Of a stretch of 64,000 bases of DNA, positions 1-64,000 are shown one piece after another. Positions within the stretch are counted from its first letter, which is position 1. Each line of letters opens with the position of its first letter. Below the pieces are notes generated by a model. The model worked only from the letters and a program-made list of their open reading frames with translations. It was not told the origin of the DNA and ran no database searches. A program made the translations under genes and the position numbers. The DNA is from an uncultured Ruminococcus sp. GTDB taxonomy: Bacteria > Bacillota > Clostridia > Oscillospirales > CAG-382. The stretch spans positions 5,660-69,659 of the forward strand of contig CAYOCM010000001.1 of assembly GCA_964402515.1 (NCBI GenBank), in the 5' to 3' direction.

Positions 1-906
1 GCCCGGAACCTGATAAAGCAAGGTATTAATGTTGACCTTGAGGACCTTGGGATCAAGTTGACCGCTTGCAATATACTTTTCACGCAACGTGGTGAAATAT
101 TTTGAAACAACGTCAAGTTTGGCAAGGTCAAGACCGGTATCATAAGGAGTGCCCTGTAAAGTCGCAACAATAGGCTCTGTGGGCGGCTGAGACGTGCCGA
201 GAGCCATGGGACTGATAGCGGTATCAATTATATCGCAGCCTGCCTCTATAGCTTTGAGCGCGGTCATAGATGCGAGACCTGCGGTATAGTGAGTATGCAA
301 TTCTACGGGAATATGGCAAACTGCTTTTATAGCCTTAACGAGATCGTATGCGTCATAAGGAGTGAGCAGACCCGCCATATCCTTTATGCATATCGAGTCG
401 GCACCCATTTCTTCAAGTTGCTTTGCATATTTTGCAAAATACTCGTTTGAAAAAACGGGACCCGTAGTGTATGAAAGTGCAGCCTGAACGTGACCGTTTT
501 CACGCTTGGTGGCATCAATAGCGGTCTTGAGGTTGCGCGGATCGTTGAGTGCATCGAATATTCTGATGATATCAATGCCGTTTGCGATGGATTTTTGAAC
601 AAAATATTCAACGACATCGTCGGCATAATGACGGTATCCGAGAATGTTTTGGCCTCTGAAAAGCATCTGAAGCTTTGTATTTTTAACATTGTCGCGTATT
701 ACGCGCAGCCTTTGCCAAGGATCTTCATTCAAGAATCTCATGCAGGCGTCGAACGTTGCACCGCCCCAACACTCTATTGCATGATACCCCACCTGATCGA
801 TTGCCGGCAAAATAGGCAACATCTCTTCGGTCGTCATTCTTGTTGCGATAAGCGACTGATGCGAGTCGCGCAAGACTGTTTCGCAAATTTTAACCTTTTG
901 TGCCAT
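1..906 (-). CDS. Carboxyltransferase (alpha) subunit of a biotin-dependent Na+-pumping decarboxylase, OadA/PycB type; the C-terminal part lies outside the window
   Basis: Absent from the ORF track because it is open to the window edge. Hand translation of the minus strand from ATG 906-904 gives MAQKVKICETVLRDSHQSLIATRMTTEEMLPILPAIDQVGYHAIECWGGATFDACMRFLNEDPWQRL... The ETxLRDxHQS and ECWGGATFD motifs belong to the HMGL-like pyruvate carboxyltransferase fold. GGAGG lies 8 nt upstream, and the gene starts 15 nt after the beta-subunit stop. Confidence 0.85.
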   Translation of the reverse strand, partial: MAQKVKICETVLRDSHQSLIATRMTTEEMLPILPAIDQVGYHAIECWGGATFDACMRFLNEDPWQRLRVIRDNVKNTKLQMLFRGQNILGYRHYADDVVEYFVQKSIANGIDIIRIFDALNDPRNLKTAIDATKRENGHVQAALSYTTGPVFSNEYFAKYAKQLEEMGADSICIKDMAGLLTPYDAYDLVKAIKAVCHIPVELHTHYTAGLASMTALKAIEAGCDIIDTAISPMALGTSQPPTEPIVATLQGTPYDTGLDLAKLDVVSKYFTTLREKYIASGQLDPKVLKVNINTLLYQVPG

Positions 907-921
907 TATAAACGCCTCCTG

Positions 922-2121
922 TTATATCTTAAACATTGTAAGGAAGACACCTGCGGCAACCGCGCTGCCTATAACGCCGGCCACATTGGGACCCATTGCG
1001 TTCATAAGCAAAAAGTTAGAGGGATCTTCTTTTTGACCGACGACCTGCGATACGCGTGCCGCCATAGGAACAGCCGAAACACCCGCACTGCCGATAAGAG
1101 GATTAACCTTGCCGCGCGTGATCCAGCACATAAGCTTGCCTACGAGCAGGCCGCCTATCGTGGCAAAGATAAATGCGCACAGGCCGAGGATGATGATATA
1201 AACCGTTTGCGTGCTGAGAAAATTCTCCGCATCGCATGTTGCGCCGACACTGACGCCGAGCAATATGGTTATAATGTTAATAAGCTCGTTTTGAGCGGTC
1301 TTTGAAAGTCTTTCGGTAACACCCGAAACTTTAAGCAGGTTGCCGAACATAAGCATACCGATAAGCGGTGTCGCATCGGGCAATATAAGGCAAACAAGCA
1401 ATGAGCAAACTATGGGGAATATAACCTCTTCGATCTTTGAAACGGGACGGCTTGCCTCCATGTGTATGGTGCGCTCTTTTTTGGTGGTGAGCAATTTCAT
1501 AAACGGCGGTTGAATCATGGGTATCAAAGCCATATATGAATATGCCGCGATAGCGATAGCGCCCAAGAGATGGGGTGCAAGCGTCTTTGTAACGAGTATG
1601 GCGGTCGGGCCGTCGGCACCGCCGATGATGCCTATAGCGGCAGCTTCCGCAGCCGAGAAACCGAGCAAAAGCGCGCCGATGAATGCGATAAACACGCCAA
1701 ATTGTGCGGCCGCACCCAAAAGCAAAGTCTTGGGGTTAGAAATAAGCGGCTTAAAGTCGGTCATAGCGCCGATACCCATAAATATCAGCGGAGGATAAAT
1801 GCCGAGTTTAACGCCAAGATAGAGATAATCAAGCAAGCCGCCGTTGGCGCCGAGCTCGGCCCAGTTGATAACCGCGCCGCTATCCTGAACAAAATAATTC
1901 ATAGTAAATATGTTGCTGCCGGGCAGGTTTGCAAGCAGCATGCCGAAAGCTATCGGCAAGAGCAGCAGCGGTTCAAACTTTTTAACTATTGCAAGGTAAA
2001 AGAGCACCGCAACTATAACGTACATAACAAGGTATTTCCAACCGCCGTTTATCAGTTGTTGACCGATGGCGTTAAAGCCGGACGACGAGAAAATACCCGA
2101 TATAATTTCACCGATGTTCAC
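922..2121 (-). CDS. Na+-translocating decarboxylase beta subunit (OadB/MmdB/GcdB family), polytopic membrane protein
   Basis: 399-aa ORF, hydrophobic throughout. Carries family-typical strings IIGGADGPTAI and GPNVAGVIGSAVAAG. Sits between the BCCP and carboxyltransferase genes. Confidence 0.9.
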   Translation of the reverse strand: MNIGEIISGIFSSSGFNAIGQQLINGGWKYLVMYVIVAVLFYLAIVKKFEPLLLLPIAFGMLLANLPGSNIFTMNYFVQDSGAVINWAELGANGGLLDYLYLGVKLGIYPPLIFMGIGAMTDFKPLISNPKTLLLGAAAQFGVFIAFIGALLLGFSAAEAAAIGIIGGADGPTAILVTKTLAPHLLGAIAIAAYSYMALIPMIQPPFMKLLTTKKERTIHMEASRPVSKIEEVIFPIVCSLLVCLILPDATPLIGMLMFGNLLKVSGVTERLSKTAQNELINIITILLGVSVGATCDAENFLSTQTVYIIILGLCAFIFATIGGLLVGKLMCWITRGKVNPLIGSAGVSAVPMAARVSQVVGQKEDPSNFLLMNAMGPNVAGVIGSAVAAGVFLTMFKI

Positions 2122-2173
2122 GATAACACACCTTTCTTAATACTTTATTTAATCAAATAATCAAGCCTTGCGA

Positions 2174-2551
2174 TCAGCCTATGGTGTAAAGGATGTCGCC
2201 GGTGTTGACAGATGCGCCTTCGCGTGCGGCGGCAGAGGTAACGGTGCCGTCACAAGGTGCAAAGATCTCGTTTTCCATCTTCATAGCTTCGAGAACGCAA
2301 AGAATGTCGCCTTTTTTTACCGACTGGCCGTTGGCAGCCTCAACTTTAAGTATAGTGCCGGGCATAGGGGCGGTAACTTTAGTGCCTGCGCCGTCGGCAA
2401 CGGGTGCCGCTGTGGGAGCGGGTGCTGCCGAGGGAGTGGGAGCTGCCGCGGGAGCGGGAGCCGCTGCGGGAGCATAAGTCTTGCCGGGAACAGCGTCTTC
2501 GACTGCTACCTCGTATTTTTTGCCGTTAACGGTTACGATATAATTTTTCAT
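2174..2551 (-). CDS. Biotin carboxyl carrier protein (biotinyl domain) with an Ala/Pro linker
   Basis: 125-aa ORF with the biotinylation motif [12 protein letters not shown] and the linker [24 protein letters not shown]. Confidence 0.9.
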
Positions 2552-2567
2552 TTTAAATCATTTCTCC

Positions 2568-3041
2568 TTATTTGATCTCTGTTATTGAAATAACGTTGAA
2601 TGCGCAATCGGATTCGCCTCTTGCGGCGGCAATTGCGGCGGTGCATACGGCAACGAGCTCAGACTCGTCGGTTTGGGCGGTTTGAGGTTGCTGTGTTTTT
2701 TGTGCGGGTTGTGCTGCGGCTTTGGGTGTCGACTCACCCCCCACTATTTTTGAGACGAGTGCGATAGCACCCCAGAGAATGATGAGCACCGCAAAAACTA
2801 TGCCAATGCCGATGCCGGCGGTCTCGAGACCGAAGATAAGCTTGTCTCCCAACGATGCGTTTTCATGATCAAAACTTACCAACGGGCCTTTGCTGTCATC
2901 CGGCACTTGGCTGCTATCCGAGACTTCGCCGTTAGGCATATCGTTATCGGACTGCGATGTAAAATAGATCGCAAGCAAAATGCCCGCTACGAGCACGACG
3001 GCAAGAATCGAAAACAGCACTCTTTGTGTTTTAACGTTCAA
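2568..3041 (-). CDS. OadG-like small membrane (gamma) subunit of the decarboxylase
   Basis: Contains a TM helix (GIGIGIVFAVLIILWGAIALV), a Pro/Gln-rich linker and a C-terminal ELVAVCTAAIAAARGE segment, as in OadG-family proteins. The track ORF extends to ATG 3107, but that ATG lies about 10 nt from the predicted TSS with no RBS. I therefore prefer TTG 3041, preceded by GGAAAGG. The start remains uncertain. Confidence 0.55.
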   Translation of the reverse strand: MNVKTQRVLFSILAVVLVAGILLAIYFTSQSDNDMPNGEVSDSSQVPDDSKGPLVSFDHENASLGDKLIFGLETAGIGIGIVFAVLIILWGAIALVSKIVGGESTPKAAAQPAQKTQQPQTAQTDESELVAVCTAAIAAARGESDCAFNVISITEIK

Positions 3042-3124
3042 TGCAAAACCAACCTTTCCGAAAGGGTAAAGGGACCGAAAACAGCGGTTTCCCCTATCCT
3101 CTCCCATTTTATATTACATCGTGT

Positions 3125-3153
3125 ATTATACAATATATTTTCACTTAAATCAA
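3125..3153 (-). promoter_or_regulatory. Sigma-A type promoter of the decarboxylase operon
   Basis: Minus strand reads TTGATT, a 17-nt spacer, then TATAAT. Confidence 0.5.
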
Positions 3154-3304
3154 GCACAAAATTGCAAAAAATAATCAATATCGCCAAAAATAAAGATTGC
3201 CGCCAAACCTGCCGCCGTGATCTTTGATTAGGTGTATTTTGCGGTCGTTTGTGTTTGCGGTCAATAAATGTCATATAACGCAAAAAGCGTTAATGCGTTA
3301 CCCC

Positions 3305-3338
3305 GCAAAAAATATACCGTGCGTTTAAGCACGGTATA
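3305..3338 (-). terminator. Rho-independent terminator after the ACP gene
   Basis: Minus strand reads TATACCGTGC-TTAAAC-GCACGGTATA (10-bp stem) followed by TTTTTT. Confidence 0.8.
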
Positions 3339-3348
3339 AAACAATATG

Positions 3349-3582
3349 TTATCTGTCAGCGGTTTTATCTTCGAGATATTTGACGATATCGCCTATAGTC
3401 ATAAGACCGGGCAGGTCTTCTTCGGCAAAAGTGATGTCAAACTTATCCTCGCAGATAACTACCATATCTGCCATTTCAAGAGAATTAAGTCCGAGATCGT
3501 TAACAAGTTCGGCATCTGCGGTGATGCTGTCGGCGGGGATGCTCATCTGCTCGACAAGCAAATCTTTTAGTTGTTCAAACAT
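3349..3582 (-). CDS. Acyl carrier protein (stand-alone)
   Basis: 77 aa, acidic. DLGLNSLEMADMV matches the phosphopantetheine-attachment pattern (D-L-G-x-D/N-S-L). Lies 10 nt downstream of the ligase gene. Confidence 0.8.
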   Translation of the reverse strand: MFEQLKDLLVEQMSIPADSITADAELVNDLGLNSLEMADMVVICEDKFDITFAEEDLPGLMTIGDIVKYLEDKTADR

Positions 3583-3592
3583 AGTGTACCTC

Positions 3593-5314
3593 TTAAATAA
3601 CTTTATTTCTTATAATCTTTTTTGTTGTGGTTTTTTCAAACTCGGTGCGTCTGATCTCGATATTGCGTATTTGTTTATATGCGGGATGCTGACGGTTTAT
3701 GGCAGCGACTTCGGCTTTTAATTTTTCGGCAATGCGCGCCTGGTCAAGCCCCTGCAAAGCATCGTAATCGGGATATATTATAGCGGTAAGCACTTCGTCG
3801 CCGCTGTCGGTAACGCGCGAACAAACAACGCACTCACGCACAAGATCGCTTTTATACAGATATTCTTCGATCTCTTCGGGATATATATTTTTGCCGTTAG
3901 GCAATATGATGATATTTTTTTTGCGGCCGGTAATATAGATAAATCCGTCCTTATCGATATATCCGTAGTCACCCGTACGAAAATATCCGTCATCGGTAAA
4001 GACGGCCTTTGTCGCCTCGGGATCTTTATAATATCCTATCATGACCTGAGGGCCAAGCACGCATATCTCGCCGATTTCTTCACCCGCGGCGACGCGTTCA
4101 CTGCCGTCGTCGTTTTCGACAAGTATCTTGACGGTGCAACCCTTCATACATTTGCCTACGGAACCGAATTTCATATCGTCCGGCGGATTGACCGAAACAA
4201 GCGGAGCGCACTCGGTTATGCCGTAACCCTGTGCAACGGTTATTCCGAGCTCGTCAAAGCGTTTGATAAGCGACGGCTCAAGCGCTGCGCCGCCGCAAAC
4301 GATATATTTAAGGCGTCCGCCGAAGCCCGCACGCACTTTGCCGAACATTATAGAGCGCGTATCGATGCCTATATGACGCATAGCATTGCTGGCGGCTACG
4401 CCCAATTTAAAGACTTTTTCGAGTTTGTTGTTGCGCACCTCGGCTTGAACACGTCTGTACATAGTGTCAAGGAACAAGGGCACAACTATCATACCCGTGG
4501 GTTTGACTATCTGTATATTTTTTGCAAAATACTTAAGGCTGTTGTTAAAAACGACCGTAGCACCGCAAAGTATAGGTCCCAATATGCCGCAACAGGTCTC
4601 ATATGTGTGATGAGCGGGCAAAACGGAAAAGAACACATCGTTTTCGTTATACGGAGTCATAGACGTTCCGCCTATCAAGCTGGCAAGTATATTTGACTGC
4701 GAGATCATAACACCTTTGCTTGTGCCCGTGGTGCCGGATGTAAATATAATAGCGGCAAGATTGTCGGGATCGTTGTCGATCGTGCGAACGGTCTCGCCGT
4801 TTTGGGCAAGTTCTTTTTTGCCGAAAGCGATAAGGTCCGAATAAGGCTCGATATAATCGGGCTGAGCATCTGTTATGTCAAAACATATCAAATGCTTTAC
4901 ACACATCATACGTTCAGATAGCACGGCAAGTTTCAATGCATAAGTCTGCGAGCAAAACACCGATTCGCATTCGGAAAGCGAAATAAAATCTGTCATGCGT
5001 TCGGGCGCAAGGTCACGGTCTATCGGCACCACAACCGCACCCGCGGCAATAGAGGCGACATATACCACCACCCATTCGGGACGCGACTCGGATACCACGG
5101 CAACATGCTTGCCGGTATATCCTTTAAGTATAAAATACGCCGCAAGCGCCTCGACATCGGCAAAAAACTCGCTGTACGAGACCGTAACAATAGATTTGTC
5201 TTTAGCAAAATACTGATAGAGCGGCTTATCACCAAAAATCGAAGCACGGTCCTCTATCAGTTTAAACAAAGTATCATATTTTAAAAATCTGTCATTGACG
5301 AACTTTTTTATCAT
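3593..5314 (-). CDS. AMP-forming acyl ligase (long-chain fatty-acid CoA/ACP ligase family)
   Basis: 573 aa with adenylate-forming motifs TSGTTGTSKGVM, GYGITE, TGDYGYIDKDGFIYITGRKKN and the C-terminal lysine region. Confidence 0.85.
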   Translation of the reverse strand: MIKKFVNDRFLKYDTLFKLIEDRASIFGDKPLYQYFAKDKSIVTVSYSEFFADVEALAAYFILKGYTGKHVAVVSESRPEWVVVYVASIAAGAVVVPIDRDLAPERMTDFISLSECESVFCSQTYALKLAVLSERMMCVKHLICFDITDAQPDYIEPYSDLIAFGKKELAQNGETVRTIDNDPDNLAAIIFTSGTTGTSKGVMISQSNILASLIGGTSMTPYNENDVFFSVLPAHHTYETCCGILGPILCGATVVFNNSLKYFAKNIQIVKPTGMIVVPLFLDTMYRRVQAEVRNNKLEKVFKLGVAASNAMRHIGIDTRSIMFGKVRAGFGGRLKYIVCGGAALEPSLIKRFDELGITVAQGYGITECAPLVSVNPPDDMKFGSVGKCMKGCTVKILVENDDGSERVAAGEEIGEICVLGPQVMIGYYKDPEATKAVFTDDGYFRTGDYGYIDKDGFIYITGRKKNIIILPNGKNIYPEEIEEYLYKSDLVRECVVCSRVTDSGDEVLTAIIYPDYDALQGLDQARIAEKLKAEVAAINRQHPAYKQIRNIEIRRTEFEKTTTKKIIRNKVI

Positions 5315-5382
5315 CGGTTTACCTCATCAGGAAAAGAACAAACGTTAGTGCGCAAAAACACATATTAAATCTTACATTAACC

Positions 5383-5410
5383 ATTATACCCATATTCTGC
5401 GACTTGTCAA
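5383..5410 (-). promoter_or_regulatory. Sigma-A type promoter of the ligase-ACP pair
   Basis: Minus strand reads TTGACA, a 16-nt spacer, then TATAAT. Two hairpins between it and the alr stop (5430-5500) could terminate alr transcription. Confidence 0.5.
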
Positions 5411-5513
5411 TAGCAAAATACCGTCGGCAAAACCGACTGTTTTTGTATTGCCGTGACAACAGCCCTCGTTTTGAGGGCTGCTGTTTTGAGTGGGAATAAT
5501 GCCGAATGTAAAT

Positions 5514-6623
5514 TTATTTGTTTATATATACCTGTTCAACACGCTGGCGGAACATACAAAGAACCTCATAATTGATGGTATTCATCTGTTTTGCCAAGCG
5601 GCAGACACTGTCGGCGTTGTCAAATATTACGGCGATATCGCCGCGGGCAATGTTTTTAAGCGATGAAACATCGACCATGCACAGATCCATGCATATTCTG
5701 CCGACTATGCGACAATCAACGCCGTTAATGTTCACGGTCGCTTTGCCCGAAAGCGTGCGTGAAAAACCGTCGGCATAGCCTATCGATATAACGGCTACGG
5801 TCATATCGTCGAGAGCGGTAAACGTTCCGCCGTAACTTATACGATCACCTTTGTGCAAACGCTTGACCGAATAAACACGGCACGCAACTCGCATTGCGGG
5901 CAAAAGGTTAGCATCGTTTATGGTTTCGGGTGCGGGCGAATGCCCGTAAAGTATTATGCCCGGTCTTACGGCGTCGAGATGCATATGCGAAAACGAAAGT
6001 ATTGCCGCGGAATTACAACAATGGCGCATTCCGACATCGACATTTCGCGACGAAAGTTCATCGAGCACCGCACAGAACAAGCCGTATTGTTTATCTGTCA
6101 TGTTCGAAGAAATATTGTCGGATTCGGCAAAATGAGTAAAAATCCCGCAGACTTTAATGTTTTGCATCTTTGATATCTTTTCGGCATCATCGGCAGCTTT
6201 TTTGACATCTCCGTCGCAATGGCAATAAACGCCCAGCCTTGACATACCCGTATCGACTTTGATATGAACTTTAACGCACGCTCTCGCGGCAAGCGCCGCA
6301 GCATAGTCAACATCGGTCACCGCCTGCATAATGTCGTATTCCTGCAATATATGCGCATCCTCTTCGGGTGTAACGCCGAGTATAAGTATATTGCCGTCAA
6401 TGCCCGTGTTTCTTAGCTGTAACGCCTCATCAAGACATGCGACGGCAAAATTATCGCAACCGAGTTTTTGCAGATGTTCGGCAACACGTGCGGCTCCGTG
6501 GCCGTATGCGTTAGCCTTAACCACGGCGATTATCTCGGCACCGCAGGCCAATGTTTTTATATATTTATAATTATGTTCTATTGCCGAAAGATCTATCTCG
6601 GCAAATGCTCTGTGAGAAATCAA
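5514..6623 (-). CDS. alr: Alanine racemase
   Basis: 369 aa. The PLP-lysine motif AVVKANAYGHG is near the N-terminus, and the overall length and pattern match Alr. Confidence 0.9.
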   Translation of the reverse strand: MISHRAFAEIDLSAIEHNYKYIKTLACGAEIIAVVKANAYGHGAARVAEHLQKLGCDNFAVACLDEALQLRNTGIDGNILILGVTPEEDAHILQEYDIMQAVTDVDYAAALAARACVKVHIKVDTGMSRLGVYCHCDGDVKKAADDAEKISKMQNIKVCGIFTHFAESDNISSNMTDKQYGLFCAVLDELSSRNVDVGMRHCCNSAAILSFSHMHLDAVRPGIILYGHSPAPETINDANLLPAMRVACRVYSVKRLHKGDRISYGGTFTALDDMTVAVISIGYADGFSRTLSGKATVNINGVDCRIVGRICMDLCMVDVSSLKNIARGDIAVIFDNADSVCRLAKQMNTINYEVLCMFRQRVEQVYINK

Positions 6624-6625
6624 TT

Positions 6626-7087
6626 TTAATCATCCCCGTCGATCAACTCATAATATCTGTCATCGATAAAAAATCCGACAACAGATTGCTTTTGCTTATC
6701 ATAATACACTAAACAACTCATTTCGTCAAGCGCATAACCGAAAATCGACAAACCGTTTCGGTTAGTTTGCGAAACAGGCAAAGTGCCGTTTATTATTGTG
6801 ACGGCTTTTGCGGCATCATACGGTATAGCACAGGCGGAATACGGCATTACCGTTTCGAGCCCTTTGTATGTACACAGTGTGGTTTCGCCGAATGTAAGGC
6901 ACATTCCGTCAAGCGTATCGGGCTTGATTATTCGTGCGCAAACGGTGTCCGACGAAAGGCAAAGTTTAAATTTCAGCTCGCCGCAGGATAACACTGTGCC
7001 GTCATCTATATGCGGCAAAGTATTTTGGCACGAACATAAAAAGCATAAAACAAACAGCGCAAAACAAAGTAAAAATGTTTTTTTAAT
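6626..7087 (-). CDS. Small Cys-rich lipoprotein, probably initiated at a non-canonical ATT (or ATC 7090) codon
   Basis: The track ORF starts at TTG 7018. The in-frame upstream codons read (I)IKKTFLLCFALFVLCFLCSCQNT, a complete lipoprotein signal peptide with a lipobox Cys. No ATG, GTG or TTG occurs back to the in-frame stop at 7148-7150. GAGGAG lies 6 nt upstream of ATT 7087. Confidence 0.55.
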   Translation of the reverse strand: MKKTFLLCFALFVLCFLCSCQNTLPHIDDGTVLSCGELKFKLCLSSDTVCARIIKPDTLDGMCLTFGETTLCTYKGLETVMPYSACAIPYDAAKAVTIINGTLPVSQTNRNGLSIFGYALDEMSCLVYYDKQKQSVVGFFIDDRYYELIDGDD

Positions 7088-7103
7088 GATCTGCTCCTCG
7101 CTT

Positions 7104-7919
7104 TCAGCAAAGCAGCTTACCCGCTTCTGAACACAGTTCGCCGGGCATTACTCCGCGCACGCCGTATTTTTTTGCAAGTTCTTTGCCCGCGGCGCTGTGC
7201 GTATGTACGCCGAGCAACGCGGCGTCGGATATGTTCATTCCCTGAGCGCAAAGCGACGCGATAATGCCGGCAAGCACGTCACCGCTGCCGCCTTTGGCAA
7301 GTTCGCTGCCGCCCAATGTGTCGACATACACGGTATCGTCGGGCAAAGCGATAACCGTATTATGGCCTTTAAGCACTGTTACGCAACCGTATTCGGCGGC
7401 AAAATCACGTGCGATATTCTCGCGGTCATTTTGTATTTCGGATATACTCATTCCGGTAAGGCGCGACATTTCTCCGGGGTGCGGTGTGATTATAAGCTCG
7501 CAATGCATATTTTTTATTATATCTTTATGCAAGGAAACAAAATTTATGCCGTCGGCGTCGAGTACGGTGGGACATTTTAAAGACGAAAGTATATAAGGCA
7601 ACAAACTGTCGTATGTTCTGCCTATTCCGCAGCCGATTACGCACGATGTGAATCTGCGCTCGAAAAAGCGATCCGGCGAAACACATATAGCCTCTGGCAA
7701 AGCAAGACGCACTGTATCAAGCAAGGCTTTTTCGCCGGATTGCAAAAGCAGTCCGGCACCGCATCTGAGTATAGCGTTTCCGCAGAGCAACGCGGCACCG
7801 GTCATTTCGCCGCATCCCGTAAGTGCGGCAACCGTGCCGAAATCGGTTTTACAGGACTTTTCGTCACGTTTGGGAACATGCGGAATATTATTATCTTCGA
7901 GAATACATCGTTTTGCCAT
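7104..7919 (-). CDS. nnrD: ADP/ATP-dependent NAD(P)H-hydrate dehydratase (YjeF C-terminal / carbohydrate-kinase fold)
   Basis: GGSGDVLAGIIASL near the C-terminus and HPGE in the middle are typical of the family. ATG 7919 has a GAGGTG RBS 6 nt upstream, whereas the track start GTG 7928 overlaps that RBS. Confidence 0.8.
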   Translation of the reverse strand: MAKRCILEDNNIPHVPKRDEKSCKTDFGTVAALTGCGEMTGAALLCGNAILRCGAGLLLQSGEKALLDTVRLALPEAICVSPDRFFERRFTSCVIGCGIGRTYDSLLPYILSSLKCPTVLDADGINFVSLHKDIIKNMHCELIITPHPGEMSRLTGMSISEIQNDRENIARDFAAEYGCVTVLKGHNTVIALPDDTVYVDTLGGSELAKGGSGDVLAGIIASLCAQGMNISDAALLGVHTHSAAGKELAKKYGVRGVMPGELCSEAGKLLC

Positions 7920-7954
7920 TATTATCACCTCGCCGAAATGATATCACAAAACGC

Positions 7955-8611
7955 TTATTGCCGCAAGAGGTCAAAAAAAGCTTTTTCGCTGTCATACTCA
8001 TCTGTCTTGTCGAGCCCGCCGACAAATATCGGCAAAACACAGCCGTAAATATACTTATAGCAAAACAGTCCGTATATATCGGCACCGCGGGTTGTAAAAG
8101 AACGAAATGTCAAAAAATGCGGAACTTTAAAATCGATATCCGCCGTGCGCGATTTTACGGTAACAAAAACATCGCCTTTTTCGATATTAGCAAATGCGGT
8201 GGCCGAATCCGATTGCGCATAAGCCGCACAAGGCATCTTTGATATATGTTCGGCGACTTTACCGTCACGATACAAAATAAAAGCGCCGTCACATGTGCAG
8301 ACAACCGGCAAACCGTTTAAGGTAACGGAAAGCGAATTTGCTTTTTCCGCAATGCACACGCAGGCTTTTTCGGCAAATGACGGCGCAAGATATATCAGTT
8401 CCCGATTGCCGTGCAAGGCTATATAGCCGTCGACATCGCGACATATGCGACAAACAGCGCGTGTCAAAGCGATTTTTGACAGCAACTTTGCCGTAACGGT
8501 ATCAAACAGATAAAGATACGGCGTATGACCGTCTGTAAGCAAAAGACCGTCATGCGTAATCACTCCGCCGCACGGGGCGATTCTTTGCGGCAGATAATAA
8601 GCTATATTCAT
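7955..8611 (-). CDS. Hypothetical Cys-rich protein (218 aa)
   Basis: ATG 8611 is preceded by GAGGAG. The longer track ORF (to 8806) would overlap the spoIVB 3' end. No motif recognised. Confidence 0.45.
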   Translation of the reverse strand: MNIAYYLPQRIAPCGGVITHDGLLLTDGHTPYLYLFDTVTAKLLSKIALTRAVCRICRDVDGYIALHGNRELIYLAPSFAEKACVCIAEKANSLSVTLNGLPVVCTCDGAFILYRDGKVAEHISKMPCAAYAQSDSATAFANIEKGDVFVTVKSRTADIDFKVPHFLTFRSFTTRGADIYGLFCYKYIYGCVLPIFVGGLDKTDEYDSEKAFFDLLRQ

Positions 8612-8711
8612 ACAAAGCCACTCCTCTCTTGATAAGTATATGCAAAAGGCAAAAATATAGGTACGCAAACATAAAAACAGGCTCTTGACATAGCAAAAGC
8701 CTGTTTTTGCT

Positions 8712-9710
8712 TTATTCGCTCGGAGTATTCGATAACATATTTTCGATAAATATGCCGTATCCGCGTGTCGAATCTCCGACAAGCACATGAGTAACCGCAC
8801 CCACAAGTTTGCCGTCTTGAATTATAGGGCTGCCGGACATACCCTGCACTATGCCGCCCGCACGCTCGATAAGTTTTTTATCGGTAACGTGCAGTATGAG
8901 ATTTTTGGTGTTTGAGCCGCTGTCAAGCTCTTGTATCTCAATCTCATAACTTTGCACCCCGTCGCTGCCGAGCGTGGTCAGTATCTGTGCTTTACCCACT
9001 TTGGCGTGAGCGGTAGTCATCGCCTGACTCAATCCCGACGGAAAACGGTAATATCCGCCGTAAACGCCCGTTTCGGTATTGGCAAACAGAGTACCCTTGC
9101 GCACAGAACCGAAAACGCCCTGCAACTCACCCGGTGAATTTCGTTTGCCTTTGACTACGCCGGTTATATCGACATCTACCACGGTGCCTTCGGAAAGCGG
9201 CAGGAGCGTGCCTGTTTCACTGTCGCATATTCCGTGACCGAGACCCGCAAAAGTTCCGTCGGCAAGCACATAAGTCACGGTGCCGATACCCGCCGCCGAA
9301 TCGCGAACATACATACCGAGCCTTGCCGTGCCGCTTTCAAGATCTGTCGCGGGGGTTATTTTTGTTTTAAAGCTATCTTCGCCACGTGTGATCTCAAGCG
9401 TCATACTGTGATTGCCGTTTTCTGAGATCTGCCTTAAAAATCCGTCCGAAGATATAACCTCGCTGCCGTTTACCGCCGTAATGATATCGCCCGATTTAAT
9501 ACCCGCATCGGCTGCCGGCGAGACCAGTCCCGATGCCGTTTCGACCGCAGTTATACCCACGACCAATGCGCCTTTGGTAAAAAACTTAATACCAAAAGCC
9601 GTGCCTCCCGCATATACTCGCTCACCCAAAGCCGATGTCGGCAACGCAAATGTCGCAAGCAAAACAGCGGTCAGCAATAATGTCAATAATCTTTTTGACC
9701 TGATGCTCAT
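8712..9710 (-). CDS. spoIVB: SpoIVB peptidase (S55 serine protease with PDZ domain)
   Basis: N-terminal TM/signal segment, a PDZ-like GIKSGDIITAVNG, and the catalytic-region strings GLGHGICD and GIVQGMSGSPIIQDGKLVGAVTHVLV. The start could be ATG 9710 (AGGTGG upstream) or ATG 9737. Confidence 0.85.
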   Translation of the reverse strand: MSIRSKRLLTLLLTAVLLATFALPTSALGERVYAGGTAFGIKFFTKGALVVGITAVETASGLVSPAADAGIKSGDIITAVNGSEVISSDGFLRQISENGNHSMTLEITRGEDSFKTKITPATDLESGTARLGMYVRDSAAGIGTVTYVLADGTFAGLGHGICDSETGTLLPLSEGTVVDVDITGVVKGKRNSPGELQGVFGSVRKGTLFANTETGVYGGYYRFPSGLSQAMTTAHAKVGKAQILTTLGSDGVQSYEIEIQELDSGSNTKNLILHVTDKKLIERAGGIVQGMSGSPIIQDGKLVGAVTHVLVGDSTRGYGIFIENMLSNTPSE

Positions 9711-9863
9711 ATCCCACCTGATTTTTTGTTTTTGCATCGCTGATAATGTTTGTTGAATTAACCCTTATTATACTGTCAATTTTTTATTTCCCAAAAGCAT
9801 ATCCGCGCCATGTGCGGGCAAAAATAATAAACGGCTTAATATCAATCGGAGAGGTGCAGTTTT

Positions 9864-12800
9864 ATGAATATTTTGTCTTTGGCTAAAAAGGCTTATCGCA
9901 AGATATGCACAATACAAAAGCATATGCCGCGTTCCAAGCAAGGAGAGTACGCATGGATATACGACAATATGCATCTTATAAACGCGGCCTATAAAGCGGT
10001 AGACAGCGTTAAGATAAGCGCAAAGGAATTGCGTTTTGCGCCAAGGATAGCGCATTTTTGTGACGAAAAAAAGTTTGACTTGCCCGAAGACGAAATATTG
10101 TCGTTTTTAAGCGCCAATGCCGAAGCTATGCGGTTTTCCGCCGCTGCGGTATTTGCCTTGCCGGCAATATTCGATGCTTGCGCACTGATAAAGACGGCTT
10201 CTATATTCGAGACCGGTGAAGGATGCGATATGTTGGCAAATTGCATAACGCTTTTGCGCACGACACCGAATATAGACTGCGACGCACTGTTTGAAGCGGC
10301 ATACCTGCCCGAAGCGCTTTTGAATATTGACGAGCCCTCTTATGCTTTGTTTGACACAGACACAAAAAACAGGTATCGTCTTGCGATATATCATATTGCC
10401 GCAAAAAAACATCTTACCGACCGCGCAGCATACGCACAGATATTTGCAAAAGCCACGGCAAACAAAACATCTGTCGGCATAATGCTGTTCGGAGGCAAAA
10501 ACAAAATGTCGGCAACAATAATATATATTATCTGCTGTGTCGCCGCGGTAATTATGCTGACAATAACAGGAATAAATATTTTCGGATGGATAATGCTGCT
10601 GTGTGTATTGCCGCTTTTTGAAGCGGCGTTTGCCGTGGGCGATTTTGTGATGTCGTTTTATGCAAAAAAATCCACGCTTAAAATATCGCTTAAAAGCATT
10701 CCCGACAGCGCGCGAACGGCGGCTGTAATCACTACATTGCTGCTCGGGCAAAAAGATGATGCCGAAATATTTAAAAAACTTGCTTTGTTTGCGGCATCAA
10801 ACCGCGACAAAAACATTGTTTTTTGCATTCTCGCGGATCTTGCGGATAATTCGCAAAAGACCGCAAAAGATGACAACGCGACGGTTGAATACGCAAAAAC
10901 GCGCATAAACGAGCTTTGCAGCATATACGGCAACAGATTTTGCCTTTATCTGCGCGAAAGGCAATACGCCGAGCGCGACGGGATATGGCGCGCCTACGAG
11001 CGCAAGCGCGGAGCGATAAACGAGTTTATAAGATATCTGCGCGGTGAAAATACGGACGGTGTATTATACGGCAACGCCGACATAAATAATATAAAATATA
11101 TATGCACGCTTGACCGCGACACATATTTGCCGATAGACGCCGTAAAAGAACTTTTGGGTGCCGCACTGCACCCCGTAAATGCGCCTGTAATAAAGGACGG
11201 CAAAGTCGTACGCGGATACGGCATAATTCAACCCGCCGTAAAAACAACGCTTGAATCTGCGTATAATACTCGGTTTTCACGGCTGATATCCGGAGAAGCT
11301 GGCGGCGATGTATATGCAAATGCGATATTCGATCGCAGCATGGCGCTTTTCGGCGAAGGAACATTTTGCGGCAAAGGTCTTATCGATATCGACGTTTTTT
11401 ACAATGCGGTGTTGCCCGCTTTGCCCGAGGGCAAAGTATTGTCACACGATATAGCCGAGGGCGAGATCGCACGGACGCTGTTTATGCCCGAAACAGTGTT
11501 TTGCGATTCGTCACCGGCGACTCCGGCCGCTTATTGCAAGCGGTTGCACAGATGGGTACGCGGCGATGTTCAAAATCTGTTTTTGCTGTGTTCAAAACAC
11601 ATTTCGGCGGTAGGAAAATATAAATTTGCGGCAAACGTGCGACGTGTGCTGATGCCTGTTTCCGCTGCGGCGGCACTGATTTTTGGCGTCGCACTGACAA
11701 GCGAATATAACGCATTGTTTTTGCTGTTTGCATTGTCACATATAGCGGTCCCGCTTTTGCTTTCTGTTATATCGACGATGATATCCGGCGGCGCTTTTAC
11801 GCTGCGCAGATATTTTACAAGGTCTGTATCGGCGTTATCGCAGGCAATCGGATACGCGTTGTGGTCATATTGTTTTGCGGCGGTATATGCCTTTGTAAAT
11901 GCCGACGCAACGATACGTGCATTATGGCGCATGATAAGCGGCAAAAAACTGCTTGAATGGACTACATCCGTACAAACCGAAAATTCGGGCGGAGGCGCTC
12001 TTTATTCTTGCGTTTCAACGGCGGCGGGTGCCGCAATGCTTTTGTTTGCAAAAAGCGGGATTATGCTGATCACGGCAGCGTCGTTCTTTGCATATCCTCT
12101 TGCAGCAACACTGCTGTCTGAAAAAATCGGTTATAAAAAAAGCGGATTCACCGAAAACGACAAAAAAATTCTGGCAGCGGACGCAGCCGAAATGTGGCGT
12201 TTTTTTGAAAACCGTGTCAACGATTCCACCTCAAACTTACCGCCCGACAATATACAGTATTCACCCGAGATGCGCACGGCAATGCGCACATCGCCCACGA
12301 ACATCGGGTTTTATCTTGTTTCGGTCATTGCGGCAAGAGACCTGGGTCTTATTGACACAAGCACTTTGGCAAAGCGTGTTATAAAATGTTTGAGCAGTGT
12401 ATCCGAACTGAAAAAATATAAAGGTTGTCTGTATAACTGGTATGATCTGCGAAATCTGCTGCCGCTTGATAATTATGTTTCATCGGTCGACTGCGGCAAT
12501 ATGCTTTGCTGTCTTATCGCGTTGCGTGCGGGACTGTATGAATATCTCGGTGAATGCGACGAACTTATGGCGGCAATAGACTTGTGCACGGCAGAGATTC
12601 AAAAAACAGACCTTGCGATATTTTATAATCAAAAACGCGGATTGTTTTCGCTTGGAATAAACGTAGAAAACGGTGAAAAAGACTCGGTATGTTACGATCT
12701 TTATATGAGTGAATTCAGGCTGACGGCGTATGCCGCGGTCGCGTTGGGATATGCCGACAAACGCTCCTGGCGCGCATTGGGACGTACATGCACCTCACAT

Positions 12801-15800
12801 AAAGGATATATAGGAATGCTCAGTTGGTCAGGCACCGCGTTTGAATATTTTTTGCCGTCGCTGTTTTTGCCTGAATATAAAAACTCGTTTTTGATAGAAT
12901 CGCTTGAATTTGCATATATGATGCAAAACGAAAAACAAAAAAACGGCATGACCGGCATATCCGAAAGCGGATATTATGCCTTTGACTCGGCAATGAACTA
13001 TGCCTATCGCGCACACGGCGTACCGCAGTTGGCTCTATGCAAATACGATACCGACATGTCGGTATACTCGCCATATTCGGCATACCTTATGCTTTGCCGC
13101 AAAGACAGAGAGATAATAAATGCATTAAACGCTTACCGCGATGCCGGAATGCAAGGCGAATACGGGCTGTATGAGGCAAATGATTTTGCCGTCGAAAAAT
13201 CCGGCGGACTGATAGTGCGCAGTTTTATGGCGCACCATATCGGCATGAGCATTGTCGCATGTGCCAACGTATGTTTAGATGATATTTTTATAGCAAGGTT
13301 TACATCGGATCACCGCATTGCCGCGGCACTCGAACTTTTAAAAGAACGCGTTCCCGACGGTGTGATTCTTTATAAAAACAACGGCGCGGCAAGCAAGGTT
13401 CCCCATGAGATGACGGCCCAACGCGTTGTCCCTACGGGAAACTTTTCGCTGTCGGAACCCGAATTTGCGTTGTTGTGCGGAAACGGAGTCTCGGCAGTAT
13501 GCGATTCATCGGGGCATATAATGATGAATTTCGGCGGCAATATGCTGAATGTATGTGATTTTGATAAATATTCGCTTTTACCGTCTGTTATAATAAGGTT
13601 TTCATGTGACGGCGAACACTATGGTTGCACACAGTTGCACGGTGACGGACGATACAGCGGTGAATACGGTATGAGATATGCCTCGCAGATAAACTCATCA
13701 TCGGCTTTTACGGGCAAAACCGTGATACGCACGGGACGCTCAAGGCCGGGATTCTTTTTTGAAACCTCTGCCGACAACCGCAAAAAATACGCTGTGACGT
13801 TTTGCTTTGAACCGAGTATGGACAAAAAGCGCGATTTTGAGTCGCATCCCGCTTATTCAAGGCTGTTTTTAGAAGCAAAATATAACAGCGAACTTAACGC
13901 GTTGATATTTACACGGCGCGCCGATAAAGGCGTAAAATGCATCGTCGCGGCGATACGAGACAAGCATATTAAATACAGTTTTACGACATCAAAAGAAGGC
14001 CTGTCGGCATACGGCTTAAGCACGCCCGAAGATTTAGACAGAATAATACCCGACGGACGCACCGGCACCTGCATAAATCCTTTATGCTTTATGCAGACCG
14101 ACGAGATACGCGGTGCCAAGACATGTTTTATAGTCACTGCGGGCGAAAACGAGCAAGCTGCATTGTCAAATCTTGTTGCTTTGCGGCTTGAGGCAAAATG
14201 CTCGGCTGTCAATGAACCGACATCGGATATTCTTTCGCTATGCCTGCGCAAATGCTGTATGAAACGACAGATAACCGTTTACGACGATATACCGCAATGT
14301 GACATTTCGGCTTTGTGGCGACACGGCATAAGCGGAGACAGATGCCTGATAGTACTTGATGCCTCACCGCGCTCGGATGCGGCACTTGACGCGTGGATAT
14401 CCGCATACGCAACTCTGGCACACGGTTTTATACGCGCCGAGATGGCGATATGCATACAAGAAAACGACAACTATAACAGACCGCTTGAAAAATATATACG
14501 CAGGCTGTGCAATGCCAAAGGTCTGGCAGGACATTTGGGAAATTCGGGCGGAATAGTGATTTTGCACGGCCGCCACGACGAACTTAAGCCGCTTGCCGAC
14601 ATATATGCCGACCTATCAAAACTGACACTGCCGCATTCGGATTGGATATATACAGACGGATTGCCGACCGTGCGATGTTTTGCCGGTGAAAAAACAATAT
14701 ATGACGGTGACAAGAATACGGTGTTGCCAACTGCCGAAGGCGGTTTTATTCAAGGCGCGTATATCATTGACACATCATTACCTCCCCCGTTGCCGCGCAC
14801 ATTTGTTATGGCGAACAAAAACGGTTTCGGTGCCGTAATTACGCACGCGTCGCTCGGTTGTTCGTTTGACGGAAATGCGCGTGAAAGCCGTATTACTTTT
14901 GCCGCGTCGGATCCGTTTTGTCTGCAAAGCGGCGAAAGGATATTGTGCCGCATAGCAAGCACGGTATACGATCTGTGCTCATGCGCAGACACGGTTATTT
15001 ATTACGCGGGGCACGCCGAATACAAAGGCAAAATATTCGGATATTCATATACGGTAACAACTTTAATACACCCGCAAATCAACGCAAAAATAACCGACGT
15101 CTGCTTTGACGATACCAACAGGTTTGATCTTGCGCTGTATATCAGGCCGTGTTCGCCCGACGGAATAGATCAAAACACGCATATTGCCGCAAAAAGAGCG
15201 TCAATCGCAGGCACCGAAGGAATTATTTTTAAAAACATTCCGCAAAGACACGCAATGCACGATTTTTATGCGGGCGGCGAAAGTTGCAACGTAATGACAG
15301 ACCTTGCCGAATTTATCATAGGACAAAAAGGCGGCGACGACTGCATTTTGTTAAAACGCACAGGCGGCGGCAGGTTTATTATTTCATGCTGTGAAGCAGC
15401 CGATATAAACCGTTTGCGCAAAACCGACATAAGTATTCTGTGTGATGAGGCCGATAAAGCGGCAAGAAATTTTATACCAGCCGCAGATGCAAAACTGCCT
15501 TCGCAAAGCCTTGAGGCTTTGCTGAAACTGTTGCCTATACAGGTAGGCGTGTGCAGACTGCAAGCGCGCACTTCGTTTTGGCAATCCGGCGGAGCATTCG
15601 GCTTTAGAGATCAGTTGCAAGATTGCATGATGTTGGTCTATTCGGTGCCGGAAACAGTTAAAAATCACATACTGAATGCCGCCGCTCATCAATATACCGA
15701 GGGAGATGTGATGCATTGGTGGCACGAAGGCATAGGCGGCGTGCGCACAAAATGCTCTGACGATATGCTTTGGTTGCCTATTGCAGTATCGGAATATATA

Positions 15801-16886
15801 CGCATAACGGATGACAGCGAAATATTGAATGTTCAAGTGCCGTTTGTTGTTTCGGAGCCTCTCGCGGATGTAGACGAAAGATATGAAACACCCGAGATAT
15901 CCGCATACACCGCAACGCTGAGAGAACACTGCATAAAAGCGCTGTGCGTTACAAAAACAGGTCCAAACGGACTTGCGCTTATGGGATCTTGCGATTGGAA
16001 CGACGCTTTTTCGGAGATGCGCGGCGAAAGCATGCTGACGACGTTTATATATATAACCGCCGCAAAAATGTTTTTGCCGTATGCCGCAGAAAAAACGGAT
16101 ATTATATTTTCGATCGCCGAGAAGATGATGCAGAACGCCGAAAAACATTATGTTAACGACAGATATATACGCGCGATAGCGGATGACGGTACGGTATACG
16201 GTGACGGCAACAGCGATGAATGCGCAACAGATGCCGCCGTACAGGCATTTGCCGTCTTTGCGGGAGCAAGTCACTGCGCACAGGCCGTAAAGACCGCGTT
16301 TGATGTTTTGTGCGACAAAGAAGCACGCATAATTAAGTTGTTTCGGCCGCCGTTTGACAAAGGCAATACCCCTGCCGGCGTTATAAGAAAATATCCGCCC
16401 GGTATAAGAGAAAACGGCGGACAGTATACGCACGCGGCGGTATGGCTTGCAATGGCGGCGTTCGCCACGGGACATATCGAAATAGGAGCCTCAGTAACCT
16501 CAATGCTTGACCCGATCGCAAAAAATATGACATACGAGGGCATGAAAATATACAAAGGCGATCCGTATGTGCTTGCAGCGGATATATATTCGGCGCAAAA
16601 CGCCATAGGCAGAGCCGGTTGGAGCTGGTACACGGGCTCGGCAGGTTGGTATTATAAATTGCTGTTTGAATATTTTATGGGCATAAGGTTTTGCGGCAGC
16701 AGCATATCGGTATATCCTTGCTGTGTTTATACCTGCACCGTCAGGCGCGGCAATTGCACGCTTGATATAACCGCGGTCGATGATGATACCTTGCCGGAAT
16801 TTGACGGCAAGCAAACTGCTTTTCCGCTTTTTATGCCGGACGGTAAACACACTTTAAAGGTATCGGTGCATAAAAAAATCGGCTGA
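9864..16886 (+). CDS. Cyclic beta-1,2-glucan synthase-like giant membrane enzyme (GT84 glycosyltransferase, central alpha/alpha-barrel-like domain, C-terminal GH94 phosphorylase-like domain)
   Basis: 2340 aa. GT84-type motifs occur at about aa 285-575 (CTLDRDTYLP, SHDIAEGE, RLHRWVRGD). Several TM helices flank the GT domain. NLPPDNIQYSP...RTSPTNIGFYL lies at about aa 790. GH94-type RDQLQD...GDVMHWWH...CSDDMLWLP lies at about aa 1915. RBS GGAGAGG. Confidence 0.8.
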   Translation: MNILSLAKKAYRKICTIQKHMPRSKQGEYAWIYDNMHLINAAYKAVDSVKISAKELRFAPRIAHFCDEKKFDLPEDEILSFLSANAEAMRFSAAAVFALPAIFDACALIKTASIFETGEGCDMLANCITLLRTTPNIDCDALFEAAYLPEALLNIDEPSYALFDTDTKNRYRLAIYHIAAKKHLTDRAAYAQIFAKATANKTSVGIMLFGGKNKMSATIIYIICCVAAVIMLTITGINIFGWIMLLCVLPLFEAAFAVGDFVMSFYAKKSTLKISLKSIPDSARTAAVITTLLLGQKDDAEIFKKLALFAASNRDKNIVFCILADLADNSQKTAKDDNATVEYAKTRINELCSIYGNRFCLYLRERQYAERDGIWRAYERKRGAINEFIRYLRGENTDGVLYGNADINNIKYICTLDRDTYLPIDAVKELLGAALHPVNAPVIKDGKVVRGYGIIQPAVKTTLESAYNTRFSRLISGEAGGDVYANAIFDRSMALFGEGTFCGKGLIDIDVFYNAVLPALPEGKVLSHDIAEGEIARTLFMPETVFCDSSPATPAAYCKRLHRWVRGDVQNLFLLCSKHISAVGKYKFAANVRRVLMPVSAAAALIFGVALTSEYNALFLLFALSHIAVPLLLSVISTMISGGAFTLRRYFTRSVSALSQAIGYALWSYCFAAVYAFVNADATIRALWRMISGKKLLEWTTSVQTENSGGGALYSCVSTAAGAAMLLFAKSGIMLITAASFFAYPLAATLLSEKIGYKKSGFTENDKKILAADAAEMWRFFENRVNDSTSNLPPDNIQYSPEMRTAMRTSPTNIGFYLVSVIAARDLGLIDTSTLAKRVIKCLSSVSELKKYKGCLYNWYDLRNLLPLDNYVSSVDCGNMLCCLIALRAGLYEYLGECDELMAAIDLCTAEIQKTDLAIFYNQKRGLFSLGINVENGEKDSVCYDLYMSEFRLTAYAAVALGYADKRSWRALGRTCTSHKGYIGMLSWSGTAFEYFLPSLFLPEYKNSFLIESLEFAYMMQNEKQKNGMTGISESGYYAFDSAMNYAYRAHGVPQLALCKYDTDMSVYSPYSAYLMLCRKDREIINALNAYRDAGMQGEYGLYEANDFAVEKSGGLIVRSFMAHHIGMSIVACANVCLDDIFIARFTSDHRIAAALELLKERVPDGVILYKNNGAASKVPHEMTAQRVVPTGNFSLSEPEFALLCGNGVSAVCDSSGHIMMNFGGNMLNVCDFDKYSLLPSVIIRFSCDGEHYGCTQLHGDGRYSGEYGMRYASQINSSSAFTGKTVIRTGRSRPGFFFETSADNRKKYAVTFCFEPSMDKKRDFESHPAYSRLFLEAKYNSELNALIFTRRADKGVKCIVAAIRDKHIKYSFTTSKEGLSAYGLSTPEDLDRIIPDGRTGTCINPLCFMQTDEIRGAKTCFIVTAGENEQAALSNLVALRLEAKCSAVNEPTSDILSLCLRKCCMKRQITVYDDIPQCDISALWRHGISGDRCLIVLDASPRSDAALDAWISAYATLAHGFIRAEMAICIQENDNYNRPLEKYIRRLCNAKGLAGHLGNSGGIVILHGRHDELKPLADIYADLSKLTLPHSDWIYTDGLPTVRCFAGEKTIYDGDKNTVLPTAEGGFIQGAYIIDTSLPPPLPRTFVMANKNGFGAVITHASLGCSFDGNARESRITFAASDPFCLQSGERILCRIASTVYDLCSCADTVIYYAGHAEYKGKIFGYSYTVTTLIHPQINAKITDVCFDDTNRFDLALYIRPCSPDGIDQNTHIAAKRASIAGTEGIIFKNIPQRHAMHDFYAGGESCNVMTDLAEFIIGQKGGDDCILLKRTGGGRFIISCCEAADINRLRKTDISILCDEADKAARNFIPAADAKLPSQSLEALLKLLPIQVGVCRLQARTSFWQSGGAFGFRDQLQDCMMLVYSVPETVKNHILNAAAHQYTEGDVMHWWHEGIGGVRTKCSDDMLWLPIAVSEYIRITDDSEILNVQVPFVVSEPLADVDERYETPEISAYTATLREHCIKALCVTKTGPNGLALMGSCDWNDAFSEMRGESMLTTFIYITAAKMFLPYAAEKTDIIFSIAEKMMQNAEKHYVNDRYIRAIADDGTVYGDGNSDECATDAAVQAFAVFAGASHCAQAVKTAFDVLCDKEARIIKLFRPPFDKGNTPAGVIRKYPPGIRENGGQYTHAAVWLAMAAFATGHIEIGASVTSMLDPIAKNMTYEGMKIYKGDPYVLAADIYSAQNAIGRAGWSWYTGSAGWYYKLLFEYFMGIRFCGSSISVYPCCVYTCTVRRGNCTLDITAVDDDTLPEFDGKQTAFPLFMPDGKHTLKVSVHKKIG

Positions 16887-16912
16887 GCTATGCTCAGCCG
16901 AAATCTGTTTTA
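16873..16912. terminator. Bidirectional terminator between convergent genes
   Basis: Hairpin GGCTGAGC-tat-GCTCAGCC (16881-16899) with an A7 run on the left, which reads as a T7 run on the minus strand, and a T-rich right side. Confidence 0.65.
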
Positions 16913-17734
16913 TTATTCTGTAACTTTTGCAACAGAAGTAATGTGAGTGTTAACACCCTTGTACCAATAAAGGAAGCCTTCGATATCAACTTTGTCGCCT
17001 TCAGCAAGGTCGGCAAATGCTTTGTAAGTATCGGTTTCGGGGCTCATAAGGTAACTTTCAACGCAGAAATCATAGTCATTTTCGCCGTAAGTAACGGTGA
17101 CATAGATGTCGTCGCCCGGTTCGCCGTTCTTGTATGTAACCGATTTGATAGTCACACCTTTGAACGAAACGAACTGATTTTGGTGTTTGATAAGATCGTC
17201 GGTGCCGAGCAGCGAGGTAATGTCGGTTGCTTCTGCAACATAAGTTTTGCCGTCATCGACAAATTCAAAGGTTGCATCCATAACTTCGACTTCGCCTTCC
17301 CATTCACCCTTGACACCGGTAACCTTGATCTTGGTGCCTTTGGTCAGTTTAGCTGCATCTTCCTGCGAGCAAGCCATCTCATAGAGGAAATAAGCACCGT
17401 CATGATCTTGAGTATAAACGGTGATAACACCCTGGCCGTCTTTTTCCCACCAGCTCTGAGTAGCCTGAACATAAGTCTCGATAACGACATCGCCGTTGAG
17501 TTCTGCGGCAACAAATTGCTCATAGGTCATAACGCCTTCGCTCTTTGCGTCGGTGTCGTCGGATGAGGTGTCGGCAACGGAAGAATCATCGGTATTTGAC
17601 GAATCTTCGACAACGGACGAAGCGTCGGCATCGGACGATGTATCGCCGTTGGATGATGTGTCGTCTGCGGGCTGGCAAGCAACAAGCGCAAGCGCGAGAA
17701 CGGCAGCAAAAAGGATAACAAGTATCTTTTTCAT
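16913..17734 (-). CDS. Secreted lipoprotein with an Asp/Ser-rich linker and two OB-fold-like modules
   Basis: ATG 17734 has an AAGGAG RBS. Signal peptide plus lipobox MKKILVILFAAVLALALVAC, then a low-complexity D/S/T stretch. Two similar beta-rich modules follow (KIKVTGVKGEWEGEVEV and DKVDIEGFLYWYKG). Function unknown. Confidence 0.6.
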   Translation of the reverse strand: MKKILVILFAAVLALALVACQPADDTSSNGDTSSDADASSVVEDSSNTDDSSVADTSSDDTDAKSEGVMTYEQFVAAELNGDVVIETYVQATQSWWEKDGQGVITVYTQDHDGAYFLYEMACSQEDAAKLTKGTKIKVTGVKGEWEGEVEVMDATFEFVDDGKTYVAEATDITSLLGTDDLIKHQNQFVSFKGVTIKSVTYKNGEPGDDIYVTVTYGENDYDFCVESYLMSPETDTYKAFADLAEGDKVDIEGFLYWYKGVNTHITSVAKVTE

Positions 17735-17770
17735 TTTTAAAAACTCCTTTTGTTTTGTTTTCTGCGGTGT

Positions 17771-17799
17771 ATTATACCTTATTTTCAAGATAAGGTCAA
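17771..17799 (-). promoter_or_regulatory. Sigma-A type promoter for the lipoprotein gene
   Basis: Minus strand reads TTGACC, a 17-nt spacer, then TATAAT. It overlaps the stop codon of the binding-protein gene. Confidence 0.45.
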
Positions 17800-19391
17800 G
17801 GTCTTTTTTGCCTTATCTTTTTTGACAATGCAAATATAATTATGGCAATCCAAACAAAAGCAAGCACAGAAAGCAGCAATATCGACTCCAAAGGCAAAGC
17901 GCCGAATACGATACTGTGTTCGAGTTTATACTGAGAAACAGTGCTTTCAAAAGTTTCGGTGATGAACTCATCGTCTACGTTCTTTTTACGTTTGACATTT
18001 TTAACAACTGTCTCGATAAGTGCGCCCGCCGCGCTGCGCAACGACGCCGAACCGTTAAACACGGGCGTGATAAAGGTATTGTCTAAATTGTCAAGCAAAA
18101 GCTTTGATGCGTCTATCTTAATGCTGTAATACATATCGTTATCTTCGCCCGAACGCGAAAGATAATCGATATATTCGGCAGAATTTTGCGCTTTTGTCGT
18201 TACGGGCACATACCCCTCTGTTGAAGCATAGTCGATCTGCACGTCGTTTGTAAGCAGATATTGCACAAACAGCCACGACGCCATGACCTCATCGGTATCT
18301 TCTTTATTGAATATACACACCGACGGTCCCTGAGATATCATCTGCGGATTTGAAACATCATATTGAGGAATGCTCATTACGACCATTTCAAAATCGGTCA
18401 TATCATCTTCGGGGATATCGATATTGGGTGCATCGGTGCCCATCCAAGTTGCGCCGGCGGTGGAATCTATTGCAAATATGCACTGACCGGCATTGATATA
18501 GTTGCCGGGATAACCTGAAAATTTAAATGTCGAAAAACTGCCGTTTTCGGTCGCATCGGCAATTCCGAGCAATAAAGCGCGAGTTTTATCGTTAAACAGC
18601 AATATATCGCCGTCATCGGTAGAATAGCCTATACCGCTCTGCTTTGCTATCTGTATCATCATGTTGTCGGTCGACTTATATATAAACGGCAACATAACAT
18701 CTCCGCCGGTAAGTTTATATGTACCGTCGTCGTTTTTTTCGGCGGCTTTTGCCGAAACCTCAAAGACAAAATCCCAAGTCAGTGTTTCGGGCAAAGTATA
18801 GCCTAATTTTTCGACAAGAGTTTTGTTGACATAGCAAGCCTCGGTCGAACGCATAAACGGCAGACAATAATATTTGCCGTCGATGACGCATTCGGACAAA
18901 AACTGCCCTACTATCTCATCTGCGGTCGGTGCGTCAAAACCGACCTTGCTGCCGCCCATGCCGTATTCGGAATCGTAAATAAGCTCATCAAGCGGTACCA
19001 CAAGGTTTGTGCCCGTAAGATATGTTGCTATATGGTCGGGATAAGTTATGCAGACGTTGGGTGTGCTTTTTGTCGGAATATTGGTGATGACATCACTGTA
19101 TATATCTTTATAATCGCTGTAAAGTTTTAAATTTACGGTGATGTTGGGGTATATACGCTGAAAATCACTTACGGTTTTTTTATATATCTCCTGCTGGCGC
19201 TTGTTGTTGTCGTTTTTTGCCCAAAATGTTATCTCATATTCGCGAGTGGCGTCGAACGAATCGGGCATGACAAATTCAGGCAGGTCGCCTTCGCCGGCTA
19301 TGCCCGCATTATCTGCGGTCTTGCCGTGGCATGACGAAAATGACAAAACGCAAAACATCAGCGCAAACATAAACGCAAATATTTTTTTCAT
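17796..19391 (-). CDS. ABC transporter extracellular solute-binding protein (sugar family) with an N-terminal lipoprotein signal and a C-terminal TM anchor
   Basis: 531 aa. N-terminus MKKIFAFMFALMFCVLSFSSC. Family-1 SBP-like body. The C-terminus SILLLSVLAFVWIAIIIFAL followed by SKKIRQKRP is a hydrophobic helix plus a positive tail. ATGA overlap with the upstream permease gene. Confidence 0.8.
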   Translation of the reverse strand: MKKIFAFMFALMFCVLSFSSCHGKTADNAGIAGEGDLPEFVMPDSFDATREYEITFWAKNDNNKRQQEIYKKTVSDFQRIYPNITVNLKLYSDYKDIYSDVITNIPTKSTPNVCITYPDHIATYLTGTNLVVPLDELIYDSEYGMGGSKVGFDAPTADEIVGQFLSECVIDGKYYCLPFMRSTEACYVNKTLVEKLGYTLPETLTWDFVFEVSAKAAEKNDDGTYKLTGGDVMLPFIYKSTDNMMIQIAKQSGIGYSTDDGDILLFNDKTRALLLGIADATENGSFSTFKFSGYPGNYINAGQCIFAIDSTAGATWMGTDAPNIDIPEDDMTDFEMVVMSIPQYDVSNPQMISQGPSVCIFNKEDTDEVMASWLFVQYLLTNDVQIDYASTEGYVPVTTKAQNSAEYIDYLSRSGEDNDMYYSIKIDASKLLLDNLDNTFITPVFNGSASLRSAAGALIETVVKNVKRKKNVDDEFITETFESTVSQYKLEHSIVFGALPLESILLLSVLAFVWIAIIIFALSKKIRQKRP

Positions 19392-20263
19392 CCCTTGGTA
19401 CCTCCTCGCGAAACGCCCTGCATTATCTGATCGCGAAAAACAAGAAACAGAATAATGAGCGGCAACGACACGGCAACGACAGCCGCCATCATTGCGGGAA
19501 TATCCTGTCTGCCGAAACCGTTTTCACGTATATACTGTATGCCGTTTGAAACAAGATAATAATTTGGGTCATCGGTTATCAATCTGGGCCAAACATAAGA
19601 ATTCCAGCACTCTATTACTTTTAATATAACAACCGTGACTATGGTCGGGCGACTGACGGGAATCATTACCTTAAAGAGATATTTAAGGTCGGATGTGCCG
19701 TCGACCTTTGCCGCATAATACAGTTCGTCTGGTATCTGCGCAAAATTTTCTTTTAAAAGATAGATATAAAATACCGATGTCACCGAAGGCAATATCAATC
19801 CCGTAAAAGTATTACGCAAGTCAAGATTGCTGACCGTAACGAAATTGGTTATGATGACAAGCTCGTTGGGGATCATCATCAAGGCCAAAAACAACGTAAA
19901 CAAAACGTCTTTGCCTTTGAAATCAAGACGGGCAAACGCATACGCGGCAAGCACCGTGACAATAAGCATAATTGCCGTCGTAATAACGGTAAATATCAGC
20001 GTGTTGACAAAATATCCGCCGAGATCCACCGCGGTAAACGCTTTGATATAATTATCAAACGTAGGCGCGAGAGTAAACAACTGCGGTATTTTTTCGCTGT
20101 TATAGGCGCTGTATTGCTTTACGGAGGTCAAAAGCATCCAATAAAACGGAAAAAGCACTATTATCGCCCAAACGGCGAGCATTATATATGTAAATGTCTT
20201 TAAAACGTTTGAGCGTATACGGGCAGAACGTTTTATGACATCGTAATCTGTGATACCGTTCAT
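19388..20263 (-). CDS. Carbohydrate ABC transporter permease (MalG/UgpE-like)
   Basis: Six hydrophobic segments and the EAA-loop region YYAAKVDGTSDLKYLFKVMIPVSRP. ATG 20263 is preceded by GGGGGAG. Confidence 0.85.
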   Translation of the reverse strand: MNGITDYDVIKRSARIRSNVLKTFTYIMLAVWAIIVLFPFYWMLLTSVKQYSAYNSEKIPQLFTLAPTFDNYIKAFTAVDLGGYFVNTLIFTVITTAIMLIVTVLAAYAFARLDFKGKDVLFTLFLALMMIPNELVIITNFVTVSNLDLRNTFTGLILPSVTSVFYIYLLKENFAQIPDELYYAAKVDGTSDLKYLFKVMIPVSRPTIVTVVILKVIECWNSYVWPRLITDDPNYYLVSNGIQYIRENGFGRQDIPAMMAAVVAVSLPLIILFLVFRDQIMQGVSRGGTKG

Positions 20264-20282
20264 ATTACACTCCCCCTTAAAA

Positions 20283-21176
20283 TTAATAATGCACACGCTT
20301 TTTGCCGATCATAAGATTGATGACCGTTATGGTAAGAACTATTAAAAACAATATTATAGCCGCCGCCGAAGCATATGACGGCGAGCCGCCGGTCTCGCCG
20401 TAAAGCATATCATAGATATAACCGACTATGGTATTCATACCGGCAGAATTAAGGTCGGTGCCGAACAAAGCAACGGCATCGCTGTATGCTTTAAACGCGC
20501 CTATAAATCCTGTTATGACGAGATAGAAAATCATCGGCGATATCATAGGCAGGGTTATGCGGGTAAACATGCGCGCTCTCGACGTGCCGTCCACCCGCGC
20601 CGCGTTATAATAATCCTGATTGACAGATGCCAAAGCGCTTGTCAGTATCAGTATCTTAAAGGGCAAAACTATCCATATCGTATAAAGACACATTACCGTC
20701 ATTTTTGCCCAATAAGGCCCATCGATAAAATCTATGCCTTCGGCACCGAAAATCGAGATAAACGAGTTTATCAGTCCGTCGGTGTATTCTGTCTTGTCAA
20801 ACAGTATCATAAATACCAGACCTACGGCAAGCGTGTTGGTAACATACGGCAAAAAATATACCGTCTGAAAAGCTTTTTTTAGGCGCGTGATCGACGAAAG
20901 TCCGAGCGATATGAGCAATGCCAAACCGGTTGAAACCGGAACTGTTATCGCAACAAGAATAAAAGTGTTTTTAAGCGCCTGCAAAAACAGTTCGTCGTGC
21001 AGCACGTATGAATAATTATATAAACCTATGCCAAAATATGTTTGCGAGGTCATGCTGAACCCCTCTTCAAACGAGTATATCAAAACGTCGACGAGAGGGT
21101 AAACCATAAACACGCCCAAAAACAGCATTGCGGGCAAAAGATAGAGCCACGCTTTTGATAACTTTTTTCTTTCCAT
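20283..21176 (-). CDS. Carbohydrate ABC transporter permease (MalF/UgpA-like)
   Basis: EAA-loop region YNAARVDGTSRARMFTRITLPMISP. ATG 21176 is preceded by GAGG. Confidence 0.85.
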   Translation of the reverse strand: MERKKLSKAWLYLLPAMLFLGVFMVYPLVDVLIYSFEEGFSMTSQTYFGIGLYNYSYVLHDELFLQALKNTFILVAITVPVSTGLALLISLGLSSITRLKKAFQTVYFLPYVTNTLAVGLVFMILFDKTEYTDGLINSFISIFGAEGIDFIDGPYWAKMTVMCLYTIWIVLPFKILILTSALASVNQDYYNAARVDGTSRARMFTRITLPMISPMIFYLVITGFIGAFKAYSDAVALFGTDLNSAGMNTIVGYIYDMLYGETGGSPSYASAAAIILFLIVLTITVINLMIGKKRVHY

Positions 21177-21180
21177 AGCG

Positions 21181-22278
21181 TCAGACCTCAAACTTTATGC
21201 GTTCTTCCGTAACGGAATCAAACAGATAAACTTTTACGGGTTTTAATGCAAAATGCGCCTCGGGTGTCGTTACAAGTTGTACGTCTTCGGCACTGATTAT
21301 AGACCTGACGGCAGTTCCCAAAAGTTCGGGATGTTTTGAAACTACCGTAACATCTCTGCCCATGACCTCTATTTTTTGCAACTCGCATGTAAACGCACCG
21401 TCTTTATCGGGCACAAATCCCTCGGGGCGAATGCCTATGTATACATCGCCGTCGCGAACATTTTTAACATTCATAACCGGGGTATCGCCTATTATAAGTT
21501 TGCCGTCCTCTGTCCTGCCTTTAAATACGTTGATTGGCGGAGTGCCGAGGAATTTGGCAACAAACAAGTTGGCGGGATCGTCGTACACCTGTTGCGGAGA
21601 GCCGATCTGATTGACTGTGCCGTCGCGCATAACGACTATCATGTCGGATATGCTCATGGCTTCTTCTTGGTCGTGAGTGACAAACACGGTGGTTATACCG
21701 GTTTCGCGCTGAATGCGGCGTATCTCTTCGCGTGTTTGCAATCTCAGTCTTGCGTCGAGGTTTGACAAAGGTTCGTCAAGCAAAAGCACCTTGGGCAGTT
21801 TGACAAGCGCACGCGCGATGGCAACACGCTGTTGCTGACCGCCGGACATTTCGGCAGGTTTACGGTCAAGCAAGCCGTCTATTTGAACGAGTTTTGCGGC
21901 CTGTTTTGCTCTGTTGACCATTTCGATTTTAGACAGTTTGTCTTTGCCGCGTAAGTTCTGAAGCGGAAACATTATGTTTTGCAAAACATTAAGGTGAGGA
22001 TAAAGCGCATAGTTTTGAAACACCATGCCGACACCGCGGTTTTCGGGAGGCAAGTCGGTAACGTCGTCGTCGCCGAAAAATATGCGTCCCGACGTGGGTT
22101 TTAAAAGTCCGCAGATAAGATTGAGCGTAGTGCTCTTACCGCAACCCGAAGGTCCGAGCAGACCTATAAGCGTGCCGTCGGGTATCTCAAAATCAAAGTT
22201 GTTGACGGCTGTGACATCTTTTGCGTTTTTGCCTTTGCCCGGAAATTGCTTTGTCAAATTTTGCAGTATAACTTTCAT
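21181..22278 (-). CDS. Sugar ABC transporter ATP-binding protein (MalK/MsmX/UgpC-like)
   Basis: Walker A GPSGCGKST, signature MSGGQQQRVAIARAL, Walker B LLLDEPLSNLD, and a C-terminal regulatory/TOBE-like extension. Confidence 0.9.
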   Translation of the reverse strand: MKVILQNLTKQFPGKGKNAKDVTAVNNFDFEIPDGTLIGLLGPSGCGKSTTLNLICGLLKPTSGRIFFGDDDVTDLPPENRGVGMVFQNYALYPHLNVLQNIMFPLQNLRGKDKLSKIEMVNRAKQAAKLVQIDGLLDRKPAEMSGGQQQRVAIARALVKLPKVLLLDEPLSNLDARLRLQTREEIRRIQRETGITTVFVTHDQEEAMSISDMIVVMRDGTVNQIGSPQQVYDDPANLFVAKFLGTPPINVFKGRTEDGKLIIGDTPVMNVKNVRDGDVYIGIRPEGFVPDKDGAFTCELQKIEVMGRDVTVVSKHPELLGTAVRSIISAEDVQLVTTPEAHFALKPVKVYLFDSVTEERIKFEV

Positions 22279-22319
22279 GGCAACATACCTACCCTTTTGT
22301 GCTTATATTTACAGTATAC

Positions 22320-22348
22320 ATTATAGCAAACCGCGAGTTTAAAGTCAA
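22320..22348 (-). promoter_or_regulatory. Sigma-A type promoter of the ABC importer operon
   Basis: Minus strand reads TTGACT, a 17-nt spacer, then TATAAT. Confidence 0.5.
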
Positions 22349-22393
22349 TATTTTGATATAATTTGCAAGCGTGTCATATCGCACAAAATACTA

Positions 22394-22422
22394 TTGCAAA
22401 AAAAGGCGGATAATGGTATAAT
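22394..22422 (+). promoter_or_regulatory. Sigma-A type promoter of the CotH-VTC-DUF4956 operon
   Basis: TTGCAA, a 17-nt spacer, then TATAAT. Confidence 0.5.
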
Positions 22423-22485
22423 CGGGCATAAAGTTATTTTTATCTTTAACGATAATAACAAATCTCGCAAAGGCGGCGATCTTTT

Positions 22486-25400
22486 TTGTCAAACAATTAT
22501 AAATCATTGCAGAAAACCAAAAACATCACGACGGCAGTGTTGCTTATTCTGTGCCTTATGCTCAGCATAGTGCTGCTTTATATAATCCAATCCGAACTCG
22601 ACGGAGACGAGATATACTCGGGCGAATATAAAGTTCGTATAACAGAGATATGCTCGTCGAACAATTCAATCGATTATGACAAAAACGGCGATTTCAGCGA
22701 TTATATAGAGCTTTATAACTACGGCGAAACGTTTAATCTCAAAGATTTTGCGCTTACGATAAGCACAAAACGCAAAGGACAGTATACGTTCGGCGACACT
22801 ATCTTTGAATCGGGCACATATATGGTGCTGTGGCTTAACGGTGACGATGTGCCGTTTAAATTGGCGGCAAGCGGCGGCGAAACGGTATCGCTGCTTTCTC
22901 CCGACACAAAAACCGTATGTTCGGCAACAACAGAATCGCTCGAACCCGATCAGGTCATGCTGTGGTCCGAAAACGGCTATACCCTGTCGTTTGAAGCGTC
23001 TCCCGGATTCGCAAACACCGCAGAGGGCGTAGAACTGTTTCGCAAGGGCACTCCGATGGCGCAGGATAAAATAGTCATCAACGAACTTTTTATTGCCAAC
23101 AAATCGGCAATGCCCGACTTTGACGGCGAATTTTGCGATATAATAGAGCTTAAAAACATTTCAAACGAGGCAATATCGCTTGGCGATTGGTATATATCCG
23201 ATTCGTTTGACCGCAAAAGCCGAGTAAAGTTGCCCGATACGGTATTGCAGCCCGGCGAAATCAAACTGATATATGCATCGGGCAAAGACACGGTTACAGA
23301 CAGCGGCGAGTTTCACACCGATTTCAGAATATCACTCGGCGAAACGGTATATTTGTTTTATCAAAACACTTATGCAGAACTCGAGACTGCTGAATGTGAC
23401 GCAAATTATTCGCTGTCGCGTGACGGCAGCGGCAAATATACGGTGATGATTGCCACGCCCGGATTTGAAAACACCGATGAAGGATACGACGCTTTTTGCA
23501 CGTCAAGGCTTGACAACGAGTCCTCTATCGTTATAAGCGAATTGCTTTTAAAGGCAGACTTGACATCCTACGGCGGAGCGCTGCGCGACGTTGTCGAGTT
23601 GCACAACACCACGGGCACCGCAATATCGTTAAAGGGTTGGTATATTTCGGACGATCCCGACGAGCCGTATAAATACGCATTTTCGGATGTTACGGTCGAT
23701 GCGGGCGGATATTATTTGATATATTGCGAAAACAGTGCAAAAGGCAGCTCAACCGGATTTGCGCTTTCATCCGACGAATACGTATATCTTACAACTCCCG
23801 AACACAAGCAGACGGCGGCAATACCCTGCGTTTCGGCAGGCCGCGGAAAATCAAGGTCTTTGAGCGACGACGGCAGCTATTATGACGGCGAAATATCGCT
23901 CGGATATTCAAATGACGATAACGGCATTGCTCTTTACGCCAAATCGGTCAGGCCGCAGACGGTAGAAATAAGCGAAGCTGTATCACTGAATTCAAAATAT
24001 CTCGCGGGGCCTTATGGCACTTATAACGATTTTTGCGAGCTGCACAACTTAACCGATCACGATATCACGCTTGACGGTTGGTATCTGTCGGATAACCCCA
24101 AAAAGCCCAAAAAAGCAAGCCTTGACGGCATAACGATTAAAGCAGGCGAATATCTGTGCATTATTCTGTCAAAGAACGGGCTTAACATCAAATCCGGATA
24201 TAACTCGGTAGCGCTTTCGCTTTCATACGAAGGTGAAACTCTTTGTCTGTCAAACGGCGATGTTATAGTCGATTGCATGGCAATGCCGATGCTTGCCGAA
24301 AACACGTCATACGGCAGGCCCGCCGGCAAAGACGGTTTTGATATACTTGCCGAGCCTACGCCCGATAAGAGCAATTCCGACGCTTCGTTAAAGACCACCC
24401 CCACCCCGACGGCTTCGATAGAGCAAGGTGTTTATGACGGCTCAAAAACGCTTTATCTCGAGCTTTTGGGCGAAGGCAAGATATACTATACACTCGATTG
24501 CACCGAGCCGACGACAAATTCGACACCTTATACCGCGCCGATCGAAATAAGCAAGACCACTATAATACGCTGTATAGCGGTCGCGGAGGGATGCAAAGCA
24601 AGCGAAATCAAAAGCCTGTCGTATATAGTCGGTGAAGGCGATACGCTTGAGGCTGTTTCGCTTGTGTGCGATCCCGACGATCTGTTTGATTATTACACGG
24701 GCATATACGCAACCGGTCCCAATGCCAGTTCGACATATCCTTATGTCGGCGCAAATTATTGGAAACGTTGGGAACGTTACTGCACGGTCAGCTTTTTCGG
24801 CAACGACCTGACTTTTTCGGAAAACGCCGGACTCAGAATATTCGGCGGTTGGTCGCGAGCCGAAAACAAAAAATCGCTTGCGGTATTTTTCAGAGCAAAA
24901 TACGGTTGCAGTTCGTTAAACGTTCAATTGTTTGAAGATTCTGACCTTTGCTGCTATGAATCGTTTATTTTGCGCAATACGGGACAGGATGTCGGCAGAT
25001 GTTGGATGCGTGACGCTTTATTAACCAAGATCGCCGGCAAATATCTAAGCCTTGATTATCAAAACAACCGACCCGTAGTATTGTATTTGAACGGAGAATT
25101 TTGGGGGCTTTATTATATTCGTGAAAAAGCCAACGAAAATTTTATTGCGGGACATCAAAACACCACCGCAGACAGCGTTCAACTGACAAACGGCAACGGC
25201 AACTCAAACAGCGAATACAAAGCATTGATAGCTTATGTAAAAAGCCACGACCTTTCGGTTAGGGAATATTATGACTATGTTTGTTCGCAGGTAGATATAG
25301 ACAATTATATCGACTATATAATTGCCGAAATGATCATAGCAAATACCGACAACGGCAACATTAAGTTTTATAAAATAGACGGTGGCAAATGGAGATGGAT

Positions 25401-25815
25401 AATATACGACGTGGACCAATCGACATACAGCCCCGACTATAACACCGTAAAAGAGCATTTAAACCCCAACGGCACCGGCGCGGCGGATATGTTTTCAACA
25501 GCACTGATAAACGGACTGCTGAATAACAAAGAGTTTCGAGACAAGTTTTTGACGCGGTTTGCTTATCAGCTGAATGAGGTATGGACACCCGAGAGAATGA
25601 ACGCAGAGATAGATCGCTATTATTCTCTTATTAAAGATGCCCTGCCGAAAGAAAGCGCCAAATGGGGCAGATCGATAAAGTATATCGATACAAACATTAA
25701 TCGCCTGCGCACGTTTTTTAACGAGCGCAATAAAAAAATCGTGCCTATGATACAAGCACAATTCGGTCTTTCGGACAGCGAAATGCTGTCATACGGCTTT
25801 AATACGGAGGGCTGA
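22486..25815 (+). CDS. Membrane-anchored CotH-family (atypical kinase) protein with four lamin-tail-like (LTD) modules and an Fn3-associated module
   Basis: 1109 aa with a TTG start and an N-terminal TM helix TAVLLILCLMLSIVLLYII. Four modules share an ITE/INE/ISE start, then D(Y/I/V)(I/V)EL(Y/K/H)N, then GWY(I/L)SD. The module YYTLDCTEPTTNSTPYTAPIEI follows. C-terminal CotH-like strings are FILRNTGQD, LNGEFWGLYYIREK and DNGNIKFYK...WRWIIYDVDQS. Confidence 0.8.
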   Translation: MSNNYKSLQKTKNITTAVLLILCLMLSIVLLYIIQSELDGDEIYSGEYKVRITEICSSNNSIDYDKNGDFSDYIELYNYGETFNLKDFALTISTKRKGQYTFGDTIFESGTYMVLWLNGDDVPFKLAASGGETVSLLSPDTKTVCSATTESLEPDQVMLWSENGYTLSFEASPGFANTAEGVELFRKGTPMAQDKIVINELFIANKSAMPDFDGEFCDIIELKNISNEAISLGDWYISDSFDRKSRVKLPDTVLQPGEIKLIYASGKDTVTDSGEFHTDFRISLGETVYLFYQNTYAELETAECDANYSLSRDGSGKYTVMIATPGFENTDEGYDAFCTSRLDNESSIVISELLLKADLTSYGGALRDVVELHNTTGTAISLKGWYISDDPDEPYKYAFSDVTVDAGGYYLIYCENSAKGSSTGFALSSDEYVYLTTPEHKQTAAIPCVSAGRGKSRSLSDDGSYYDGEISLGYSNDDNGIALYAKSVRPQTVEISEAVSLNSKYLAGPYGTYNDFCELHNLTDHDITLDGWYLSDNPKKPKKASLDGITIKAGEYLCIILSKNGLNIKSGYNSVALSLSYEGETLCLSNGDVIVDCMAMPMLAENTSYGRPAGKDGFDILAEPTPDKSNSDASLKTTPTPTASIEQGVYDGSKTLYLELLGEGKIYYTLDCTEPTTNSTPYTAPIEISKTTIIRCIAVAEGCKASEIKSLSYIVGEGDTLEAVSLVCDPDDLFDYYTGIYATGPNASSTYPYVGANYWKRWERYCTVSFFGNDLTFSENAGLRIFGGWSRAENKKSLAVFFRAKYGCSSLNVQLFEDSDLCCYESFILRNTGQDVGRCWMRDALLTKIAGKYLSLDYQNNRPVVLYLNGEFWGLYYIREKANENFIAGHQNTTADSVQLTNGNGNSNSEYKALIAYVKSHDLSVREYYDYVCSQVDIDNYIDYIIAEMIIANTDNGNIKFYKIDGGKWRWIIYDVDQSTYSPDYNTVKEHLNPNGTGAADMFSTALINGLLNNKEFRDKFLTRFAYQLNEVWTPERMNAEIDRYYSLIKDALPKESAKWGRSIKYIDTNINRLRTFFNERNKKIVPMIQAQFGLSDSEMLSYGFNTEG

Positions 25816-25816
25816 G

Positions 25817-26485
25817 ATGGCAGACAGACGCGAAGAAAAATATTTAATAGGCTACGAAGATTTTGTGCGTATCGGTTCAAAAGCAAAAACGCTGATGCAC
25901 ATCGATCCCAACGGTGTCGACGGCAGATATTCTATCTGCTCGATATATTATGACGATGTTTATAACACGGCACTGTATGAAAAAGAAGACGGCAATGCCG
26001 TGCATACAAAGTTTCGCATACGCACATACGGCGGAGATCTCGGTTTCATCAAGCTTGAGCGCAAAACAAAAAAAGGCATTATAACGTCAAAACTTGCGTC
26101 TGCGATATCGGAAAACGAGCTTGATATATTGCTTTCGGGCGGCAGAGCCGCGGACGATTGGCAATGTTACAATCTGTCAACCGAGATGATATCGCGAGGA
26201 TTAAAACCGATATGTGCAATCAGGTATGATAGGATCGCATATTTATACGAACCTCTCAACATCAGGCTGACATTTGATATGAATATCGACAGATTGCCGC
26301 CGGACAAGATATCGTTGGCAGGCGATAATACGCGGGCGATACCCGCCCTGCCGCGCGGCGAGATAGTCATGGAGATCAAATACGACACTGCCTGCCCTTC
26401 GTTTGTGCGCAAGATATGCGCTAATTCGGGCCAACAAATATCGGTTTCAAAATATGCGCTGTGCAGAAACGCGCAAATATACTAA
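25817..26485 (+). CDS. VTC-domain protein (polyphosphate-polymerase-like triphosphate tunnel fold)
   Basis: 222 aa. The N-terminal RREEKYLI and the K/R/E-alternating beta-strand pattern (KFRIRTYG, IKLERKTKK, VMEIKYD) are typical of bacterial VTC-domain proteins. Starts 1 nt after the CotH stop, with its RBS GGAGGG inside the CotH 3' end. Confidence 0.7.
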   Translation: MADRREEKYLIGYEDFVRIGSKAKTLMHIDPNGVDGRYSICSIYYDDVYNTALYEKEDGNAVHTKFRIRTYGGDLGFIKLERKTKKGIITSKLASAISENELDILLSGGRAADDWQCYNLSTEMISRGLKPICAIRYDRIAYLYEPLNIRLTFDMNIDRLPPDKISLAGDNTRAIPALPRGEIVMEIKYDTACPSFVRKICANSGQQISVSKYALCRNAQIY

Positions 26486-26508
26486 ATATTTAATTAAAGA
26501 GGCACAAA

Positions 26509-27174
26509 ATGAGTTTTACGGACATGATCAAAAAAAGCGTCCTTGAGGGATTTTCGGCAGACGTTTCGCTGTCTGATATACTTATCTCTCTGGGCATTGC
26601 GTTTATAACGGGCTTGTTTATACTGTTGATATACCGCCTTACGACGCGCTCTGTCGGGCGCAGCCGTTCATTTGAGGTCACACTGCTTATGATGACGCCT
26701 ATCAGCGCCATGATAGTTTTGACTATCACGTCAAACCTTGCGCTTTCGCTCGGCATGGTCGGCGCACTGAGCATAATCAGGTTTCGCACGGCAATAAAAG
26801 AGCCGTCCGACACCGCATTTATGTTTTGGGCAGTTGCCGCAGGCATAACGGCAGGCGCGCATTTTTACAGCATCGCGTTGGTCGGCAGTTTGTTTATAGG
26901 CGCACTTACGTTTATTATTATGAAATTGACCGCGATTTCGTCAAGACCTTATCTGCTGATAATAAAGGCAAGCGACAAGCAGGCGTTTGACGACACCGAA
27001 AATCTGTTTGAACGTCACCATATCAAAAACAGACTTGCATCACTTACCACAAGCGGTGATCTCGACGAAGCGATATATGAGGTCGCGATCTCATCTTCGG
27101 CACGCAAGCTGATAAACGCAATAGAAAGTATCGACAACGTTGTTTCGGCATCAATAGTCGATTGCAGGAACTGA
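26509..27174 (+). CDS. DUF4956-family membrane protein
   Basis: 221 aa with about 5 hydrophobic segments, the motif LSIIRFRTAIKEPSDTAFMFWAVAAGI, and a soluble C-terminal tail of about 80 aa. Confidence 0.65.
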   Translation: MSFTDMIKKSVLEGFSADVSLSDILISLGIAFITGLFILLIYRLTTRSVGRSRSFEVTLLMMTPISAMIVLTITSNLALSLGMVGALSIIRFRTAIKEPSDTAFMFWAVAAGITAGAHFYSIALVGSLFIGALTFIIMKLTAISSRPYLLIIKASDKQAFDDTENLFERHHIKNRLASLTTSGDLDEAIYEVAISSSARKLINAIESIDNVVSASIVDCRN

Positions 27175-27177
27175 TAA

Positions 27178-27224
27178 ACAAAAAAACAAGGGTTGCCCGG
27201 CGGCAACCCTTGTTTTATTTTTTT
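27178..27224. terminator. Strong bidirectional terminator
   Basis: An A-run, then CAAGGGTTGCC-cggc-GGCAACCCTTG (11-bp stem), then a T-run. It overlaps the stop codon of the minus-strand 956-aa gene. Confidence 0.85.
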
Positions 27225-30085
27225 CCGAAAAGTGACGGCAGAAATCCGCTTTGCTTTAAATGCTCTTTTGTTATCCTGTCAATATCGTGATCGGCAAGGC
27301 GGTATTTTTTTATATCCGACTGACTGACCGATGTCAGTTTTGATACCTCATCGCATATTAATTCGAGAGCGCTTTTTGCTTTGGCGGCAAGATATCGCGC
27401 ATTCGGCGTTGCAACGGTAAATACGCACATATCAAGCATTGCAAGCAAAACATATTCCGCCGCCTTTTGCTTATAATGCAAAAACTGTTTTGAGTCGCAA
27501 ACGGGTTCGGGCACGTTTTGTCTTGCCGGGATCTCAACAGAGTCTGCGGACAAACGGTGCTTTTTTGCATAAGCGGCACGTTTTTTTAATTCTTTTTGAT
27601 AAGCGGCATCTATAAGCATATTTTGTTCAAAATAATATTCGGAAACCGAAACGCTGTAAAATGCTTTATCGCTGATGTCAAAAAAGTCGGGTTCGTTTTT
27701 GCCGTCAAGCGCCGTAAGCGTATAATAATATACCGCGTATAACGCGCCCTCTCTGCCATGACATACCGTATTGCATTCAAAATCAAAACGGCACTTTATA
27801 AACGGCGCGATATCTCGGCACACATCAAGTTCGAGAGCCTTGGCAAGCGCGCCTTTCGCGTCATGTGCAGACAGCAACCGTGCCGTATCGACCGCCGCGG
27901 AAACGGTAATAAACTGTCGGGATTCGGCCACCGTGTTTATTGCCGCCGATTTTGACAAAACGGTTTCGATCTCGCAAAGGTCATACTCGCCGTTTATCAG
28001 CAACGGTAAGGTATAATTAATAACTTTAAACAGTGCCTTGTCGCAAACGGTGTCGATATTTTCGGCAAATTCGGGATAAGCGGCGATAAAGTCGGAATAT
28101 ATGCGATACGCCTCAATACAGGCGAACGCCGTCTGTTTGCGATAGCATGCATTGATAGATTTAACCGACAGCGAGCCTATCTTTTTCAGCATAGCCTTTG
28201 AGTTATCGCCGACGATAGTCATAAGGCGCGTACCGACGGCGGCAATGTGTGTGACATCTTCGCCGAAAACCGCTGTCAATGTTCCGTCGATATATTGATG
28301 CAATGCTTTATCGTCAAAAAATCGCTTTGCATATATATCAAACAGCCCGGCATTGCCGGATTCAATCGCGGTCATTATGCGATAGACACCTTTTTGCGCA
28401 TCTTTTATATAGATATCAAAAACGGCGGCATCAAACAGCGCGCGGCATTCATCGTCGTATAAAGCGTCATACTTTGCCGCAATTGCCGAAATGTACGCTG
28501 ATGCGGCGGCACTGCGGCCCGAGAGAAACGTCTTAAAAACATCAAGCATCTCGGCAAATCCGTTTTGTTTAAGCGTCGGCAGAATATGAGTCAGCACCTC
28601 GATATTTTTTGCAAGTTTGCGTCCCGAACACGGCACCGCAAGGTCGGCAAACAATTCGGCGTTTATGCTCGAATCGTTATCGGCGATAAACAGCCGTTTA
28701 TATACCTCTGCCGCGGCGGTAGCATATTTGCCTTTTGTTACCGATTTTAACGCATTGCGTATGCGCAACTTATTTACCTCGACCTCGTCGGCGGCGATAC
28801 TGTCAAAAAACGCTATTATCTGTTTGCCGGCCACGCCCGCCTCAAGCATTGCGTCAAGTGCCCTTATAATAAGCGCACGGCAGGGCAAAGTCTCGTCTTT
28901 ATATGCTCCGAACAACTTCGGCAGTATATCGGACGGCGGCTCGGCTTTAAGCTCTGCATATTGCATAAGCAATGCGAGCATGGTAAGTTTTTCGTGCTCG
29001 GTCAAAACACTTTTTACGGTTAAAAAAGTGCGTAACACAACACCGACCTGTTTGATATCGCCCATAACATCCGACATGCTTTGTTCGTTATCTATACATC
29101 CGAAACATTTGACAAGGTCAAAAAAGCGTGCGCTGTCAAACTCGGCGTATTCATCAACCGACGATGACACACGGTATGAAAACTCGGCAAAATAATGCCT
29201 TGCACGCTCATTTGAATAAAGCGAACAAAGATAATCCAGCATGTGCTCTACGGCATAATAAGCGTCTATGTCGTTGACATAGTTTGCGTCTTTTGTCAAA
29301 AGGACAGCATTGCACACTCCCTCGGGCATAGTAAATCCCTCAAGAGCGCGCATCTTAAGCATGCAACCTTTAAACGTGTCGCCGGGCATATATCCGACGG
29401 CAAATGTTATGCGCCGTCTGACATATGCCGGCAAAACAGCGGTGAGCTTGTTAAAATATTCAAGCAACACGGCACCAAACACGCCGTGCGCACGCGACGT
29501 TATATGCGACGCGGGATATACGGCGTATATATCTTCGCCCTTTTTGGATGTAAGCAACATATAGAGCAAGCTTTTTACCGTGCGTGCACCGGCAGACGCA
29601 AACCAATCGCAAAGATTCGAAACCTGCGAAAGTTCATATACGTATTCGCCGCAATCATTCAAAGCGGTCGCATTTGTGTCGGATATCATATTGTCAAGAG
29701 GTGAATGCTCAAAAGCGGACAAAGATACGATTCCGCTGTCGAGCGCCGACATAGCAAAAAGTTCTTCTTCTGCCGAAACAACAAGGCTGTCAATAAGCGT
29801 GTCGGATTTTTCACCCGTATAGTCACGCGTTTTAAACGACATATGTGTCAAAACGGTGCTGCCGTCCGACGCAATGCGTTTAAGATATATGTCGTCTTGC
29901 TTGTCGCTGTCTATCAGGTCAAGCTGCTGTTTTGTATATTTAAGTTTTAATTTGCCTAATATTTCGGCATCTATAAACTGGCGCGAAAGCGCGCCCGACT
30001 TTGCGTATGTGTCGCTGCCGTTGCAACGGTTAAACAACGATAATCTGCCCGGCACAGACGCATAACGATGCAGATACGCCAACAA
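27215..30085 (-). CDS. Large hypothetical cytoplasmic protein (956 aa), no recognisable domain
   Basis: TTG start with a GGGGG RBS 5 nt upstream. No signal peptide or TM segment. No Walker A, HExxH or nuclease-type motif found by eye. It appears to be its own transcription unit, with a terminator at the 3' end and a divergent promoter region at the 5' end. Confidence 0.7.
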   Translation of the reverse strand: MLAYLHRYASVPGRLSLFNRCNGSDTYAKSGALSRQFIDAEILGKLKLKYTKQQLDLIDSDKQDDIYLKRIASDGSTVLTHMSFKTRDYTGEKSDTLIDSLVVSAEEELFAMSALDSGIVSLSAFEHSPLDNMISDTNATALNDCGEYVYELSQVSNLCDWFASAGARTVKSLLYMLLTSKKGEDIYAVYPASHITSRAHGVFGAVLLEYFNKLTAVLPAYVRRRITFAVGYMPGDTFKGCMLKMRALEGFTMPEGVCNAVLLTKDANYVNDIDAYYAVEHMLDYLCSLYSNERARHYFAEFSYRVSSSVDEYAEFDSARFFDLVKCFGCIDNEQSMSDVMGDIKQVGVVLRTFLTVKSVLTEHEKLTMLALLMQYAELKAEPPSDILPKLFGAYKDETLPCRALIIRALDAMLEAGVAGKQIIAFFDSIAADEVEVNKLRIRNALKSVTKGKYATAAAEVYKRLFIADNDSSINAELFADLAVPCSGRKLAKNIEVLTHILPTLKQNGFAEMLDVFKTFLSGRSAAASAYISAIAAKYDALYDDECRALFDAAVFDIYIKDAQKGVYRIMTAIESGNAGLFDIYAKRFFDDKALHQYIDGTLTAVFGEDVTHIAAVGTRLMTIVGDNSKAMLKKIGSLSVKSINACYRKQTAFACIEAYRIYSDFIAAYPEFAENIDTVCDKALFKVINYTLPLLINGEYDLCEIETVLSKSAAINTVAESRQFITVSAAVDTARLLSAHDAKGALAKALELDVCRDIAPFIKCRFDFECNTVCHGREGALYAVYYYTLTALDGKNEPDFFDISDKAFYSVSVSEYYFEQNMLIDAAYQKELKKRAAYAKKHRLSADSVEIPARQNVPEPVCDSKQFLHYKQKAAEYVLLAMLDMCVFTVATPNARYLAAKAKSALELICDEVSKLTSVSQSDIKKYRLADHDIDRITKEHLKQSGFLPSLFGKK

Positions 30086-30194
30086 TATCGCCCCCTTATT
30101 ACATTAAAAATTTAAAAATAATACAATTTATAATATCACACAAAACAAATAAAATCAAGTCACCGAATAAGATGTTAAACGGCAATTAAAATGC

Positions 30195-30223
30195 TTGAAA
30201 TACGGCATACATCGTGATATACT
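30195..30223 (+). promoter_or_regulatory. Sigma-A type promoter of the NUDIX-tldD-pmbA operon
   Basis: TTGAAA, a 17-nt spacer, then TATACT. The TTG used as the ORF-track start (30195) is the -35 hexamer itself. Confidence 0.5.
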
Positions 30224-30242
30224 GTTTTTAAGAGGTGATTGC

Positions 30243-30731
30243 ATGAGCAAGCATACCGTGCTTTGTTATCTTGAACGCGGCGACAGTTATTTGATGCTGC
30301 ACCGTACAAAAAAGCGAAATGACATAAACGGCGGCAAATGGATAGGCATAGGCGGTCATTTTGAAAAAAACGAATCGCCCGAAGACTGTTTAAAACGCGA
30401 AATGTTTGAAGAAACCGGCTTAACCCCGCTTGAGTGGCGTTATCGAGGCATAATTACGTTTGTTAATACCTCGTATGAGTGCGAGTATATGCATTTGTTT
30501 ACATGCACAGGATGGCAAGGCAATATGCATTCTTGCGATGAGGGAGAGCTTGAATGGATAAAAAAGATAGACCTTTTGGCTCTGCCGCTATGGCAAGGCG
30601 ACAGGATATTTTTAAAGCTTTTGGATGACAACATGCCGTTTTTTTCGCTTAAGCTGTGTTATGACGGCGATAAGCTTGTTTCTTATCAGTTAAACGGTAT
30701 AGATCACACAACAAACAAGGAGGCAAAATAA
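30243..30731 (+). CDS. NUDIX hydrolase (MutT/8-oxo-dGTPase-like)
   Basis: Complete Nudix box GGHFEKNESPEDCLKREMFEETGL. ATG 30243 is preceded by AAGAGGTGA. Confidence 0.8.
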   Translation: MSKHTVLCYLERGDSYLMLHRTKKRNDINGGKWIGIGGHFEKNESPEDCLKREMFEETGLTPLEWRYRGIITFVNTSYECEYMHLFTCTGWQGNMHSCDEGELEWIKKIDLLALPLWQGDRIFLKLLDDNMPFFSLKLCYDGDKLVSYQLNGIDHTTNKEAK

Positions 30732-32128
30732 TGACTTTTTCGAGATACTTAGACAGCAAGCGCGCAGAATGCCGCCTGCTGATAAACGAACTCGGCAAAA
30801 AATTTGAGTATGCGAGCATTTTGGGAACAGATGTAAACGAGACGTCGTGTGCTATCGACAGACGTTCTTCGAGCGTACGTGACGGCGAAGGCGAATGCGG
30901 ATTTGTGGTCAGGCTTTATAACGGACAAGCATTTTTTGAATATTCGTTTGACGAACTGTCGGGCGATATAGGTGCGCTTGCAAAAAAAATTGCCGACAGT
31001 GCGGTTTGCGACAGTTCTTTAAAAGACCGCATGATAAATTCAGGCGCAATAGACAGCGAAAGCATAACAAAAGATTTTGTGCGTGAATCGGATTTTGACA
31101 GATACGACGATAAGCAAGTGCTTGATTTCTGTGCGGGACTGCGTGACGAACTGCTGAAAAAAGACGAACGCATAGTCAACGCTGTTATTTCGATAAGAAA
31201 ACGCATAGTTTCAAAACTGTTTATTTCAAAAACAAAAGAGCTTTCGCAGATATACGGTTGGGCAAACGGTCATATCGTTTTGGTTTGCCAAGATGACCGC
31301 ATGGTGCAGACGTATGACAGCATTAATTCAAACATGCTTGCCGATTTGTTTAAAAAAATGCCGATGCAACTTGACAAAAGCGTAGATAAGGCGATACATC
31401 TGCTTAAAGCAACACCCATCGAGCCGGGCGTTTACGACGTTATCACCGACAGTTCGATAACCGGACTTATCGCCCACGAAGCGTTCGGACACGGTGTTGA
31501 GATGGATCAGTTTGTAAAAGACCGTGCGCTCGCCAAAAACTGTATGGGCGAATATGTCGCCTCCCCTATCTCAAACATGCGTGACGGTGCTGCGGCAACA
31601 CTTAGCGCGGCGTCATACTTTTTTGACGACGACGGCGTTATTGCGTGCGACACGCAGATAATAAAAGACGGTATTCTCGTTGAGGGACTTTCCGACATAG
31701 CGTCGGCAACGCAGCTCGGTACCGTACCCACCGGCAACGGCAGGCGTGAATCGTATAAGCGCAAGGCTTATTCACGTATGACAAACACGTTTTTTGAAAA
31801 AGGAAACAGCACACTTGAAGAAATGATTTCATCTATCAAACACGGATATATGCTGTTTCAGACAAACAACGGCATGGAAGACCCCAAAAACTGGCAGATT
31901 CAATGTACGGCCGAATACGGCATTGAGATAGTCGACGGCAAACTGACAGATCACTATGTTTCGCCCGTGGTCATGAGCGGATTTGTTCCGGACCTTTTAA
32001 AATCGATATCTATGGTGTCCGACGGATTTGAGGTCATCGGTTCGGGCTATTGCGGCAAAGGATACAAAGAATGGGTTCCCGTTTCGGATGGCGGCCCCAA
32101 CCTGAAAGTGAGGGTTAAACTGGGATGA
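30731..32128 (+). CDS. tldD: TldD-family metallopeptidase
   Basis: 465 aa with the HEAFGHGVEMD (HExxxH) motif. TAATG overlap with the NUDIX gene. AAGGAGG RBS. Confidence 0.85.
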   Translation: MTFSRYLDSKRAECRLLINELGKKFEYASILGTDVNETSCAIDRRSSSVRDGEGECGFVVRLYNGQAFFEYSFDELSGDIGALAKKIADSAVCDSSLKDRMINSGAIDSESITKDFVRESDFDRYDDKQVLDFCAGLRDELLKKDERIVNAVISIRKRIVSKLFISKTKELSQIYGWANGHIVLVCQDDRMVQTYDSINSNMLADLFKKMPMQLDKSVDKAIHLLKATPIEPGVYDVITDSSITGLIAHEAFGHGVEMDQFVKDRALAKNCMGEYVASPISNMRDGAAATLSAASYFFDDDGVIACDTQIIKDGILVEGLSDIASATQLGTVPTGNGRRESYKRKAYSRMTNTFFEKGNSTLEEMISSIKHGYMLFQTNNGMEDPKNWQIQCTAEYGIEIVDGKLTDHYVSPVVMSGFVPDLLKSISMVSDGFEVIGSGYCGKGYKEWVPVSDGGPNLKVRVKLG

Positions 32129-33396
32129 ATAATATAAAGTCACTTTTAAACGCAAACAAAGATATCGGCGGATATCGCGTTATACAGACCAAAACGGAAT
32201 CATACGAACTGTTTTTTGTGCATCGACAATTAGAAACAGTAAGAACGACCGACACCTGTGACACACGTGTTACCGTATATGTAGACCATGACGGCAAAAC
32301 CGGAGATTCGTCGTTTGCAATATATCGCTCAATGTCTGACAGTGAGATCGCCGAGCACATCTCGGTTGCGGCAGAACGCGCAAAACTTGTTTTTAACGAA
32401 CCGTATCCACTGCCCGACGGTGACTGTTCAAATAATGAATTGCAATCCAACCTTGCAGACATGCCTATGCAACAGATAGCCGCAAAAGTCGCCGATGCCG
32501 TATTTAACGCCAAGGGAGCCGACGGCTGCTCGATAAATGCTACTGAGATATTTGTATACCGCGTCGAGGCACATGTTATAAACAGTCGCGGCATTGACAA
32601 AACCGAAATCAAACATCACGCGATGATAGAGGCGATACCCACGTTTACCGACGCAAATCAGTCTGTGGAACTTTATGAAGCTTACAGATTTACCGAATTT
32701 GATATCGATGATATTTCAAAAGAAATATCCGAAAAACTGCAAGAGGTCGATATGCGTTGCAAGGCGATAAAACCTCAAACTCCTATCAAGATCAATGTGG
32801 TATTAAGGCCGCAGGAGATATCGCAATTGATGGGTGAACTGTCGTATGATCTTGAATACGGCGGAGTATACACACATTCTAATCTGCACAAAAAAGGTGA
32901 TATTTTGCAAACAGGCGACTGTGACAAAATAACACTGACAAAATGCGGCAGCATCAAAGGCAGTGCGGCATCAAGGTCGTTTGACGATGACGGCATTCCG
33001 CTGGGTGAACAGATGTTGATAAAAAACGGCGAGGTCGTGGGATATTGCGGTTCGCATAGGTTTGCGTATTATCTCGGCGAGCCCGAAACCGGCGTGCTTG
33101 GCTGCACAAAACTTGAGGCGGGAACGCTTGACGATGCCGAACTTGCAAACGAGCCGTATATCGAATGCGTTTCTATGTCGGGATTGCAGGTGGACCTTTA
33201 TAACGATTATATCGGCGGCGAGATAAGGCTGGCTTATCTGCACGACGGCGAGACTGTCACACCCGTTACGGCGATAACTATGAGCGGCAAACTGTCGGAT
33301 GTTTTGTCAGGCATGAGACTTTCGACAAATACGACGGTATCGGGCAGATACAGCGGCCCTCAAAAAATGCTGATGAAAAATATCACGGTAATGTAA
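32125..33396 (+). CDS. pmbA: PmbA/TldE-family partner protein
   Basis: 423 aa with the TldD/PmbA-like C-terminal Gly-rich pattern and no HExxxH. ATGA overlap with tldD. Confidence 0.75.
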   Translation: MNNIKSLLNANKDIGGYRVIQTKTESYELFFVHRQLETVRTTDTCDTRVTVYVDHDGKTGDSSFAIYRSMSDSEIAEHISVAAERAKLVFNEPYPLPDGDCSNNELQSNLADMPMQQIAAKVADAVFNAKGADGCSINATEIFVYRVEAHVINSRGIDKTEIKHHAMIEAIPTFTDANQSVELYEAYRFTEFDIDDISKEISEKLQEVDMRCKAIKPQTPIKINVVLRPQEISQLMGELSYDLEYGGVYTHSNLHKKGDILQTGDCDKITLTKCGSIKGSAASRSFDDDGIPLGEQMLIKNGEVVGYCGSHRFAYYLGEPETGVLGCTKLEAGTLDDAELANEPYIECVSMSGLQVDLYNDYIGGEIRLAYLHDGETVTPVTAITMSGKLSDVLSGMRLSTNTTVSGRYSGPQKMLMKNITVM

Positions 33397-33433
33397 AATA
33401 AAACAATAACGCTTGCAAAAACAAAAAAGCAAT

Positions 33434-33471
33434 GGCCGTTTAACCGAAATTGAGGTTAAGCGGCCGTTTTT
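33434..33471 (+). terminator. Rho-independent terminator after pmbA
   Basis: GGCCGTTTAACC-gaaattga-GGTTAAGCGGCC (12-bp stem with one G-U pair) followed by GTTTTT. Confidence 0.75.
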
Positions 33472-33516
33472 GCCTTTGTCCGCGTATCGGTCAATTCTGC
33501 CGCATCATATTTACGC

Positions 33517-33544
33517 TTGCAAAATGCGCGCGTTTATGTATAAT
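33517..33544 (+). promoter_or_regulatory. Sigma-A type promoter of the deo/cdd operon
   Basis: TTGCAA, a 16-nt spacer, then TATAAT. Confidence 0.5.
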
Positions 33545-33565
33545 AAACATATAAGGGGTGATTGT

Positions 33566-33967
33566 ATGCAAAATATCGTATATACCGTTGTATTTGACAG
33601 CAATGCAAAACATATATTGGTTTGCAAAAACGCCGTTTCCGGCATGCTGTCGTTTGTGTGCGGCATCTGCCGAAACGACGAAATCGCATATGACGCCGCA
33701 TACAGATCTCTTTATGAAATCGGCGGCATTGTGGGAGACGATATTATATTGAACCCGCTGTTTTCGATTACAGACGGTCAGAGAAACGACTGCATCGACA
33801 TTTGGTTCGGCAAGCTGCAAGACGATATAGGCATTGTTTGCGCTGATGTGCAACTTGTTTGGTATTCGTTAAACGCCGATTTAAGTGCCGAAACATTTGA
33901 CGGCGACGGTCTTGCCGAATATATAATAAACCGCGCGAGAAAGGCATTTAACGATGGAACATGCTGA
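33566..33967 (+). CDS. Small NUDIX-fold-like protein with a degenerate Nudix box
   Basis: 133 aa from ATG 33566 (RBS AAGGGGTGA). The segment GICRNDEIAYDAAYRSLYEIGG aligns to Gx5Ex7REUxEExGU but lacks the RE and EE acidic residues. The track ORF start at 33413 lies before the terminator and promoter. Confidence 0.4.
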   Translation: MQNIVYTVVFDSNAKHILVCKNAVSGMLSFVCGICRNDEIAYDAAYRSLYEIGGIVGDDIILNPLFSITDGQRNDCIDIWFGKLQDDIGIVCADVQLVWYSLNADLSAETFDGDGLAEYIINRARKAFNDGTC

Positions 33968-34421
33968 CATTTTAGTTGTTTCGGATACGCACGGAGCATA
34001 TAAAACATTGCATTCTCTTGTCGGTCGGATAAATTGCGATACCGTCATATTCTGCGGTGACGGCATAAGAGAGGCACGCGCCGTGCAAGCAGCATACGGC
34101 ACAAAACGTTTTTATTGTGTCAAAGGCAACTGTGATCTTGTGTTTAACGAACCTGCCGTAATCACGCCGCAAATATGTCAAAGGCATATCTATATCACGC
34201 ACGGGTGCGAAGTTCCTCGCAGTGATGCGGGCGAAATGTTGATATACAACGCCGTTAAAAACGGTTACGATACCGTATTTTTCGGACACACGCACAAGGC
34301 GGAGTGTATTAAAAAAGGCACGGTCTTTGCATTAAATCCCGGCAGTTTGTGCTATGGCGGAACATATGCCGTAGTAACGATTGACGGCGCGGAAATAGAC
34401 TTTAAAATTTTAAAAATATAA
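33954..34421 (+). CDS. YfcE/MJ0936-type metallophosphoesterase
   Basis: Motifs VSDTHG, CGDG, GNCD, THG and FGHTH. Confidence 0.8.
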
Positions 34422-34450
34422 TATATATGCAAAAACGGAGGAATAATATT

Positions 34451-35113
34451 ATGCAGATTACCAACGATGTCAAAAAGATACTTGCCGCTTGCGATCACAC
34501 GCTTTTAAGCCAAACGGCAACGGCAGAACAGATCACCGCACTCATCGATGATGCGATAACATACGGCACGGCCTCGGTATGTATTCCGCCGGCATTTGTT
34601 AAATACGCCGCTCGGTATTCGGCCGGACGCATGTCGATATGCACGGTCATAGGATTTCCCAACGGATACAACACTACCGAAACAAAAGCATTTGAAACCG
34701 AAAACGCAATAAAAAACGGTGCCGACGAGATCGACATGGTCATCAACCTCGGCGATGTTACGGCAGGCAAATACGACGCCGTTTTAAACGAGATAAAGAC
34801 GCTTAAACAAATGTGCGGCGACAAGATTTTAAAGGTTATAATCGAGACATGCCTGCTTACCGACGAGCAAAAAATCAAAATGTGCGAAATCGTCACGCAA
34901 AGCGGTGCCGATTTTATAAAAACCAGTACGGGATTTTCAAAAGCAGGTGCAACGACGCACGACATAGAACTTTTTGCCGCACATGTCGGAAAAGATGTAA
35001 AGATCAAAGCTGCGGGCGGTATATCGTCGCTTGAAGATGCTAAAAGGTTTATCGAGCTCGGTGCCTCGCGCCTGGGCACCAGCCGCATAGTCAAGATAGT
35101 TAAGGAGGAATAA
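34451..35113 (+). CDS. deoC: Deoxyribose-phosphate aldolase
   Basis: [16 protein letters not shown] and the Schiff-base lysine region [13 protein letters not shown] 34451 is preceded by GGAGGA, and the track start at 34427 has no RBS. Confidence 0.9.
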
Positions 35114-35119
35114 AACACA

Positions 35120-36286
35120 TTGAGATACAAAAGAGCCTTTGTTATAGTACTTGACAGTTTCGGCATAGGCGCGTTGCCGGATGCGGACGAATTCGGAGAT
35201 GTCGGTGCAAACACCCTGCGCAGCATATACAAATCAAAATATTTTAATGCGCACAATCTGATAGAATGCGGATTCGGCAATATCGAGGGCTGTTCTTATA
35301 TAGGCAAAGTCACTCACCCCACCGCCGCATACGGCAGAATGCGCGAACGTTCACGCGGTAAGGATACCATAGTCGGTCATTGGGAGATCGCAGGCGTTGT
35401 CTCGGCAAGGCCTCAGCCTACATATCCAAACGGTTTTCCCGATGATGTTATCAAAAAGTTTCAAGATGCCATAGGCAGAGAAGTGCTGTGCAACAAACCT
35501 TATTCGGGAACCGTGGTGATCTCCGAATTCGGAGACGAGCATGTCAAAACCGGCAAACCGATAGTTTATACATCGGCGGACAGCGTGTTTCAAATAGCGG
35601 CACACGAGGATGTTATTCCGCTTGAAACGCTTTATGAATACTGCCGCATAGCGCGCGAACAATTATGCGGCGAACACGCCGTGGGCAGAGTTATAGCGCG
35701 CCCGTTCACGGGAGAAAGCGGCAATTACACACGCACGGGCAATCGCCGCGATTATGCTCTCGAACCGAGCGGTGTTACGGCACTTGACGAGATATCGGGT
35801 GCGGGACTCGATGTGATATCGGTAGGCAAAATACGCGACATATTTGCGGGCAGAGGCGTTAAAAAACAAGTTAACGCACATAATAACTACGAAAGCATGG
35901 CCGGCGCGCTGCAGTGCCTTGCCGATGATTTTAACGGTTTTTGTTTTATCAACCTTGTTGACTTTGATATGAAATACGGTCACCGCAACGATATTGACGG
36001 TTATGCGTGCGCCGTGGCGGGTTTTGATGCGTTTTTGCCGAGATTCGTCAAAGAAATGCATAGCGACGACCTGCTGATAGTTACCGCCGATCACGGCTGT
36101 GATCCGGGCGACGACAGCACCGACCACACGCGCGAGTATGTTCCGCTTATTATGATAGGCAACGGCATAAAACCCACAGACCTCGGCACTCGCGACGGAT
36201 TTGCCGATATAGCCGTAACCGTTTGCGATGCCTTGGGCGTTAAAACAAAAATAAGCGGCAAAAATATGCTTTCGGAGGCATGCTGA
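35120..36286 (+). CDS. deoB: Phosphopentomutase
   Basis: TTG start. The N-terminus RAFVIVLDSFGIG and the C-terminal TADHGCDP are typical of DeoB. Confidence 0.9.
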   Translation: MRYKRAFVIVLDSFGIGALPDADEFGDVGANTLRSIYKSKYFNAHNLIECGFGNIEGCSYIGKVTHPTAAYGRMRERSRGKDTIVGHWEIAGVVSARPQPTYPNGFPDDVIKKFQDAIGREVLCNKPYSGTVVISEFGDEHVKTGKPIVYTSADSVFQIAAHEDVIPLETLYEYCRIAREQLCGEHAVGRVIARPFTGESGNYTRTGNRRDYALEPSGVTALDEISGAGLDVISVGKIRDIFAGRGVKKQVNAHNNYESMAGALQCLADDFNGFCFINLVDFDMKYGHRNDIDGYACAVAGFDAFLPRFVKEMHSDDLLIVTADHGCDPGDDSTDHTREYVPLIMIGNGIKPTDLGTRDGFADIAVTVCDALGVKTKISGKNMLSEAC

Positions 36287-36287
36287 T

Positions 36288-36695
36288 ATGCACAGTTATG
36301 ACGAACTGATAGAATATGCAAAGCAGGCGATGCAAAATTCATATGCACCATATTCGCATTTTAACGTCGGGGCCGCACTGCTGACGGACGACGGCAAGAT
36401 ATATACAGGCTGCAATATTGAAAACGCGTCTTATACCCCCACCGTATGTGCCGAACGCACTGCATTCTTTAAAGCGATAAGCGAAGGCAAAAGGAATTTT
36501 GCGGCAATCGCCGTAGCGGGCGGCAAAGACGGCAATGTCAATTCGGCAGCGGCACCTTGCGGCGTGTGCAGACAAGTGATGGCTGAATTCTGCGACGAAG
36601 ATTTTGTTGTCTGTATTGCCGATAAAGACGGATATAAAAAATATAAGCTCACCGAACTTTTGCCGATGAGCTTTACCGCAAAAAATATGAAATAA
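36288..36695 (+). CDS. cdd: Cytidine deaminase
   Basis: Zinc motifs CAERTA and PCGVCRQ; 135 aa. Confidence 0.9.
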   Translation: MHSYDELIEYAKQAMQNSYAPYSHFNVGAALLTDDGKIYTGCNIENASYTPTVCAERTAFFKAISEGKRNFAAIAVAGGKDGNVNSAAAPCGVCRQVMAEFCDEDFVVCIADKDGYKKYKLTELLPMSFTAKNMK

Positions 36696-36709
36696 CAACT
36701 GTCGGCAGA

Positions 36710-37129
36710 TCAAAGGTATTGCTTTAATCTGCCGATATTGTTTTCTTCGACTTCAAGCAGTGTTTTTGCAAGCTCGCGCGATGTGCGCGGCGCGTTGGGA
36801 TACCTTGCAAGTGCTTTTTGCAAATCAATAACGCCGCGTGTTGAGCCCAATATCATCATTTCGGCGAAATGCGAAGCCGACCTGTCTGCAAGCGACGATA
36901 TTTTAATCATTGCTTTGGTACGTTTTTGAGCAAACGACGATAAGTCAAGCAAAGACTTTGCGGGCGTAAGCCTTTCGGCGCTGTAATAAATGTTTTTGTA
37001 TTCTGTCTGCTGCATTCGCAATGTACGCCTGAAATCGCCGTCGTGCGTAAGTTCCGCCACGACCGGTACGGTAAGCAGCCCCATTTGCGCGTTTTTGTGT
37101 ATTCTCGATAATAATTTGTCTTCATTCAT
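36710..37129 (-). CDS. Hypothetical helical protein (139 aa)
   Basis: Clean ORF convergent with cdd. No motif recognised. The composition suggests a helical bundle. Confidence 0.45.
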   Translation of the reverse strand: MNEDKLLSRIHKNAQMGLLTVPVVAELTHDGDFRRTLRMQQTEYKNIYYSAERLTPAKSLLDLSSFAQKRTKAMIKISSLADRSASHFAEMMILGSTRGVIDLQKALARYPNAPRTSRELAKTLLEVEENNIGRLKQYL

Positions 37130-37201
37130 AAATACAAACCTCCGTTGATAATATTATCGCCAAAATCGTCGAAATTATTTGCGCGGCTTGCCGTGCTTAT
37201 A

Positions 37202-37230
37202 TTGAAAAAAACAAAACAATCTGTTATAAT
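37202..37230 (+). promoter_or_regulatory. Sigma-A type promoter
   Basis: TTGAAA, a 17-nt spacer, then TATAAT. Confidence 0.5.
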
Positions 37231-37265
37231 CATTCTTGATATAAATAAAGCAAGGTGAGTGAATA

Positions 37266-38108
37266 ATGAAAGATATCGAACATCAATTGCTTGTAGGCGA
37301 ACGCGCTTTGTTTATGGGACGCGATCTGCGCGTAACCGACTGTGTTTTTGCCGACGGTGAGTCACCTCTTAAAGAAAGCGGCAATATCGAACTTGCGGGC
37401 AGTATGTTTAAATGGAAATATCCGCTGTGGTATTCAAAAAACATCAAGGCACAAAATTGCATATGGTTTGACATGGCTCGCGCGGGCGTATGGTATACAG
37501 ACGGCATTTCGGTTGTGGACTGTGCGTTTGAAGCACCCAAAAACTTTAGGCGCAGCAAAAATATAACGATAAAAAACACATCGTTTTCAAACGCTGCCGA
37601 AACGCTGTGGAGCTGCTGCAATGTCACGCTCGACAACGTGACGGCAAAAGGCGACTATTTTGCAATGAACAGCACCGATATGCATATAGACGGCCTTGTG
37701 CTTTACGGTAATTATTCGTTTGACGGAGTCAAAAACGTCGAGATACATTCATCTAAACTTTTGACCAAAGACGCATTTTGGAACAGCGAAAACGTTGTTG
37801 TATACGACTCGTTCATCTCGGGCGAATATCTCGGATGGAACGCAAAAAATCTTACGCTTATCAACTGCACGGTCGAAAGTCTGCAGGGAATGTGCTATAT
37901 AGACAACCTTGTTATGAAAAACTGCAAGCTAATCAACACCTCGCTTGCGTTTGAATATTCATCTGTCGACGCCGACATCACAGGCAAGATAGACAGCGTA
38001 TTTAATCCCGCATCGGGCATCATTACCGCAGACGAAATAGACAAACTTATAATCGAAAAAGATAAAGTCGACCCTCAAAAAACGCGCATTATTTGCCGCA
38101 ATAAATGA
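37266..38108 (+). CDS. Right-handed beta-helix repeat protein (DUF3737-like)
   Basis: 280 aa with repeated units of about 20-25 aa such as NITIKNTSF, NVTLDNVT and NLTLINCTV, plus an N-terminal GESPLKES motif. The family assignment is from memory only. Confidence 0.45.
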   Translation: MKDIEHQLLVGERALFMGRDLRVTDCVFADGESPLKESGNIELAGSMFKWKYPLWYSKNIKAQNCIWFDMARAGVWYTDGISVVDCAFEAPKNFRRSKNITIKNTSFSNAAETLWSCCNVTLDNVTAKGDYFAMNSTDMHIDGLVLYGNYSFDGVKNVEIHSSKLLTKDAFWNSENVVVYDSFISGEYLGWNAKNLTLINCTVESLQGMCYIDNLVMKNCKLINTSLAFEYSSVDADITGKIDSVFNPASGIITADEIDKLIIEKDKVDPQKTRIICRNK

Positions 38109-38121
38109 TGAGGTAACAAAA

Positions 38122-39291
38122 ATGTATGATTTTGACAGCATAACCGACAGACATCGTGCCGACGCGGTAAAATGGGCCGTCGGCAAAAACGAACTGCCGA
38201 TGTGGGTAGCCGACATGGATTTTAAAACCGCGCCCGAAATAATCGACGCGCTTACCGAGCGCGTAAGACACGGTATATTCGGCTATACGGACCTCGGCGA
38301 CGACTGGTATAACGCATATATCGGTTGGTGGAGCAAGCGCCACGGATATAAAATGCAAAAAGACCGGCTTATATTTTGCACCGGTGTCGTGCCCGCGATA
38401 TCAAGCATAATACGCAAACTTACCACCCCCAACGAAAAGGTCGTTGTGCTTTCACCGGGCTACGGAATGTTTTTTAACTGCGCGGTCAACAGCGGACGTG
38501 TTGTTAACGAGTCGGTATTAAAATATTCAAACGGCGAATATGAGATAGATTTCGACGACCTTGAATCTCGCCTTGCCGACCCGCAAACGTCGATGATGAT
38601 AATTTGCAATCCGCACAACCCCATAGGCAAGATATGGACGCGTGACGAATTAATGCGTATAGGCTCGCTTTGCAAAAAGCACGGTGTTTTGGTGTTATCC
38701 GATGAGATACATTGCGACCTGACGGCTCCCGGCAAAGAATATATTCCTTTTGCCTCGCTGTCGGACGAATTACGCGATATCAGCATCACGTGCATCGCTC
38801 CCACAAAGGCGTTTAACCTTGCGGGCATACAGACGGCGGCGGTATCTGTACCCGAACCGTTTTTGTATCACAAGGTATGGCGCGCGCTCAACACCGACGA
38901 TGTTGCCGAACCCAACGCTTTTGCGACTGTGGCCGCGATAGCGGCATTTACGCAGGGCGAAAAATGGCTTGACGAACTGCGCGAATATATCGACGCAAAC
39001 AAACGCCGTGCGGTGGATTTTATAAAACAGAATATTCCCGGGATAAAAGTGCAAAAATCCGATGCCACATATCTTTTGTGGCTCGATTGCCGAGAAATAT
39101 ATAACGGCGAACCCGAGATATCAGAGGTCATACGCGCAAAAACAGGTCTGTTTTTGTCGGGCGGCAGTCATTATGGCAAAGGCGGCGAAGGCTTTGCCCG
39201 TATGAACGTTGCCTGCCCGAGAGAATTGCTTGACGACGGTCTTATTCGCCTTAAGGCCGCTGTAACCGACATACAAAAAGGCATAATATAA
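38122..39291 (+). CDS. PLP-dependent C-S lyase (MalY/PatB cystathionine beta-lyase family)
   Basis: N-terminus DRHRADAVKW...MWVADMDFKTAPEI and the PLP-lysine context IAPTKAFNLAG. Confidence 0.8.
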   Translation: MYDFDSITDRHRADAVKWAVGKNELPMWVADMDFKTAPEIIDALTERVRHGIFGYTDLGDDWYNAYIGWWSKRHGYKMQKDRLIFCTGVVPAISSIIRKLTTPNEKVVVLSPGYGMFFNCAVNSGRVVNESVLKYSNGEYEIDFDDLESRLADPQTSMMIICNPHNPIGKIWTRDELMRIGSLCKKHGVLVLSDEIHCDLTAPGKEYIPFASLSDELRDISITCIAPTKAFNLAGIQTAAVSVPEPFLYHKVWRALNTDDVAEPNAFATVAAIAAFTQGEKWLDELREYIDANKRRAVDFIKQNIPGIKVQKSDATYLLWLDCREIYNGEPEISEVIRAKTGLFLSGGSHYGKGGEGFARMNVACPRELLDDGLIRLKAAVTDIQKGII

Positions 39292-39316
39292 ACTTGTCAC
39301 AAAATGCTTTTTGCTA

Positions 39317-39345
39317 TTGAAAAATGCAAACGGCTGTGATAAAAT
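39317..39345 (+). promoter_or_regulatory. Sigma-A type promoter with extended -10
   Basis: TTGAAA, a 17-nt spacer whose 3' end supplies the TGn, then TAAAAT (extended -10 TGaTAAAAT). Confidence 0.5.
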
Positions 39346-39375
39346 ACAGACAAACAATATGTTTTGGAGGGCATC

Positions 39376-40437
39376 ATGGCAAAAATGAAAATAGCCATAA
39401 TCGGCTGCGGTACCATCGCCAATAACGCGCATATTCCCGCATATCTTAAAAATCCCGACGTAGAAATCAAATATTTCTGCGACATCATTCTTTCAAAAGC
39501 AGAGGCAGCGGTTGAAAAATACGGCTGCGGCATAGCTGTTGAAGATTATCACGAGATACTCACCGACCCCGAGGTTGAGGCAGTATCTGTCTGCACACCC
39601 AACCTTATGCACTCGGTAATTTCTATCGATTTTCTCAAAGCGGGCAAAAACGTTTTGTGCGAAAAACCCGCCGCACGCATTTATTCGGAAGCTCTTGCTA
39701 TGCAACAGGCTCAGCACGAGTCGGGCAAAGTGCTTAACATAGGCGTTGTCAATCGCTTTAACGCAGGTGTCAACAAGCTTCGCTCGATGATTCAAAACGG
39801 CGATCTCGGCGAGGTTTATGCCGTATATGTATCGTTCCGCGCTCACCGTTCTATACCCGGTTTGGGCGGCGCATTTACCACCAAGGCTATCGCAGGCGGC
39901 GGCGTTCTTATCGACTGGGGCGTACATTATCTCGATATCGTCATGTACTGCATGAACGATCCCAAGCCTCTTACCGTTTCTTCAAAAGCGTTCTCAAAAC
40001 TCGGCGTCGATATGCCCAACTATGTTTATAACGGCATGTGGGCAGAAGATACCAAAGACGTCAACGGCACTTATGACGTTGACGACTATGTTACCGGCTT
40101 TGTTCGCACCGAAGGTCCCACCATCACCTTTAACGGCGCATGGGCACAGAATATCGGCGTATCCGAGACATACATCGATTTTCTCGGCACCAAAGGCGGC
40201 GCAAGACTGCAATACGGTTCGGACTTTACTCTTTATACCACCGCTTGCGGCGAGCTTATCGAGTTTAAACCCCGCTTTACCCCCAACGCTCATTTTGAAA
40301 ACGAGATCAACAGTTTTATACGCTGCATAAAGACCGGCGAAAAACTGCCCTCGCACATCGACACAGTCATCGTCACCGCAAAGATGATGCAGGCTATGTA
40401 TGATTCGTCAGAGCAAGGCAAAGAAATACAGCTTTAA
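39376..40437 (+). CDS. Gfo/Idh/MocA-family NAD(P)-dependent oxidoreductase
   Basis: Rossmann motif KIAIIGCGTIANNAHIPAY and the LCEKPAA motif. ATG 39376 is preceded by GGAGGG. Confidence 0.85.
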   Translation: MAKMKIAIIGCGTIANNAHIPAYLKNPDVEIKYFCDIILSKAEAAVEKYGCGIAVEDYHEILTDPEVEAVSVCTPNLMHSVISIDFLKAGKNVLCEKPAARIYSEALAMQQAQHESGKVLNIGVVNRFNAGVNKLRSMIQNGDLGEVYAVYVSFRAHRSIPGLGGAFTTKAIAGGGVLIDWGVHYLDIVMYCMNDPKPLTVSSKAFSKLGVDMPNYVYNGMWAEDTKDVNGTYDVDDYVTGFVRTEGPTITFNGAWAQNIGVSETYIDFLGTKGGARLQYGSDFTLYTTACGELIEFKPRFTPNAHFENEINSFIRCIKTGEKLPSHIDTVIVTAKMMQAMYDSSEQGKEIQL

Positions 40438-40455
40438 TCCACCCTGTCATAACGC

Positions 40456-40486
40456 AAAAGGTCTGCCGAACAGGCAGACCTTTTTA
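40456..40486. terminator. Bidirectional terminator
   Basis: AAAA, then GGTCTGCC-gaaca-GGCAGACC, then TTTTT, between convergent genes. Confidence 0.8.
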
Positions 40487-40504
40487 TGTATTGATAATAT
40501 TTAA

Positions 40505-40924
40505 TTATGTTGTTGAATTCTTCTCTGTTGTCCACGTTGTACCGTTAAATGTTGCGGTGTAGCCTTTATCCGTGTCGGTATAGGAGAAGGATGTGAATGT
40601 TCCATTGGATACATTATATTCAAAATATTTAGGGTCAGTATCATATTTTACATCATTACCTTTTACATTATCAATAGTCATTTTATTGATCTCTTTAGTT
40701 GTCGTTTGTGTATTATCGTTTCCGTCAAGTTTGCCGTCGGAAAGATCAAGCGCATATGCTTCTTTATAAAGTGCTGCGGCAACCTGCTGTACGGCAGATG
40801 CATTGGCTTTTTCGATAACGTTGCTGAATGTGGGAATCATCACCGCGGCAAGAATAGCAATTACGGCGATGACGATAACGAGCTCTACTATGGTAAAGCC
40901 CTTTTTGTTTGTGATTTTTTTCAT
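40505..40924 (-). CDS. Type IV pilin / pseudopilin-like protein (prepilin N-terminal cleavage/methylation domain)
   Basis: The N-terminus MKKITNKKG|FTIVELVIVIAVIAILAAVMIPTF has a short basic leader, Gly at -1, Phe at +1 and Glu at +5. AAGGAG RBS. The coding sequence is visibly AT-rich. Confidence 0.85.
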   Translation of the reverse strand: MKKITNKKGFTIVELVIVIAVIAILAAVMIPTFSNVIEKANASAVQQVAAALYKEAYALDLSDGKLDGNDNTQTTTKEINKMTIDNVKGNDVKYDTDPKYFEYNVSNGTFTSFSYTDTDKGYTATFNGTTWTTEKNSTT

Positions 40925-41148
40925 GAGTCGCTCCTTAAAAAAATGTTTTTTATGTCTGAATTAAATTTTGGACGCGCGCCGACGGTAACCGAGCCGCCCT
41001 TCGCACGCCTTTTGACGACCGGTTAAAAACCCGCGGTGCCGCATTTAAAGCACACGTGCCTCGCAAACACGTTTGCAACCCGAACTCAACAAACAGGCTG
41101 CGGCTCCGCCGGTAACGCCGCCTAATATACTATTAGGCGTACGTTTAT
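40925..41148 (-). promoter_or_regulatory. Long 5' leader (about 220 nt) of the pilin gene with a GC-rich core; candidate cis-regulatory RNA
   Basis: Spans the distance from the predicted TSS (just downstream of the -10 at 41155-41160) to ATG 40924. The core 40971-41120 is 93/150 = 62% G+C by hand count, next to an AT-rich gene. It contains complementary segments, for example GGAGCCGC (41103-41110) and GCGGCTC(G) (40991-40998). Confidence 0.4.
41119..41142. repeat. Palindromic site A (CGCCTAATA-TAC-TATTAGGCG + TAC) at about +6 to +30 of the pilin promoter
   Basis: 9-3-9 palindrome. These 24 nt are the exact reverse complement of 41245-41268. Confidence 0.8.
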
Positions 41149-41154
41149 GGTGTG

Positions 41155-41183
41155 ATTATACCCTTTTTATACCGTTTTGTCAA
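41155..41183 (-). promoter_or_regulatory. Perfect-consensus sigma-A promoter of the pilin gene
   Basis: Minus strand reads TTGACA, a 17-nt spacer, then TATAAT. Confidence 0.65.
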
Positions 41184-41244
41184 GTAGTTTTACGATAAAA
41201 AATGAACTTTTTATGTGTTAAAATGTTTCGGGCACTAACAAAAT

Positions 41245-41271
41245 GTACGCCTAATAGTATATTAGGCGTAC
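41245..41271. repeat. Palindromic site B (GTACGCCTAATA-GTA-TATTAGGCGTAC), perfect 12-3-12, about 110 bp upstream of the predicted TSS
   Basis: A perfect 27-bp palindrome, the inverted copy of site A. It lies next to the terminator of the upstream NUDIX gene. Confidence 0.8.
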
Positions 41272-41302
41272 AAAAAGACCGTCTTCGCAGACGGTCTTTT
41301 TG
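41272..41302. terminator. Terminator after the NUDIX gene (bidirectional shape)
   Basis: AAAAA, then GACCGTC-ttcgca-GACGGTC, then TTTTT. Confidence 0.8.
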
Positions 41303-41324
41303 CGTTATTAAGCGTATTTAACTG

Positions 41325-41843
41325 TCAGTTATAAACGTCGATGCCTATTGAGGCATAATATTCGCCGAAATCGCGCACCTGTGACTTTATGCATTCATCG
41401 GATGTGATAAACTTTGCAAAATTGTCAAAATCAAGCCAACGGTATTCAACCGTTTCTCCCTCTTGCAAAACCACGGCGTCTTTGTCGCAATCGGTAATGC
41501 CGAGATAGGTATAATATATCGTCTGTTTGGGGTGCGAAACGACTGTTTTTAAAAATATCAGTTCGCACGGGGTTATGCCCGTTTCTTCAAACAGTTCGCG
41601 GCGCATACCTTCATCGGGTGTTTCGCCCTTTAGCATAGAACCGCCCGCGGTTGCCTCAAAATATCCGGGATATGCATCTTTTGTATAATCGCGCCGCATA
41701 AGCAGATAACTGCCGTCAATATGTTTGACAAGCACGGCACAGACGCCGTGATATATTCCGCCCGGAATAGGTTCGTCACGCACAAGGTCGATGCCCACTT
41801 TTGTTCCGTCGGCATTTAAGCCGTCCCATATCTCGCGTTTCAT
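41325..41843 (-). CDS. NUDIX hydrolase
   Basis: Nudix box GGSMLKGETPDEGMRRELFEETGI. ATG 41843 is preceded by AAAGGA. Confidence 0.8.
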   Translation of the reverse strand: MKREIWDGLNADGTKVGIDLVRDEPIPGGIYHGVCAVLVKHIDGSYLLMRRDYTKDAYPGYFEATAGGSMLKGETPDEGMRRELFEETGITPCELIFLKTVVSHPKQTIYYTYLGITDCDKDAVVLQEGETVEYRWLDFDNFAKFITSDECIKSQVRDFGEYYASIGIDVYN

Positions 41844-41863
41844 AAACATCCTTTCGCAAAATG

Positions 41864-42940
41864 TCAATCAAAATATCCGAGGCGATAAAGCAATTCGGCA
41901 GTCAAAACACCGCCGCCCGCCGCTCCGCGCAATGTGTTGTGTGACAGACAGACAAATTTATAATCAAATATCCTATCGGGCCTGAGTCTGCCGACGGTAA
42001 TGCCCATTCCGCCGTAAATGTCGCGGTCAAGGCCCGTCTGCGGTCTGTCGGGCTCGTCGATATATGTAACAAATTGCTTTGGTGCGTGCGGCAATTGCAA
42101 TTGCTGCGGCAATGACGAATAATCATGCCAACGTTGCAATATTTCATCACTTGAGGGTTTGTTTTTAAACTTTACAAACACCGATGCAAGATGTCCGTCG
42201 GAAACAGGCACTCTGATACACTGCGCGCTTATTATAGGCTCGTCGGCATTTATTATCTTGCCGTCTTTTACATCGCCCCATATTTTAAGAGGTTCGTTTT
42301 CGCTTTTTTCTTCTTCGCCGCCTATATACGGAATAACGTTATCGCTTATCTCGGGAAACGAGTCGAAAGTCTTGCCCGCACCGGATATCGCCTGCATGGT
42401 GGTTACGCTTACCGATTCGATACCGAAATCAAAAAGCGGAGTCAGCGCGGGAACATAGCTTTGTATAGAACAGTTGGGTTTGGTAACGATAAATCCGCGC
42501 GAGGTGCCGAGGCGTTTTTTTTGCGCATCGATAACCGACAGATGATTTGAATTGATTTCCGGAATTATCATTGGCACGTCGGGCACGGCACGATTTGCCG
42601 AGTTGTTAGAGATAACGGGAAGCTCGGCGACCGCATAGGCTTGTTCAAGCGCCTTTATCTCGTCTTTGGGCATATTTACGGCGCAAAACACGATGTCGGC
42701 GTTTGACTTTATCGTCTGTATATTCGACGCATCGATAACGGTCATATCTTTGGCATATTCGGGGCAATCGGCAGACAGTTTCCACCTGCCCGCAAGTGCG
42801 TCGCTGTATTTTTTGCCTGCCGACGATGCACTGGCGGCAAGCACGGTAACATCAAAATACGGGTGATCATTTAGCAGAGTAAGCAATCTTTGGCCGACCA
42901 TGCCGGTAGCGCCGACGACCGCAACACGCTTTTTGAGCAT
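41864..42940 (-). CDS. asd: Aspartate-semialdehyde dehydrogenase
   Basis: N-terminus VAVVGATGMVGQ, the active-site Cys context KPNCSIQ, and the C-terminal SHNTLRGAAGG. Confidence 0.9.
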   Translation of the reverse strand: MLKKRVAVVGATGMVGQRLLTLLNDHPYFDVTVLAASASSAGKKYSDALAGRWKLSADCPEYAKDMTVIDASNIQTIKSNADIVFCAVNMPKDEIKALEQAYAVAELPVISNNSANRAVPDVPMIIPEINSNHLSVIDAQKKRLGTSRGFIVTKPNCSIQSYVPALTPLFDFGIESVSVTTMQAISGAGKTFDSFPEISDNVIPYIGGEEEKSENEPLKIWGDVKDGKIINADEPIISAQCIRVPVSDGHLASVFVKFKNKPSSDEILQRWHDYSSLPQQLQLPHAPKQFVTYIDEPDRPQTGLDRDIYGGMGITVGRLRPDRIFDYKFVCLSHNTLRGAAGGGVLTAELLYRLGYFD

Positions 42941-43032
42941 AATAACAGTTCCTTTCGCTGATGGTGTTTATATATGATATGAATATGCTGCCGCACTTGA
43001 TAATACAAATGCGGCAGCAAACAACGTTATGG

Positions 43033-43506
43033 TTAAATAAGGTCTTTGTATATACCGACCTCTGCGCCGTCGATAACAGTTGCGCCCACGACTTTTTTAT
43101 AAAAATCAACAGGGCCGGCACTGCCTATGACAGCGTATGCATAGCCTTCGTCACGCATTGCCTGCATACATCTGAGGCAAAGCGCACCGCCTATGCCGAG
43201 ACCGCGCGCCTCGGGATCAACACCCGTAGGGCCGAAATAATTGCGATAGGTCGATTCGTATGCCGCAAATCCGAGTATGCGTTTGTTAACCGTGTCATAG
43301 GCTATAAAACACGAAACGGGAAAATGCGTAAACGCGGTGTCTGTCTCGTTTGCCCATGCTTCACCGAATTTTTCGGCAACCCAAGCGTGAACTATATGCT
43401 TGTTGGGCGTCATGGGACGTATTATTTTTATGCCTTTTTGTTCAAGGCCGCTGTATAACTCGGCTCCGTCGGGAAGCTGATACAGCTTAACTAACATATC
43501 GGGCAT
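43033..43506 (-). CDS. GNAT-family N-acetyltransferase
   Basis: Acetyl-CoA-binding pattern PEARGLGIGGALCLRCMQAMRDEGY. Lies 11 nt after the LRR gene, with an AGGAG RBS. Confidence 0.75.
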   Translation of the reverse strand: MPDMLVKLYQLPDGAELYSGLEQKGIKIIRPMTPNKHIVHAWVAEKFGEAWANETDTAFTHFPVSCFIAYDTVNKRILGFAAYESTYRNYFGPTGVDPEARGLGIGGALCLRCMQAMRDEGYAYAVIGSAGPVDFYKKVVGATVIDGAEVGIYKDLI

Positions 43507-43517
43507 ATTATGACTCC

Positions 43518-45113
43518 TTATTTGGAAACGATGCCCGAAACGTTTGATACGTTAGAGGTATCCGATGTATCGCTGTCGGGAGTATAGACCTTAAGGCCGT
43601 TGAAGGTTGCGTTTTTATAATAATCCGAATATTTGGTTTCTTTATCGTCGCTGTCTTTAAAGGTTATCGACTCTAATTTGTTGTCGGTCAATTTAACGGT
43701 TGCTTTAAAGTCGTCGACGGTCCAGCATTTTTCAAGTCCGGTAAGGTCGGTGATCTCGTTGTCCGAAAGGTCGAGCGAGGTGAGTTTGTTGAGTCCGGTA
43801 ACGGCGTCGACGATATCTTTTATCTTGTTATCTCCGAGATCGATAGAGGTAGCCTCGGTAAGCGATTTGATGGCGGTTATATCGACTATCTCGTTGCAGC
43901 AAGCGTCAAGCGTGGTAAGTTTTGTGCAGGCTGCAATAGCGCTGATATCGGTTATCTTGTTCTCCGAGATATTAAGGGAGGTAAGCGCGGTGCAATTTTT
44001 AAGCGCAGAGATGTCGGTGAGTTCGCAATCGGAAGCATCGAGAGTTTCGAGTTTGGTCATACCCGACAGTGCGTCAAGCGAGGTGATCTTGGTTCCGTAA
44101 AGGTAAAGCGATTCAAGAGCTACTGACGAGCTTATAGCCGAGATGTCGGCGAGGTCTTCGTTGCCGCTGACGTCAAGAGTGGTAAGGTTTTTAAGGCCCT
44201 GCAAACCGTCAAGCGAAACGAGTTTGTTGCTCGAGAGCGAGAGTTTTTCAAGCGAAGTGAGCGAAGAAACGGTAGTGAGATCTTCTATATCGTTTGACGA
44301 TGTGTCAAGTGTCTTGAGCGATTCGAGCGACGAAAGCGCCGAAAGATCACTGATGCCGAGACCGCCCATCATTAAAGTTTCGAGTTTTGAAGATTTTTCG
44401 ATGCCTTCAAGCGAAGCGACGCTTGTGTTGACGATGTCAAGACTGGTAAGATTTTCAAAAGCATCGAGGCCTTTGAGCGATGCAAGGTCGGTATATTCAA
44501 GCGCGAGAACCTCAAGTTTGGTAAGGTTCTTGATAACATCAAGGGTTTTGAGACCGGTGAGTTTCATGCTCTTTACGACATCGTCAAAGCTGACGCCCGA
44601 AGAACTGCCGTAGATCTGTGCATAAAGGCTTGAAATATATGCGTTATAATTCATTTGGTAAATATTGGATGCGTCAAAAGCCGAGAGATAACGCAGGTTT
44701 TTGAACAATGCAAGATCGTTTACATCGTCAAGAATGCATATGGCCGCGATATAGTCGGTGCCCTCTTTGGGTTCATAATCTTCGGTATCGCCCGAGATAA
44801 TTTTGTCGGTATAATCTTTGTATCCGAGAACGACGACGGGATAAGCGTTTGTGGTCTTATTGTCGCTTGACATGCTGATATCGCAATAATATACAAGGCT
44901 TTCGAATTTATCAAGCATTGACTGGTCGATATCGCAAGCGTGGCAGCCGAGCGACGAGGCTATTGCCTGCGCAAAAAGCTGATCGCCGAAAAGCGAGTTT
45001 GTGGAAAAATACTTGTTAAGTGCAACGGCAACTATGCCCGCAACAAGTGCGATGCAGAGCACAAGCGCTATTATAAAATTGCGCATTGCCGTTTTGCGAT
45101 TATAAATGCTCAT
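43518..45113 (-). CDS. Membrane-anchored leucine-rich-repeat (internalin-like) surface protein
   Basis: N-terminal TM helix FIIALVLCIALVAGIVAVAL, then about 14 tandem 22-aa LRR units such as LxxLxxLDxSxNxIxDIxxL. Confidence 0.85.
   Translation of the reverse strand: MSIYNRKTAMRNFIIALVLCIALVAGIVAVALNKYFSTNSLFGDQLFAQAIASSLGCHACDIDQSMLDKFESLVYYCDISMSSDNKTTNAYPVVVLGYKDYTDKIISGDTEDYEPKEGTDYIAAICILDDVNDLALFKNLRYLSAFDASNIYQMNYNAYISSLYAQIYGSSSGVSFDDVVKSMKLTGLKTLDVIKNLTKLEVLALEYTDLASLKGLDAFENLTSLDIVNTSVASLEGIEKSSKLETLMMGGLGISDLSALSSLESLKTLDTSSNDIEDLTTVSSLTSLEKLSLSSNKLVSLDGLQGLKNLTTLDVSGNEDLADISAISSSVALESLYLYGTKITSLDALSGMTKLETLDASDCELTDISALKNCTALTSLNISENKITDISAIAACTKLTTLDACCNEIVDITAIKSLTEATSIDLGDNKIKDIVDAVTGLNKLTSLDLSDNEITDLTGLEKCWTVDDFKATVKLTDNKLESITFKDSDDKETKYSDYYKNATFNGLKVYTPDSDTSDTSNVSNVSGIVSK
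43628..44561 (-). repeat. Tandem 66-nt (22-aa) LRR coding repeats inside the LRR gene
   Basis: Repeated units such as LTSLDIVNTSVASLEGIEKSSK, LETLMMGGLGISDLSALSSLES and LKTLDTSSNDIEDLTTVSSLTS. Boundaries are approximate. Confidence 0.7.
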
Positions 45114-45151
45114 TTGGGGTATCCTCCAAGAAATTGTTTTTCAACTTGTTA

Positions 45152-45180
45152 ATTGTATCACATATCGGCACGGTTTGCAA
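45152..45180 (-). promoter_or_regulatory. Sigma-A type promoter of the LRR-GNAT unit
   Basis: Minus strand reads TTGCAA, a 17-nt spacer, then TACAAT. Confidence 0.45.
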
Positions 45181-45233
45181 GCCTTTTTGTGCCGTTTTGC
45201 GTGTTTTAAGTGTTTTTATCTGTTTTTTTGCGG

Positions 45234-46442
45234 CTATTTGCAATAATCCGAAAGTTTTTTAAGCAGGTCGATGTTGTCATCGCTGCCCTCTCCCTCTGTA
45301 ACGCAGATCAGAGCATCGTTAGGCAACGAACAGATAAGGGACGGCTTTTTTGCAAAAGATTCAAGCGACACGCCGTATTCGAGCAAGGCGGCATATTGGG
45401 CATCGGATGTGGAAACGCGCTGTTCTACGCCCATTTGTTTGAGCGTTATCGGCTTGCCGTATTTGATAATGAGGTCAAAATATTTTTTGTCCGCTATAAT
45501 GATACGACTTTGACCGTCGTCAAGCAGATCGCACAAGTCTTTATGCAATTCGGACTCGGTAAGCGATTCCTGTGATTCGTAACCTTCGATAATTATAGGA
45601 GGAGCGACCTTGGCAAAAGCGTAATTGATGTCGCCAAAGCCCTCTTTTTTGCCCACCAACTGCAATATAAGCGATTTAAACAGATAATTTTCTTCATCTG
45701 CTATATTGCCGTTGCCGTAATAGACGATATTTATATCGGTATCGTTATATACAACTGCGTCGCGCTTGTAAGTCATAAGTTTTACAAACAGCAATTTGTG
45801 CGCAGTCCATTCCTCAAATGTTCTGCCGTATTTGATTTCGTCGTTTTCGGGCGAGCGCCTGAGGCAAACGATAGTGGTGTCGGGCAATGACGCAAACCCG
45901 GGGGCAAGCGAAAGCCCGAGATCTTTAAGATAAACACCGCACTCGTCATACACGCGCTCGGGCATCTCGGCAGGCTGCAAAACCGACGAAAGTTCGGCAA
46001 GCACTCCCGTGCTTTTAAGACGCTCGTAATAATAATCGTCGCAAAGGTATATTAAAGCGTCACCGGCTCTGACCTCGGTTTCAAACCTTTGCAGAACGGA
46101 TTTGTTTGTATCATAGTCTATGGTTATGCTTTCTCCGTCTATGCGGCTGACATTGTCGGTTGCGGCGGTAAGTTCAAGCAAGCCGACCTGCACGGTTCCG
46201 TCACCGTTGACATCTGTCGTGTTTTGAGCGACAAAATCTTTTAATTTGCCGTTATCGGATACGGATAAAACGCCGGCACCTATATACAGCATATCTATAT
46301 CATTGTCTTTTTGCTGAAACAACTGCACGGCGGCAATAATAAGAGCAAACACCAACACTCCTATGATTATTATCATCCATTTGTAATAATACCAAATATT
46401 CGAAAGCCAATCTTTAAACGTATATTTTTGCTTCTGCTCCAT
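45234..46442 (-). CDS. Single-pass membrane protein of unknown function with an apparent internal duplication
   Basis: TM helix WMIIIIGVLVFALIIAAVQLF near the N-terminus. Two similar halves, DIDMLYIGAG...ALIYLCDDYYYERL and DINIVYYGNG...RIIIADKKYFDLI. The start is ATG 46442 or GTG 46460. Confidence 0.55.
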   Translation of the reverse strand: MEQKQKYTFKDWLSNIWYYYKWMIIIIGVLVFALIIAAVQLFQQKDNDIDMLYIGAGVLSVSDNGKLKDFVAQNTTDVNGDGTVQVGLLELTAATDNVSRIDGESITIDYDTNKSVLQRFETEVRAGDALIYLCDDYYYERLKSTGVLAELSSVLQPAEMPERVYDECGVYLKDLGLSLAPGFASLPDTTIVCLRRSPENDEIKYGRTFEEWTAHKLLFVKLMTYKRDAVVYNDTDINIVYYGNGNIADEENYLFKSLILQLVGKKEGFGDINYAFAKVAPPIIIEGYESQESLTESELHKDLCDLLDDGQSRIIIADKKYFDLIIKYGKPITLKQMGVEQRVSTSDAQYAALLEYGVSLESFAKKPSLICSLPNDALICVTEGEGSDDNIDLLKKLSDYCK

Positions 46443-46532
46443 CTTGACATTACCTTTCACACATTATGCTTAAACTATTATAACATCTTTGATTACTTTT
46501 TTCAACCGTTTTGCTTTTAACTGTTTTTTATG

Positions 46533-46561
46533 TTGTAAAAAACGACAATAAGTGTTAAAAT
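46533..46561 (+). promoter_or_regulatory. Sigma-A type promoter with extended -10 for the ECF operon
   Basis: TTGTAA, a 17-nt spacer whose 3' end supplies the TGn, then TAAAAT (extended -10 TGtTAAAAT). Confidence 0.5.
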
Positions 46562-46612
46562 CAATCTAAACGGTTTGGCTTTAAATCACCTTAATTAAAG
46601 GGGGCAACGAAT

Positions 46613-47488
46613 ATGCGTTCTTTTGCCGAATTGCATCCCACAGTGCTTTTGCTTTGGCTGCTGTCGGTAATGCTGATATCGGTGTTTGCGGTTAATCCCG
46701 CAATACAGCTTATCGCGCTGACAGGCGGACTGCTGCTTTGCGTGGCCTTAGAATGCTTTAAGATCGGCGATGCCGTATTTTGTTTGCTGATGTTTTTGCT
46801 TACCGCAATAACAAACCCGCTGTTTACGCATGAAGGCGTCACCCCCCTGCTGTTTATAAACGGCACGCCGATAACGCTTGAGGCAACGATATACGGCATA
46901 TTGCTTGCCGCCGTACTTATAAGCGTTATGCTGTGGTGTAAGGCGTTCAACGCCGTTTTTAAAAGCGAAAAAATATTATATCTTTTAGGCGGCATAATGC
47001 CGAAGACCGCGTTGATAATATCCGCCGTGCTCAGATTTGTTCCCCTGCTGCTTAAAAGATTTAAAAGCGTAAGCGCCGCCCGCTCGGCATCCGGCGAAAT
47101 GCAAAAAGACGATTATATATCAAAAATCAAAAACATATCACGCATATTCAATGCCGTGTTGGCATGGTCGCTCGAAAGCTCGGTCGACACGGTCGCATCT
47201 ATGAAAGCACGCGGGTTCGGCACGCACGAGCGCACAAATTATCACAGATTTAAGTTTACATCACGCGACGCCGTTATGCTTGCAATATGTATTCTTACAT
47301 TGTCGGCAGTCGTTGCGGGCATTGCAACAGGCTGTATCGGTTTTGAATGTTATCCGTCTGTAAACATACCGACGGTTTCGGGCTGTTCGGTTTTATGCTA
47401 TGCCGCATTTGCGTTGCTGTCGTTTATGCCGTTTTTAATTGAATTAAAAGTGAGGTTAAAATGGAAATTCTATCGGTCAAAGATCTGA
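46613..47488 (+). CDS. ECF transporter transmembrane (T) component, EcfT/CbiQ family
   Basis: 291 aa, multi-TM, with the cytoplasmic coupling-helix region SAARSASG...MKARGFG typical of T components. Confidence 0.7.
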   Translation: MRSFAELHPTVLLLWLLSVMLISVFAVNPAIQLIALTGGLLLCVALECFKIGDAVFCLLMFLLTAITNPLFTHEGVTPLLFINGTPITLEATIYGILLAAVLISVMLWCKAFNAVFKSEKILYLLGGIMPKTALIISAVLRFVPLLLKRFKSVSAARSASGEMQKDDYISKIKNISRIFNAVLAWSLESSVDTVASMKARGFGTHERTNYHRFKFTSRDAVMLAICILTLSAVVAGIATGCIGFECYPSVNIPTVSGCSVLCYAAFALLSFMPFLIELKVRLKWKFYRSKI

Positions 47489-49134
47489 CATTTAAATATC
47501 CCAATGCCGAAAAGAACGCTTTAAACGGCATAAGCTTTGCGATAGAACGCGGCGAAATAGCGGTTTTATGCGGGGTTTCGGGTTGCGGCAAAACAACGCT
47601 TTTGCGCCTGCTGAAGCGCGAAATCGCTCCCTTCGGCGAAAAAAGCGGAATAATAACCTTTGACGGCAAAAATATCGACACACTCGACGGTGTGTCGGCC
47701 GCGTTGAATATAGGCTTTGTGATGCAAGACCCCGACAGCCAGATAGTTACCGATACGGTCGCACACGAATTGGCATTCGGCCTTGAAAACATCGGAATCG
47801 AACGTCGGGAAATCAGGCGCCGTGTGGGAGAAATGGCAAGTTATTTTGGCATTCGGGGCATTTTTTTGCAATCGACGGACGAGCTTTCGGGTGGGCAAAA
47901 ACAATTGCTTAATCTTGCTTCGGTCACGGCTATGCAACCGTCTCTTTTGCTGCTGGACGAGCCCACGAGCAGGCTTGACCCGATTGCCGCCGACGAATTT
48001 ATAAGGACTTTGCAAAAGTTAAATGACGATTTCGGCCTAACAGTCATCATTGCCGAACACAGACTTGACGCGATAATACCTATTGCAAACAGGGTATTGT
48101 TAATGCAAGACGGCAAACTTATAATAAACACCTCGCCACGAAATATTTCGGCAGAGCTTTTGTCTGTTTCGGCACAACATCCCATGCTTGAAGCAATGCC
48201 CGCGGCGGTACGCATAAGCGGCGCACTGTCAGGTTCGCATCAATGCGCACTCAATGTAAAAGAATGTAAAAAAATGTTGTTGCAAAAATACGCAGGTGCG
48301 AATATTGAATATACTCACGGTAAAAGAACCGGATCAGACAAAAAAGCGATACAAATTAAAAACGTTTGGTTCAGATACGGCAAAAACGAGCCGGACGTTT
48401 TGCGTGGGCTGTCGTTGGATGTTTATGACGGCGAATGGGTATTTGTACTCGGCGGAAACGGTGCGGGAAAATCAACGTTGTTTTCACTGATAGCAGGTTT
48501 GCAAAAGACATGCGACGGCAAAATATCGATAAATAACGTTGATATAAAAAAATATAAAGACGGTTCGCTTTATCGCGGATGTCTGTCAATGTTGCCGCAA
48601 GAACCAAAAACGCTGTTTGTTACCGACAAAGTAATCGACGATATGCTGCACGCGCTGTCTGCAGTCGGCATATGCGATGACGAAGCCAAAACAAAAGCAA
48701 ACGGTATCGCAAAAGAACTCGGCATAATTCATCTGTTGCAAAAACATCCTTATGACCTCAGCGGCGGAGAACTGCAAAAATGCGCGATAGCGTTGATACT
48801 GCTGAAATCGCCCAAGATACTGTTGCTTGACGAACCCACAAAAGGACTTGACGCGGCCGCAAAACGGGTGTTGGGCGAAATGCTTTTGTCGCTTAAGGCT
48901 CGCGGCATCACTCTGCTCGCCGTAACTCACGACCTTGATTTTGCGGCAGAGTACGGCGACAGATGCGCATTGCTGTTTGACGGAGAGATAACATCCGATG
49001 ACGAGCCGCACATTTTTTTCGCGCACAACGCGTTTTATACCACTGCGGCAAGTTTAATCTCGCGTGAGATAACAGGCGGTACGGTAACCGCATCCGAGGT
49101 CATAAGCGCACTTGACGGACGGGAAACTGTATGA
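47461..49134 (+). CDS. Fused double ATPase of an ECF/ABC transporter (EcfA-EcfA', YkoD-like)
   Basis: Two complete NBDs. The first has GVSGCGKTT, LSGGQKQLLNLA and LLLDEPTSRLD. The second has GGNGAGKST, LSGGELQKCAIA and LLLDEPTKGLD. Overlaps the T-component gene by 28 nt. Confidence 0.85.
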   Translation: MEILSVKDLTFKYPNAEKNALNGISFAIERGEIAVLCGVSGCGKTTLLRLLKREIAPFGEKSGIITFDGKNIDTLDGVSAALNIGFVMQDPDSQIVTDTVAHELAFGLENIGIERREIRRRVGEMASYFGIRGIFLQSTDELSGGQKQLLNLASVTAMQPSLLLLDEPTSRLDPIAADEFIRTLQKLNDDFGLTVIIAEHRLDAIIPIANRVLLMQDGKLIINTSPRNISAELLSVSAQHPMLEAMPAAVRISGALSGSHQCALNVKECKKMLLQKYAGANIEYTHGKRTGSDKKAIQIKNVWFRYGKNEPDVLRGLSLDVYDGEWVFVLGGNGAGKSTLFSLIAGLQKTCDGKISINNVDIKKYKDGSLYRGCLSMLPQEPKTLFVTDKVIDDMLHALSAVGICDDEAKTKANGIAKELGIIHLLQKHPYDLSGGELQKCAIALILLKSPKILLLDEPTKGLDAAAKRVLGEMLLSLKARGITLLAVTHDLDFAAEYGDRCALLFDGEITSDDEPHIFFAHNAFYTTAASLISREITGGTVTASEVISALDGRETV

Positions 49135-49805
49135 AAAAGAAACTGTCATACCTTATAATGCTTTTGCTGATCCCCGTCTTGACGATAGGCGGTGCGATAT
49201 TATTTAAAGACAAACAGTATACCTGGATCTCGCTGTGCGCTATGGTATTATCGTGCGTTCCGTTTTTTATCAATTTTGAAAAAAAGCGCGATAACGCCGT
49301 AACGGTAATGCTGATAGCCGCGATGACCGCGCTGTCGGTGCTTGGCAGGATAGTTTTTGCCCCCCTGCCGAGTTTTAAACCGGTTGCGGCAATAGTTATA
49401 CTGACTGCGATGTATTTCGGCAGTGAAGCGGGATTTATGACAGGAGCACTTTCTGCCGTAATATCAAACTTTTATTTCAGTCAGGGACCGTGGACTCCGT
49501 TTCAAATGTTTTCATGGGGCTTGGTCGGGCTGATTGCGGGCGTTTTTTCGAATACGCTAAAAAAAAGCAGAATAGCACTGTGTATATACGGTGCGATATC
49601 GGGCGTGCTGTTTTCGGCGTTGATGGATGTATGGACGATACTGTGGGCAGACGGATATTTCAATATCTCGCGTTATGCGGCGGCAATAATCGCGGCGTTG
49701 CCGGTAACGGCCGTTTACGCCGTATCAAACATACTGTTCCTTTTGCTGTTTGCAAAACCGATAGGCAAAATATTGCAACGCATAAAAACAAAATACGGCA
49801 TATAA
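49131..49805 (+). CDS. ECF transporter substrate-capture (S) component, substrate unknown
   Basis: 224 aa with about 6 TM helices. ATGA overlap with the ATPase gene. Confidence 0.6.
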   Translation: MKKKLSYLIMLLLIPVLTIGGAILFKDKQYTWISLCAMVLSCVPFFINFEKKRDNAVTVMLIAAMTALSVLGRIVFAPLPSFKPVAAIVILTAMYFGSEAGFMTGALSAVISNFYFSQGPWTPFQMFSWGLVGLIAGVFSNTLKKSRIALCIYGAISGVLFSALMDVWTILWADGYFNISRYAAAIIAALPVTAVYAVSNILFLLLFAKPIGKILQRIKTKYGI

Positions 49806-49829
49806 CTTAACTGTAAGAGGTAAATTATT

Positions 49830-50372
49830 ATGAAATGGTTTATAGCATCGGACATTCACGGCAGCGCATTTTATTGCGAACAAATGCTTAAGGATTTTGA
49901 AAACAAAAAATGCGACCGCATTCTTTTGCTCGGTGACATACTTTATCACGGTCCTCGCAATGATCTGCCTTTGGACTATGCGCCCAAAAAAGTTGCCGAA
50001 ATGCTGTGCGGATATAGCGACAGCATATTCTGTGTCAGAGGAAACTGCGAGGCCGAAGTCGATCAAATGATGCTTACGTTTCCCGTTTTGTCTGACTATG
50101 CCGTTATCGAAACATACGGCAGAATAATGTTTGCCACGCACGGACATATATTTAACGCGCAAAAAATGCCGCCGCTTAAAAGCGGCGACATACTGCTGCA
50201 CGGTCACACGCATATACCGCAATCAACTGCACAGAATAATATTTTGATATTAAATCCCGGCTCGGTATCAATACCCAAAAACAACAGTTGTCACAGTTAC
50301 ATGACGCTTTGTGACAAAACCTTTATATGGCATGAACTCGGCGGCAAAGAATATATGCGCCTTGAACTTTAA
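49830..50372 (+). CDS. YfcE-type phosphodiesterase (metallophosphoesterase)
   Basis: Motifs SDIHG, GDILYHGPRN, GNCE, THGH and HGHTH. Confidence 0.8.
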   Translation: MKWFIASDIHGSAFYCEQMLKDFENKKCDRILLLGDILYHGPRNDLPLDYAPKKVAEMLCGYSDSIFCVRGNCEAEVDQMMLTFPVLSDYAVIETYGRIMFATHGHIFNAQKMPPLKSGDILLHGHTHIPQSTAQNNILILNPGSVSIPKNNSCHSYMTLCDKTFIWHELGGKEYMRLEL

Positions 50373-50373
50373 A

Positions 50374-51393
50374 CTAATCAGACAGCCAATTTGCAAATTC
50401 GTTTTTAACGTCTAACATCAGTTTTTGTCTTGTATCTTCATCGACAAAAGCACCTTTTGCCGCATTGAGTGCGGCTGTTTGCAACATGTCGGTGTCAAGG
50501 TCAAAATCGGCTGCAAGTTTTAAATATTCGTTTTTTAACGTACTGCCCGAAACCGTGCTGTTGTCGGTGCATACGGTTGCGTTAATGCCGTTTTTGATAT
50601 AAAAAGCAAAAGGATAACAGTGCGTTTGATCGACGGCTCGTGTCTGAATATTGCTGGTGTAACAATTTTCAAGCACTATGCCGTCGTTTTTTATCGTTTT
50701 AATCAGGTCGCGGTCGAGATATGCTCGAATGCCGTGACCTACACGTTTTGCCCCGAGGTCTATTGCCTGCCTTATGCTTTGCGGCCCCGCCGCTTCGCCC
50801 GCATGTATAGTAAACGGAACTCCGAGTTGTGATGCGATCTCAAACAGTTTGCAATATCGCGATGTGGCAAAAGCCGCCTCGTTGCCGGCAAGATCGACTG
50901 CGCAAACGCCTTTGTGCAAAAGTTCTTTTGCGGCATATACGGTTTTAAGATTGACGTCCTGCTCGGCACCGCGCATACAGCACAGTATAAGTTGAGAACG
51001 CATACCGCATATTTTTTGAGCTTCAAAAAGCCCTTCGGCGGCAGATGCGGCTATCTCGATTTGCGAAGCGCCGTTTTTTGTGTGCAATTGCGGAGCAAAT
51101 CTGATCTCGGCATATATTATGCCCTGTTTTGCCAACCGCAAAACAAGCATTTTTACCGCCTGTTTGACCGCTTCGGCAGTTTGCAAAACCGTTAAGGGCA
51201 GGTCAAAACATTTAAGATATTCGGCAAGGTCTTTGCAATCGACAGGGACTGTGATCAGATCTCCGAGCGCTTTAATGTCACGAGTCGGCAATTGCGTGCC
51301 CGTCAAATCGGCAAGCGTTATTATCTCGTCGGGTTCAAGCGAACCGTCGAGATGAATATGCAATTCTATCAACGTTATGCAAGTTTTGAGCAA
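50374..51393 (-). CDS. add: Adenosine deaminase
   Basis: N-terminal metal motif ELHIHLDGSL, the HAGE motif (FTIHAGEAAG), and a C-terminal TDN/D region. The exact start is uncertain: TTG 51393 overlaps punA by 19 nt. Confidence 0.8.
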   Translation of the reverse strand: MLKTCITLIELHIHLDGSLEPDEIITLADLTGTQLPTRDIKALGDLITVPVDCKDLAEYLKCFDLPLTVLQTAEAVKQAVKMLVLRLAKQGIIYAEIRFAPQLHTKNGASQIEIAASAAEGLFEAQKICGMRSQLILCCMRGAEQDVNLKTVYAAKELLHKGVCAVDLAGNEAAFATSRYCKLFEIASQLGVPFTIHAGEAAGPQSIRQAIDLGAKRVGHGIRAYLDRDLIKTIKNDGIVLENCYTSNIQTRAVDQTHCYPFAFYIKNGINATVCTDNSTVSGSTLKNEYLKLAADFDLDTDMLQTAALNAAKGAFVDEDTRQKLMLDVKNEFANWLSD

Positions 51394-52196
51394 ACGGCAG
51401 TCATAAGGTCTTTAAACTTATCCTCAACGGCCATACCGGTCGCCATAACCTCGGCATGGGACAGAGGCTGATCAAGTATGCCTGCGGCCATGTTGGTCAT
51501 GCAGGATATGCCCAAAACTCTCATTCCGCCGTGAACGGCACAAATAACCTCGGCAACAGTCGACATGCCGCAAGCGTCGGCACCCAGAGTGCGCAAAGCG
51601 CGTATTTCGGCAGGTGTCTCAAACATAGGGCCCTTGGCATAGCAATAAACGCCTTCTTTGAGGTCAATGCCGCATTCTTTGGCCGCTTCACGCGCAAGAT
51701 CCATTAATTCTCTGTCATATGCTCTGCTCATAGAAGGGAATCTGTCGCCCAATCTGTCGTCATTCGGACCGAAAAGCGGAGAATCGCAAAACAGCGAGAT
51801 ATGGTCGGTTATCAGCATAAGATCGCCGGGAACAAACGAGGTGTTGATAGCGCCCGCGGCGTTGGTAACTACCAAATTTTTGACGCCCATGAGCTGAAAA
51901 ACTCTTACATACAAAGTAACATATTCAAGCGAGTATCCCTCGTATCTGTGAAATCTGCCGAGCATGCCTATAATGCGTTTTCCGCCCACTTTGCCGACAA
52001 CAAGTTTGCCTGCATGTCCGGGAATTGTCGAAACGGGAAAATCGGGTATATCTTTATAATCGATCTCAACCTCGCGCTCTATCGATCTGCCGAAAGCACC
52101 GAGTCCGCTGCCCAAAACAACCGCAGTATCGGGCACATCACTGATAAACTGTTTCAAATAACTTGCAACATTGCTTGCTCTTTCGTATAATGTCAT
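51375..52196 (-). CDS. punA: Purine nucleoside phosphorylase (trimeric PunA type)
   Basis: VLGSGLG, GRFHRYEGY, VTNAAGAIN and GMSTVAEV. ATG 52196 is preceded by AAGGAG, and the track start at 52277 lies upstream of the predicted promoter -35. Confidence 0.85.
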   Translation of the reverse strand: MTLYERASNVASYLKQFISDVPDTAVVLGSGLGAFGRSIEREVEIDYKDIPDFPVSTIPGHAGKLVVGKVGGKRIIGMLGRFHRYEGYSLEYVTLYVRVFQLMGVKNLVVTNAAGAINTSFVPGDLMLITDHISLFCDSPLFGPNDDRLGDRFPSMSRAYDRELMDLAREAAKECGIDLKEGVYCYAKGPMFETPAEIRALRTLGADACGMSTVAEVICAVHGGMRVLGISCMTNMAAGILDQPLSHAEVMATGMAVEDKFKDLMTAVCSKLA

Positions 52197-52235
52197 ATCG
52201 GGATCTCCTTTACAAATATATATTTTGATACTATT

Positions 52236-52264
52236 AATATAGCATATCGCAAGCACAAGGTCAA
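52236..52264 (-). promoter_or_regulatory. Sigma-A type promoter of punA-add
   Basis: Minus strand reads TTGACC, a 17-nt spacer, then TATATT. The spacer contains the 11-mer GCATATCGCAA (plus-strand reading). Confidence 0.45.
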
Positions 52265-52308
52265 TAGGTGCGGGCAACAGGATTTTTTGAAAAAATCAAA
52301 ATTAGATA

Positions 52309-52337
52309 TTGCATATCGCAATCGATTGTGATAAAAT
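52309..52337 (+). promoter_or_regulatory. Sigma-A type promoter with extended -10 for the CofE-like gene
   Basis: TTGCAT, a 17-nt spacer whose 3' end supplies the TGn, then TAAAAT (extended -10 TGaTAAAAT). The TTG used as the ORF-track start (52309) is the -35 hexamer. The region also contains the same 11-mer and the perfect palindrome CAATCGATTG. Confidence 0.45.
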
Positions 52338-52386
52338 ACCTTGCGGTTGTTTTTTGCAACTAATTTATACAAGGCGGTGCATTTAT

Positions 52387-53580
52387 ATGCAAAGATCAAT
52401 TGGTACTGTTTCAAGGGGAGTAAGAGCTCCCATCATTCGCAACGGTGACGACATTGCCGCTATTGTTGCCGACAGCGTGCTTGCAGCCGCAAAGAGCGAA
52501 AACATCGAGATACGCGACCGTGATGTTGTCGCGGTTACCGAAGCCGTTGTGGCACGTGCGCAAGGCAACTATGCTACCGTCGACCAGATCGCAGCCGACG
52601 TTAAAAGCAAGTTTCCGAGCGGTGAGTTTGCCGTAATTTTTCCCATACTTTCGCGCAATCGCTTTTCGATCTGTCTGCGCGGCATAGCAAAAGGCGCAAA
52701 AAAGGTATATCTTATGCTCAGTTACCCTTCGGACGAGGTCGGCAACGCGCTTGTCGATATTGATCTTGTCGACGAAGCCGGCATCGATCCTTGGCGCGAT
52801 GTTTTGACCGAGGCTGATTTCCGCAAGCATTTCGGATATATCAAGCATCGTTTTACAGGCGTCGATTATATACAATTCTACCGTGATCTTATTACCGAGG
52901 CAGGCGCCGAATGCGAGATAATACTTGCCAACGACTGCCGCGCTGTACTCAATTATACAAAGAACGTCATTTGTGCCGACATACACACCCGTGCCCGCAC
53001 AAAAAGACTGCTTAAGGCTGCGGGTGCAGAAACCGTCTACGGTCTTGACGATATACTTACCGAGTCTGTCAACGGCAGCGGATATAACCGTGACTACGGT
53101 CTTTTGGGCACTAACAAAGCGACCGAAGACACCGTTAAACTTTTCCCCCGCGACTGTGAAGAGGTTGTTGCACGCATAGCACAGTTGCTGTATGATGCAA
53201 CCGGCAAGCATGTTGAGGTAATGGTATACGGTGACGGCGCGTTTAAGGATCCCATCGGCAAGATTTGGGAATTGGCCGATCCCGTCGTTTCTCCCGCGCA
53301 TACTCCCGGCCTTGTCGGACAGCCTAACGAATTAAAGCTCAAATACCTTGCCGACAACGATTTTGCCGATCTGTCGGGCGAAGCGCTTAAAAACGCAATC
53401 AGCGAGCGCATACGCACAAAAGATTCAAACCTTGTCGGTCAGATGGTATCCGAGGGTACCACTCCCCGCCGCCTTACCGACCTTATCGGTTCGCTGTGCG
53501 ACCTGACATCCGGCTCGGGCGACAAGGGCACACCCATAGTTTGGATACAAGGCTATTTTGACAACTTTACCAACGACTGA
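52387..53580 (+). CDS. F420-0:gamma-glutamyl ligase (CofE)-like family protein
   Basis: 397 aa from ATG 52387. The N-terminus VAVTEAVVARAQGN and the C-terminus LADPVVSP...DLIGSLCDLTSGSGDKGTPIVWIQG resemble the CofE fold pattern (acidic/Gly-rich ligand region followed by PVV-x-V/I-x-G). The assignment is from memory of the family. Confidence 0.5.
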   Translation: MQRSIGTVSRGVRAPIIRNGDDIAAIVADSVLAAAKSENIEIRDRDVVAVTEAVVARAQGNYATVDQIAADVKSKFPSGEFAVIFPILSRNRFSICLRGIAKGAKKVYLMLSYPSDEVGNALVDIDLVDEAGIDPWRDVLTEADFRKHFGYIKHRFTGVDYIQFYRDLITEAGAECEIILANDCRAVLNYTKNVICADIHTRARTKRLLKAAGAETVYGLDDILTESVNGSGYNRDYGLLGTNKATEDTVKLFPRDCEEVVARIAQLLYDATGKHVEVMVYGDGAFKDPIGKIWELADPVVSPAHTPGLVGQPNELKLKYLADNDFADLSGEALKNAISERIRTKDSNLVGQMVSEGTTPRRLTDLIGSLCDLTSGSGDKGTPIVWIQGYFDNFTND

Positions 53581-53597
53581 GTTTTTTAACTGAATAA

Positions 53598-53625
53598 GGC
53601 GGTGTGGATATCACACCGCCTTTTT
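53598..53625 (+). terminator. Rho-independent terminator
   Basis: GGCGGTGTG-gatat-CACACCGCC followed by TTTTT. The GTG used as the ORF-track start of the next gene (53604) lies inside this hairpin. Confidence 0.8.
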
Positions 53626-53642
53626 GTCTTTTAGGTACGATT

Positions 53643-54368
53643 ATGAAAAAGTATTTTTATTTTGCTCTCATCTGCATAGGAGCGTTGCTTGGCGTATACG
53701 GCACGGCACTGCTATTTACAACCAATTTCAGCGTCGGCACCCTGTTTGTTATACTGCTCGGCGCGGTGACAGCGGCGCTTGGGATATTTAACAACATGCC
53801 TAAAGCGTTAATAATAATTTTTTGTGTAATAATAGGCTATGCCGCCTTGGCGTCGGCTTTTCTGACAATATACGGCAAGACCGATACCGTCACATATGAC
53901 GAGGACGCGATTATAGTTTTGGGCTCGGCAGTGAACGGCGAGACCGTAGGAGCGCAACTTGCGCGGCGGCTTGACGCGGCTTATGACTATTATATACAAA
54001 ATCCAGAGGTGCTTATAGTGGTCAGCGGCGGTCAAGGCGCACAAGAGGATATAACCGAAGCACTTGCGATGGAACGCTATCTTATTTCACGAGGTGTAAA
54101 TGCCGATAATATAATCAAAGAAGAATACGCCACCGGCACCGATTATAATTTTATGTATTCAAAAACGCTGCTTGACGAGCGTCTCGGCGATAAATATAAG
54201 GTTGCATTCGTCACGACCGACTATCACGTTTTCAGGGCGAAATTCACGGCACGCAAGATAGGCTTTGACAGAATAACGCACACGCATTCATCAATAGAAT
54301 TTCACAATTATCTGCCAAGCACCCTGCGCGAAACGGTGGCCGTTATATGCTATTGGCTGCTGAAATAA
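53643..54368 (+). CDS. DUF218 (YdcF/SanA/ElyC-like) membrane-anchored protein
   Basis: Three N-terminal TM helices followed by IIVLGSAVNGE...VSGGQGAQEDITEALAMERYL, typical of the DUF218 domain. Confidence 0.7.
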   Translation: MKKYFYFALICIGALLGVYGTALLFTTNFSVGTLFVILLGAVTAALGIFNNMPKALIIIFCVIIGYAALASAFLTIYGKTDTVTYDEDAIIVLGSAVNGETVGAQLARRLDAAYDYYIQNPEVLIVVSGGQGAQEDITEALAMERYLISRGVNADNIIKEEYATGTDYNFMYSKTLLDERLGDKYKVAFVTTDYHVFRAKFTARKIGFDRITHTHSSIEFHNYLPSTLRETVAVICYWLLK

Positions 54369-54407
54369 ACATACCCGATAATCTATTTTTAAAGGCGGTA
54401 ACAAAAT

Positions 54408-54878
54408 ATGGCAGAATACTCAAAACAAATCGCAGATCTTTTAATATCTCATTGCAACGACCGCGGCTATAGCTATGATTTTAACGCCGAAAAAGGCATA
54501 ATATATACAAGATTTATGCTTAAAAGCAAATTATCTGCGGTCAATTTTTATATCCGCATAAAAAACGATTTTTATGTTTGTTATTGTTGCATCGATATGC
54601 ACTGTCAAGAATCACAACGAGTTGAAGCGGCAAAATATCTTACAATGGCAAACTACGGCCTTTATCGCGGCAATTTTGAGATGGATATGAGCGACGGCGA
54701 AATCAGATATAAATATCTTGTCGACTGCACGTTTTGTATGCCCACGCAAAAAATGATAGATGCGAGTTTCGGCATACCCATTTCCATGTTTGAAAGCTAC
54801 GGCAACGAATTGGTAAAAATAATATTCGGAATGCAAAACGCCGAAACCGGCATAAAAATCGCCGAATGCAAAAGCTGA
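54408..54878 (+). CDS. YbjN-like (secretion-chaperone-fold) hypothetical protein
   Basis: 156 aa. The pattern (F..R....L..V.FYIRI....Y.CY...) recalls YbjN-family proteins. Low certainty. Confidence 0.35.
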   Translation: MAEYSKQIADLLISHCNDRGYSYDFNAEKGIIYTRFMLKSKLSAVNFYIRIKNDFYVCYCCIDMHCQESQRVEAAKYLTMANYGLYRGNFEMDMSDGEIRYKYLVDCTFCMPTQKMIDASFGIPISMFESYGNELVKIIFGMQNAETGIKIAECKS

Positions 54879-54893
54879 TAACTTTATAAAATC

Positions 54894-54917
54894 AAAGGCT
54901 GCCCGCGGGCAGCCTTT
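54894..54917. terminator. Hairpin between convergent genes (probable terminator)
   Basis: AAAGGCTGCC-cgcg-GGCAGCCTTT. On the minus strand it is followed by GATTTT. Confidence 0.55.
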
Positions 54918-54939
54918 AAATTATTGTTTACCTACCTTT

Positions 54940-56748
54940 TTATAACGGTAGGTCTTTTTTTATAAACCTTAAAGACCCGGCGATATAGCCTATAACACCG
55001 GCAACCGCCAAAATCGCAAATTTCCAAACAAACGAGTTTGTTCCGTCCATAATAGATATTACGTCAAACAGCGATATAATGGTTGCATAATTAAAATTGT
55101 TTAATGCATTCAGTCTGACTACCGAGGGTATCACAGGGCTGCCGAACAGTCCGAGCATAGCGGCAACAAGCGCAAAAATGCTGAGTCCGCCCCCTATTGC
55201 CATAGAGCGCTTGCTTCTGTCAAATACACACGAGGTAAAGAAACAAAGTCCCGAAAGCGCAAGCAGCACAAGAAATGCGCCGATATTTAATAAAATCAAA
55301 TTGCCGTATGTCAATGCAATGTCTTCTGAAACCAACGACAAACAGACGCACCCCGTGACCGTAGTCAAGCAGAACATGCAAAACAGTGAACCGATTAAAT
55401 ACACCGCCTGCGTGAATACAACGGTTATTCGCTTTGTGGATGTCGAAAGGACATACGCCATAGAGCCGCTGTCAACCTGTCCCGCAATCAAGTTATTGGA
55501 TGCCATTATCATATAAATTATGGGAAGCAGCAATCCCGCCAACTTGTAAAAAATCGAACCCACAACCAAAGTATAAAGATCCATTTGACCGATTTCTTCC
55601 AAAGCTTCGGATACCTCATCCGGCAATGTGGATAAAAAGCTTGCCGAAATATCAGAACAAAGTTCTTGCTTTTTTTGCGTAACGGCTTTTTGATATGCGA
55701 TTTCATCCGATATGATTCCGTTTTCAAAATCCCGTTTTAAAAGTTGAATTTCATATTCAAGCCTTCCGCGATATGCAGAGACCGCCGTGCCCGATAAATG
55801 CCTGATATAACTGTAAGTATAACCGAAAGAATCATATTTTTCTTTAGTTACGCCGTATGACGAAAGTGCATCTGTCATAGCGGTTACATTTTCGGCTTTT
55901 ATCATATTTCCCGCAATAAAAATCGCAGAGCCGTTTGCCGCTCTTTCGGCACGGTAGTCGGTACGTTCCGATGAACAAACGTATTCTTTCGCATCACCTG
56001 CGGCGATGTGCGTCACCAACGGCAGAATATCATAATCGGCGGGAACAAGTTCGCCGTTTTCTGTATAAAAATCGTTAAACACACCGTTGGGATTAAGTGT
56101 ATACATAACCGAACCGAGCATTTCCTGCTCTTGAGAAGAATTTTCGTCATATCCGAGCGAGGCTGCGTTTGCTTTTATGTATGTTTGCAATTCTTCGCAA
56201 GCATATGTATATGCCGTTGTTACCGCTGTTTGCTGCGTAGCGGGAGATTGTGTTTGCCAATCACCGACTGCGACGGCATAATCGGCATCGCTGTCAAAAT
56301 TTTCTCTTTGCGGCATCGAATTCTGCCACTCGGAAACAAGCAAAACATAAGCTTCGCCGGCCTGTGTAGTCATCTCGGGCATTGAATTTTGCCAGGAACT
56401 TGCGGCTGCGGCGTATTTGTTTAAATCGTCAAAATCGCTTTGCGACGGCATATTGCCGAGCCAAACAAGATAAGAAAGCGTGTCGGTTGCATTTGCGCAA
56501 AACAGCGAATCAAACTTTGACAGCCCGTCGCTTGAATTTTCATAATATAAAAGTGCGCGGTCTTGCATTTGCGCGTCGACCTCTTTTGTGATTATGGTAT
56601 CTTGAATCGAATTTTTTACCGCACCTATATTGCCGTTGCCGGAAATCAACATAACACATGCGAGCATAAAGCAAGTAGCAAAGGTTATTATGCTCCACAT
56701 TGTTCCGTTTGCCTTGCAAGATTGTTTAAATAAAGCTTTACTGAACAT
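54940..56748 (-). CDS. ABC-2-type exporter permease with a large extracytoplasmic domain
   Basis: 602 aa. One N-terminal TM helix, a soluble region of about 350 aa, then 5 C-terminal TM helices. Confidence 0.7.
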   Translation of the reverse strand: MFSKALFKQSCKANGTMWSIITFATCFMLACVMLISGNGNIGAVKNSIQDTIITKEVDAQMQDRALLYYENSSDGLSKFDSLFCANATDTLSYLVWLGNMPSQSDFDDLNKYAAAASSWQNSMPEMTTQAGEAYVLLVSEWQNSMPQRENFDSDADYAVAVGDWQTQSPATQQTAVTTAYTYACEELQTYIKANAASLGYDENSSQEQEMLGSVMYTLNPNGVFNDFYTENGELVPADYDILPLVTHIAAGDAKEYVCSSERTDYRAERAANGSAIFIAGNMIKAENVTAMTDALSSYGVTKEKYDSFGYTYSYIRHLSGTAVSAYRGRLEYEIQLLKRDFENGIISDEIAYQKAVTQKKQELCSDISASFLSTLPDEVSEALEEIGQMDLYTLVVGSIFYKLAGLLLPIIYMIMASNNLIAGQVDSGSMAYVLSTSTKRITVVFTQAVYLIGSLFCMFCLTTVTGCVCLSLVSEDIALTYGNLILLNIGAFLVLLALSGLCFFTSCVFDRSKRSMAIGGGLSIFALVAAMLGLFGSPVIPSVVRLNALNNFNYATIISLFDVISIMDGTNSFVWKFAILAVAGVIGYIAGSLRFIKKDLPL

Positions 56749-56761
56749 AAATTACAGCTCC

Positions 56762-57661
56762 TTAATTGTTTGATTTTGAAAACAAGATGTTTTTAAAGTG
56801 CATTTCAAGCGTATAAGGCAATTCTGAAATAAATTTTACATTATAGCCGCGTAATACCGCGAGGAGTTTTGCCGTGTCCTGCGCTTTGATGCGTATAGTG
56901 AGTTGATTATACTGAGGTTGCAAACGTATTATCTCAAAATCTTCTTTTAAAAAATGTATATAATCGTCCGGCGAATCAAATTCTGTTTTAAAATCTTTGA
57001 CGGCACGATTTCTTATCGTATTCATATCGCAGATATCCACGATTTTTCCGTCATTGATAAGCGCAACTTTGTCGCAGGTTTTTTCGAGCTCATCAAAACT
57101 GTGACTGCTCATAAATACAGTTTTGCCTTTTTTGTGTTCTTCTTTGATAATATCCAAAAACGTAGCTCGCATAAGCGGATCCAATCCCGTTGTCGGTTCA
57201 TCGAGAATGATGATCGGGGCGTCGTTCATAAGCGCGGCAACAAGCGCCGTTTTTTGTTTCATGCCCTTACTCATACGTTTTAGATTTGCGCGAGGATCAA
57301 GCTGCAGTCTTTCGATAAGTTCGTTTGCATAAGACATATCGCGCAGTCCAAAAAAGTCGGCTTGACATTTTAAAAAATCAATGCCGGTTTTTAAATCGGG
57401 AAAAGCGATTTCACCGGGAACATAACCGATTTTTTTAACTATCTCGCTTGAGTGCTCCCACGATGACAGTCCGTCAACAAGCACCGTGCCGGATGTGGCT
57501 CTTAAAAAACCCATAATATGTCTTATGGTAGTTGTCTTTCCGCTGCCGTTTGTGCCGACATATCCCACCATTTCACCGTTGCCGACAGATAAGTCGAGCC
57601 CGAATATTCCGCGGCCGTTGCCGTAATCTTTGGTTAATTTATTAATTTCTATAACATTCAC
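56762..57661 (-). CDS. ABC transporter ATP-binding protein (second NBD)
   Basis: GTNGSGKTT, MSKGMKQKTALVAAL, IIILDEPTTGLD and SSHSF. Confidence 0.85.
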   Translation of the reverse strand: MNVIEINKLTKDYGNGRGIFGLDLSVGNGEMVGYVGTNGSGKTTTIRHIMGFLRATSGTVLVDGLSSWEHSSEIVKKIGYVPGEIAFPDLKTGIDFLKCQADFFGLRDMSYANELIERLQLDPRANLKRMSKGMKQKTALVAALMNDAPIIILDEPTTGLDPLMRATFLDIIKEEHKKGKTVFMSSHSFDELEKTCDKVALINDGKIVDICDMNTIRNRAVKDFKTEFDSPDDYIHFLKEDFEIIRLQPQYNQLTIRIKAQDTAKLLAVLRGYNVKFISELPYTLEMHFKNILFSKSNN

Positions 57662-58620
57662 GACAGCGCACCTCCGAAATCTTTGTCTTCTTTATAAAAT
57701 TTCATAAAGTAATCTTCAAGCGTTTCTTTTCTGTTGCTGAAAGACAAGACACCGAACGACGGTAAAACTTTGATAAGCATATTAAGGTCTTTGTCGTCGA
57801 TCGAAATATAAACATCTTTTTTATCGTCGATAATTAAGGCAAACGAATCTATCTGCGTCGCTTTTGACAAAAATTGCTTTTTTGTATCTGCCGAATCGAA
57901 CACTACGGTATAATATTTAAGCGAAGCGTGCTTTAAATCGTCAGCGATGAATTCGGATACTATTCTGCCGTCTTTGATAATGGCTATTCTATCGCAAGTC
58001 GAGTCTATCTCGGAAAAAATATGGCTTGACAGCAAAACGGTCTTGCCGCGCTGTTTTTCTTTATGGATAAACCGAATAAAATTTTCTTGCATAACGGGAT
58101 CCAATCCGCTTGTCGGCTCATCCAAAATCAAAACATCGGGATCGGACATAAAAGCCGTAACCACTGCAAGTTTGCGTTTTACGCCCAAACTCATTCGTTT
58201 GGTCTCGCCGGTCAAAACATTATCTCTCAGTTCAAACAAGTCGAGCATTTCGTTTAGTCGGTCATCGTTATGAATTTTTTGCATGCTTTGCATCATCCGT
58301 ATAAATTCCCAACCGGTCAACCCGGCAGGCAAAGCTATCTCACCCGGTATATATCCGACTTGATTTAAAACTTTATCATAGTTTTTAAAAGTTTCGATAC
58401 CCAATATTTTTGTACTGCCCGAATCGGGTTTTGAAAACCCCATTAAGTGCCTGATGGTAGTCGATTTACCCGCGCCGTTAGGGCCCAAAAAGCCGAATAC
58501 CTCCCCTTTTTTTACATGGATATTGACATCAAAAACGCCTCTGCCGCAACCGTAGTCTTTTGTCAAATCAGTCGTTTCGATTACATATTGCGATTCGGTT
58601 TTTAAAACCGTTTTATTCAA
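57658..58620 (-). CDS. ABC transporter ATP-binding protein (first NBD)
   Basis: TTG start with a GGAGGTG RBS. GPNGAGKST, MSLGVKRKLAVVTAF, LILDEPTSGLD and SSHIF. ATGA-type 4-nt overlap with the next NBD gene. Confidence 0.85.
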   Translation of the reverse strand: MNKTVLKTESQYVIETTDLTKDYGCGRGVFDVNIHVKKGEVFGFLGPNGAGKSTTIRHLMGFSKPDSGSTKILGIETFKNYDKVLNQVGYIPGEIALPAGLTGWEFIRMMQSMQKIHNDDRLNEMLDLFELRDNVLTGETKRMSLGVKRKLAVVTAFMSDPDVLILDEPTSGLDPVMQENFIRFIHKEKQRGKTVLLSSHIFSEIDSTCDRIAIIKDGRIVSEFIADDLKHASLKYYTVVFDSADTKKQFLSKATQIDSFALIIDDKKDVYISIDDKDLNMLIKVLPSFGVLSFSNRKETLEDYFMKFYKEDKDFGGALS

Positions 58621-58644
58621 GTAAATACACCTCCGTAAACAGTG

Positions 58645-58673
58645 TTGACATTTTGACTGTGTTATAGTATAAT
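58645..58673 (+). promoter_or_regulatory. Perfect-consensus sigma-A promoter upstream of the TetR gene
   Basis: TTGACA, a 17-nt spacer, then TATAAT, 88 nt upstream of ATG 58761. A perfect 10-bp palindrome ACAATATTGT (58726-58735) lies between the promoter and the start codon. Confidence 0.55.
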
Positions 58674-58760
58674 TGTTTTGAGGTAAAAACGAAAGTACAA
58701 AAACATCGGCATTGATAATATATAAACAATATTGTCGGTTGTGTTTACGGTTTTAAAAGT

Positions 58761-59330
58761 ATGAAAGCAAAAGATCTGAATAATTCATCTAAAAAAACAA
58801 AACGTTTGATTAAAAAAGTGTTTGCCGAAATGCTGTCGGAAAAACAAAATCTGTCGTCCATATCGGTAAGCGAACTGTGCAGCCGAGCGGAACTCAGCAG
58901 AGGTGCGTTTTATTCGCACTATGACGATATCTATGATGTTGCCGAAGAATACGAAAACGAACTTTTTGACGCTTTTTTTGACAAAGCAAGGCTTATATCA
59001 TCGCAAAGCATCATGCAGTTTATAGATTCTGTTTTTGAATATATAAGACAAAACGACGAGAATTACCGTTTGCTGTGCAAATCGAACGAAAGCATTTTTG
59101 CGGCAAAAAAGCTGTCATCCATAGTTTTCAAAAAATTGGCGGAAATATGCCTTGCCGACAGCCGTATAAAAAGCGATCAATATATGGAACTGGAAATTCA
59201 AATATTTTTAGAGGGGTTACTTTGCGAATATATGAAATATTGCCGTGGTCTTTCATCAACGACATTGGATGATCTGTATGCATATACAAAATATTGGGTA
59301 AATAATTTTATTTCTCGCAGAACGGTTTAG
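58761..59330 (+). CDS. TetR/AcrR-family transcriptional regulator
   Basis: N-terminal HTH region SISVSELCSRAELSRGAFYSHYDDIYD; 189 aa. Confidence 0.85.
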   Translation: MKAKDLNNSSKKTKRLIKKVFAEMLSEKQNLSSISVSELCSRAELSRGAFYSHYDDIYDVAEEYENELFDAFFDKARLISSQSIMQFIDSVFEYIRQNDENYRLLCKSNESIFAAKKLSSIVFKKLAEICLADSRIKSDQYMELEIQIFLEGLLCEYMKYCRGLSSTTLDDLYAYTKYWVNNFISRRTV

Positions 59331-59385
59331 CATTTTATTTGCCGACACGATCCGCGACGCATATTTAAGTGCGATTTTTTGCGAC

Positions 59386-59414
59386 AAAAACGGCGGATTG
59401 CTCCGCCGTTTTTT
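59386..59414. terminator. Bidirectional terminator
   Basis: AAAAA, then CGGCGGA-ttgc-TCCGCCG, then TTTTTT, between convergent genes. Confidence 0.8.
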
Positions 59415-59415
59415 G

Positions 59416-62403
59416 TTATTCTGTTCTGAGTGCTATTACGGGATCTTTTTTTGCCGCTACTTTAGCGGGAATAAGCCCTGCTATAACCGTAAGCAACATG
59501 CTTATTGCAACAAGTATGATTCCCCATTCGGCAGGCAAAACGGCAATGCTCGATATGCCCGTCAATTTTTTTGCGATTATACTTATGGGAATATTAAGCA
59601 GCAAAGTCAGGCCTATGCCTATAACTCCCGCGGCAAAACCGACAATAACCGTTTCGGCATTAAACACACGCGAGATATCTTTTTTTGACGCGCCCACCGA
59701 CCGCAGTATGCCTATCTCTTTTGTGCGTTCCAACACCGAAATATAGGTTATTATGCCTATCATTATGCTTGAAACGACAAGCGAGATCGAAACAAAACCT
59801 ATCAGGCCGTAAGAGACCGCGTTTATCATAGTGGTTACACCCGACATAAGCAAAGCGACATAATCGGTATATGTGATCTTTTTATCATCATCTGCCGAGT
59901 CATTATACTGCGCAATAAGGTCGTCTATCATCTCTTTGTCTTCAAAACTGCCTGCATATATGCTGACTGTTTCGGGTGACGAATAATCTACCGAGCCGAG
60001 TGTGCGCAAAGTCTCGGCAAGGGTCGAGCCGGATACGGTATTAGGCATATATGCATCATAATATTCGGCCAAGCGTTGTTGATCGTCAACAGCGGCAATA
60101 AGTTCATCGAATTTTGCCGCAACCGCTGCCGTGCCTTTGAGGCCAAAGAGATCGTCGGGCGTAGTTGCCGAAGCTTTTATCTGTGCCACCTGTATCTCTG
60201 CCTGTTCACGGTATTTTTTAATAACTATTTCGGTTATTTGCACACGCATAAGCTCACGCAGTTCTTCGTCGCTGTAATCGGCAAAATATAATTCCGCTGC
60301 CGACTGCTCAAAGCCATATGTACTGACGGCAAGTGATATCATCGACTCGCGCGTAGAGTATTGCTCAGTTAACGCCCCTACCGCAGACGCAAGATATTCA
60401 TCCGAAGGCGTAGCAAGTATGTCGGTATAGATCTCTGCTTTTTTGTCGTTTGTAAGCGATTTAAAATATTCTTTTACAAGTTCGGCCTTTTGCGTGTCCG
60501 ACGGCTTAATATTATCGGTCATCACAAACGGCAGACCGGTTAAAACATCATAATTGCTGTTTTGAGGCAAAAGTTGCTCTTTTACTATCTCACAATCCGC
60601 CGTCTTGTTAATAACATATTCGGTAAGTGCCGAGGTATATGCAAAAGTACCCGAGATCGACGCGGCGCTTGCTTCGGGATTCGGTCTGACGATTCCGACT
60701 ATATTGACATCGTAACCGTTTTTGATAACCAGGTCAAGCGATGCGTCGTCATCTCTTATGTCTTTCCACAAACCGTCGGCAGTCTTGCTGTAATATTCGG
60801 CATTGCAAACAAGCTTAAACGACGTGCCTATTATGTCTTTATATTCGACGCGTTTTTGCGTTGACTCTACCTCTTTGCCCTGTATCGCGGCAACAAACAT
60901 ATCCGTCACCTCTTGTTCGCTCATCAATCCGAGCGCATAAAAAGCGATGTCTGTTATCTCGTTGTTTGAATCGAGTATCAATACTATCTCATTTGCCGCA
61001 TTCGGCCACGAACCTTCGACCAATTCATACTGCTCATACAGCATATCCGATATAAGTTCGCCGTTTGTGCCGGGCAAAAGCTCGCTCCATACATCCATTG
61101 CGCTGAGTCGAGTTGACAAAACAGACGAAAACATACCTGTTCCGCCCGCCGAATTCAAAGCGCTGTCAAGCGACGTGCTTTGATATGTTCCGTCCGACTT
61201 TAAAACATAAGTATTTAGGTCGACGCCGTATTGATACTGTATAGCCGAAATATATTTTGATAAGTCTGTTGTTGAGGTATCGGAATTCATTTCTTTATCA
61301 AGCCACGCCTTAAATGCCTTAAGGTCATTTTCGGTGTCGTCGGCGGCAAAAACGGCATTAAAAAGGCGATACATACTTGCGTTTGAATAAACAGCATCAT
61401 TGCCGTGCGAATCCGGGCGATCGTCGCCGGTCATTTCACCGCGCGAGCTTAACAGTCCGCCTATAAGCGTATTGTTTTCGCGGGTGACCGATATAGGGTA
61501 TGACGACAGCGTATCGCGTTGAATACTGTTGACATATGCCTGTATGCCGGTTGAAAGTGACAGTATCAACGCTATGCCGATAATGCCTATCGAACCCGCA
61601 AACGATGTGAGCAGAGTTCTGCCTTTTTTGATACGCAAGTTGTTAAACGACAGCGAAAGCGCCGTAAAAAACGACATTGATATTTTATGGCGCTTTTTTT
61701 CGACTTGCTCTGTCTCTTCACGCCCGTCAAAAGGATTTGTGTCGTCAATGATACGTCCGTCTTTAAGCCTGACTATACGAGTTGAATATTGCTCGGCAAG
61801 TTCGGGATTATGTGTGACCATTATAACCAATTTATCTTTGGCTATCTCTTTAAGCAATTCCATTATCTGCAAGGATGTCTCACTGTCCAAAGCGCCCGTC
61901 GGCTCATCGGCAAGCAATATATCGGGGTTGTTTATCAGAGCGCGCGCTATGGCTACACGTTGCATTTGCCCGCCCGACATTTGATTGGGCTTTTTGTGCA
62001 AATGATCACCCAAACCCACTTTTTTAAGCACCGATATTGCCCTTTGGCGTCTTTCTTTTTTTGAAACACCCGCCAAAGTCAACGCAAGTTCAACATTTGA
62101 CAGCACGGTTTGATGCGGTATCAGGTTATAACTTTGAAATACAAACCCTATCGAATTATTGCGATATCCGTCCCAATCGGCATCTTTATACCGCTTCGTC
62201 GAAACGCCGTTGATTATCAGGTCACCTTCGGTGTATCTGTCAAGTCCGCCTATGATATTTAGCATAGTCGTCTTGCCCGAACCGCTCTGACCGAGAATAG
62301 AAACAAATTCGTTTTGCCTGAAGCACACGCTGACATCGCAGAGGGCGTCCTGTGTTATGTCGCCGGTTCTGTATGTTTTTGTTATATTTTTAAGTTGCAG
62401 CAT
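59416..62403 (-). CDS. Fused ABC ATPase / MacB-FtsX-type permease with an extracytoplasmic domain of about 570 aa
   Basis: 995 aa. The N-terminal NBD has GQSGSGKTT, MSGGQMQRVAIARAL and LLADEPTGALD. TM1 lies at about aa 270-290. A long soluble region follows, then three TM helices with the FtsX signature region ERTKEIGILRSVGASKKDI. Confidence 0.85.
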   Translation of the reverse strand: MLQLKNITKTYRTGDITQDALCDVSVCFRQNEFVSILGQSGSGKTTMLNIIGGLDRYTEGDLIINGVSTKRYKDADWDGYRNNSIGFVFQSYNLIPHQTVLSNVELALTLAGVSKKERRQRAISVLKKVGLGDHLHKKPNQMSGGQMQRVAIARALINNPDILLADEPTGALDSETSLQIMELLKEIAKDKLVIMVTHNPELAEQYSTRIVRLKDGRIIDDTNPFDGREETEQVEKKRHKISMSFFTALSLSFNNLRIKKGRTLLTSFAGSIGIIGIALILSLSTGIQAYVNSIQRDTLSSYPISVTRENNTLIGGLLSSRGEMTGDDRPDSHGNDAVYSNASMYRLFNAVFAADDTENDLKAFKAWLDKEMNSDTSTTDLSKYISAIQYQYGVDLNTYVLKSDGTYQSTSLDSALNSAGGTGMFSSVLSTRLSAMDVWSELLPGTNGELISDMLYEQYELVEGSWPNAANEIVLILDSNNEITDIAFYALGLMSEQEVTDMFVAAIQGKEVESTQKRVEYKDIIGTSFKLVCNAEYYSKTADGLWKDIRDDDASLDLVIKNGYDVNIVGIVRPNPEASAASISGTFAYTSALTEYVINKTADCEIVKEQLLPQNSNYDVLTGLPFVMTDNIKPSDTQKAELVKEYFKSLTNDKKAEIYTDILATPSDEYLASAVGALTEQYSTRESMISLAVSTYGFEQSAAELYFADYSDEELRELMRVQITEIVIKKYREQAEIQVAQIKASATTPDDLFGLKGTAAVAAKFDELIAAVDDQQRLAEYYDAYMPNTVSGSTLAETLRTLGSVDYSSPETVSIYAGSFEDKEMIDDLIAQYNDSADDDKKITYTDYVALLMSGVTTMINAVSYGLIGFVSISLVVSSIMIGIITYISVLERTKEIGILRSVGASKKDISRVFNAETVIVGFAAGVIGIGLTLLLNIPISIIAKKLTGISSIAVLPAEWGIILVAISMLLTVIAGLIPAKVAAKKDPVIALRTE

Positions 62404-62843
62404 TAACCGAGGTCCTCATAAAATTTAAGCGCGTTTGCGATGTCGTTTGAATCGGGATGTCCTTTTGCTATGCCGCCGATAAGTTTAAACGGTCCGTAGG
62501 TGTTAAACCCAAAACAACCGAATTCGCCTGTTATCTGTGCGTTGCTTTGTTTAAGTGCAGCCGTTATCGCAGCGGTGTATCCCTTTTTTTCGGCACCGTA
62601 TGTATAGATAAAAAACACTTTCTTGCCCTGCGGCATATGCGTCTCGGCATATTTTAAAAGCGACTTGTGAAACTTTGAATAATAAATACCCGAAGCAAAA
62701 CCTATTCGGTCATATTCGGCAAGGTCTGCATCGGGATGTTCTGTCACATCGATAAGCCTGACACCATACTTGTTTGCGATAGCATCAAGCAATATTTTTG
62801 TGTTGCCGTGATGCTTTGAATAATAAATGATTGCTGTTTTCAT
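62403..62843 (-). CDS. Flavodoxin-family protein
   Basis: 146 aa. The N-terminus MKTAIIYYSKHHGNTK is a flavodoxin-like FMN-loop pattern. Its TAA stop shares one nucleotide with the ATG of the transporter gene (TAATG). Confidence 0.7.
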   Translation of the reverse strand: MKTAIIYYSKHHGNTKILLDAIANKYGVRLIDVTEHPDADLAEYDRIGFASGIYYSKFHKSLLKYAETHMPQGKKVFFIYTYGAEKKGYTAAITAALKQSNAQITGEFGCFGFNTYGPFKLIGGIAKGHPDSNDIANALKFYEDLG

Positions 62844-62876
62844 AGTGATTACCTCCTGTGAGGTATCATATCAAAG

Positions 62877-62945
62877 CAAGATAAACTCTGCAACACGGCA
62901 AGATAAACTCAACATAAACTTTTAAAAAACGATTTGTTTATCTTA
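62877..62945. promoter_or_regulatory. Array of AAGATAAAC boxes (candidate OmpR-family response-regulator binding sites) in the divergent control region
   Basis: GCAAGATAAACTC occurs at 62877-62889 and again at 62899-62911, exactly 22 bp apart. A partial copy CATAAACTT starts 11 bp further on (62914). An inverted copy GTTTATCTT lies at 62937-62945, over the -35 region of the RR-HK promoter. Confidence 0.55.
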
Positions 62946-62989
62946 ACTTTATTTTTATATGATATACTGCAGATAAAGGAGGGCAAAAT

Positions 62990-63670
62990 ATGTTTACCGT
63001 ACTTGTTACCGAAGACAACGCCGATATGCGCGAGCTGTTCTGCACCGTTTTAACAGACAGCGGATATCGCTGTATAGCAGCCGCAGACGGCTGCGACGCA
63101 CTTGAAATAATGCAAAAAGAATATGTCGATGTCATCGTGGTTGACATAATGATGCCGAATATGGACGGGTATGAATTGACAAAAGCGTTGCGTGACGCAA
63201 AAACAGATACGCCGATATTGATGGTTACGGCAAAAGATCAGTTTGAAGACATGCGGCGAGGTTTTAAATACGGTGCCGATGACTATATGGTAAAACCTAT
63301 CAATGTTCGCGAACTCGTATTGCGTGTCGAGGCGCTTTTGCGGCGCGCAAAAATATCAAGCGAAAAAAAGATAACAATAGGCTCTACGGTGCTTGACTAT
63401 GACGCACTTACCGTGACATTGCACGGCAAAGAAACTATATTGCCGCAAAAAGAGTTTTATTTGCTTTATAAGCTTTTATCTTATCCAAACAAAATATTCA
63501 CCCGCCCGCAACTGATGGATGAGATATGGGGAATGTTTTCTGATACGGACGAAAGGACAGTAAACACACATATCAACAGACTGCGCGAAAGGTTTTGCGA
63601 CTGTGACGATTTTGAGATAATAACCGTGCGCGGCCTCGGATATAAGGCGGTAAAAAATGAAAAAGTTTAA
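62990..63670 (+). CDS. OmpR/PhoB-family response regulator
   Basis: Receiver domain (VLVTEDN, VVDIMMPNMDGYEL, MVTAK) and a winged-helix C-terminus (TVNTHINRLRERF...RGLGYK). Confidence 0.9.
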   Translation: MFTVLVTEDNADMRELFCTVLTDSGYRCIAAADGCDALEIMQKEYVDVIVVDIMMPNMDGYELTKALRDAKTDTPILMVTAKDQFEDMRRGFKYGADDYMVKPINVRELVLRVEALLRRAKISSEKKITIGSTVLDYDALTVTLHGKETILPQKEFYLLYKLLSYPNKIFTRPQLMDEIWGMFSDTDERTVNTHINRLRERFCDCDDFEIITVRGLGYKAVKNEKV

Positions 63671-64000
63671 TCACTCAAACCTGTGGCTGTGGTTTGCGGG
63701 AATAGTATTTGCCACGGTTGCTGCTGTGTTTTTGATAGTGACGTTGCTGTGGATATCGCTGTTTGAATCGGGCGTGGTAATGACAGATCCGCGCGAAAGG
63801 CATGTGCCGGTGCTGATTTTTTTGGCGGGCAGCCTCTTGCTCGGCTCTGTAATGGCAATTTTTGTCGGAAAATTGATGATTAAGCCGATGCGAGAAATGA
63901 GCGATGCGTTTGAAAAACTGTCGCACGGCGAGTTTGACATCAAAATATCAGAAGACCGCAAAATCAAAGAGATAAAAGAAATGTCAAAAAAATTCAACGC
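63657..64000 (+). CDS. Sensor histidine kinase, N-terminal part only (runs off the window)
   Basis: ATG 63657 overlaps the RR gene by 14 nt. Two TM helices are separated by a loop of only about 14 aa, followed by a HAMP-like segment (KPMREMSDAFEKLSHGEFDIKI). That is the architecture of an intramembrane-sensing kinase. The catalytic domains are not visible. Confidence 0.7.
   Translation, partial: MKKFNHSNLWLWFAGIVFATVAAVFLIVTLLWISLFESGVVMTDPRERHVPVLIFLAGSLLLGSVMAIFVGKLMIKPMREMSDAFEKLSHGEFDIKISEDRKIKEIKEMSKKFN

Follow-up and report, generated by a model that had tools for sequence, protein, structure and literature searches.

A conserved CotH-VTC-DUF4956 operon as a possible bacterial analogue of the polyphosphate-synthesizing VTC complex

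Three co-oriented genes at positions 22486-27174 (+) of the window, the whole 64,000-nucleotide stretch of DNA analysed here, were found in the ORF listing between a sigma-70-type promoter and a bidirectional terminator, exactly as the original prediction had described them. The promoter (22394-22422, +), TTGCAA-17-TATAAT with a TG-extended -10, scored 10/12 in a consensus scan; its -35 box with the upstream flank and the TGnTAnAAT element were kept in the two closest relatives (L001 and L002), in which the spacers diverged and the ribosome-binding site (RBS) and TTG start of gene 1 were also retained. Gene 1 (22486-25815, +; 1109 aa) is followed after 1 nt by the ATG of gene 2 (25817-26485, +; 222 aa), whose RBS, GGAGGG, is located within gene 1; the sequence thus agreed with the claimed placement of this RBS inside the CotH 3' end, 1 nt from the stop codon TGA to the next start. 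Gene 3 (26509-27174, +; 221 aa) has the RBS AAAGAGG. The intrinsic terminator (27183-27216, bidirectional), detected by a terminator scan and by reading of the sequence, is a hairpin with a 15-bp stem containing 7 G-C pairs and is flanked by T-runs on both strands, both of which were scored by the scan; it ends the operon as well as a convergent 956-aa ORF. The three genes form a co-transcribed module that is complete in itself. The window also encodes SpoIVB, indicating that the host sporulates.

The product of gene 1 carries a CotH domain at aa 783-1083 (Pfam, E = 1.4e-46), four LTD stretches (Pfam, E = 1.2e-38) located by self-jackhmmer at aa 44-146, 191-298, 341-445 and 490-593, and a CHB_HEX_C_1/Fn3_assoc module at aa ~647-713 (Pfam). 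Hydropathy and charge bias gave one transmembrane (TM) segment at aa 16-34, an N-in signal anchor, which completed the predicted architecture of a TM helix, four LTD modules, an Fn3-associated-like module and a C-terminal CotH region. As the K-rich N-terminus is followed by this single TM segment and then by an acidic stretch, the bulk of the protein, including the CotH/LTD part, is predicted to face outside. The CotH profile aligned with B. cereus CotH 5JD9 (E = 5e-11), giving a putative catalytic Asp, D955 (nt 25348-25350, +), aligned with the Asp of the B. cereus 'NFD', and a putative metal-binding Asp, D975 (nt 25408-25410, +), aligned with that of 'WD'. Both were nearly invariant among 121 module-linked CotH proteins, D955 being kept in 118 of 119 and D975 in 119 of 119 module-linked CotH ORFs. 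From an identical 23-residue spacing, we infer that they correspond to D228 and D251 of B. subtilis CotH, mutation of which inactivates that protein (PMC7821199).

Apart from the shared Pfam domain and the conserved Asp equated with D228/D251, gene 1 differs considerably from Bacillus CotH (PDB 5JD9/5JDA). The latter is a ~360-aa single-domain protein of the mother cell that uses ATP and targets CotB and CotG, whereas gene 1 encodes a membrane-anchored, predicted extracytoplasmic protein with ~740 aa of extra modules, and belongs to a module that is also present in non-sporulating organisms. The extracellular LTD...Fn3/CHB...CotH plan is found in CseP Cthe_0044 and in Cthe_0239 (LTD-LTD-Fn3-CotH) of C. 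thermocellum, a fibre-degrading member of the Clostridia. The CotH proteins of C. thermocellum are listed as cellulosomal, while gene 1 encodes a TM-anchored protein with four LTD modules and shares an operon with VTC-DUF4956.

Gene 2 encodes the claimed 222-aa VTC-domain protein, as confirmed by both Pfam (E = 4.4e-26) and a fold match to Vtc4. The profile of the gene 2 family matched yeast Vtc4 (E = 3e-7), and the profile alignment paired R67, R69 and K83, which are conserved in the family, with R264, R266 and K281 of Vtc4. The invariant residues of the VTC family sit on the tunnel strands, and the published catalytically dead Vtc4 is R264A/R266A/E426N (PMC9911596). Sequence alignment did not resolve the counterparts of Vtc4 E426 and K458; E186 and K212 of gene 2 are their presumed equivalents. 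The mapped catalytic residues of VTC and CotH, which the original prediction had singled out beforehand as a possible refutation, were all conserved. The AlphaFold model of gene 2 (pLDDT 91.6) had the triphosphate-tunnel (TTM) domains of VTC complexes as all of its 13 best PDB matches in Foldseek, the top match being Vtc4 3g3r (E = 2e-12, TM-score 0.76), better than any other TTM. Hydropathy analysis of gene 2 found no TM segment, placing this soluble enzyme in the cytoplasm. It is most likely an ATP-dependent polyphosphate (polyP) polymerase of the Vtc4 type.

Gene 3 encodes a DUF4956 protein (Pfam, E = 4.1e-12) with ~5 TM helices (aa 21-142) followed by an ACT-fold domain (aa 146-218), in accordance with the predicted 221-aa multi-TM protein. 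Pfam profiles for CotH, LTD, Fn3_assoc, VTC and DUF4956 were therefore all matched within the operon. Positively charged loops at aa 43-56 and 91-101 suggested that the ACT domain is inside, so that the predicted topology had CotH/LTD outside and both VTC and the ACT domain in the cytoplasm. The comparison with NCBIfam MgtC/SapB gave a colinear match (E = 1.7e-6) of 27.9 bits, far below the cut-off of 214, and the Pfam MgtC match (E = 0.06) was likewise far below its cut-off; weak Pfam MgtC matches were present in 7 of 35 DUF4956 family members. The gene 3 model, of moderate confidence (pLDDT 72), matched ACT domains and the MgtC C-terminal domain 2LQJ in Foldseek, while the PDB search with its membrane domain returned no structural match. 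DUF4956 is distantly MgtC/SapB-like, sharing with MgtC/SapB/YhiD a similar size and a plan in which ~5 TM helices precede a cytoplasmic ACT-like domain. In contrast to DUF4956, MgtC has no link to a VTC enzyme and regulates F-ATPase and PhoR.

The conservation of the gene set was investigated in 233 related loci, namely 73 orthologous ones and two additional sets with 80 loci each. VTC and DUF4956 were linked almost always and were usually adjacent throughout. In the orthologous loci, the order CotH-VTC-DUF4956 was kept in 71 of the 72 assessable cases, down to ~40% VTC identity, with unrelated housekeeping genes in the flanks. In the more distant set (Firmicute, Tenericute and other), 79 of 80 loci had VTC no more than 2 kb from DUF4956, immediately upstream in 78 and ~2 kb downstream in L155; the contig of the 80th locus begins at DUF4956. 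The median gap between the two genes was 21 nt (151 loci). An exported third partner was adjacent in at least 69 of the 73 assessable loci of this set. Of these partners, 57 were CotH and 12 were Cthe_2159 beta-helix proteins, and nearly all had an N-terminal hydrophobic segment. The cross-phylum set, which includes archaea, had a CotH-type partner in 71 and VTC in 69 of 80 loci, and the usual partner there was a single CotH+beta-helix fusion protein, tying together the two alternative partners. The canonical catalytic Asp appeared to be replaced in this distant fusion clade (low-probability alignment), so the conserved role of the partner may not be kinase chemistry. Altogether, the gene set occurred from Firmicutes to Tenericutes, Bacteroidota, Planctomycetota, CPR bacteria and some archaea. 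VTC-DUF4956 is a near-obligate pair with a third, exported partner nearly always adjacent, and the association of the three genes is far beyond chance, in line with the co-occurrence test set by the original prediction.

The trio had been regarded as undescribed, which held for its biochemical function but not for the gene set itself. Whitfield et al. 2020 grouped cotH with a polyP polymerase gene, DUF4956 and DUF4832 as accessory genes of Gram-positive pel operons (PMC7112168; bioRxiv 10.1101/768473). In NELoc-2 of C. perfringens, Lepp et al. 2010 described VTC genes with, downstream of each, a ~225-aa membrane protein labelled 'tubulin/FtsZ' and then CotH (PMC2879425); by size and position, these membrane proteins are probably DUF4956. 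All three genes (SIR_1592-1594) have been deleted in S. intermedius with weak phenotypes (mBio 2025, PMC12345266): loss of the DUF4956 or CotH homologue halved aggregation and changed Pel levels, and loss of VTC, unlike the other two, had no reported phenotype. The pel accessory group and NELoc-2 share the three adjacent protein families with the window, CotH is predicted to be secreted there, and the pel accessory DUF4956 is described as an MgtC-like TM domain with ACT, as here. On the other hand, the window trio stands alone, without pel genes or DUF4832, with CotH first in the gene order, and its CotH protein of 1109 aa combines a TM anchor with four LTD modules and one CHB module. The mBio paper reported no such synteny beyond the Pel locus (PMC12345266), whereas Pel genes were near the VTC-DUF4956 pair in 0 of 73 orthologous and 7 of 80 broader loci. 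A Pel-linked example is the pelF-pelG-CotH-CotH-VTC-DUF4956-DUF4832 locus of B. paramycoides (L075). The trio here and in most loci is not Pel-linked.

In the eukaryotic VTC complex (yeast Vtc4/Vtc3/Vtc1; PDB 3G3Q, 7YTJ, 8I6V), polyP synthesis and translocation across the membrane are coupled. Gene 2 shares with it the Pfam family (PF09359), the tunnel fold and the conserved residues aligned with those of Vtc4, as well as an obligatory association, here by gene linkage, with an integral membrane protein. The bacterial set differs in that gene 2 lacks the SPX sensor domain and is a separate protein with no membrane-domain fusion, the partner is a ~5-TM MgtC-like protein with ACT instead of a 3-TM Vtc1-type module, the cell exterior rather than the vacuole lumen lies beyond the membrane, and the set includes an exported protein, CotH or beta-helix. 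In the eukaryotic complex, the tunnel domain is mounted on a membrane channel, and polyP is threaded across the membrane. By this analogy, we tentatively favor a bacterial counterpart in which polyP is made at the membrane and delivered to a CotH/beta-helix partner outside the cytoplasm. The Vtc4-type enzyme and the MgtC-like DUF4956 protein would form the core pair, VTC docking on DUF4956 at the inner membrane face and its product being passed or presented to the outside, where the anchored LTD4-CHB-CotH protein may use or organize polyP. Where ATP is absent, CotH might act as a kinase or phosphotransferase that draws on polyP as donor; alternatively, it might attach the polyanion to a polymer of the cell surface. 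To our knowledge, no kinase of the protein-kinase-like fold uses polyP as donor.

The near-obligate pairing and the exported third partner strengthened the originally proposed membrane machine, making or moving a phosphate polymer or donor for an extracytoplasmic kinase-like protein, which is the most economical reading of this arrangement; nevertheless, the S. intermedius VTC deletion without a reported phenotype is at odds with a simple linear pathway. Against a channel role, MgtC-family proteins are known to bind other membrane proteins as regulators and are not known as channels, and the moderately confident DUF4956 membrane domain matched no PDB structure.

A less likely explanation sees the module as accessory to an exopolysaccharide or wall polymer, which it would modify or regulate; exported CotH, which carries carbohydrate-binding-type modules, would phosphorylate or bind a surface glycan such as Pel, and VTC-DUF4956 would regulate or energize the step. 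In streptococci, clostridia, bifidobacteria and Bacillus, the three genes directly abut pelDEA(DA)FG (10.1101/768473; L075), and the S. intermedius deletions have Pel and aggregation phenotypes (PMC12345266); the NELoc-2 genes adjoin a chitin-synthase-like glycosyltransferase (PMC2879425), and another CotH gene lies among MBOAT/AlgX acetylation pairs (L077). The CHB_HEX_C_1 module of gene 1 and the pectate-lyase-like nature of the beta-helix partners also point to glycans. However, the larger window ORFs that were scanned contained neither a Pel gene nor another EPS synthase gene, no polysaccharide gene recurred in the flanks of the compared loci, and the low counts of nearby Pel genes given above argue in the same direction. 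We also know of no glycan-kinase activity of CotH. This explanation partly overlaps with the polyP-supply reading, as a glycan could be the CotH substrate.

It is rather unlikely that VTC-DUF4956 serves intracellular phosphate/polyP homeostasis or signalling, as a membrane-tethered polyP polymerase or triphosphate sensor regulated by the MgtC-like ACT protein, with the product staying inside and the exported CotH/beta-helix protein being a co-regulated adhesin or plant-fibre binder. ACT domains are ligand sensors, and regulation of PhoR and F-ATPase by MgtC-family proteins is cited in PMC12345266. OmpR-type two-component systems were adjacent in 32 of 80 loci, but scored below every PhoR/PhoB equivalog cut-off. 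The host is a gut or rumen member of the Clostridia. The C. thermocellum cellulosome components include CotH and LTD-LTD-Fn3-CotH proteins (PMC6083626), Cthe_2159 binds cellulose and pectin (10.1101/401869), and the S. intermedius VTC deletion was uncoupled in phenotype from those of CotH and DUF4956 (PMC12345266). Yet co-regulation alone does not explain an exported partner that stays adjacent, often translationally coupled, across phyla and gene-order permutations, and a pure adhesin would not need the CotH catalytic residues so strongly constrained in the Firmicute forms.

That gene 1 encodes a classical spore-coat CotH kinase phosphorylating coat proteins with mother-cell ATP, the two downstream genes being incidental, would suit a sporulating host with SpoIVB in the window and the spore-coat Ser kinase activity of Bacillus CotH (PMC7821199), but is highly improbable, since the promoter is sigma-70/sigmaA-like and not sigmaE- or sigmaK-like, the N-in TM anchor and 740 aa of LTD/CHB modules are absent from Bacillus CotH, the trio also occurs in non-sporulating streptococci, bifidobacteria, Tenericutes, Bacteroidota, Planctomycetota, CPR bacteria and archaea, and the linkage of CotH to VTC-DUF4956 is near-universal.

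The three ORFs of the original prediction were recovered at exactly the positions claimed: gene 1 (22486-25815, + strand; 1109 aa, TTG start), gene 2 (25817-26485, + strand; 222 aa) and gene 3 (26509-27174, + strand; 221 aa). The ATG of gene 2 lies 1 nt past the TGA of gene 1 and its RBS (GGAGGG) is located inside gene 1, in agreement with the position described for it in the 3' end of the CotH gene, and gene 3 follows 23 nt after gene 2 with the RBS AAAGAGG. The promoter-like site at 22394-22422 (+ strand; TTGCAA-17-TATAAT with a TG extension), which had been claimed as the promoter of the operon, was the best-scoring site on the + strand. When the upstream region was aligned with those of the two closest relatives (L001 and L002, both 'uncultured Ruminococcus sp.' MAGs), the -35 box, TGnTAnAAT, the AAGGnGG RBS and the TTG start were kept while the spacers had diverged, and this phylogenetic footprint backed both the promoter and the unusual TTG start. 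The claimed bidirectional terminator was found as a hairpin at 27183-27216, having a 15-bp stem and T-runs on both strands. Each of the predicted domains (CotH, four LTD modules, an Fn3-associated-like module, VTC and DUF4956) was matched by Pfam.

Residues 783-1083 of gene 1 spanned positions 1-320 of the 322 in the CotH profile (PF08757; 159.9 bits against a cut-off of 23.8, E 1.4e-46). The LTD modules were delimited by self-jackhmmer at 44-146, 191-298, 341-445 and 490-593, corresponding to four Pfam stretches (E 1.2e-38), and CHB_HEX_C_1/Fn3_assoc was matched at approximately 647-713. A single TM segment (16-34) was detected, with three Lys in the N-terminus and a net acidic stretch after the helix, indicating that the N-terminus is inside (N-in) and that the other ~1075 residues lie outside. 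Single-sequence searches of the PDB found zero relatives for either the CotH or the VTC domain, and profiles were required. The CotH profile was aligned to CotH of B. cereus (5JD9; E 5e-11), placing D955 ('NTDNGN') and D975 ('YDVD') on the 'NFD' and 'WD' aspartates. As these are 23 residues apart, the same spacing as that of D228 and D251 in B. subtilis CotH, the two pairs were equated. Mutation of D228, the catalytic residue, or of D251, the metal-binding one, inactivates the B. subtilis protein (PMC7821199). Both D955 and D975 were invariant in the CotH alignment A3. In C. thermocellum, the reported cellulosomal proteins include CotH and LTD-LTD-Fn3-CotH proteins (PMC6083626).

Gene 2 was assigned to the VTC family (PF09359; 92.3 bits against a cut-off of 23, E 4.4e-26), with residues 4-215 spanning profile positions 2-229 of 235. 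The family profile reached yeast Vtc4 in the PDB (E 3e-7), and in this alignment R67/R69 were paired with R264/R266 of Vtc4 and E81/K83 with E279/K281. R67, R69 and K83 were invariant across the VTC family alignment, in which the invariant residues (E6-E7-K8, K65-R67-R69, E81-K83-K85, Y137-R139, R150-T152-D154, E186-K188 and S209-S211-K212) occurred at alternating positions, as is typical for tunnel strands. The R264A/R266A/E426N variant of Vtc4 is catalytically dead (PMC9911596). The conserved tunnel residues expected of gene 2 were thus recovered in part, since R67, R69 and K83 aligned to R264, R266 and K281, but E426 had no alignable counterpart. Sub-profiles of the N- and C-terminal strands gave zero PDB matches even at E ≤ 10, and for this reason E426, together with K200 and K458, which we take to be further tunnel residues needed for catalysis, could not be aligned. 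We infer that E426 and K458 are likely matched in gene 2 by E186 and K212, and that the invariant E6-x-K8, E186-x-K188 and S211-K212 likely correspond to the unaligned tunnel residues of Vtc4.

The AlphaFold model of gene 2 (pLDDT 91.6, pTM 0.87) agreed with this assignment. Its top 13 PDB matches were all triphosphate tunnel (TTM) domains of the VTC complex, Vtc4 (3g3r) being the first (E 2e-12, TMq 0.76), and YgiF and the archaeal TTM ranked behind them (TMq ~0.55-0.57). As modelled, gene 2 has a closed beta-barrel tunnel fold nearer to Vtc4 than to other TTM/CYTH enzymes. Neither a TM segment nor an SPX domain was found in the protein; the lack of a TM segment indicated a cytoplasmic enzyme, and the predicted arrangement of VTC inside and the bulk of gene 1 outside the membrane was thereby upheld. 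Gene 2 and gene 3 do not form a member of the VTC complex class, as gene 2 has neither an SPX sensor nor an attached Vtc1-type channel module of three TM helices, and its DUF4956 partner is MgtC-like rather than Vtc1-like. By analogy, gene 2 and the DUF4956 protein may work in the manner of the VTC complex, though outside that class.

An exhaustive profile search gave the size of the VTC family as 8795, 4140 and 813 clusters at 50% identity for E ≤ 1e-3, E ≤ 1e-10 and E ≤ 1e-30, respectively. Rosetta-stone fusions of VTC were sought among the longer homologues, and none was found, the extensions being devoid of Pfam domains. In P0302, P0303, P0406 and other long VTC homologues, the extension was an N-terminal, low-complexity stretch of 140-400 aa rich in K, R, E and P. 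The CotH and VTC proteins were left unnamed by NCBIfam. In the literature searched, no bacterial VTC protein had a reported enzymatic activity, and nothing decisive was retrieved on such activity, on extracellular polyP of Gram-positives or on the action of CotH on polysaccharides.

Gene 3 matched DUF4956 (PF16316; 46.6 bits against a cut-off of 30.6, E 4.1e-12), as did 35 of 35 aligned homologues. The model of this protein (pLDDT 72) consisted of helices at 21-46, 53-72, 76-93, 99-116 and 120-142, followed by a C-terminal beta-alpha-beta-beta-alpha-beta domain (146-218), which was matched by Foldseek to ACT domains (E 1e-4) and to the C-terminal domain of MgtC (2LQJ; E 4e-3). The modelled plan of about five TM helices and then an ACT-like domain is that of MgtC/SapB. 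A colinear match to NCBIfam PRK09977 (MgtC/SapB) was obtained at 27.9 bits against a cut-off of 214 (E 1.7e-6), and Pfam MgtC was matched at E 0.059 by the window protein and in 7/35 homologues, at best with E 0.0024. These similarities point to DUF4956 as a remote homologue of MgtC/SapB, below curated membership. K/R-rich loops at 43-56 and 91-101 placed the ACT domain in the cytoplasm. The TM3-loop-TM4 hairpin was the best-conserved stretch of DUF4956, with R91, R93 and K97 invariant.

Other genes of the window were considered as partners of the operon. A four-gene ABC sugar-uptake operon (17796-22278, - strand) lies upstream and diverges from the CotH operon, and a 2340-aa protein encoded at 9864-16886 (+ strand), carrying GH94 catalytic, supersandwich, DUF3131 and glucoamylase-like regions, is a beta-1,2-glucan-type enzyme. 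Both were rejected, as their synteny was confined to the closest relatives. The 956-aa ORF at 27215-30085 (- strand), converging on the operon terminator, had zero matches in Pfam, NCBIfam and PADLOC; being convergent, free of domain matches and absent from 233/233 related loci, it was rejected as a fourth component. An anti-phage defence system was likewise discarded, since neither the three proteins nor the downstream ORF had a PADLOC match. Elsewhere in the window, and apart from the question of partners, a 530-aa leucine-rich-repeat protein (43518-45113, - strand) matched several LRR families, including the EndoS-type LRR.

The conservation of the operon was investigated with three sets of loci collected from contigs of one genome per species. 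In set 1, retrieved with the VTC alignment and consisting of 73 loci, all from MAGs of gut or rumen Clostridia, VTC identity ranged from 82% down to ~35%. DUF4956 was located directly after VTC in 73/73, and an LTD-CHB-CotH gene of ~1100 aa directly before VTC in 71 of the 72 loci with upstream DNA, the exception being L073; the gene order of the window operon was therefore well kept. The flanks comprised an AI-2E transporter, the DNA polymerase III delta' subunit, a pantothenate-kinase-like gene, FAD oxidoreductases and MalK. The presence of such unrelated housekeeping genes around a constant trio indicated that the trio travels as a unit.

Set 2, the best 80 of at least 598 motif matches to the DUF4956 alignment, covered Paenibacillus, Clostridium, C. 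difficile, Butyrivibrio, Trichococcus, Schinkia, Cytobacillus, Christensenellaceae and Tenericutes, as well as one Muribaculaceae and one Udaeobacter MAG. VTC occurred ≤2 kb from DUF4956 in 79/80, and the contig of the remaining locus begins at DUF4956. VTC was immediately upstream in 78 loci and ~2 kb downstream in one (L155), with a median VTC-to-DUF4956 gap of 21 nt over sets 1 and 2. A CotH gene adjoined the pair in 57 loci, either as the upstream LTD type or as a downstream type of ~600-740 aa. In 12 loci it was replaced by a Cthe_2159-family protein of ~570-780 aa (L132, 10713-12617; L157, 10647-12770; L084, L092, L124, L136, L138, L139, L147, L148, L150 and L153), located directly downstream in 10/12 and upstream on the opposite strand in L150 and L153. 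This family comprises beta-helix carbohydrate-binding proteins (Pfam E 1e-100 for the one example tested), and seems to stand in for CotH as the third partner of VTC-DUF4956. Seven contigs were too short to judge the partner and four loci had neither, while nearly all partners in set 2 carried an N-terminal hydrophobic segment. An OmpR-type response regulator and a HisKA kinase adjoined VTC-DUF4956 in 32 set 2 loci (e.g., L132, 6794-8916; L143, 6818-9071; L150, 7081-9085), and such a pair was absent beside the window operon. Assignment of these two-component systems as PhoPR was rejected, because no NCBIfam equivalog cut-off was reached and they looked like generic OmpR/HisKA proteins.

For set 3, the query was the DUF4956 protein of the metagenome locus L076, which gave at least 486 matches, 80 of them making up the set. 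It extended to CPR/Patescibacteria, KSB1, Planctomycetota, Bacteroidota, Verrucomicrobiota, Chloroflexota, Nitrospinaceae, Omnitrophota, Acidimicrobiia and Spirochaetales, and to archaea, namely Methanogenium marinum DSM 15558 and two 'archaeon' MAGs. VTC was present within ~4 kb in 69/80 and a CotH-type partner in 71/80, most commonly in the order DUF4956, a gene of ~880 aa and VTC. Such middle genes were found at L197 (Methanogenium marinum, 8615-11302), L232 (8618-11221), L236 (8630-11281) and ~50 further loci of L158-L237. Those tested with Pfam had CotH in the N-terminal half (E 1e-7 to 2e-12), and 3/6 had a right-handed beta-helix or pectate-lyase-like C-terminal half. This fusion provides a Rosetta-stone-type link between the alternative partners of the Firmicutes, and suggests that CotH and the beta-helix act in one process.

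Among the 121 CotH ORFs adjoining VTC-DUF4956 in sets 1 and 2, D955 was kept in 118/119 and D975 in 119/119, as expected from the kinase assignment of the original prediction. The catalytic region of the CotH+beta-helix fusion clade was not aligned by the CotH HMM. A profile-profile alignment of 30% probability had the first Asp lost and the second Asp kept, and the same low-confidence alignment placed an invariant His two residues upstream of the canonical catalytic Asp site, tentatively pointing to an Asp-to-His change in this clade.

The association of these genes has precedents. Whitfield et al. (2020; PMC7112168 / 10.1101/768473) described 'cotH, a poly-phosphate polymerase, DUF4956 and DUF4832' as an accessory group that directly adjoins pelDEA(DA)FG in both streptococci and clostridia and has a variant form in bifidobacteria, and L075 of B. 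paramycoides is a directly retrieved example. The window trio differs from this Gram-positive group in having neither pelDEA(DA)FG contiguity nor DUF4832; indeed, no gene for Pel, another exopolysaccharide synthase, a glycosyltransferase or DUF4832 was found among the larger window ORFs scanned. In NELoc-2 of C. perfringens, adjoining a chitin-synthase-like gene, each of the VTC genes precedes a gene for a membrane protein of ~225 aa that is annotated 'tubulin/FtsZ', CotH coming next (Lepp et al. 2010, PMC2879425); judging from size and position, these membrane proteins are probably DUF4956. All three genes have been deleted in S. intermedius (mBio 2025, PMC12345266). Deletion of DUF4956 raised Pel and that of CotH lowered it, both reducing aggregation by >50% (for DUF4956, in artificial sputum medium), whereas no change was reported for the VTC deletion, and the authors pointed to a phosphate theme, leaving the mechanism open. 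They also stated that the synteny was not found outside the Pel locus (PMC12345266). Our counts disagree, since Pel genes were near the pair in 0/73 loci of set 1 and 7/80 of set 2.

Three features of the module are stable. The first is a Vtc4-like cytoplasmic tunnel enzyme that has kept those catalytic residues that could be mapped, the second a dedicated membrane protein encoded by a closely spaced gene, and the third an exported partner, which is either a kinase-fold enzyme or a beta-helix that binds polyanions or glycans, or combines the two. The eukaryotic VTC complex makes polyP from ATP on one membrane face and threads it through its own TM domains, and to our knowledge it is the sole characterised system with a tunnel enzyme and a dedicated membrane protein. 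The most economical reading, which we favour tentatively, is that the module may be a prokaryotic analogue of the VTC complex. In this view, VTC would make polyP at the membrane while docked on DUF4956, and the polymer would be passed outward to the CotH, LTD or beta-helix partner, serving it as phosphodonor or being fixed by it to the surface. Against this reading, MgtC-family proteins are known as regulators rather than channels, we know of no protein-kinase-like-fold enzyme using polyP, and the phenotype of the VTC deletion in S. intermedius was uncoupled from the other two.

The module could also be a glycan- or EPS-modifying accessory set, which overlaps in part with the analogue hypothesis; we regard this as rather doubtful, with Pel contiguity and altered Pel levels in the streptococcal deletions on one side and the Pel-free surroundings of set 1 on the other. 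An intracellular phosphate or polyP device with a merely co-regulated adhesin seems unlikely, the VTC deletion, for which no change was reported, standing beside the near-constant exported partner. A classical spore-coat kinase is highly improbable and this role was rejected for gene 1, because, even though SpoIVB (peptidase S55 + PDZ; 8712-9737, - strand) marks the host as an endospore-forming Firmicute, gene 1 has a TM anchor and a sigma-70-type promoter, and the module occurs in non-sporulating organisms.

Prokaryotic polyP synthesis is credited to PPK1 and PPK2, and the VTC-type polymerase is regarded as a eukaryotic invention. A 2023 review of VTC distribution covers eukaryotes only (PMC10657179). 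In a bolder form of the analogue hypothesis, which we consider somewhat improbable, VTC-DUF4956 would be a third, unrecognised route beside the two PPKs, extruding polyP for surface CotH and beta-helix proteins. The pair would then be the counterpart in bacteria and archaea of the eukaryotic VTC complex, to whose ancestor it might be related, and polyP at the surface would either donate phosphate independently of ATP or serve the envelope or matrix as a structural polyanion. This would account for extracellular CotH 'kinases', the cellulosomal ones included, working without ATP.

The operon of the window, the top candidate for an undescribed system in the original prediction, is a stand-alone, LTD-decorated instance of a gene association that was already published, the function of which is still to be shown. 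It is hence not a first sighting. New here are the near-obligate pairing of VTC with DUF4956, the exported third partner, for which CotH and the beta-helix are interchangeable or fused, and the mostly Pel-independent distribution over many bacterial phyla and archaea. Set against the systems characterised so far, the module is best described, by analogy, as a variant of VTC-type polyP machinery with an extracytoplasmic arm. The prokaryotic VTC family is large (4140 clusters at 50% identity with E ≤ 1e-10) and almost always accompanied by one dedicated membrane protein and an exported partner. The module bears on whether prokaryotes own a VTC-type polyP pathway and on how CotH enzymes outside the cell are fuelled. 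Should polyP be made and exported by the pair, it would constitute a new prokaryotic polyP pathway and a plausible relative, among prokaryotes, of the eukaryotic VTC machinery, would explain the phosphodonor source of extracytoplasmic kinase-fold enzymes, and would offer a mechanistic handle on associations reported for biofilm and virulence, which are Pel-dependent streptococcal aggregation and NELoc-2 of C. perfringens. The module is both widespread and conserved. It is also open to experiment, and its presence in the culturable Paenibacillus, C. difficile, Bacillus paramycoides and Trichococcus makes the hypothesis directly testable.

Unusual arrangements were observed at single loci. Several CotH genes, one of 1633 aa, surround one pair in L111 (3931-12408), and two DUF4956-VTC pairs are arranged in tandem in L164 (7971-11924). 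In L077 (5271-17845), a CotH protein with a T9SS sorting tail is encoded amid repeated MBOAT/AlgX gene pairs of the polysaccharide O-acetylation type, with neither VTC nor DUF4956 nearby. In L163, from a KSB1 MAG, a calcineurin-like metallophosphoesterase gene (8615-9508) lies between DUF4956 and VTC, and its product could be a phosphate-polymer hydrolase partner.

Follow-up and report, generated by a model that had tools for sequence, protein, structure and literature searches.

Why should a consensus promoter for a pilin-like gene lie between two inverted copies of one palindrome? The gene, on the minus strand at 40505–40924 of the window (the whole 64-kb stretch of DNA analysed here), encodes a 139-aa prepilin-type protein (MKKITNKKGFTIVELVIVIAVIAILAAV...) that matches Pfam N_methyl (PF07963, E = 8e-7) and the NCBIfam model IV_pilin_GFxxxE (TIGR02532, 27.0 bits versus a 16.3-bit cut-off). 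Its N terminus, KKGFTIVELVIVIAVIAILAAV, carries the G-F-T-x-x-E prepilin cleavage/methylation motif followed by a hydrophobic helix, and the protein has more than 5,000 homologues. PilB-, PilC- or PilD-type assembly genes were absent from the 50 window ORFs scanned against Pfam; the pilus assembly machinery could be encoded outside the window. Upstream of the element lies a NUDIX hydrolase gene (41325–41867, minus strand; Pfam NUDIX, E = 1e-14) that is separate from it and has its 3′ end toward it, and a bidirectional terminator at 40456–40484 is common to the pilin-like gene and a convergent plus-strand Gfo/Idh/MocA oxidoreductase gene. An exact-protein look-up of the window's pilin, the NUDIX protein and P0001 in the contig index returned no record. 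We propose, with a probability of roughly 80%, that the element at 41119–41271 is an invertible promoter (inverton) acting as a phase-variation switch, and conclude that the assembly captured this inverton in its ON state.

The anatomy of the locus is that of two matched sites around a short segment. Site B (41245–41271) is a perfect 12-3-12 palindrome, GTACGCCTAATA-GTA-TATTAGGCGTAC, and site A (41119–41142), CGCCTAATATACTATTAGGCGTAC, is the reverse complement of 41245–41268, exact over 24 nt. By a repeat search, the inverted repeat reaches 28 nt with 27/28 positions identical (96%; 41119–41146 and 41241–41268), and 94 nt separate its arms. The extended sites, which we term IR-A (gene-side and promoter-proximal, 41119–41146) and IR-B (promoter-distal, 41241–41271), are putative recombination sites that share the core pattern CGCCTAATA-N3-TATTAGGCG with 0 mismatches; the core occupies 41119–41139 in IR-A, with TAC at its centre, and 41248–41268 in IR-B, with the reverse-complementary triplet GTA. 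Measured from core start to core start, the sites are 129 bp apart. Between the 24-nt repeats lies the predicted invertible segment of 102 bp (41143–41244). It holds a minus-strand promoter of sigma-70 type, TTGACA-17-TATAAT, at 41183..41155 (−35 at 41183–41178, −10 at 41160–41155), which matches the consensus at 12/12 positions. The opposite strand of the 102-bp segment has no comparable promoter at the scan threshold and, in silico, the promoter faces the pilin-like gene in one orientation only.

Chance is excluded as the source of the palindrome pair and of the promoter: with up to 3 mismatches allowed, the core pattern occurs at only 2 places in the 64-kb window (expected 0.03; 0 of 100 shuffles reached 2), and the perfect promoter pattern occurs twice versus 0.04 expected. 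For the predicted transcription start site at about 41148 (minus strand), the centre of site B falls at about −110 and site A spans about +7 to +30. An earlier note on this DNA had read these features in much the same way, giving the same promoter, the same perfect palindrome about 110 bp upstream of the start site, a 24-nt exact copy at about +6 to +30, the 129-bp distance and a palindrome without other copies in the intergenic regions that it had read, and our recomputation bears all of these out. The note described the copies as inverted without drawing the conclusion of inversion.

The wider motif search that the note had suggested uncovered a family of paired sites, not a REP-like repeat scattered regardless of promoters. 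Scanning genome-wide for the 18 specified bases of the core pattern, and allowing the partner site up to 3 mismatches when pairing, we obtained 34 loci and, from other genomes of Clostridia, 24 or more pairs of sites with spacings of 129–225 bp. The centre triplets are reverse-complementary within every pair and vary between loci, forming 11 classes; ten classes occur among 24 pairs (TAC, TAT, TAG, GGT, AGA, TCA, ACA, TGC, CGT and AAA), and further loci add TGG/CCA, GCA/TGC and GTA/TAC pairs. In one case (L018), a TAC/GTA switch adjoins a TCA/TGA switch. Judged from sequence, such complementarity within pairs is the signature of crossover sites in inverted orientation. The window pair, with its palindromic cores, complementary TAC/GTA centres and 129-bp spacing, fits the family definition; its repeats are perfect over 24 nt, and many pairs of other genomes carry 1–3 mismatches. 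Single matches in Oleispira, Oceanihabitans and marine metagenomes were unrelated and had no partner site, and in metagenome_contigs the general motif retrieved the family loci L050 and L053, the other matches being for the most part lone hairpins of marine samples without relation to the family. The motif is dispersed outside the window and, in the Clostridia family, paired around a promoter; a REP-like dispersed repeat was rejected as an identity for it, given only two window copies and pairs around promoters at gene 5′ ends elsewhere.

The palindromes are almost certainly sites for a dimer-binding protein, and the earlier note had made them operators, with a dimeric repressor on both keeping the promoter off through DNA looping or a roadblock at +7 to +30. 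Perfect operator-sized palindromes at about −110 and +7 to +30 suit such an arrangement, and several family spacings (138, 147–149, 157–159, 169–170 and 180 bp) approximate whole helical turns, a regularity that suits synapsis equally. The window spacing of 129 bp corresponds to about 12.3 turns and therefore places the two sites out of phase, against operator looping. Against it too stands the complementarity of the centres across 11 triplet classes, a rule for which a symmetric dimer has no need.

The family shares more than its sites. All 21 interiors, the window's included, align with the window interior, and 20 of them contain one near-consensus promoter located 15–25 nt from one repeat; the interior of L029 gave no promoter match at the threshold used. 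The window promoter aligns with the family block 'ctaTTGACA-17-TAnAAT', outside which alignment shows interiors from different genomes to diverge. The elements adjoin the 5′ end of genes for pilin-like proteins, lipoproteins or other surface proteins, which are typical targets of phase variation. The target proteins are pilin-like N_methyl proteins of 139–1,019 aa and Flg_new or lipobox proteins; prepilin-type N_methyl targets like the window's occur at L003, L006, L007, L017, L021, L033 and L034. Among pilin homologues, P0111, beside a truncated integrase in an apparent mobile element, was set aside, as the motif is absent there; the P0004 and P0024 pilin clusters likewise lack it. The P0234 loci have a different repeat in a single orientation. 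The closest long-contig homologue of the window's pilin, at L079 (62% identity), has a repeat-free fixed promoter with a homologous leader upstream, and the switch is therefore not obligatory for the pilin gene family.

Promoter orientation and inverted interiors separate a moving promoter from a fixed one. Each locus has only one gene with its 5′ end against the element; the promoter points away from this gene (OFF) in 17 of 21 loci and toward it (ON) in four (the window, L006, L007 and L034), and a fixed promoter, as the operator pair requires, would not point away from its own gene. At L007 and L021, a 159-bp element is 100% identical on opposite strands, whereas the flanks, 77% identical, run in the same direction; comparison of L007 with L033 gives a like picture, with the element at 99.4% identity. 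The clearest case comes from L059–L068, assemblies from different samples with identical flanks and an identical recombinase (P0229), in which the 123-bp interior of L060, L061, L063 and L068 is exactly reverse-complemented with respect to that of L059, L062 and L064. Contigs L065–L067 stop precisely where the repeat meets the interior, and the right repeat of this group, CGCCTATTATACTATTTGGCGTAC, matches IR-A of the window at 22/24 positions. These assemblies demonstrate real inversion at one family member; the window copy is inferred to flip. The motif-bearing loci of P0123 and P0219 were each seen in one orientation.

Interiors inverted between identical flanks also count against the operator pair, as does the recurrent neighbour of the family elements, a tyrosine recombinase and not a helix–turn–helix (HTH) regulator. 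Static repression by looping or roadblock is thus disfavoured by the triplet rule, promoter orientation, the inverted interiors and the tyrosine recombinase link; it fails because of the centre-triplet rule and the observed flips, and we consider it very unlikely. What survives of the earlier proposal is that the sites bind dimers, control the promoter and are brought together by looping; what does not is a static repressor as the mechanism.

Mobility could in principle produce a similar picture, if the palindromes were the terminal inverted repeats of a MITE-like promoter cassette that inserts upstream of genes in either direction. Terminal inverted repeats around a short non-coding piece, many copies in one metagenome-assembled genome (MAG; L003, L007, L011, L021, L023, L033 and L034) and contigs that often end at the sites are what such a cassette would give. 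In that multi-copy MAG, however, homology runs well past the repeats, on one side into the leader and the pilin N terminus and on the other for about 110 nt, indicating that the duplicated unit is the gene locus and not a cassette. Moreover, no target-site duplication was seen at the window or the aligned loci, interiors differ between genomes save for the promoter, the flip in L059–L068, within one species, is precise and leaves the junctions as they were, and a scan of viral contigs for the motif gave 0 matches. With target-site duplications lacking and homology extending beyond the repeats, the cassette model fails, and we regard it as extremely improbable. A point against the invertible promoter comes from the L003-type loci of one MAG: a second, weaker promoter-like match runs in the opposite direction, and OFF there may not equal silent.

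Both sites are also predicted to act in RNA. Site A would form a hairpin at the 5′ end of the mRNA (−16.1 kcal/mol, z = −4.35), a fold strong enough to sustain the earlier note's alternative suggestion of a stabilizing 5′ stem-loop, and IR-B forms a minus-strand hairpin followed by TTTTGTT that was flagged as terminator-like (−18 kcal/mol); together, the IR-A and IR-B folds span −16 to −18 kcal/mol with z = −4.4 to −6.9. Next to IR-B, a bidirectional intrinsic terminator with 14-nt perfect arms, AAAAAGACCGTCT-tcgc-AGACGGTCTTTTT (41271–41302), ends the upstream NUDIX gene; the region folds as two adjacent hairpins followed by UUUUUG (−34.6 kcal/mol, z = −8.7) and would probably stop OFF-state transcripts leaving the switch. 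In the family, a T-rich stretch follows the palindrome on the non-gene side of 19 of 21 loci and is missing from the gene side, giving a terminator-like hairpin and U-run on the non-gene side; in the window, the canonical terminator occupies this place. Between IR-A and the start codon lies a GC-rich 194-nt 5′ leader (40925–41118, minus strand) whose fold (z = −2.2) is partly owed to the IR hairpin. The only Rfam matches of the leader and surrounding region were chance ones of miRNA/RNAI type, below threshold and confined to the long hairpin, and four related loci gave no match; a riboswitch in the leader, lacking an Rfam match above threshold, is unsupported.

These folds could be taken as the whole story, with site A a 5′ stabilizer, site B a further terminator or insulator downstream of the NUDIX gene and their likeness incidental. 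The strong folding of both sites, the TTTTGTT after site B on the minus strand and the orientation-dependent T-runs in family flanks speak for this; the recurring 18 bases, their pairing, the triplet rule, the inversions and the linkage to a recombinase would all be left unexplained, and we give the idea scarcely any credence. It is more plausible that recombination sites have taken on these RNA roles secondarily.

The candidate enzyme emerges from the family. A conserved tyrosine recombinase gene, which sits immediately upstream in several genomes, has its end within 100 bp of the element at L006, L014, L020 and L050, and likewise at the P0123, P0219 and P0229 loci. The protein has a Phage_integrase domain and a SAM-like N domain, is about 305–317 aa long and 47–58% identical between genomes, and the LRIGE arginine, HxLRHT and C-terminal Y can be read in the L014, L020 and L050 translations; homologues at E ≤ 1e-30 number more than 7,600. 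In the window, no recombinase of any Pfam family was found among the 50 ORFs, and tblastn of four family recombinases against its 64 kb gave no match. The enzyme of the window switch is expected to be an orthologue of this Clostridia protein of about 305–317 aa (Phage_integrase family), encoded elsewhere in the genome.

The same observation invites a different reading, in which the recombinase has been lost and the switch is a locked fossil that now serves only as a strong, constitutive promoter whose transcript begins with a hairpin. The 64 kb without a recombinase are in line with this, as is the lack of a flipped copy in metagenome_contigs, where the flipped-junction pattern returned 0 matches. 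The window interior of 102 bp is also the shortest in the family, other members having at least 117 bp between cores, and so short an interior could hinder synapsis. Unused sites, however, should decay, as in pairs with 2–4 mismatches, and the window repeats match at 24/24 and 27/28 positions; moreover, most family switches (for example, L003, L004, L007, L010, L017 and L031) also lack an adjoining recombinase. A locked switch is therefore unlikely in our estimation, and a functional inverton remains our preferred reading.

In the mechanism that we propose for this inverton, each palindrome would be a simple lox-like core site, composed of two symmetric 9–12-bp arms that each bind one tyrosine recombinase monomer and a short asymmetric centre at which strands would be exchanged and which would set the direction of the site. 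With the sites in inverted orientation, recombination would flip the 102-bp promoter segment. In the ON state, transcription would start at about 41148 and pass through IR-A, as a 5′ hairpin, and the 194-nt leader before reaching the gene for the 139-aa pilin-like protein. In the OFF state, the promoter would direct transcription into IR-B and, right beyond it, the bidirectional terminator at 41271–41302, leaving the pilin gene promoterless, while the terminator and the IR-B hairpin would block upstream read-through. The roles of terminator and hairpin, the start site and the acting enzyme are predicted for the window switch.

More tentatively, the features may belong to a single design: minimal lox-like sites, a tyrosine recombinase as compact as about 310 aa, a free 3-nt centre that serves as a compatibility code, dual use of the sites in RNA and an OFF-biased repertoire across the genome. 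Partner sites would need complementary centres and neighbouring switches would use different ones; the palindrome would double as a terminator on the non-gene side and a stabilizing 5′ hairpin on the gene side; and one recombinase would drive OFF-biased pilin-like and lipoprotein surface antigens throughout the genomes of uncultured gut Clostridia. We hold this combined view as a possibility that falls short of an even chance. If true, a short site and a small enzyme working on segments down to 102 bp would be a candidate orthogonal recombinase tool.

The pilin-like gene, then, is not silenced by a repressor and is probably switched ON and OFF, heritably and reversibly, in subpopulations, of which the assembly records one state. 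The related loci indicate a large uncharacterized switch family that governs pilin-like proteins and lipoproteins in uncultured Clostridia, a group in which phase variation has received far less attention than in Bacteroides. Covariation of the centre triplets places the crossover region by sequence alone, and contigs that end at switch sites call for caution in MAG assembly.

One of the closest described systems comes from the hCom2 gut community survey, in which inverton group 139 (invertase group 35) comprises 33 invertons (32 from Clostridia) whose repeats measure about 14–26 bp and interiors about 200–230 bp, with a statistical link to a nearby tyrosine-type recombinase/integrase and orientation shifts seen experimentally over passages (PMC11892184). 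Members lie, for example, at 3525576–3525832 in Clostridium sp. D5 and at 1750639–1750893 in Intestinimonas butyriciproducens DSM 26588. The interiors of the group are longer than the window's 102 bp, and its likeness to our family is one of description. The motif string had no match in the supplement text of PMC11892184, and elsewhere in the literature it hit nothing but unrelated primers. In Clostridioides difficile, the distantly encoded tyrosine recombinase RecV inverts short intergenic switches (flgB, cwpV, cmrRST and pdcB) that control surface and motility traits, with regulation partly after initiation, for example through Rho or terminators (PMC7446863, PMC9286219). The class Clostridia is common to both systems, and post-initiation control there is comparable to the orientation-dependent hairpin and U-run here; the repeat sequences are unrelated, some C. 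difficile switches have no promoter inside, and the recombinases are likened by type. The C. difficile switch repeats are not known to be self-palindromic.

E. coli fimS resembles the window element as a short invertible segment that carries the promoter of a pilus or fimbrial subunit between inverted repeats and is flipped by tyrosine recombinases in ON/OFF phase variation. It measures 314 bp, has 9-bp non-palindromic repeats, depends on IHF and Lrp and lies adjacent to the FimB and FimE genes, whereas the window has 21–27-bp perfect palindromes with a 3-nt asymmetric centre, a 102-bp interior and no recombinase gene within 64 kb, and its target is a type IV-style prepilin in place of a chaperone–usher fimbrial subunit. 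In site design, the parallel is with Cre/loxP and FLP/FRT, in which symmetric binding arms (13 bp) flank a short asymmetric spacer (8 bp) that sets direction and must match its partner, inverted sites give inversion and, as here, accessory sites are not evident. Those systems serve plasmid or phage maintenance and not promoter switching, and only 3 central bases are free in our sites, although the actual overlap could extend over about 7 bp (TA-NNN-TA). Bacteroides fragilis Mpi, a serine recombinase that controls many polysaccharide promoter invertons, and the PhaseFinder invertons share with our family the plan of one recombinase and a common repeat consensus at surface-structure loci of gut bacteria, and differ in phylum, recombinase class, repeat consensus and promoter type. 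Set beside these systems, the element is most likely a phase-variation switch of a known kind.

Re-reading the sequence reproduced exactly the earlier note's description of the two palindromes and the promoter between them. Site B (41245-41271) is GTACGCCTAATA-GTA-TATTAGGCGTAC, and site A (41119-41142), CGCCTAATA-TAC-TATTAGGCG-TAC, is the reverse complement of 41245-41268; the arms of the full inverted repeat extend over 28 nt at 96% (41119-41146 / 41241-41268). The interior carries a minus-strand TTGACA-17-TATAAT promoter (41183..41155; 12/12 consensus match), downstream of which lie a GC-rich, 194-nt minus-strand leader and a 139-aa ORF (40924..40505, minus strand) with a prepilin N-terminal methylation motif. 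The element's upstream neighbour is a NUDIX gene, whose 3' end lies on this side together with a bidirectional terminator (41271-41302) that begins directly past the site B palindrome, and on read-through RNA from the NUDIX side the site B hairpin (IR-B) is followed by UUUUGUU. With up to 3 mismatches allowed, the palindrome core occurs in the window only at sites A and B (0.03 expected), and the perfect promoter string occurs twice in the 64 kb (0.04 expected). The other copy (58645-58673, plus strand) sits inside a perfect inverted repeat of 12 nt, TTTTAAAACCGT / ACGGTTTTAAAA (58600-58611 / 58747-58758), 135 nt apart, between a divergent ABC-transporter operon (57658-58620, minus strand) and an ORF without a Pfam match (58761-59330, plus strand); this element could be a second inverton, of a different repeat class. 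Other surface-type genes in the neighbourhood of the switch encode a 531-aa leucine-rich-repeat protein (43518-45113) and a 1109-aa CotH/lamin-tail-domain protein (22486-25815), and a SpoIVB gene (8712-9737) indicates that the host belongs to the spore-forming Clostridia.

A scan with CGCCTAATANNNTATTAGGCG against one genome per species returned 34 loci. Once a partner site with up to 3 mismatches was accepted, nearly all Clostridia matches proved to be pairs (24 pairs, spacing 129-225 bp), and the unpaired matches, from Oleispira, Oceanihabitans and marine metagenomes, were lone terminator-like hairpins with AT-only centres. The centre triplets vary among loci (TAC, TAT, TAG, GGT, AGA, TCA, ACA, TGC, CGT and AAA, with TGG in later loci) and are reverse-complementary in every pair. 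A 3-nt centre cannot equal its own reverse complement and, because the arms are symmetric, the centre alone gives the palindromic site a direction; the sites of each pair are therefore always inverted relative to each other, and their centres must match. Matched, inverted centres are a requirement of strand exchange between recombination core sites, for which a symmetric repressor dimer has no need. We replace the earlier proposal, repressor looping at the pilin promoter, with an invertible-promoter switch, to which we assign a probability of about 0.8. At one locus (L018, 3302-3740) two tandem switches lie 111 bp apart with centres TAC/GTA and TCA/TGA, and these distinct centres may stop adjacent switches recombining with each other.

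Site pairs aligned after orientation by promoter share a common order, comprising distal repeat, AT-rich stretch, 'ctaTTGACA'-17-'TAnAAT', 15-25 nt and proximal repeat, to which the window interior, at 102 bp the shortest in the family, also aligns. One side of each element adjoins the 5' end of a gene. Targets are pilin-like N_methyl proteins of 139-1019 aa (the window, L003, L006, L007, L017, L021, L023, L033 and L034), Flg_new or lipobox lipoproteins (L004, L010, L013, L014, L024, L025, L030 and L031), a small membrane protein (L019) and a helicase-like protein (L050). The last, a non-surface protein of 994 aa with a GSGKS motif on one metagenome contig (3927-6911), may have a phase-variable defence or restriction function. 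The promoter faces the adjoining gene in 4 loci and points away in 17, and a terminator-like T-run follows the palindrome on the non-gene side in 19/21 loci, with none on the gene side; these counts include paralogues and are descriptive, as the trials are not independent. L003-type elements, from a single MAG, carry an additional, weaker match to a promoter on the opposite strand, and their ON/OFF state was set by the promoter homologous to the rest of the family.

Inversion is directly visible in related loci. In two paralogues from one MAG (L007 and L021), the 159-bp element is 100% identical on opposite strands while the flanks align on the same strand, and L007 and L033 show the same opposite-strand pattern at 99.4%. 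The decisive case for real inversion is a single locus recovered from different samples: ten contigs encode an identical recombinase (P0229) and agree in both flanks of the element. The 123-bp interior has one orientation in L059, L062 and L064 and the opposite, exactly reverse-complemented one in L060, L061, L063 and L068. The other three (L065-L067) break off precisely at the repeat's inner edge, as expected of an assembly where two paths diverge, and several MAG contigs also end at or within sites (L012, L015/L019, L016 and L022). At the P0229 locus the window motif is present in diverged form, as the repeats CATCGAATAGTATAATAGGCGTA and TACGCCTATTATACTATTTGGCG, of which the right-hand one matches IR-A, the gene-side palindrome, at 22/24 positions, with the GTA/TAC centre in common. 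For the window locus itself, the flipped-junction pattern had 0 matches in metagenome contigs, and the window's proteins had no record in the contig index searched. A locked or fossil switch is improbable; the perfect repeats speak against long disuse. Paralogous pilin-like loci of the Lachnospiraceae MAG CAZHPZ01 (L003, L007, L017, L021 and L033) have a mosaic make-up: the 224-nt leaders of L003 and L017 are 100% identical but their switch interiors and protein bodies differ, and L007 and L033 have identical gene-side flanks and diverged far-side flanks. This pattern suggests that switches with a common TAT/ATA centre have undergone exchange or gene conversion.

A candidate enzyme adjoins several of these invertible switches. 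In L006, L014, L020 and L050, the 3' end of a gene for a 305-317-aa protein with Phage_integrase and SAM-like N-terminal domains lies <100 bp from the element; these proteins are mutually 47-58% identical, fall among Xer-like and integron-type tyrosine recombinases in NCBIfam, under every equivalog cut-off, and belong to a family of >7600 proteins at E ≤ 1e-30. The order recombinase, switch, target recurs at the P0229, P0123 and P0219 loci. Most family switches have no adjoining recombinase gene, which fits a trans-acting master enzyme like RecV in C. difficile (PMC7446863, PMC9286219). In the window, tblastn detected no recombinase homologue, and the 50 ORFs scanned contained no recombinase domain or type IV pilus machinery domain. 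In L089-L092, two or three copies of the recombinase-side site stand in direct tandem with a period of 32 bp (cgtctaataTGGtaatagacg; for example, L090 2466-2550), the copy number varying between samples with identical recombinase, and L006 (2597-2648) has one additional degenerate copy 31 bp upstream. At the P0111 loci (L035-L044), a 283-aa integrase-like gene with ~30% identity to the switch recombinases is followed, after 36 bp, by the gene of a 116-aa, more distant pilin homologue. These loci lack the palindrome motif, and their setting, with HTH and Zn_ribbon_recom neighbours, looks like a mobile element.

At the window locus, we infer inversion, the transcription start and the RNA roles as follows. 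In the assembled, ON orientation, transcription would begin near 41148 and yield an RNA with the IR-A hairpin first (-16.1 kcal/mol), then the leader and the pilin-like ORF; NUDIX read-through would be stopped first at the NUDIX terminator and next at the IR-B hairpin with its UUUUGUU. In the inverted, OFF orientation, the promoter would be aimed at IR-B and the terminator (41271-41302), leaving the pilin-like gene without a promoter. In the nearest long-contig pilin homologue (L079, 62% identity), the leader is homologous and the promoter is fixed and lacks repeats, which makes the switch a modular addition. The window leader (40925-41118, minus strand) and that of L079 (2290-2500) share the blocks tttgcgagg.ac, caaaaggcg..cga.gg and aaggagcgac. 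The 194-nt window leader, which has no Rfam match and folds with a z-score of only -2.2, may have a conserved cis-regulatory function.

Invertible promoters are already known as a kind of element, and fimS is an established example. The RecV switches of C. difficile are likewise established (PMC7446863, PMC9286219), and PhaseFinder and DeepInverton catalogues list further examples (PMC11892184, PMC11602134). Inverton group 139 is reported as Clostridia-dominated, linked to a tyrosine recombinase and observed experimentally to flip (PMC11892184). The supplementary text searched (PMC11892184) contains no string matching the window motif, which is likewise absent from the literature that could be searched. 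The lox-like design of the perfect palindromes, the rule on centre triplets and the orientation-dependent terminator flank may each be new.

Follow-up and report, generated by a model that had tools for sequence, protein, structure and literature searches.

A promoter on an invertible segment and a probable structured leader RNA in front of a type IV pilin-like gene of an uncultured Ruminococcus sp.

Analysis of a 64,000-nucleotide stretch of DNA from an uncultured Ruminococcus sp. (hereafter the window, meaning the whole stretch) points to a phase-variable pilin mRNA leader, in which an invertible promoter (inverton) is combined with a structured RNA domain that would act after transcription start. 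We consider this combined reading moderately probable. DNA inversion of the promoter just upstream of the leader would be the dominant control. Judging from the comparison of homologous leaders, the leader domain is not a known riboswitch and is probably a genuine regulatory RNA, so far undescribed and narrowly distributed. In the initial annotation of this region the promoter was taken as fixed; it was found here to lie on an invertible segment between inverted repeats.

Results and Discussion

Pilin gene and its locus

The gene (40505..40924, minus strand) is a monocistronic open reading frame encoding a type IV pilin-like protein of 139 amino acids. The protein was matched by PF07963 N_methyl (E 8e-7, 28.8 bits against a cut-off of 21.2) and by TIGR02532 (27 bits against a cut-off of 16.3), and its N-terminus, KKGFTIVELVIVIAVIAILAAV, shows a prepilin cleavage/methylation motif followed by a hydrophobic helix. 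A total of 1932 homologues of the pilin were found at E <= 1e-10. Exact-protein look-up returned no record for the window's pilin or for its NUDIX protein. Genes for a prepilin peptidase and a PilB-type ATPase are present on contig C5 of the same genome.

The pilin gene is convergent with an oxidoreductase gene (39364-40437). Upstream, the NUDIX gene ends in an intrinsic terminator (41271..41302, minus strand) with a 14-bp stem between A and T runs, identified as inverted repeat I2 (100% complementary). This terminator insulates the promoter switch from read-through.

Invertible promoter

The only strong promoter match, TTGACA-17-TATAAT on the minus strand (41183-41155), is a 12/12 match of the sigma-70 type; the transcription start predicted from it is near 41148, which would give about 224 nt of leader. 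It lies on an invertible 94-bp segment (41147..41240, minus strand; -35 TTGACA at 41183-41178, -10 TATAAT at 41160-41155) and points at the pilin gene, which is the ON state in this assembly. The segment is bounded by two lox-like recombination sites, the distal site IR-L (41241..41268; arms CGCCTAATA / TATTAGGCG, asymmetric centre TAC on the pilin strand) and the proximal site IR-R (41119..41146; centre GTA). IR-L and IR-R are 28-nt inverted repeats, 96% complementary and 94 nt apart, with the promoter between them.

The site pattern was found twice in the window, against 0.03 expected, and 19 times in the genome. The 19 sites include six complete pairs, 128-147 bp apart, and every complete pair (6/6) adjoins a gene starting with a prepilin signal; for eight of the 19, a contig end is no more than about 90 nt away. 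Analysis of promoter orientation over the six pairs revealed promoters pointing toward the gene at C1 (the pair in the window) and C2 and away from it at C8, C11, C19 and C57.

The evidence of flipping comes from orthologs and paralogous segments compared between loci and samples, not from this organism's own population. In L106, an ortholog from another metagenome, the segment is flipped (OFF, against ON in the window) and aligns only as the reverse complement, with 76/113 positions identical; the same-sense alignment score is -3.5. On contig L107 the two junctions occur together and carry the same flank of the leader (96/96 nt, in reverse complement). Within the genome, the switches of C2 (ON) and of C8 and C19 (OFF) precede genes with near-identical 5' ends.

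A tyrosine recombinase gene directly abuts the same type of site in two other MAGs (L026 and L040). The own-genome ortholog (C21:3287-4201) shares 59% and 49% identity with these and was matched by PF00589 and PF14659; no serine recombinase (Resolvase family) was found in this genome, which is 81% complete. On these matches, the candidate tyrosine recombinase from contig C21 probably flips the segment. A metagenome scan for the recombination site returned five unrelated palindromes only. The same site core is present in the pilin leaders of MAG CAZHPZ01, which are conserved among themselves; these leaders gave no convincing consensus fold (-13.4 kcal/mol, with a positive covariation term) and no similarity to the window motif.

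Leader composition and structure

The leader core (40971-41120) has a G+C content of 62.0%, the same as an earlier hand count, compared with 45.5% for the window mean, 38.6% for the pilin gene and 33.5% for the promoter region. Only 0.2% of 150-nt windows across the 64 kb have 62% G+C or more. All motifs named in the initial annotation were located on the minus strand, and homologue comparison changed how they are to be read. Long-range complementarity had been proposed between GGAGCCGC (41107) and GCGGCTC (40997); the partner of GGAGCCGC that is conserved is the proximal UGCGGC.CCGC and not the distal GCGGCTC. Two segments described as local palindromes, GCAAACGTGTTTGC (41076) and GCACGTGTGC (41059), are present and turned out to be opposite arms of one hairpin, H2. 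The proposed direct repeat, with GTTACCG at 41116 and 40989, exists in the window (86% identical over 14 nt) but is not kept in the ortholog L106.

An 85-nt three-way-junction RNA domain (41029..41113, minus strand) was identified by folding, P1 shuffles and covariation. It consists of the closing helix P1 with 13 pairs (41113-41099 with 41043-41029, minus strand), hairpin H1 with loop UUUGUUGAGUU (41098-41078, minus strand) and hairpin H2 with apical UUUGCGAGG (41076-41050, minus strand). Folded in isolation, the domain has a mean pair probability of 0.93. The sense strand is more stable than the antisense strand in the window copy, C1 (-38.8 vs -30.1 kcal/mol; 4 G-U pairs), and in a paralogous copy, C5 (-38.2 vs -21.9 kcal/mol; 9 G-U pairs), because of these G-U pairs; in a second paralog, C57, sense and antisense folds are equally stable.

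The domain is flanked by further predicted elements. In the ON state the proximal recombination site gives a 9-bp hairpin in the transcript, about 10 nt from the predicted 5' end (minimum-energy fold). Immediately after the 3' arm of P1 there is a U-run, GUUUUU (41024..41029, minus strand), which might serve as an attenuator in combination with P1. It was not among the terminators reported by the scan; P1 closes an 85-nt branched domain and is not a simple hairpin. A second GC-rich hairpin (40971..41009, minus strand; closing stem GGCGUGCG / CGCGCGUC) was obtained in the minimum-energy fold. Its 25 nt GTCAAAAGGCGTGCGAAGGGCGGCT are identical in L106, and by base complementarity equivalent closing stems can form in L106 and L104 (GGCGUGCG/CGUGCGCC and GGCGCACG/CGUGCGCC). 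The leader ends in an AU-rich part (40925..40970, minus strand; 26% G+C) with the Shine-Dalgarno sequence AAGGAG at 40936-40931. A weak hairpin at 40914-40944 (inverted repeat I4, 86% complementary) could cover the Shine-Dalgarno sequence and the AUG; by eye, it is not kept in the C57 leader.

Other candidates for the leader were tried and rejected. A leader peptide is not supported, since no convincing ribosome-binding site was seen for the 42-aa ORF at 41078-40950 and the likeness of this ORF to frames in C57 and C5 reflects the hairpin arms (by eye). A sigma-54 promoter in the conserved block was dismissed by eye, the spacing being one off in C57 and the GG absent in C1 and C5. A repeated or mobile element (MITE) was rejected on the finding of no second leader copy in the genome and of terminal complementary arms that differ among members.

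Homologous leaders and covariation

A total of five sequences were used for the comparison: C1 (the leader in the window), its same-genome paralogs C57 and C5, and the orthologs L106 and L107 from another sample. All five fold to the same three-way junction, and this architecture and the two loop sequences are common to paralogs and orthologs. The C5 leader precedes the first gene of a pilD-pilC-pilB cluster (type IV pilus operon) and has a fixed promoter. MAFFT alignments of the leaders (A1, A2, A3, A5) misplaced arms because loop lengths differ, and were replaced by N-padded input (A7) and Infernal (A10).

In the five-sequence alignment of 32 pairs, 98.6% of cells are paired (2/141 unpaired) and double compensatory changes occur in 24/32 pairs, counts that are inflated by the fitting of this alignment to the structure by hand. 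Shuffles of the same set gave 69 +/- 3% paired and 11.8 +/- 2.3 double changes (maximum 19), and such tests overstate significance since every member is linked to the others by recent duplication or descent. In Infernal's own four-sequence alignment 92.9% of cells are paired, compared with 76.6 +/- 3.1 in shuffles, none of which (0/500) was as high. Between C1 and C57 all 31 of 31 pairs are paired, 10 of them with double changes. A model built from C1 and C57 only finds L106 (E 3.6e-9) and L107 (E 1.5e-9) over the full length; the covariance model matches the window at 41033-41109 with E 1e-15. The loops are 100% identical in four close members; stems of the two types agree at 35-56% of positions.

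Compensatory substitutions of the kind that mark a structured leader RNA were hence found in homologous leaders, among closely related members and with one alignment hand-fitted. The earlier suggestion of a structured regulatory RNA, perhaps of an undescribed class, is supported by the three-way junction, the lack of an Rfam match and compensatory changes in four homologous leaders. A covariation test on homologous pilin leaders and an Rfam scan had been called for in the initial annotation and both were run: helices are kept via compensatory changes, and no family matched.

Known RNA families and distribution

The Rfam 15 scan of the whole window at gathering thresholds gave 0 matches. At E <= 10, region 40800-41400 gave chance miRNA and sRNA matches far below threshold and no c-di-GMP or other riboswitch family; c-di-GMP-I (RF01051) and c-di-GMP-II (RF01786) are excluded on this ground. 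The best Rfam overlaps with 40925-41148 were driven by the two palindromic sites and not by the GC-rich core.

The known copies of the motif total five, in two samples. No leader sequence match was found in 40 relatives, and an exact-motif scan of metagenome contigs gave no match. Structure model R1 gave weak matches only in 60 congeners, the best inside a coding sequence starting MRNIAVLGFGVVGGG, and no match in 40 other loci. Model R2 gave no match in 400 genomes of the order, and model R3, run against 60 loci, recovered nothing beyond the divergent C5 copy, a weak member (E 2.3). None of the other pilin homologues compared (L104, L105, L108-L117) has the junction; in L104 all that remains of it is an H2-like hairpin, its loop unchanged.

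Proposed mechanism

Our analysis suggests control in two layers. In the first, given the observed anatomy of sites and promoter, inversion of the segment would turn pilin transcription on or off. In the second, which has an RNA structure supported by covariation and a function proposed by analogy, the transcribed leader would fold in order. The proximal site would form the 5' hairpin first. Next would come the 85-nt three-way junction, with helices that vary in sequence and always pair and with loops UUGUUGAGUU and UUUGCGAGG that are invariant among close members, and then the second GC-rich hairpin and the AU-rich ribosome-binding region. A trans-acting protein or RNase may bind or cut at the loops and in this way set the lifetime or translation of pilin mRNA. 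In window-type leaders the domain and the following U-run may also serve as a factor-dependent attenuator. Recognition by a factor is proposed because conservation is seen in the loops and not in the junction, and because the same domain heads a fixed-promoter operon pilin.

Alternative explanations

A different reading, which we consider unlikely, is that the domain belongs to a new signal-responsive class of leader RNA for type IV major pilin genes. In that case the invariant loops would be read by a protein or a small ligand, and this loop reader would decide passage past the P1/U-run attenuator or survival of the mRNA. If true, each alternative pilin would be gated twice, stochastically by inversion and conditionally by RNA.

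It is distinctly unlikely that the leader is functionless spacer DNA from pilin duplications, with a structure that stems from GC-richness and shared ancestry. The P1 arms are unalignable among the three paralogs and yet complementary in each when compared with flank shuffles (C1 0/2000; C57 p = 0.0025; C5 p = 0.026). The spacer explanation draws on the folding energy of the window core, which taken alone is within the shuffle range (z -0.41 and -0.94), but for the C57 and C5 leaders the fold is more stable than in shuffled sequence (z about -3). It also draws on the relatedness of the members, all paralogs or close orthologs, on a motif without wider distribution and on the hand-fitted alignment. 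These points are set against the 24 pairs with double compensatory changes and 2/141 unpaired cells, the invariance of the loops beside such divergent stems, and the full-length recovery of the orthologs by an independently built model.

A new riboswitch aptamer is very unlikely. In this explanation a ligand (e.g. a cyclic dinucleotide) would stabilise P1, and P1 with the U-run would terminate transcription before the pilin gene. Many aptamers are built as a three-way junction with a closing P1 helix, and the fold here, backed by covariation, is of that design. Riboswitch pockets are usually located in junction strands. In the five members the junction strands (J3) differ in both sequence and length (UUUAAA, ACAUAU, GCCUC, CGCCUC and UUU); the conserved junction or internal-loop nucleotides expected of riboswitches in general were not found among them, and conservation resides in the two hairpin loops. 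The U-run follows P1 directly as U5 in the window and U6 in L106, but it is absent from C57, L107 and C5, so that no single expression platform is seen in all five leaders. Riboswitch classes normally span many genera, against which stands the absence of the motif from the 400 genomes of the order, as well as the absence of any Rfam riboswitch family even at E <= 10. A precedent exists in C. difficile, where c-di-GMP riboswitches control type IV pilin genes (PMC6200980, PMC6366702). The riboswitch reading offered in the initial annotation is not supported in view of the absent c-di-GMP families, the unconserved junction strands and the lack of an expression platform common to the five leaders, and we do not read the domain as a metabolite-sensing riboswitch.

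That the conserved block acts as DNA, with hairpin arms and TTGC..GCAA-like loops as operators for a dimeric factor serving as roadblock or repressor, is scarcely credible: H2 is an inverted repeat in DNA, the two loop types (TTGCGAG and TTGCTCGCAA) hold near-palindromic TTGC/GCAA cores by eye and the C57 folds are equally stable on both strands, but the protein-readable arm sequences vary freely with only complementarity kept, the sense folds are more stable in C1 and C5, where G-U pairs become A-C mismatches on the other strand, and a closing helix with arms about 55 nt apart is meaningless for an operator.

Comparison with known systems

The reading preferred here, an invertible promoter followed by a structured leader domain, has partial parallels in several systems. 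As in C. difficile pilA1 (c-di-GMP-II, RF01786), a long structured leader precedes a clostridial type IV major pilin gene; unlike c-di-GMP-I and c-di-GMP-II, the window motif shows neither a conserved junction nor a pseudoknot signature, and its conserved elements are two hairpin loops.

In the C. difficile flgB leader the promoter lies upstream of the switch, and the switch acts after initiation; in this species several switches share a tyrosine recombinase whose gene lies elsewhere. The likeness to flgB lies in the presence of an inversion switch and a structured leader RNA before one surface-appendage operon, there a flagellar switch inverted by RecV and a c-di-GMP riboswitch, both within a single long 5' UTR (PMC5903667, PMC9286219). 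The window differs from flgB in having the promoter inside the invertible segment, lox-like palindromes with a 3-nt asymmetric centre and no known riboswitch.

In E. coli fimS (FimB/FimE, type 1 fimbriae), a promoter on a short invertible segment likewise drives the major subunit of a pilus, with tyrosine recombinases. The fimS system differs in its chaperone-usher pilus, its single locus, its 9-bp repeats and its adjacent recombinase genes; the genome studied here, of about 1.3 Mb, has at least six complete switches, the genes concerned are type IV pilin-like and the candidate recombinase is encoded at a distance.

The Mpi system of Bacteroides employs a serine recombinase and acts on capsule loci. 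Multi-locus invertons such as Mpi of Bacteroides fragilis resemble the present case in having many promoters, one repeat type, surface-structure genes of a gut bacterium and a recombinase encoded elsewhere. The present case is unlike the Bacteroides system in its candidate tyrosine recombinase, its uncultured Clostridia-type host and the prepilin-type gene behind each complete switch. Multi-locus invertons have been surveyed with PhaseFinder and DeepInverton (PMC11602134, PMC11892184).

The proposed function of the leader domain is modelled on C. perfringens pilA2, where a clostridial major pilin transcript is likewise controlled after initiation via upstream sequences; this is the functional model favoured here. 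According to the discussion of Obana et al. 2017 in PMC6958937, pilA2 mRNA undergoes processing and stabilisation involving RNase Y. No sequence or structure relation exists between the two leaders, and in C. perfringens an operon transcript is cleaved.

Conclusions

Uncultured gut Clostridia seem to hold large sets of pilin-like surface proteins, the regulation of which is almost unknown. In this study, one small genome was found to have at least six pilin-like genes, each preceded by a copy of the same inversion switch. A common leader fold with invariant loops is present in its three small (major-type) pilin genes, of which two are switched and one is constitutive. If the fold is only a stabiliser, it would be a modest addition to the narrow-range leader motifs. 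If it is functional, it would constitute a compact 85-nt element for post-transcriptional control of pilus subunit supply, its loop sequences would be a handle for fishing out the binding factor, and the case would illustrate how a single gene can be under stochastic and conditional control at once.

An invertible promoter upstream of the pilin gene

The pilin gene (40924-40505, minus strand) encodes 139 amino acids; the N-terminus, MKKITNKKGFTIVELVIVIAVIAILAAV, fits the prepilin methylation motif (PF07963 and TIGR02532). Between its leader and the upstream terminator of the NUDIX gene (41302-41271, minus strand) lies a perfect promoter, TTGACA-17-TATAAT (41183-41155, minus strand); the start predicted near 41148 would give a pilin leader of about 224 nt. 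Inverted repeats of 28 nt flank this promoter at 41119-41146 and 41241-41268; their complementarity is 96%, and 94 nt separate them. Each repeat, or site, contains the palindrome CGCCTAATA-NNN-TATTAGGCG, with the 3-nt centre TAC at one and GTA at the other. This layout, with palindrome arms around an asymmetric centre, resembles that of a lox site.

Leader and switch are shared by an orthologous locus from another metagenome (L106), whose pilin is 72% identical to that of the window. The two promoter segments align only as reverse complements (76 of 113 positions; same-sense score -3.5), and the segment thus reads as OFF (promoter facing away from the pilin gene) in L106 and ON (facing the gene) in the window. 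The same sample yielded L107 (ENA ERZ27259959, k141_3428), the ortholog of the paralogous pilin locus C57 of the window's own genome. Nucleotides 1-96 of L107 repeat its leader flank (245-340) exactly, as the reverse complement, so the leader is joined to both ends of the segment on one contig. As the assembly word (141) is much longer than the site, L107 needs reads of both orientations. Its two junctions, one ON and one OFF, belong to a single switch, a sign that the two orientations coexist in that sample. From these sequence comparisons we conclude that on/off control of the window pilin gene is by promoter inversion.

Distribution of sites, switches and the candidate recombinase

The window has two occurrences of the site pattern where 0.03 would be expected, and the genome assembly (1.27 Mb, 122 contigs, 81% complete) has 19. 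Six complete pairs, 128-147 bp apart, form invertible promoters at C1:46778-46927 (the window locus), C2:20028-20195, C8:19830-19997, C11:21216-21373, C19:6250-6416 and C57:4516-4664. Between the two sites of every pair lies a homologous promoter segment, and next to the pair a gene whose start encodes a prepilin signal (139, 698, 615, 350, 826 and 121 amino acids). The promoter points toward the gene at C1 and C2 and toward the neighbouring terminator at C8, C11, C19 and C57. Gene starts at C2, C8 and C19 are near-identical; these paralogous genes thus have the same segment next to them in either orientation. The C19 pair (6250-6270 and 6396-6416) has unmatched centres, GTA against GTC, and differing arms; the switch of this 826-amino-acid pilin-like gene, found OFF, may be locked.

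Assemblers break on invertible DNA. Since eight of the 19 sites are found close to contig ends, at a distance of about 90 nt or less (C11, C21, C37, C39, C47, C54, C67 and C100), the genome, of about 1.3-1.6 Mb, probably holds ten or more invertible switches.

The site core, paired around promoters, is also present in other uncultured Clostridia MAGs. At least six pairs, 138 bp apart, were found in MAG CAZHPZ01 (L023, L027, L031, L037, L041, L043, L053 and L054), where the pilin genes behind them have leaders about 240 nt long. Between homologous flanks in this MAG the segment takes opposite orientations (L023 and L041 versus L027 and L053); its leaders are alike among themselves and unrelated to the window motif. 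At another locus, L039 (CAYSUO010000040.1), an inverton of this site family is followed immediately by an array of imperfect repeats of about 60 nt (…ACGTTGCTATAAAGCTACGCTAACACTCTTTT…; nt 240-560), which precedes the next gene.

In two MAGs (L026 and L040) the end of a tyrosine recombinase gene abuts a site of this type. Its ortholog in the window's genome (C21:3287-4201, minus strand; about 315 amino acids; PF00589 and an N-terminal SAM-like domain, PF14659) shows 59% and 49% identity to these two proteins and is the candidate master invertase. No resolvase-family (serine recombinase) gene was found in the 81% complete genome.

A three-way-junction domain in the pilin leader

The initial annotation had counted 62% G+C in the leader core (40971-41120), and recounting gave exactly this value (62.0%; window 45.5%), which is reached by just 0.2% of 150-nt windows across the 64 kb. 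The short motifs it named were all located in the leader. A weak AU-rich hairpin at 40914-40944 (14 pairs, two mismatches) could cover the pilin Shine-Dalgarno sequence and start codon; it is not kept in the C57 leader.

Early results spoke against a structured RNA, since the leader had no second copy in its own genome, no match in 40 relatives and an ordinary core folding energy (z -0.41, -0.94). Local alignment revealed a 47-nt block common to the window (C1) and C57 pilin leaders (z 9.8), shared more weakly by the leader of a third small pilin gene, on contig C5 (z 4.1), whose promoter is fixed and without sites. The C5 pilin gene opens a type IV pilus cluster (C5:7138-14012). The fixed promoter and structured leader precede it, a 100-N gap (7558-7657) interrupts it, and three small pilin-like genes (minor pilins) and a gene of 400 amino acids follow; the cluster also holds a prepilin peptidase (C5:10211-11080), a PilC-like gene and a PilB-type ATPase (C5:12321-14012). 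The seemingly orphan pilin of the window therefore has assembly machinery elsewhere in its genome.

Folded alone, the C1, C57 and C5 regions gave the same architecture in three of three cases, a closing helix (P1) and two arms (H1, H2), with mean pair probabilities of 0.81-0.96. In the window, folding places the domain at 41113-41029, P1 at 41113-41099 with 41043-41029, H1 at 41098-41078 and H2 at 41076-41050 (all minus strand). H1 is capped by a U-rich loop with UUGAG and H2 comprises 11-13 pairs in all three. Two "palindromes" of the initial annotation are present, but are the two arms of the single hairpin H2; GGAGCCGC is likewise present, its conserved partner being the proximal UGCGGC.CCGC and not the distal GCGGCTC proposed earlier. 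The sense strand is more stable than the antisense in C1 (-38.8 versus -30.1 kcal/mol) and C5 (-38.2 versus -21.9 kcal/mol) because of G-U pairs. P1 arms are not alignable among the three leaders, yet are complementary in each (against shuffled flanks, 0 of 2000 for C1, p = 0.0025 for C57 and p = 0.026 for C5).

A second hairpin type is seen at C57:4420-4450 (minus strand) and C5:7240-7252; the stems are unrelated but share the 13-nt loop UUGCUCGCAAC(A/C)U. In this loop the core CUCGCAA is exactly complementary to the H2 loop UUGCGAG, so the two loops could conceivably interact within the C57 leader.

Covariation and distribution of the domain

A search for pilin protein homologues followed by contig look-ups gave the orthologous leaders L106 and L107, which fold to the same junction. 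A covariance model built from C1 and C57 only recovers both, in matches that span the entire model (E 3.6e-9 and 1.5e-9). Between C1 and C57, 31 pairs have 100% of cells paired and 10 pairs double-changed, against 30-51% and 0-3 with slid partners. The covariation that had been envisaged among homologous pilin leaders was found across five leaders: in a hand alignment, verified row by row (gaps removed) against the actual sequences, 98.6% of cells are paired and 24 of the 32 pairs double-changed, against 69 +/- 3% (maximum 79%) and 11.8 +/- 2.3 (maximum 19) in shuffles. A four-sequence Infernal alignment gave 31 pairs, 92.9% of cells paired and 12 pairs double-changed (shuffles 76.6 +/- 3.1% paired, 0 of 500 as high; covariation score 0.47 versus 0.22), all these tests being on few, closely related members, one with a hand-fitted alignment, and with shuffles that ignore relatedness. 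Both loops are identical in the four close members; stem positions are 35-56% identical between window-type and C57-type leaders. Without selection on the RNA fold, it is hard to account for the combination of P1 arms that are complementary though unalignable and loops that do not vary.

Searches with covariance models gave no credible copy among 60 congeners (best match inside coding sequence), none among 400 genomes of the order (178 genera), and none in 60 other loci besides the divergent C5 copy (E 2.3). Other pilin homologues (52-63% identity) have short or unrelated leaders; in one of them, L104, an H2-like hairpin is all that remains, its loop the same but its stem different. As far as these data reach, the motif appears confined to one species-level lineage.

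Interpretation of the leader RNA

Rfam 15 gave no matches over the whole window at gathering thresholds and, over 40800-41400 at E <= 10, only chance matches far below threshold with no c-di-GMP class. There is thus no clean match to a known family that would remove the novelty, and the c-di-GMP riboswitch classes considered initially are excluded by these scans. The domain stands ahead of both switched and constitutive small pilin genes and is absent from large pilin-like genes, whose leaders are about 30-40 nt. Within it, conservation lies in the two hairpin loops; the strands of the junction differ between members in both sequence and length, and a U-run follows P1 only in window-type leaders. 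A metabolite riboswitch, though conceivable, is a poor fit to this conservation pattern. Of the initial proposal, a structured, undescribed leader RNA is supported by fold, covariation and the Rfam result; the riboswitch reading is not supported. Because the loops are conserved, the junction is variable and the U-run is restricted, a protein or RNase that recognises the loops and would so set mRNA lifetime or translation is favoured by analogy. The domain would then act on the RNA after initiation, and in window-type leaders P1 and GUUUUU may add factor-dependent attenuation. The nearest precedent is pilA2 of Clostridium perfringens, whose mRNA is reported to be stabilised through processing (PMC6958937).

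Overall, our analysis suggests that the inverton is the main regulator of the window pilin, a system of known kind, and that the leader motif is a structured 5' leader element, also of known kind, with a narrow distribution and a putative function.
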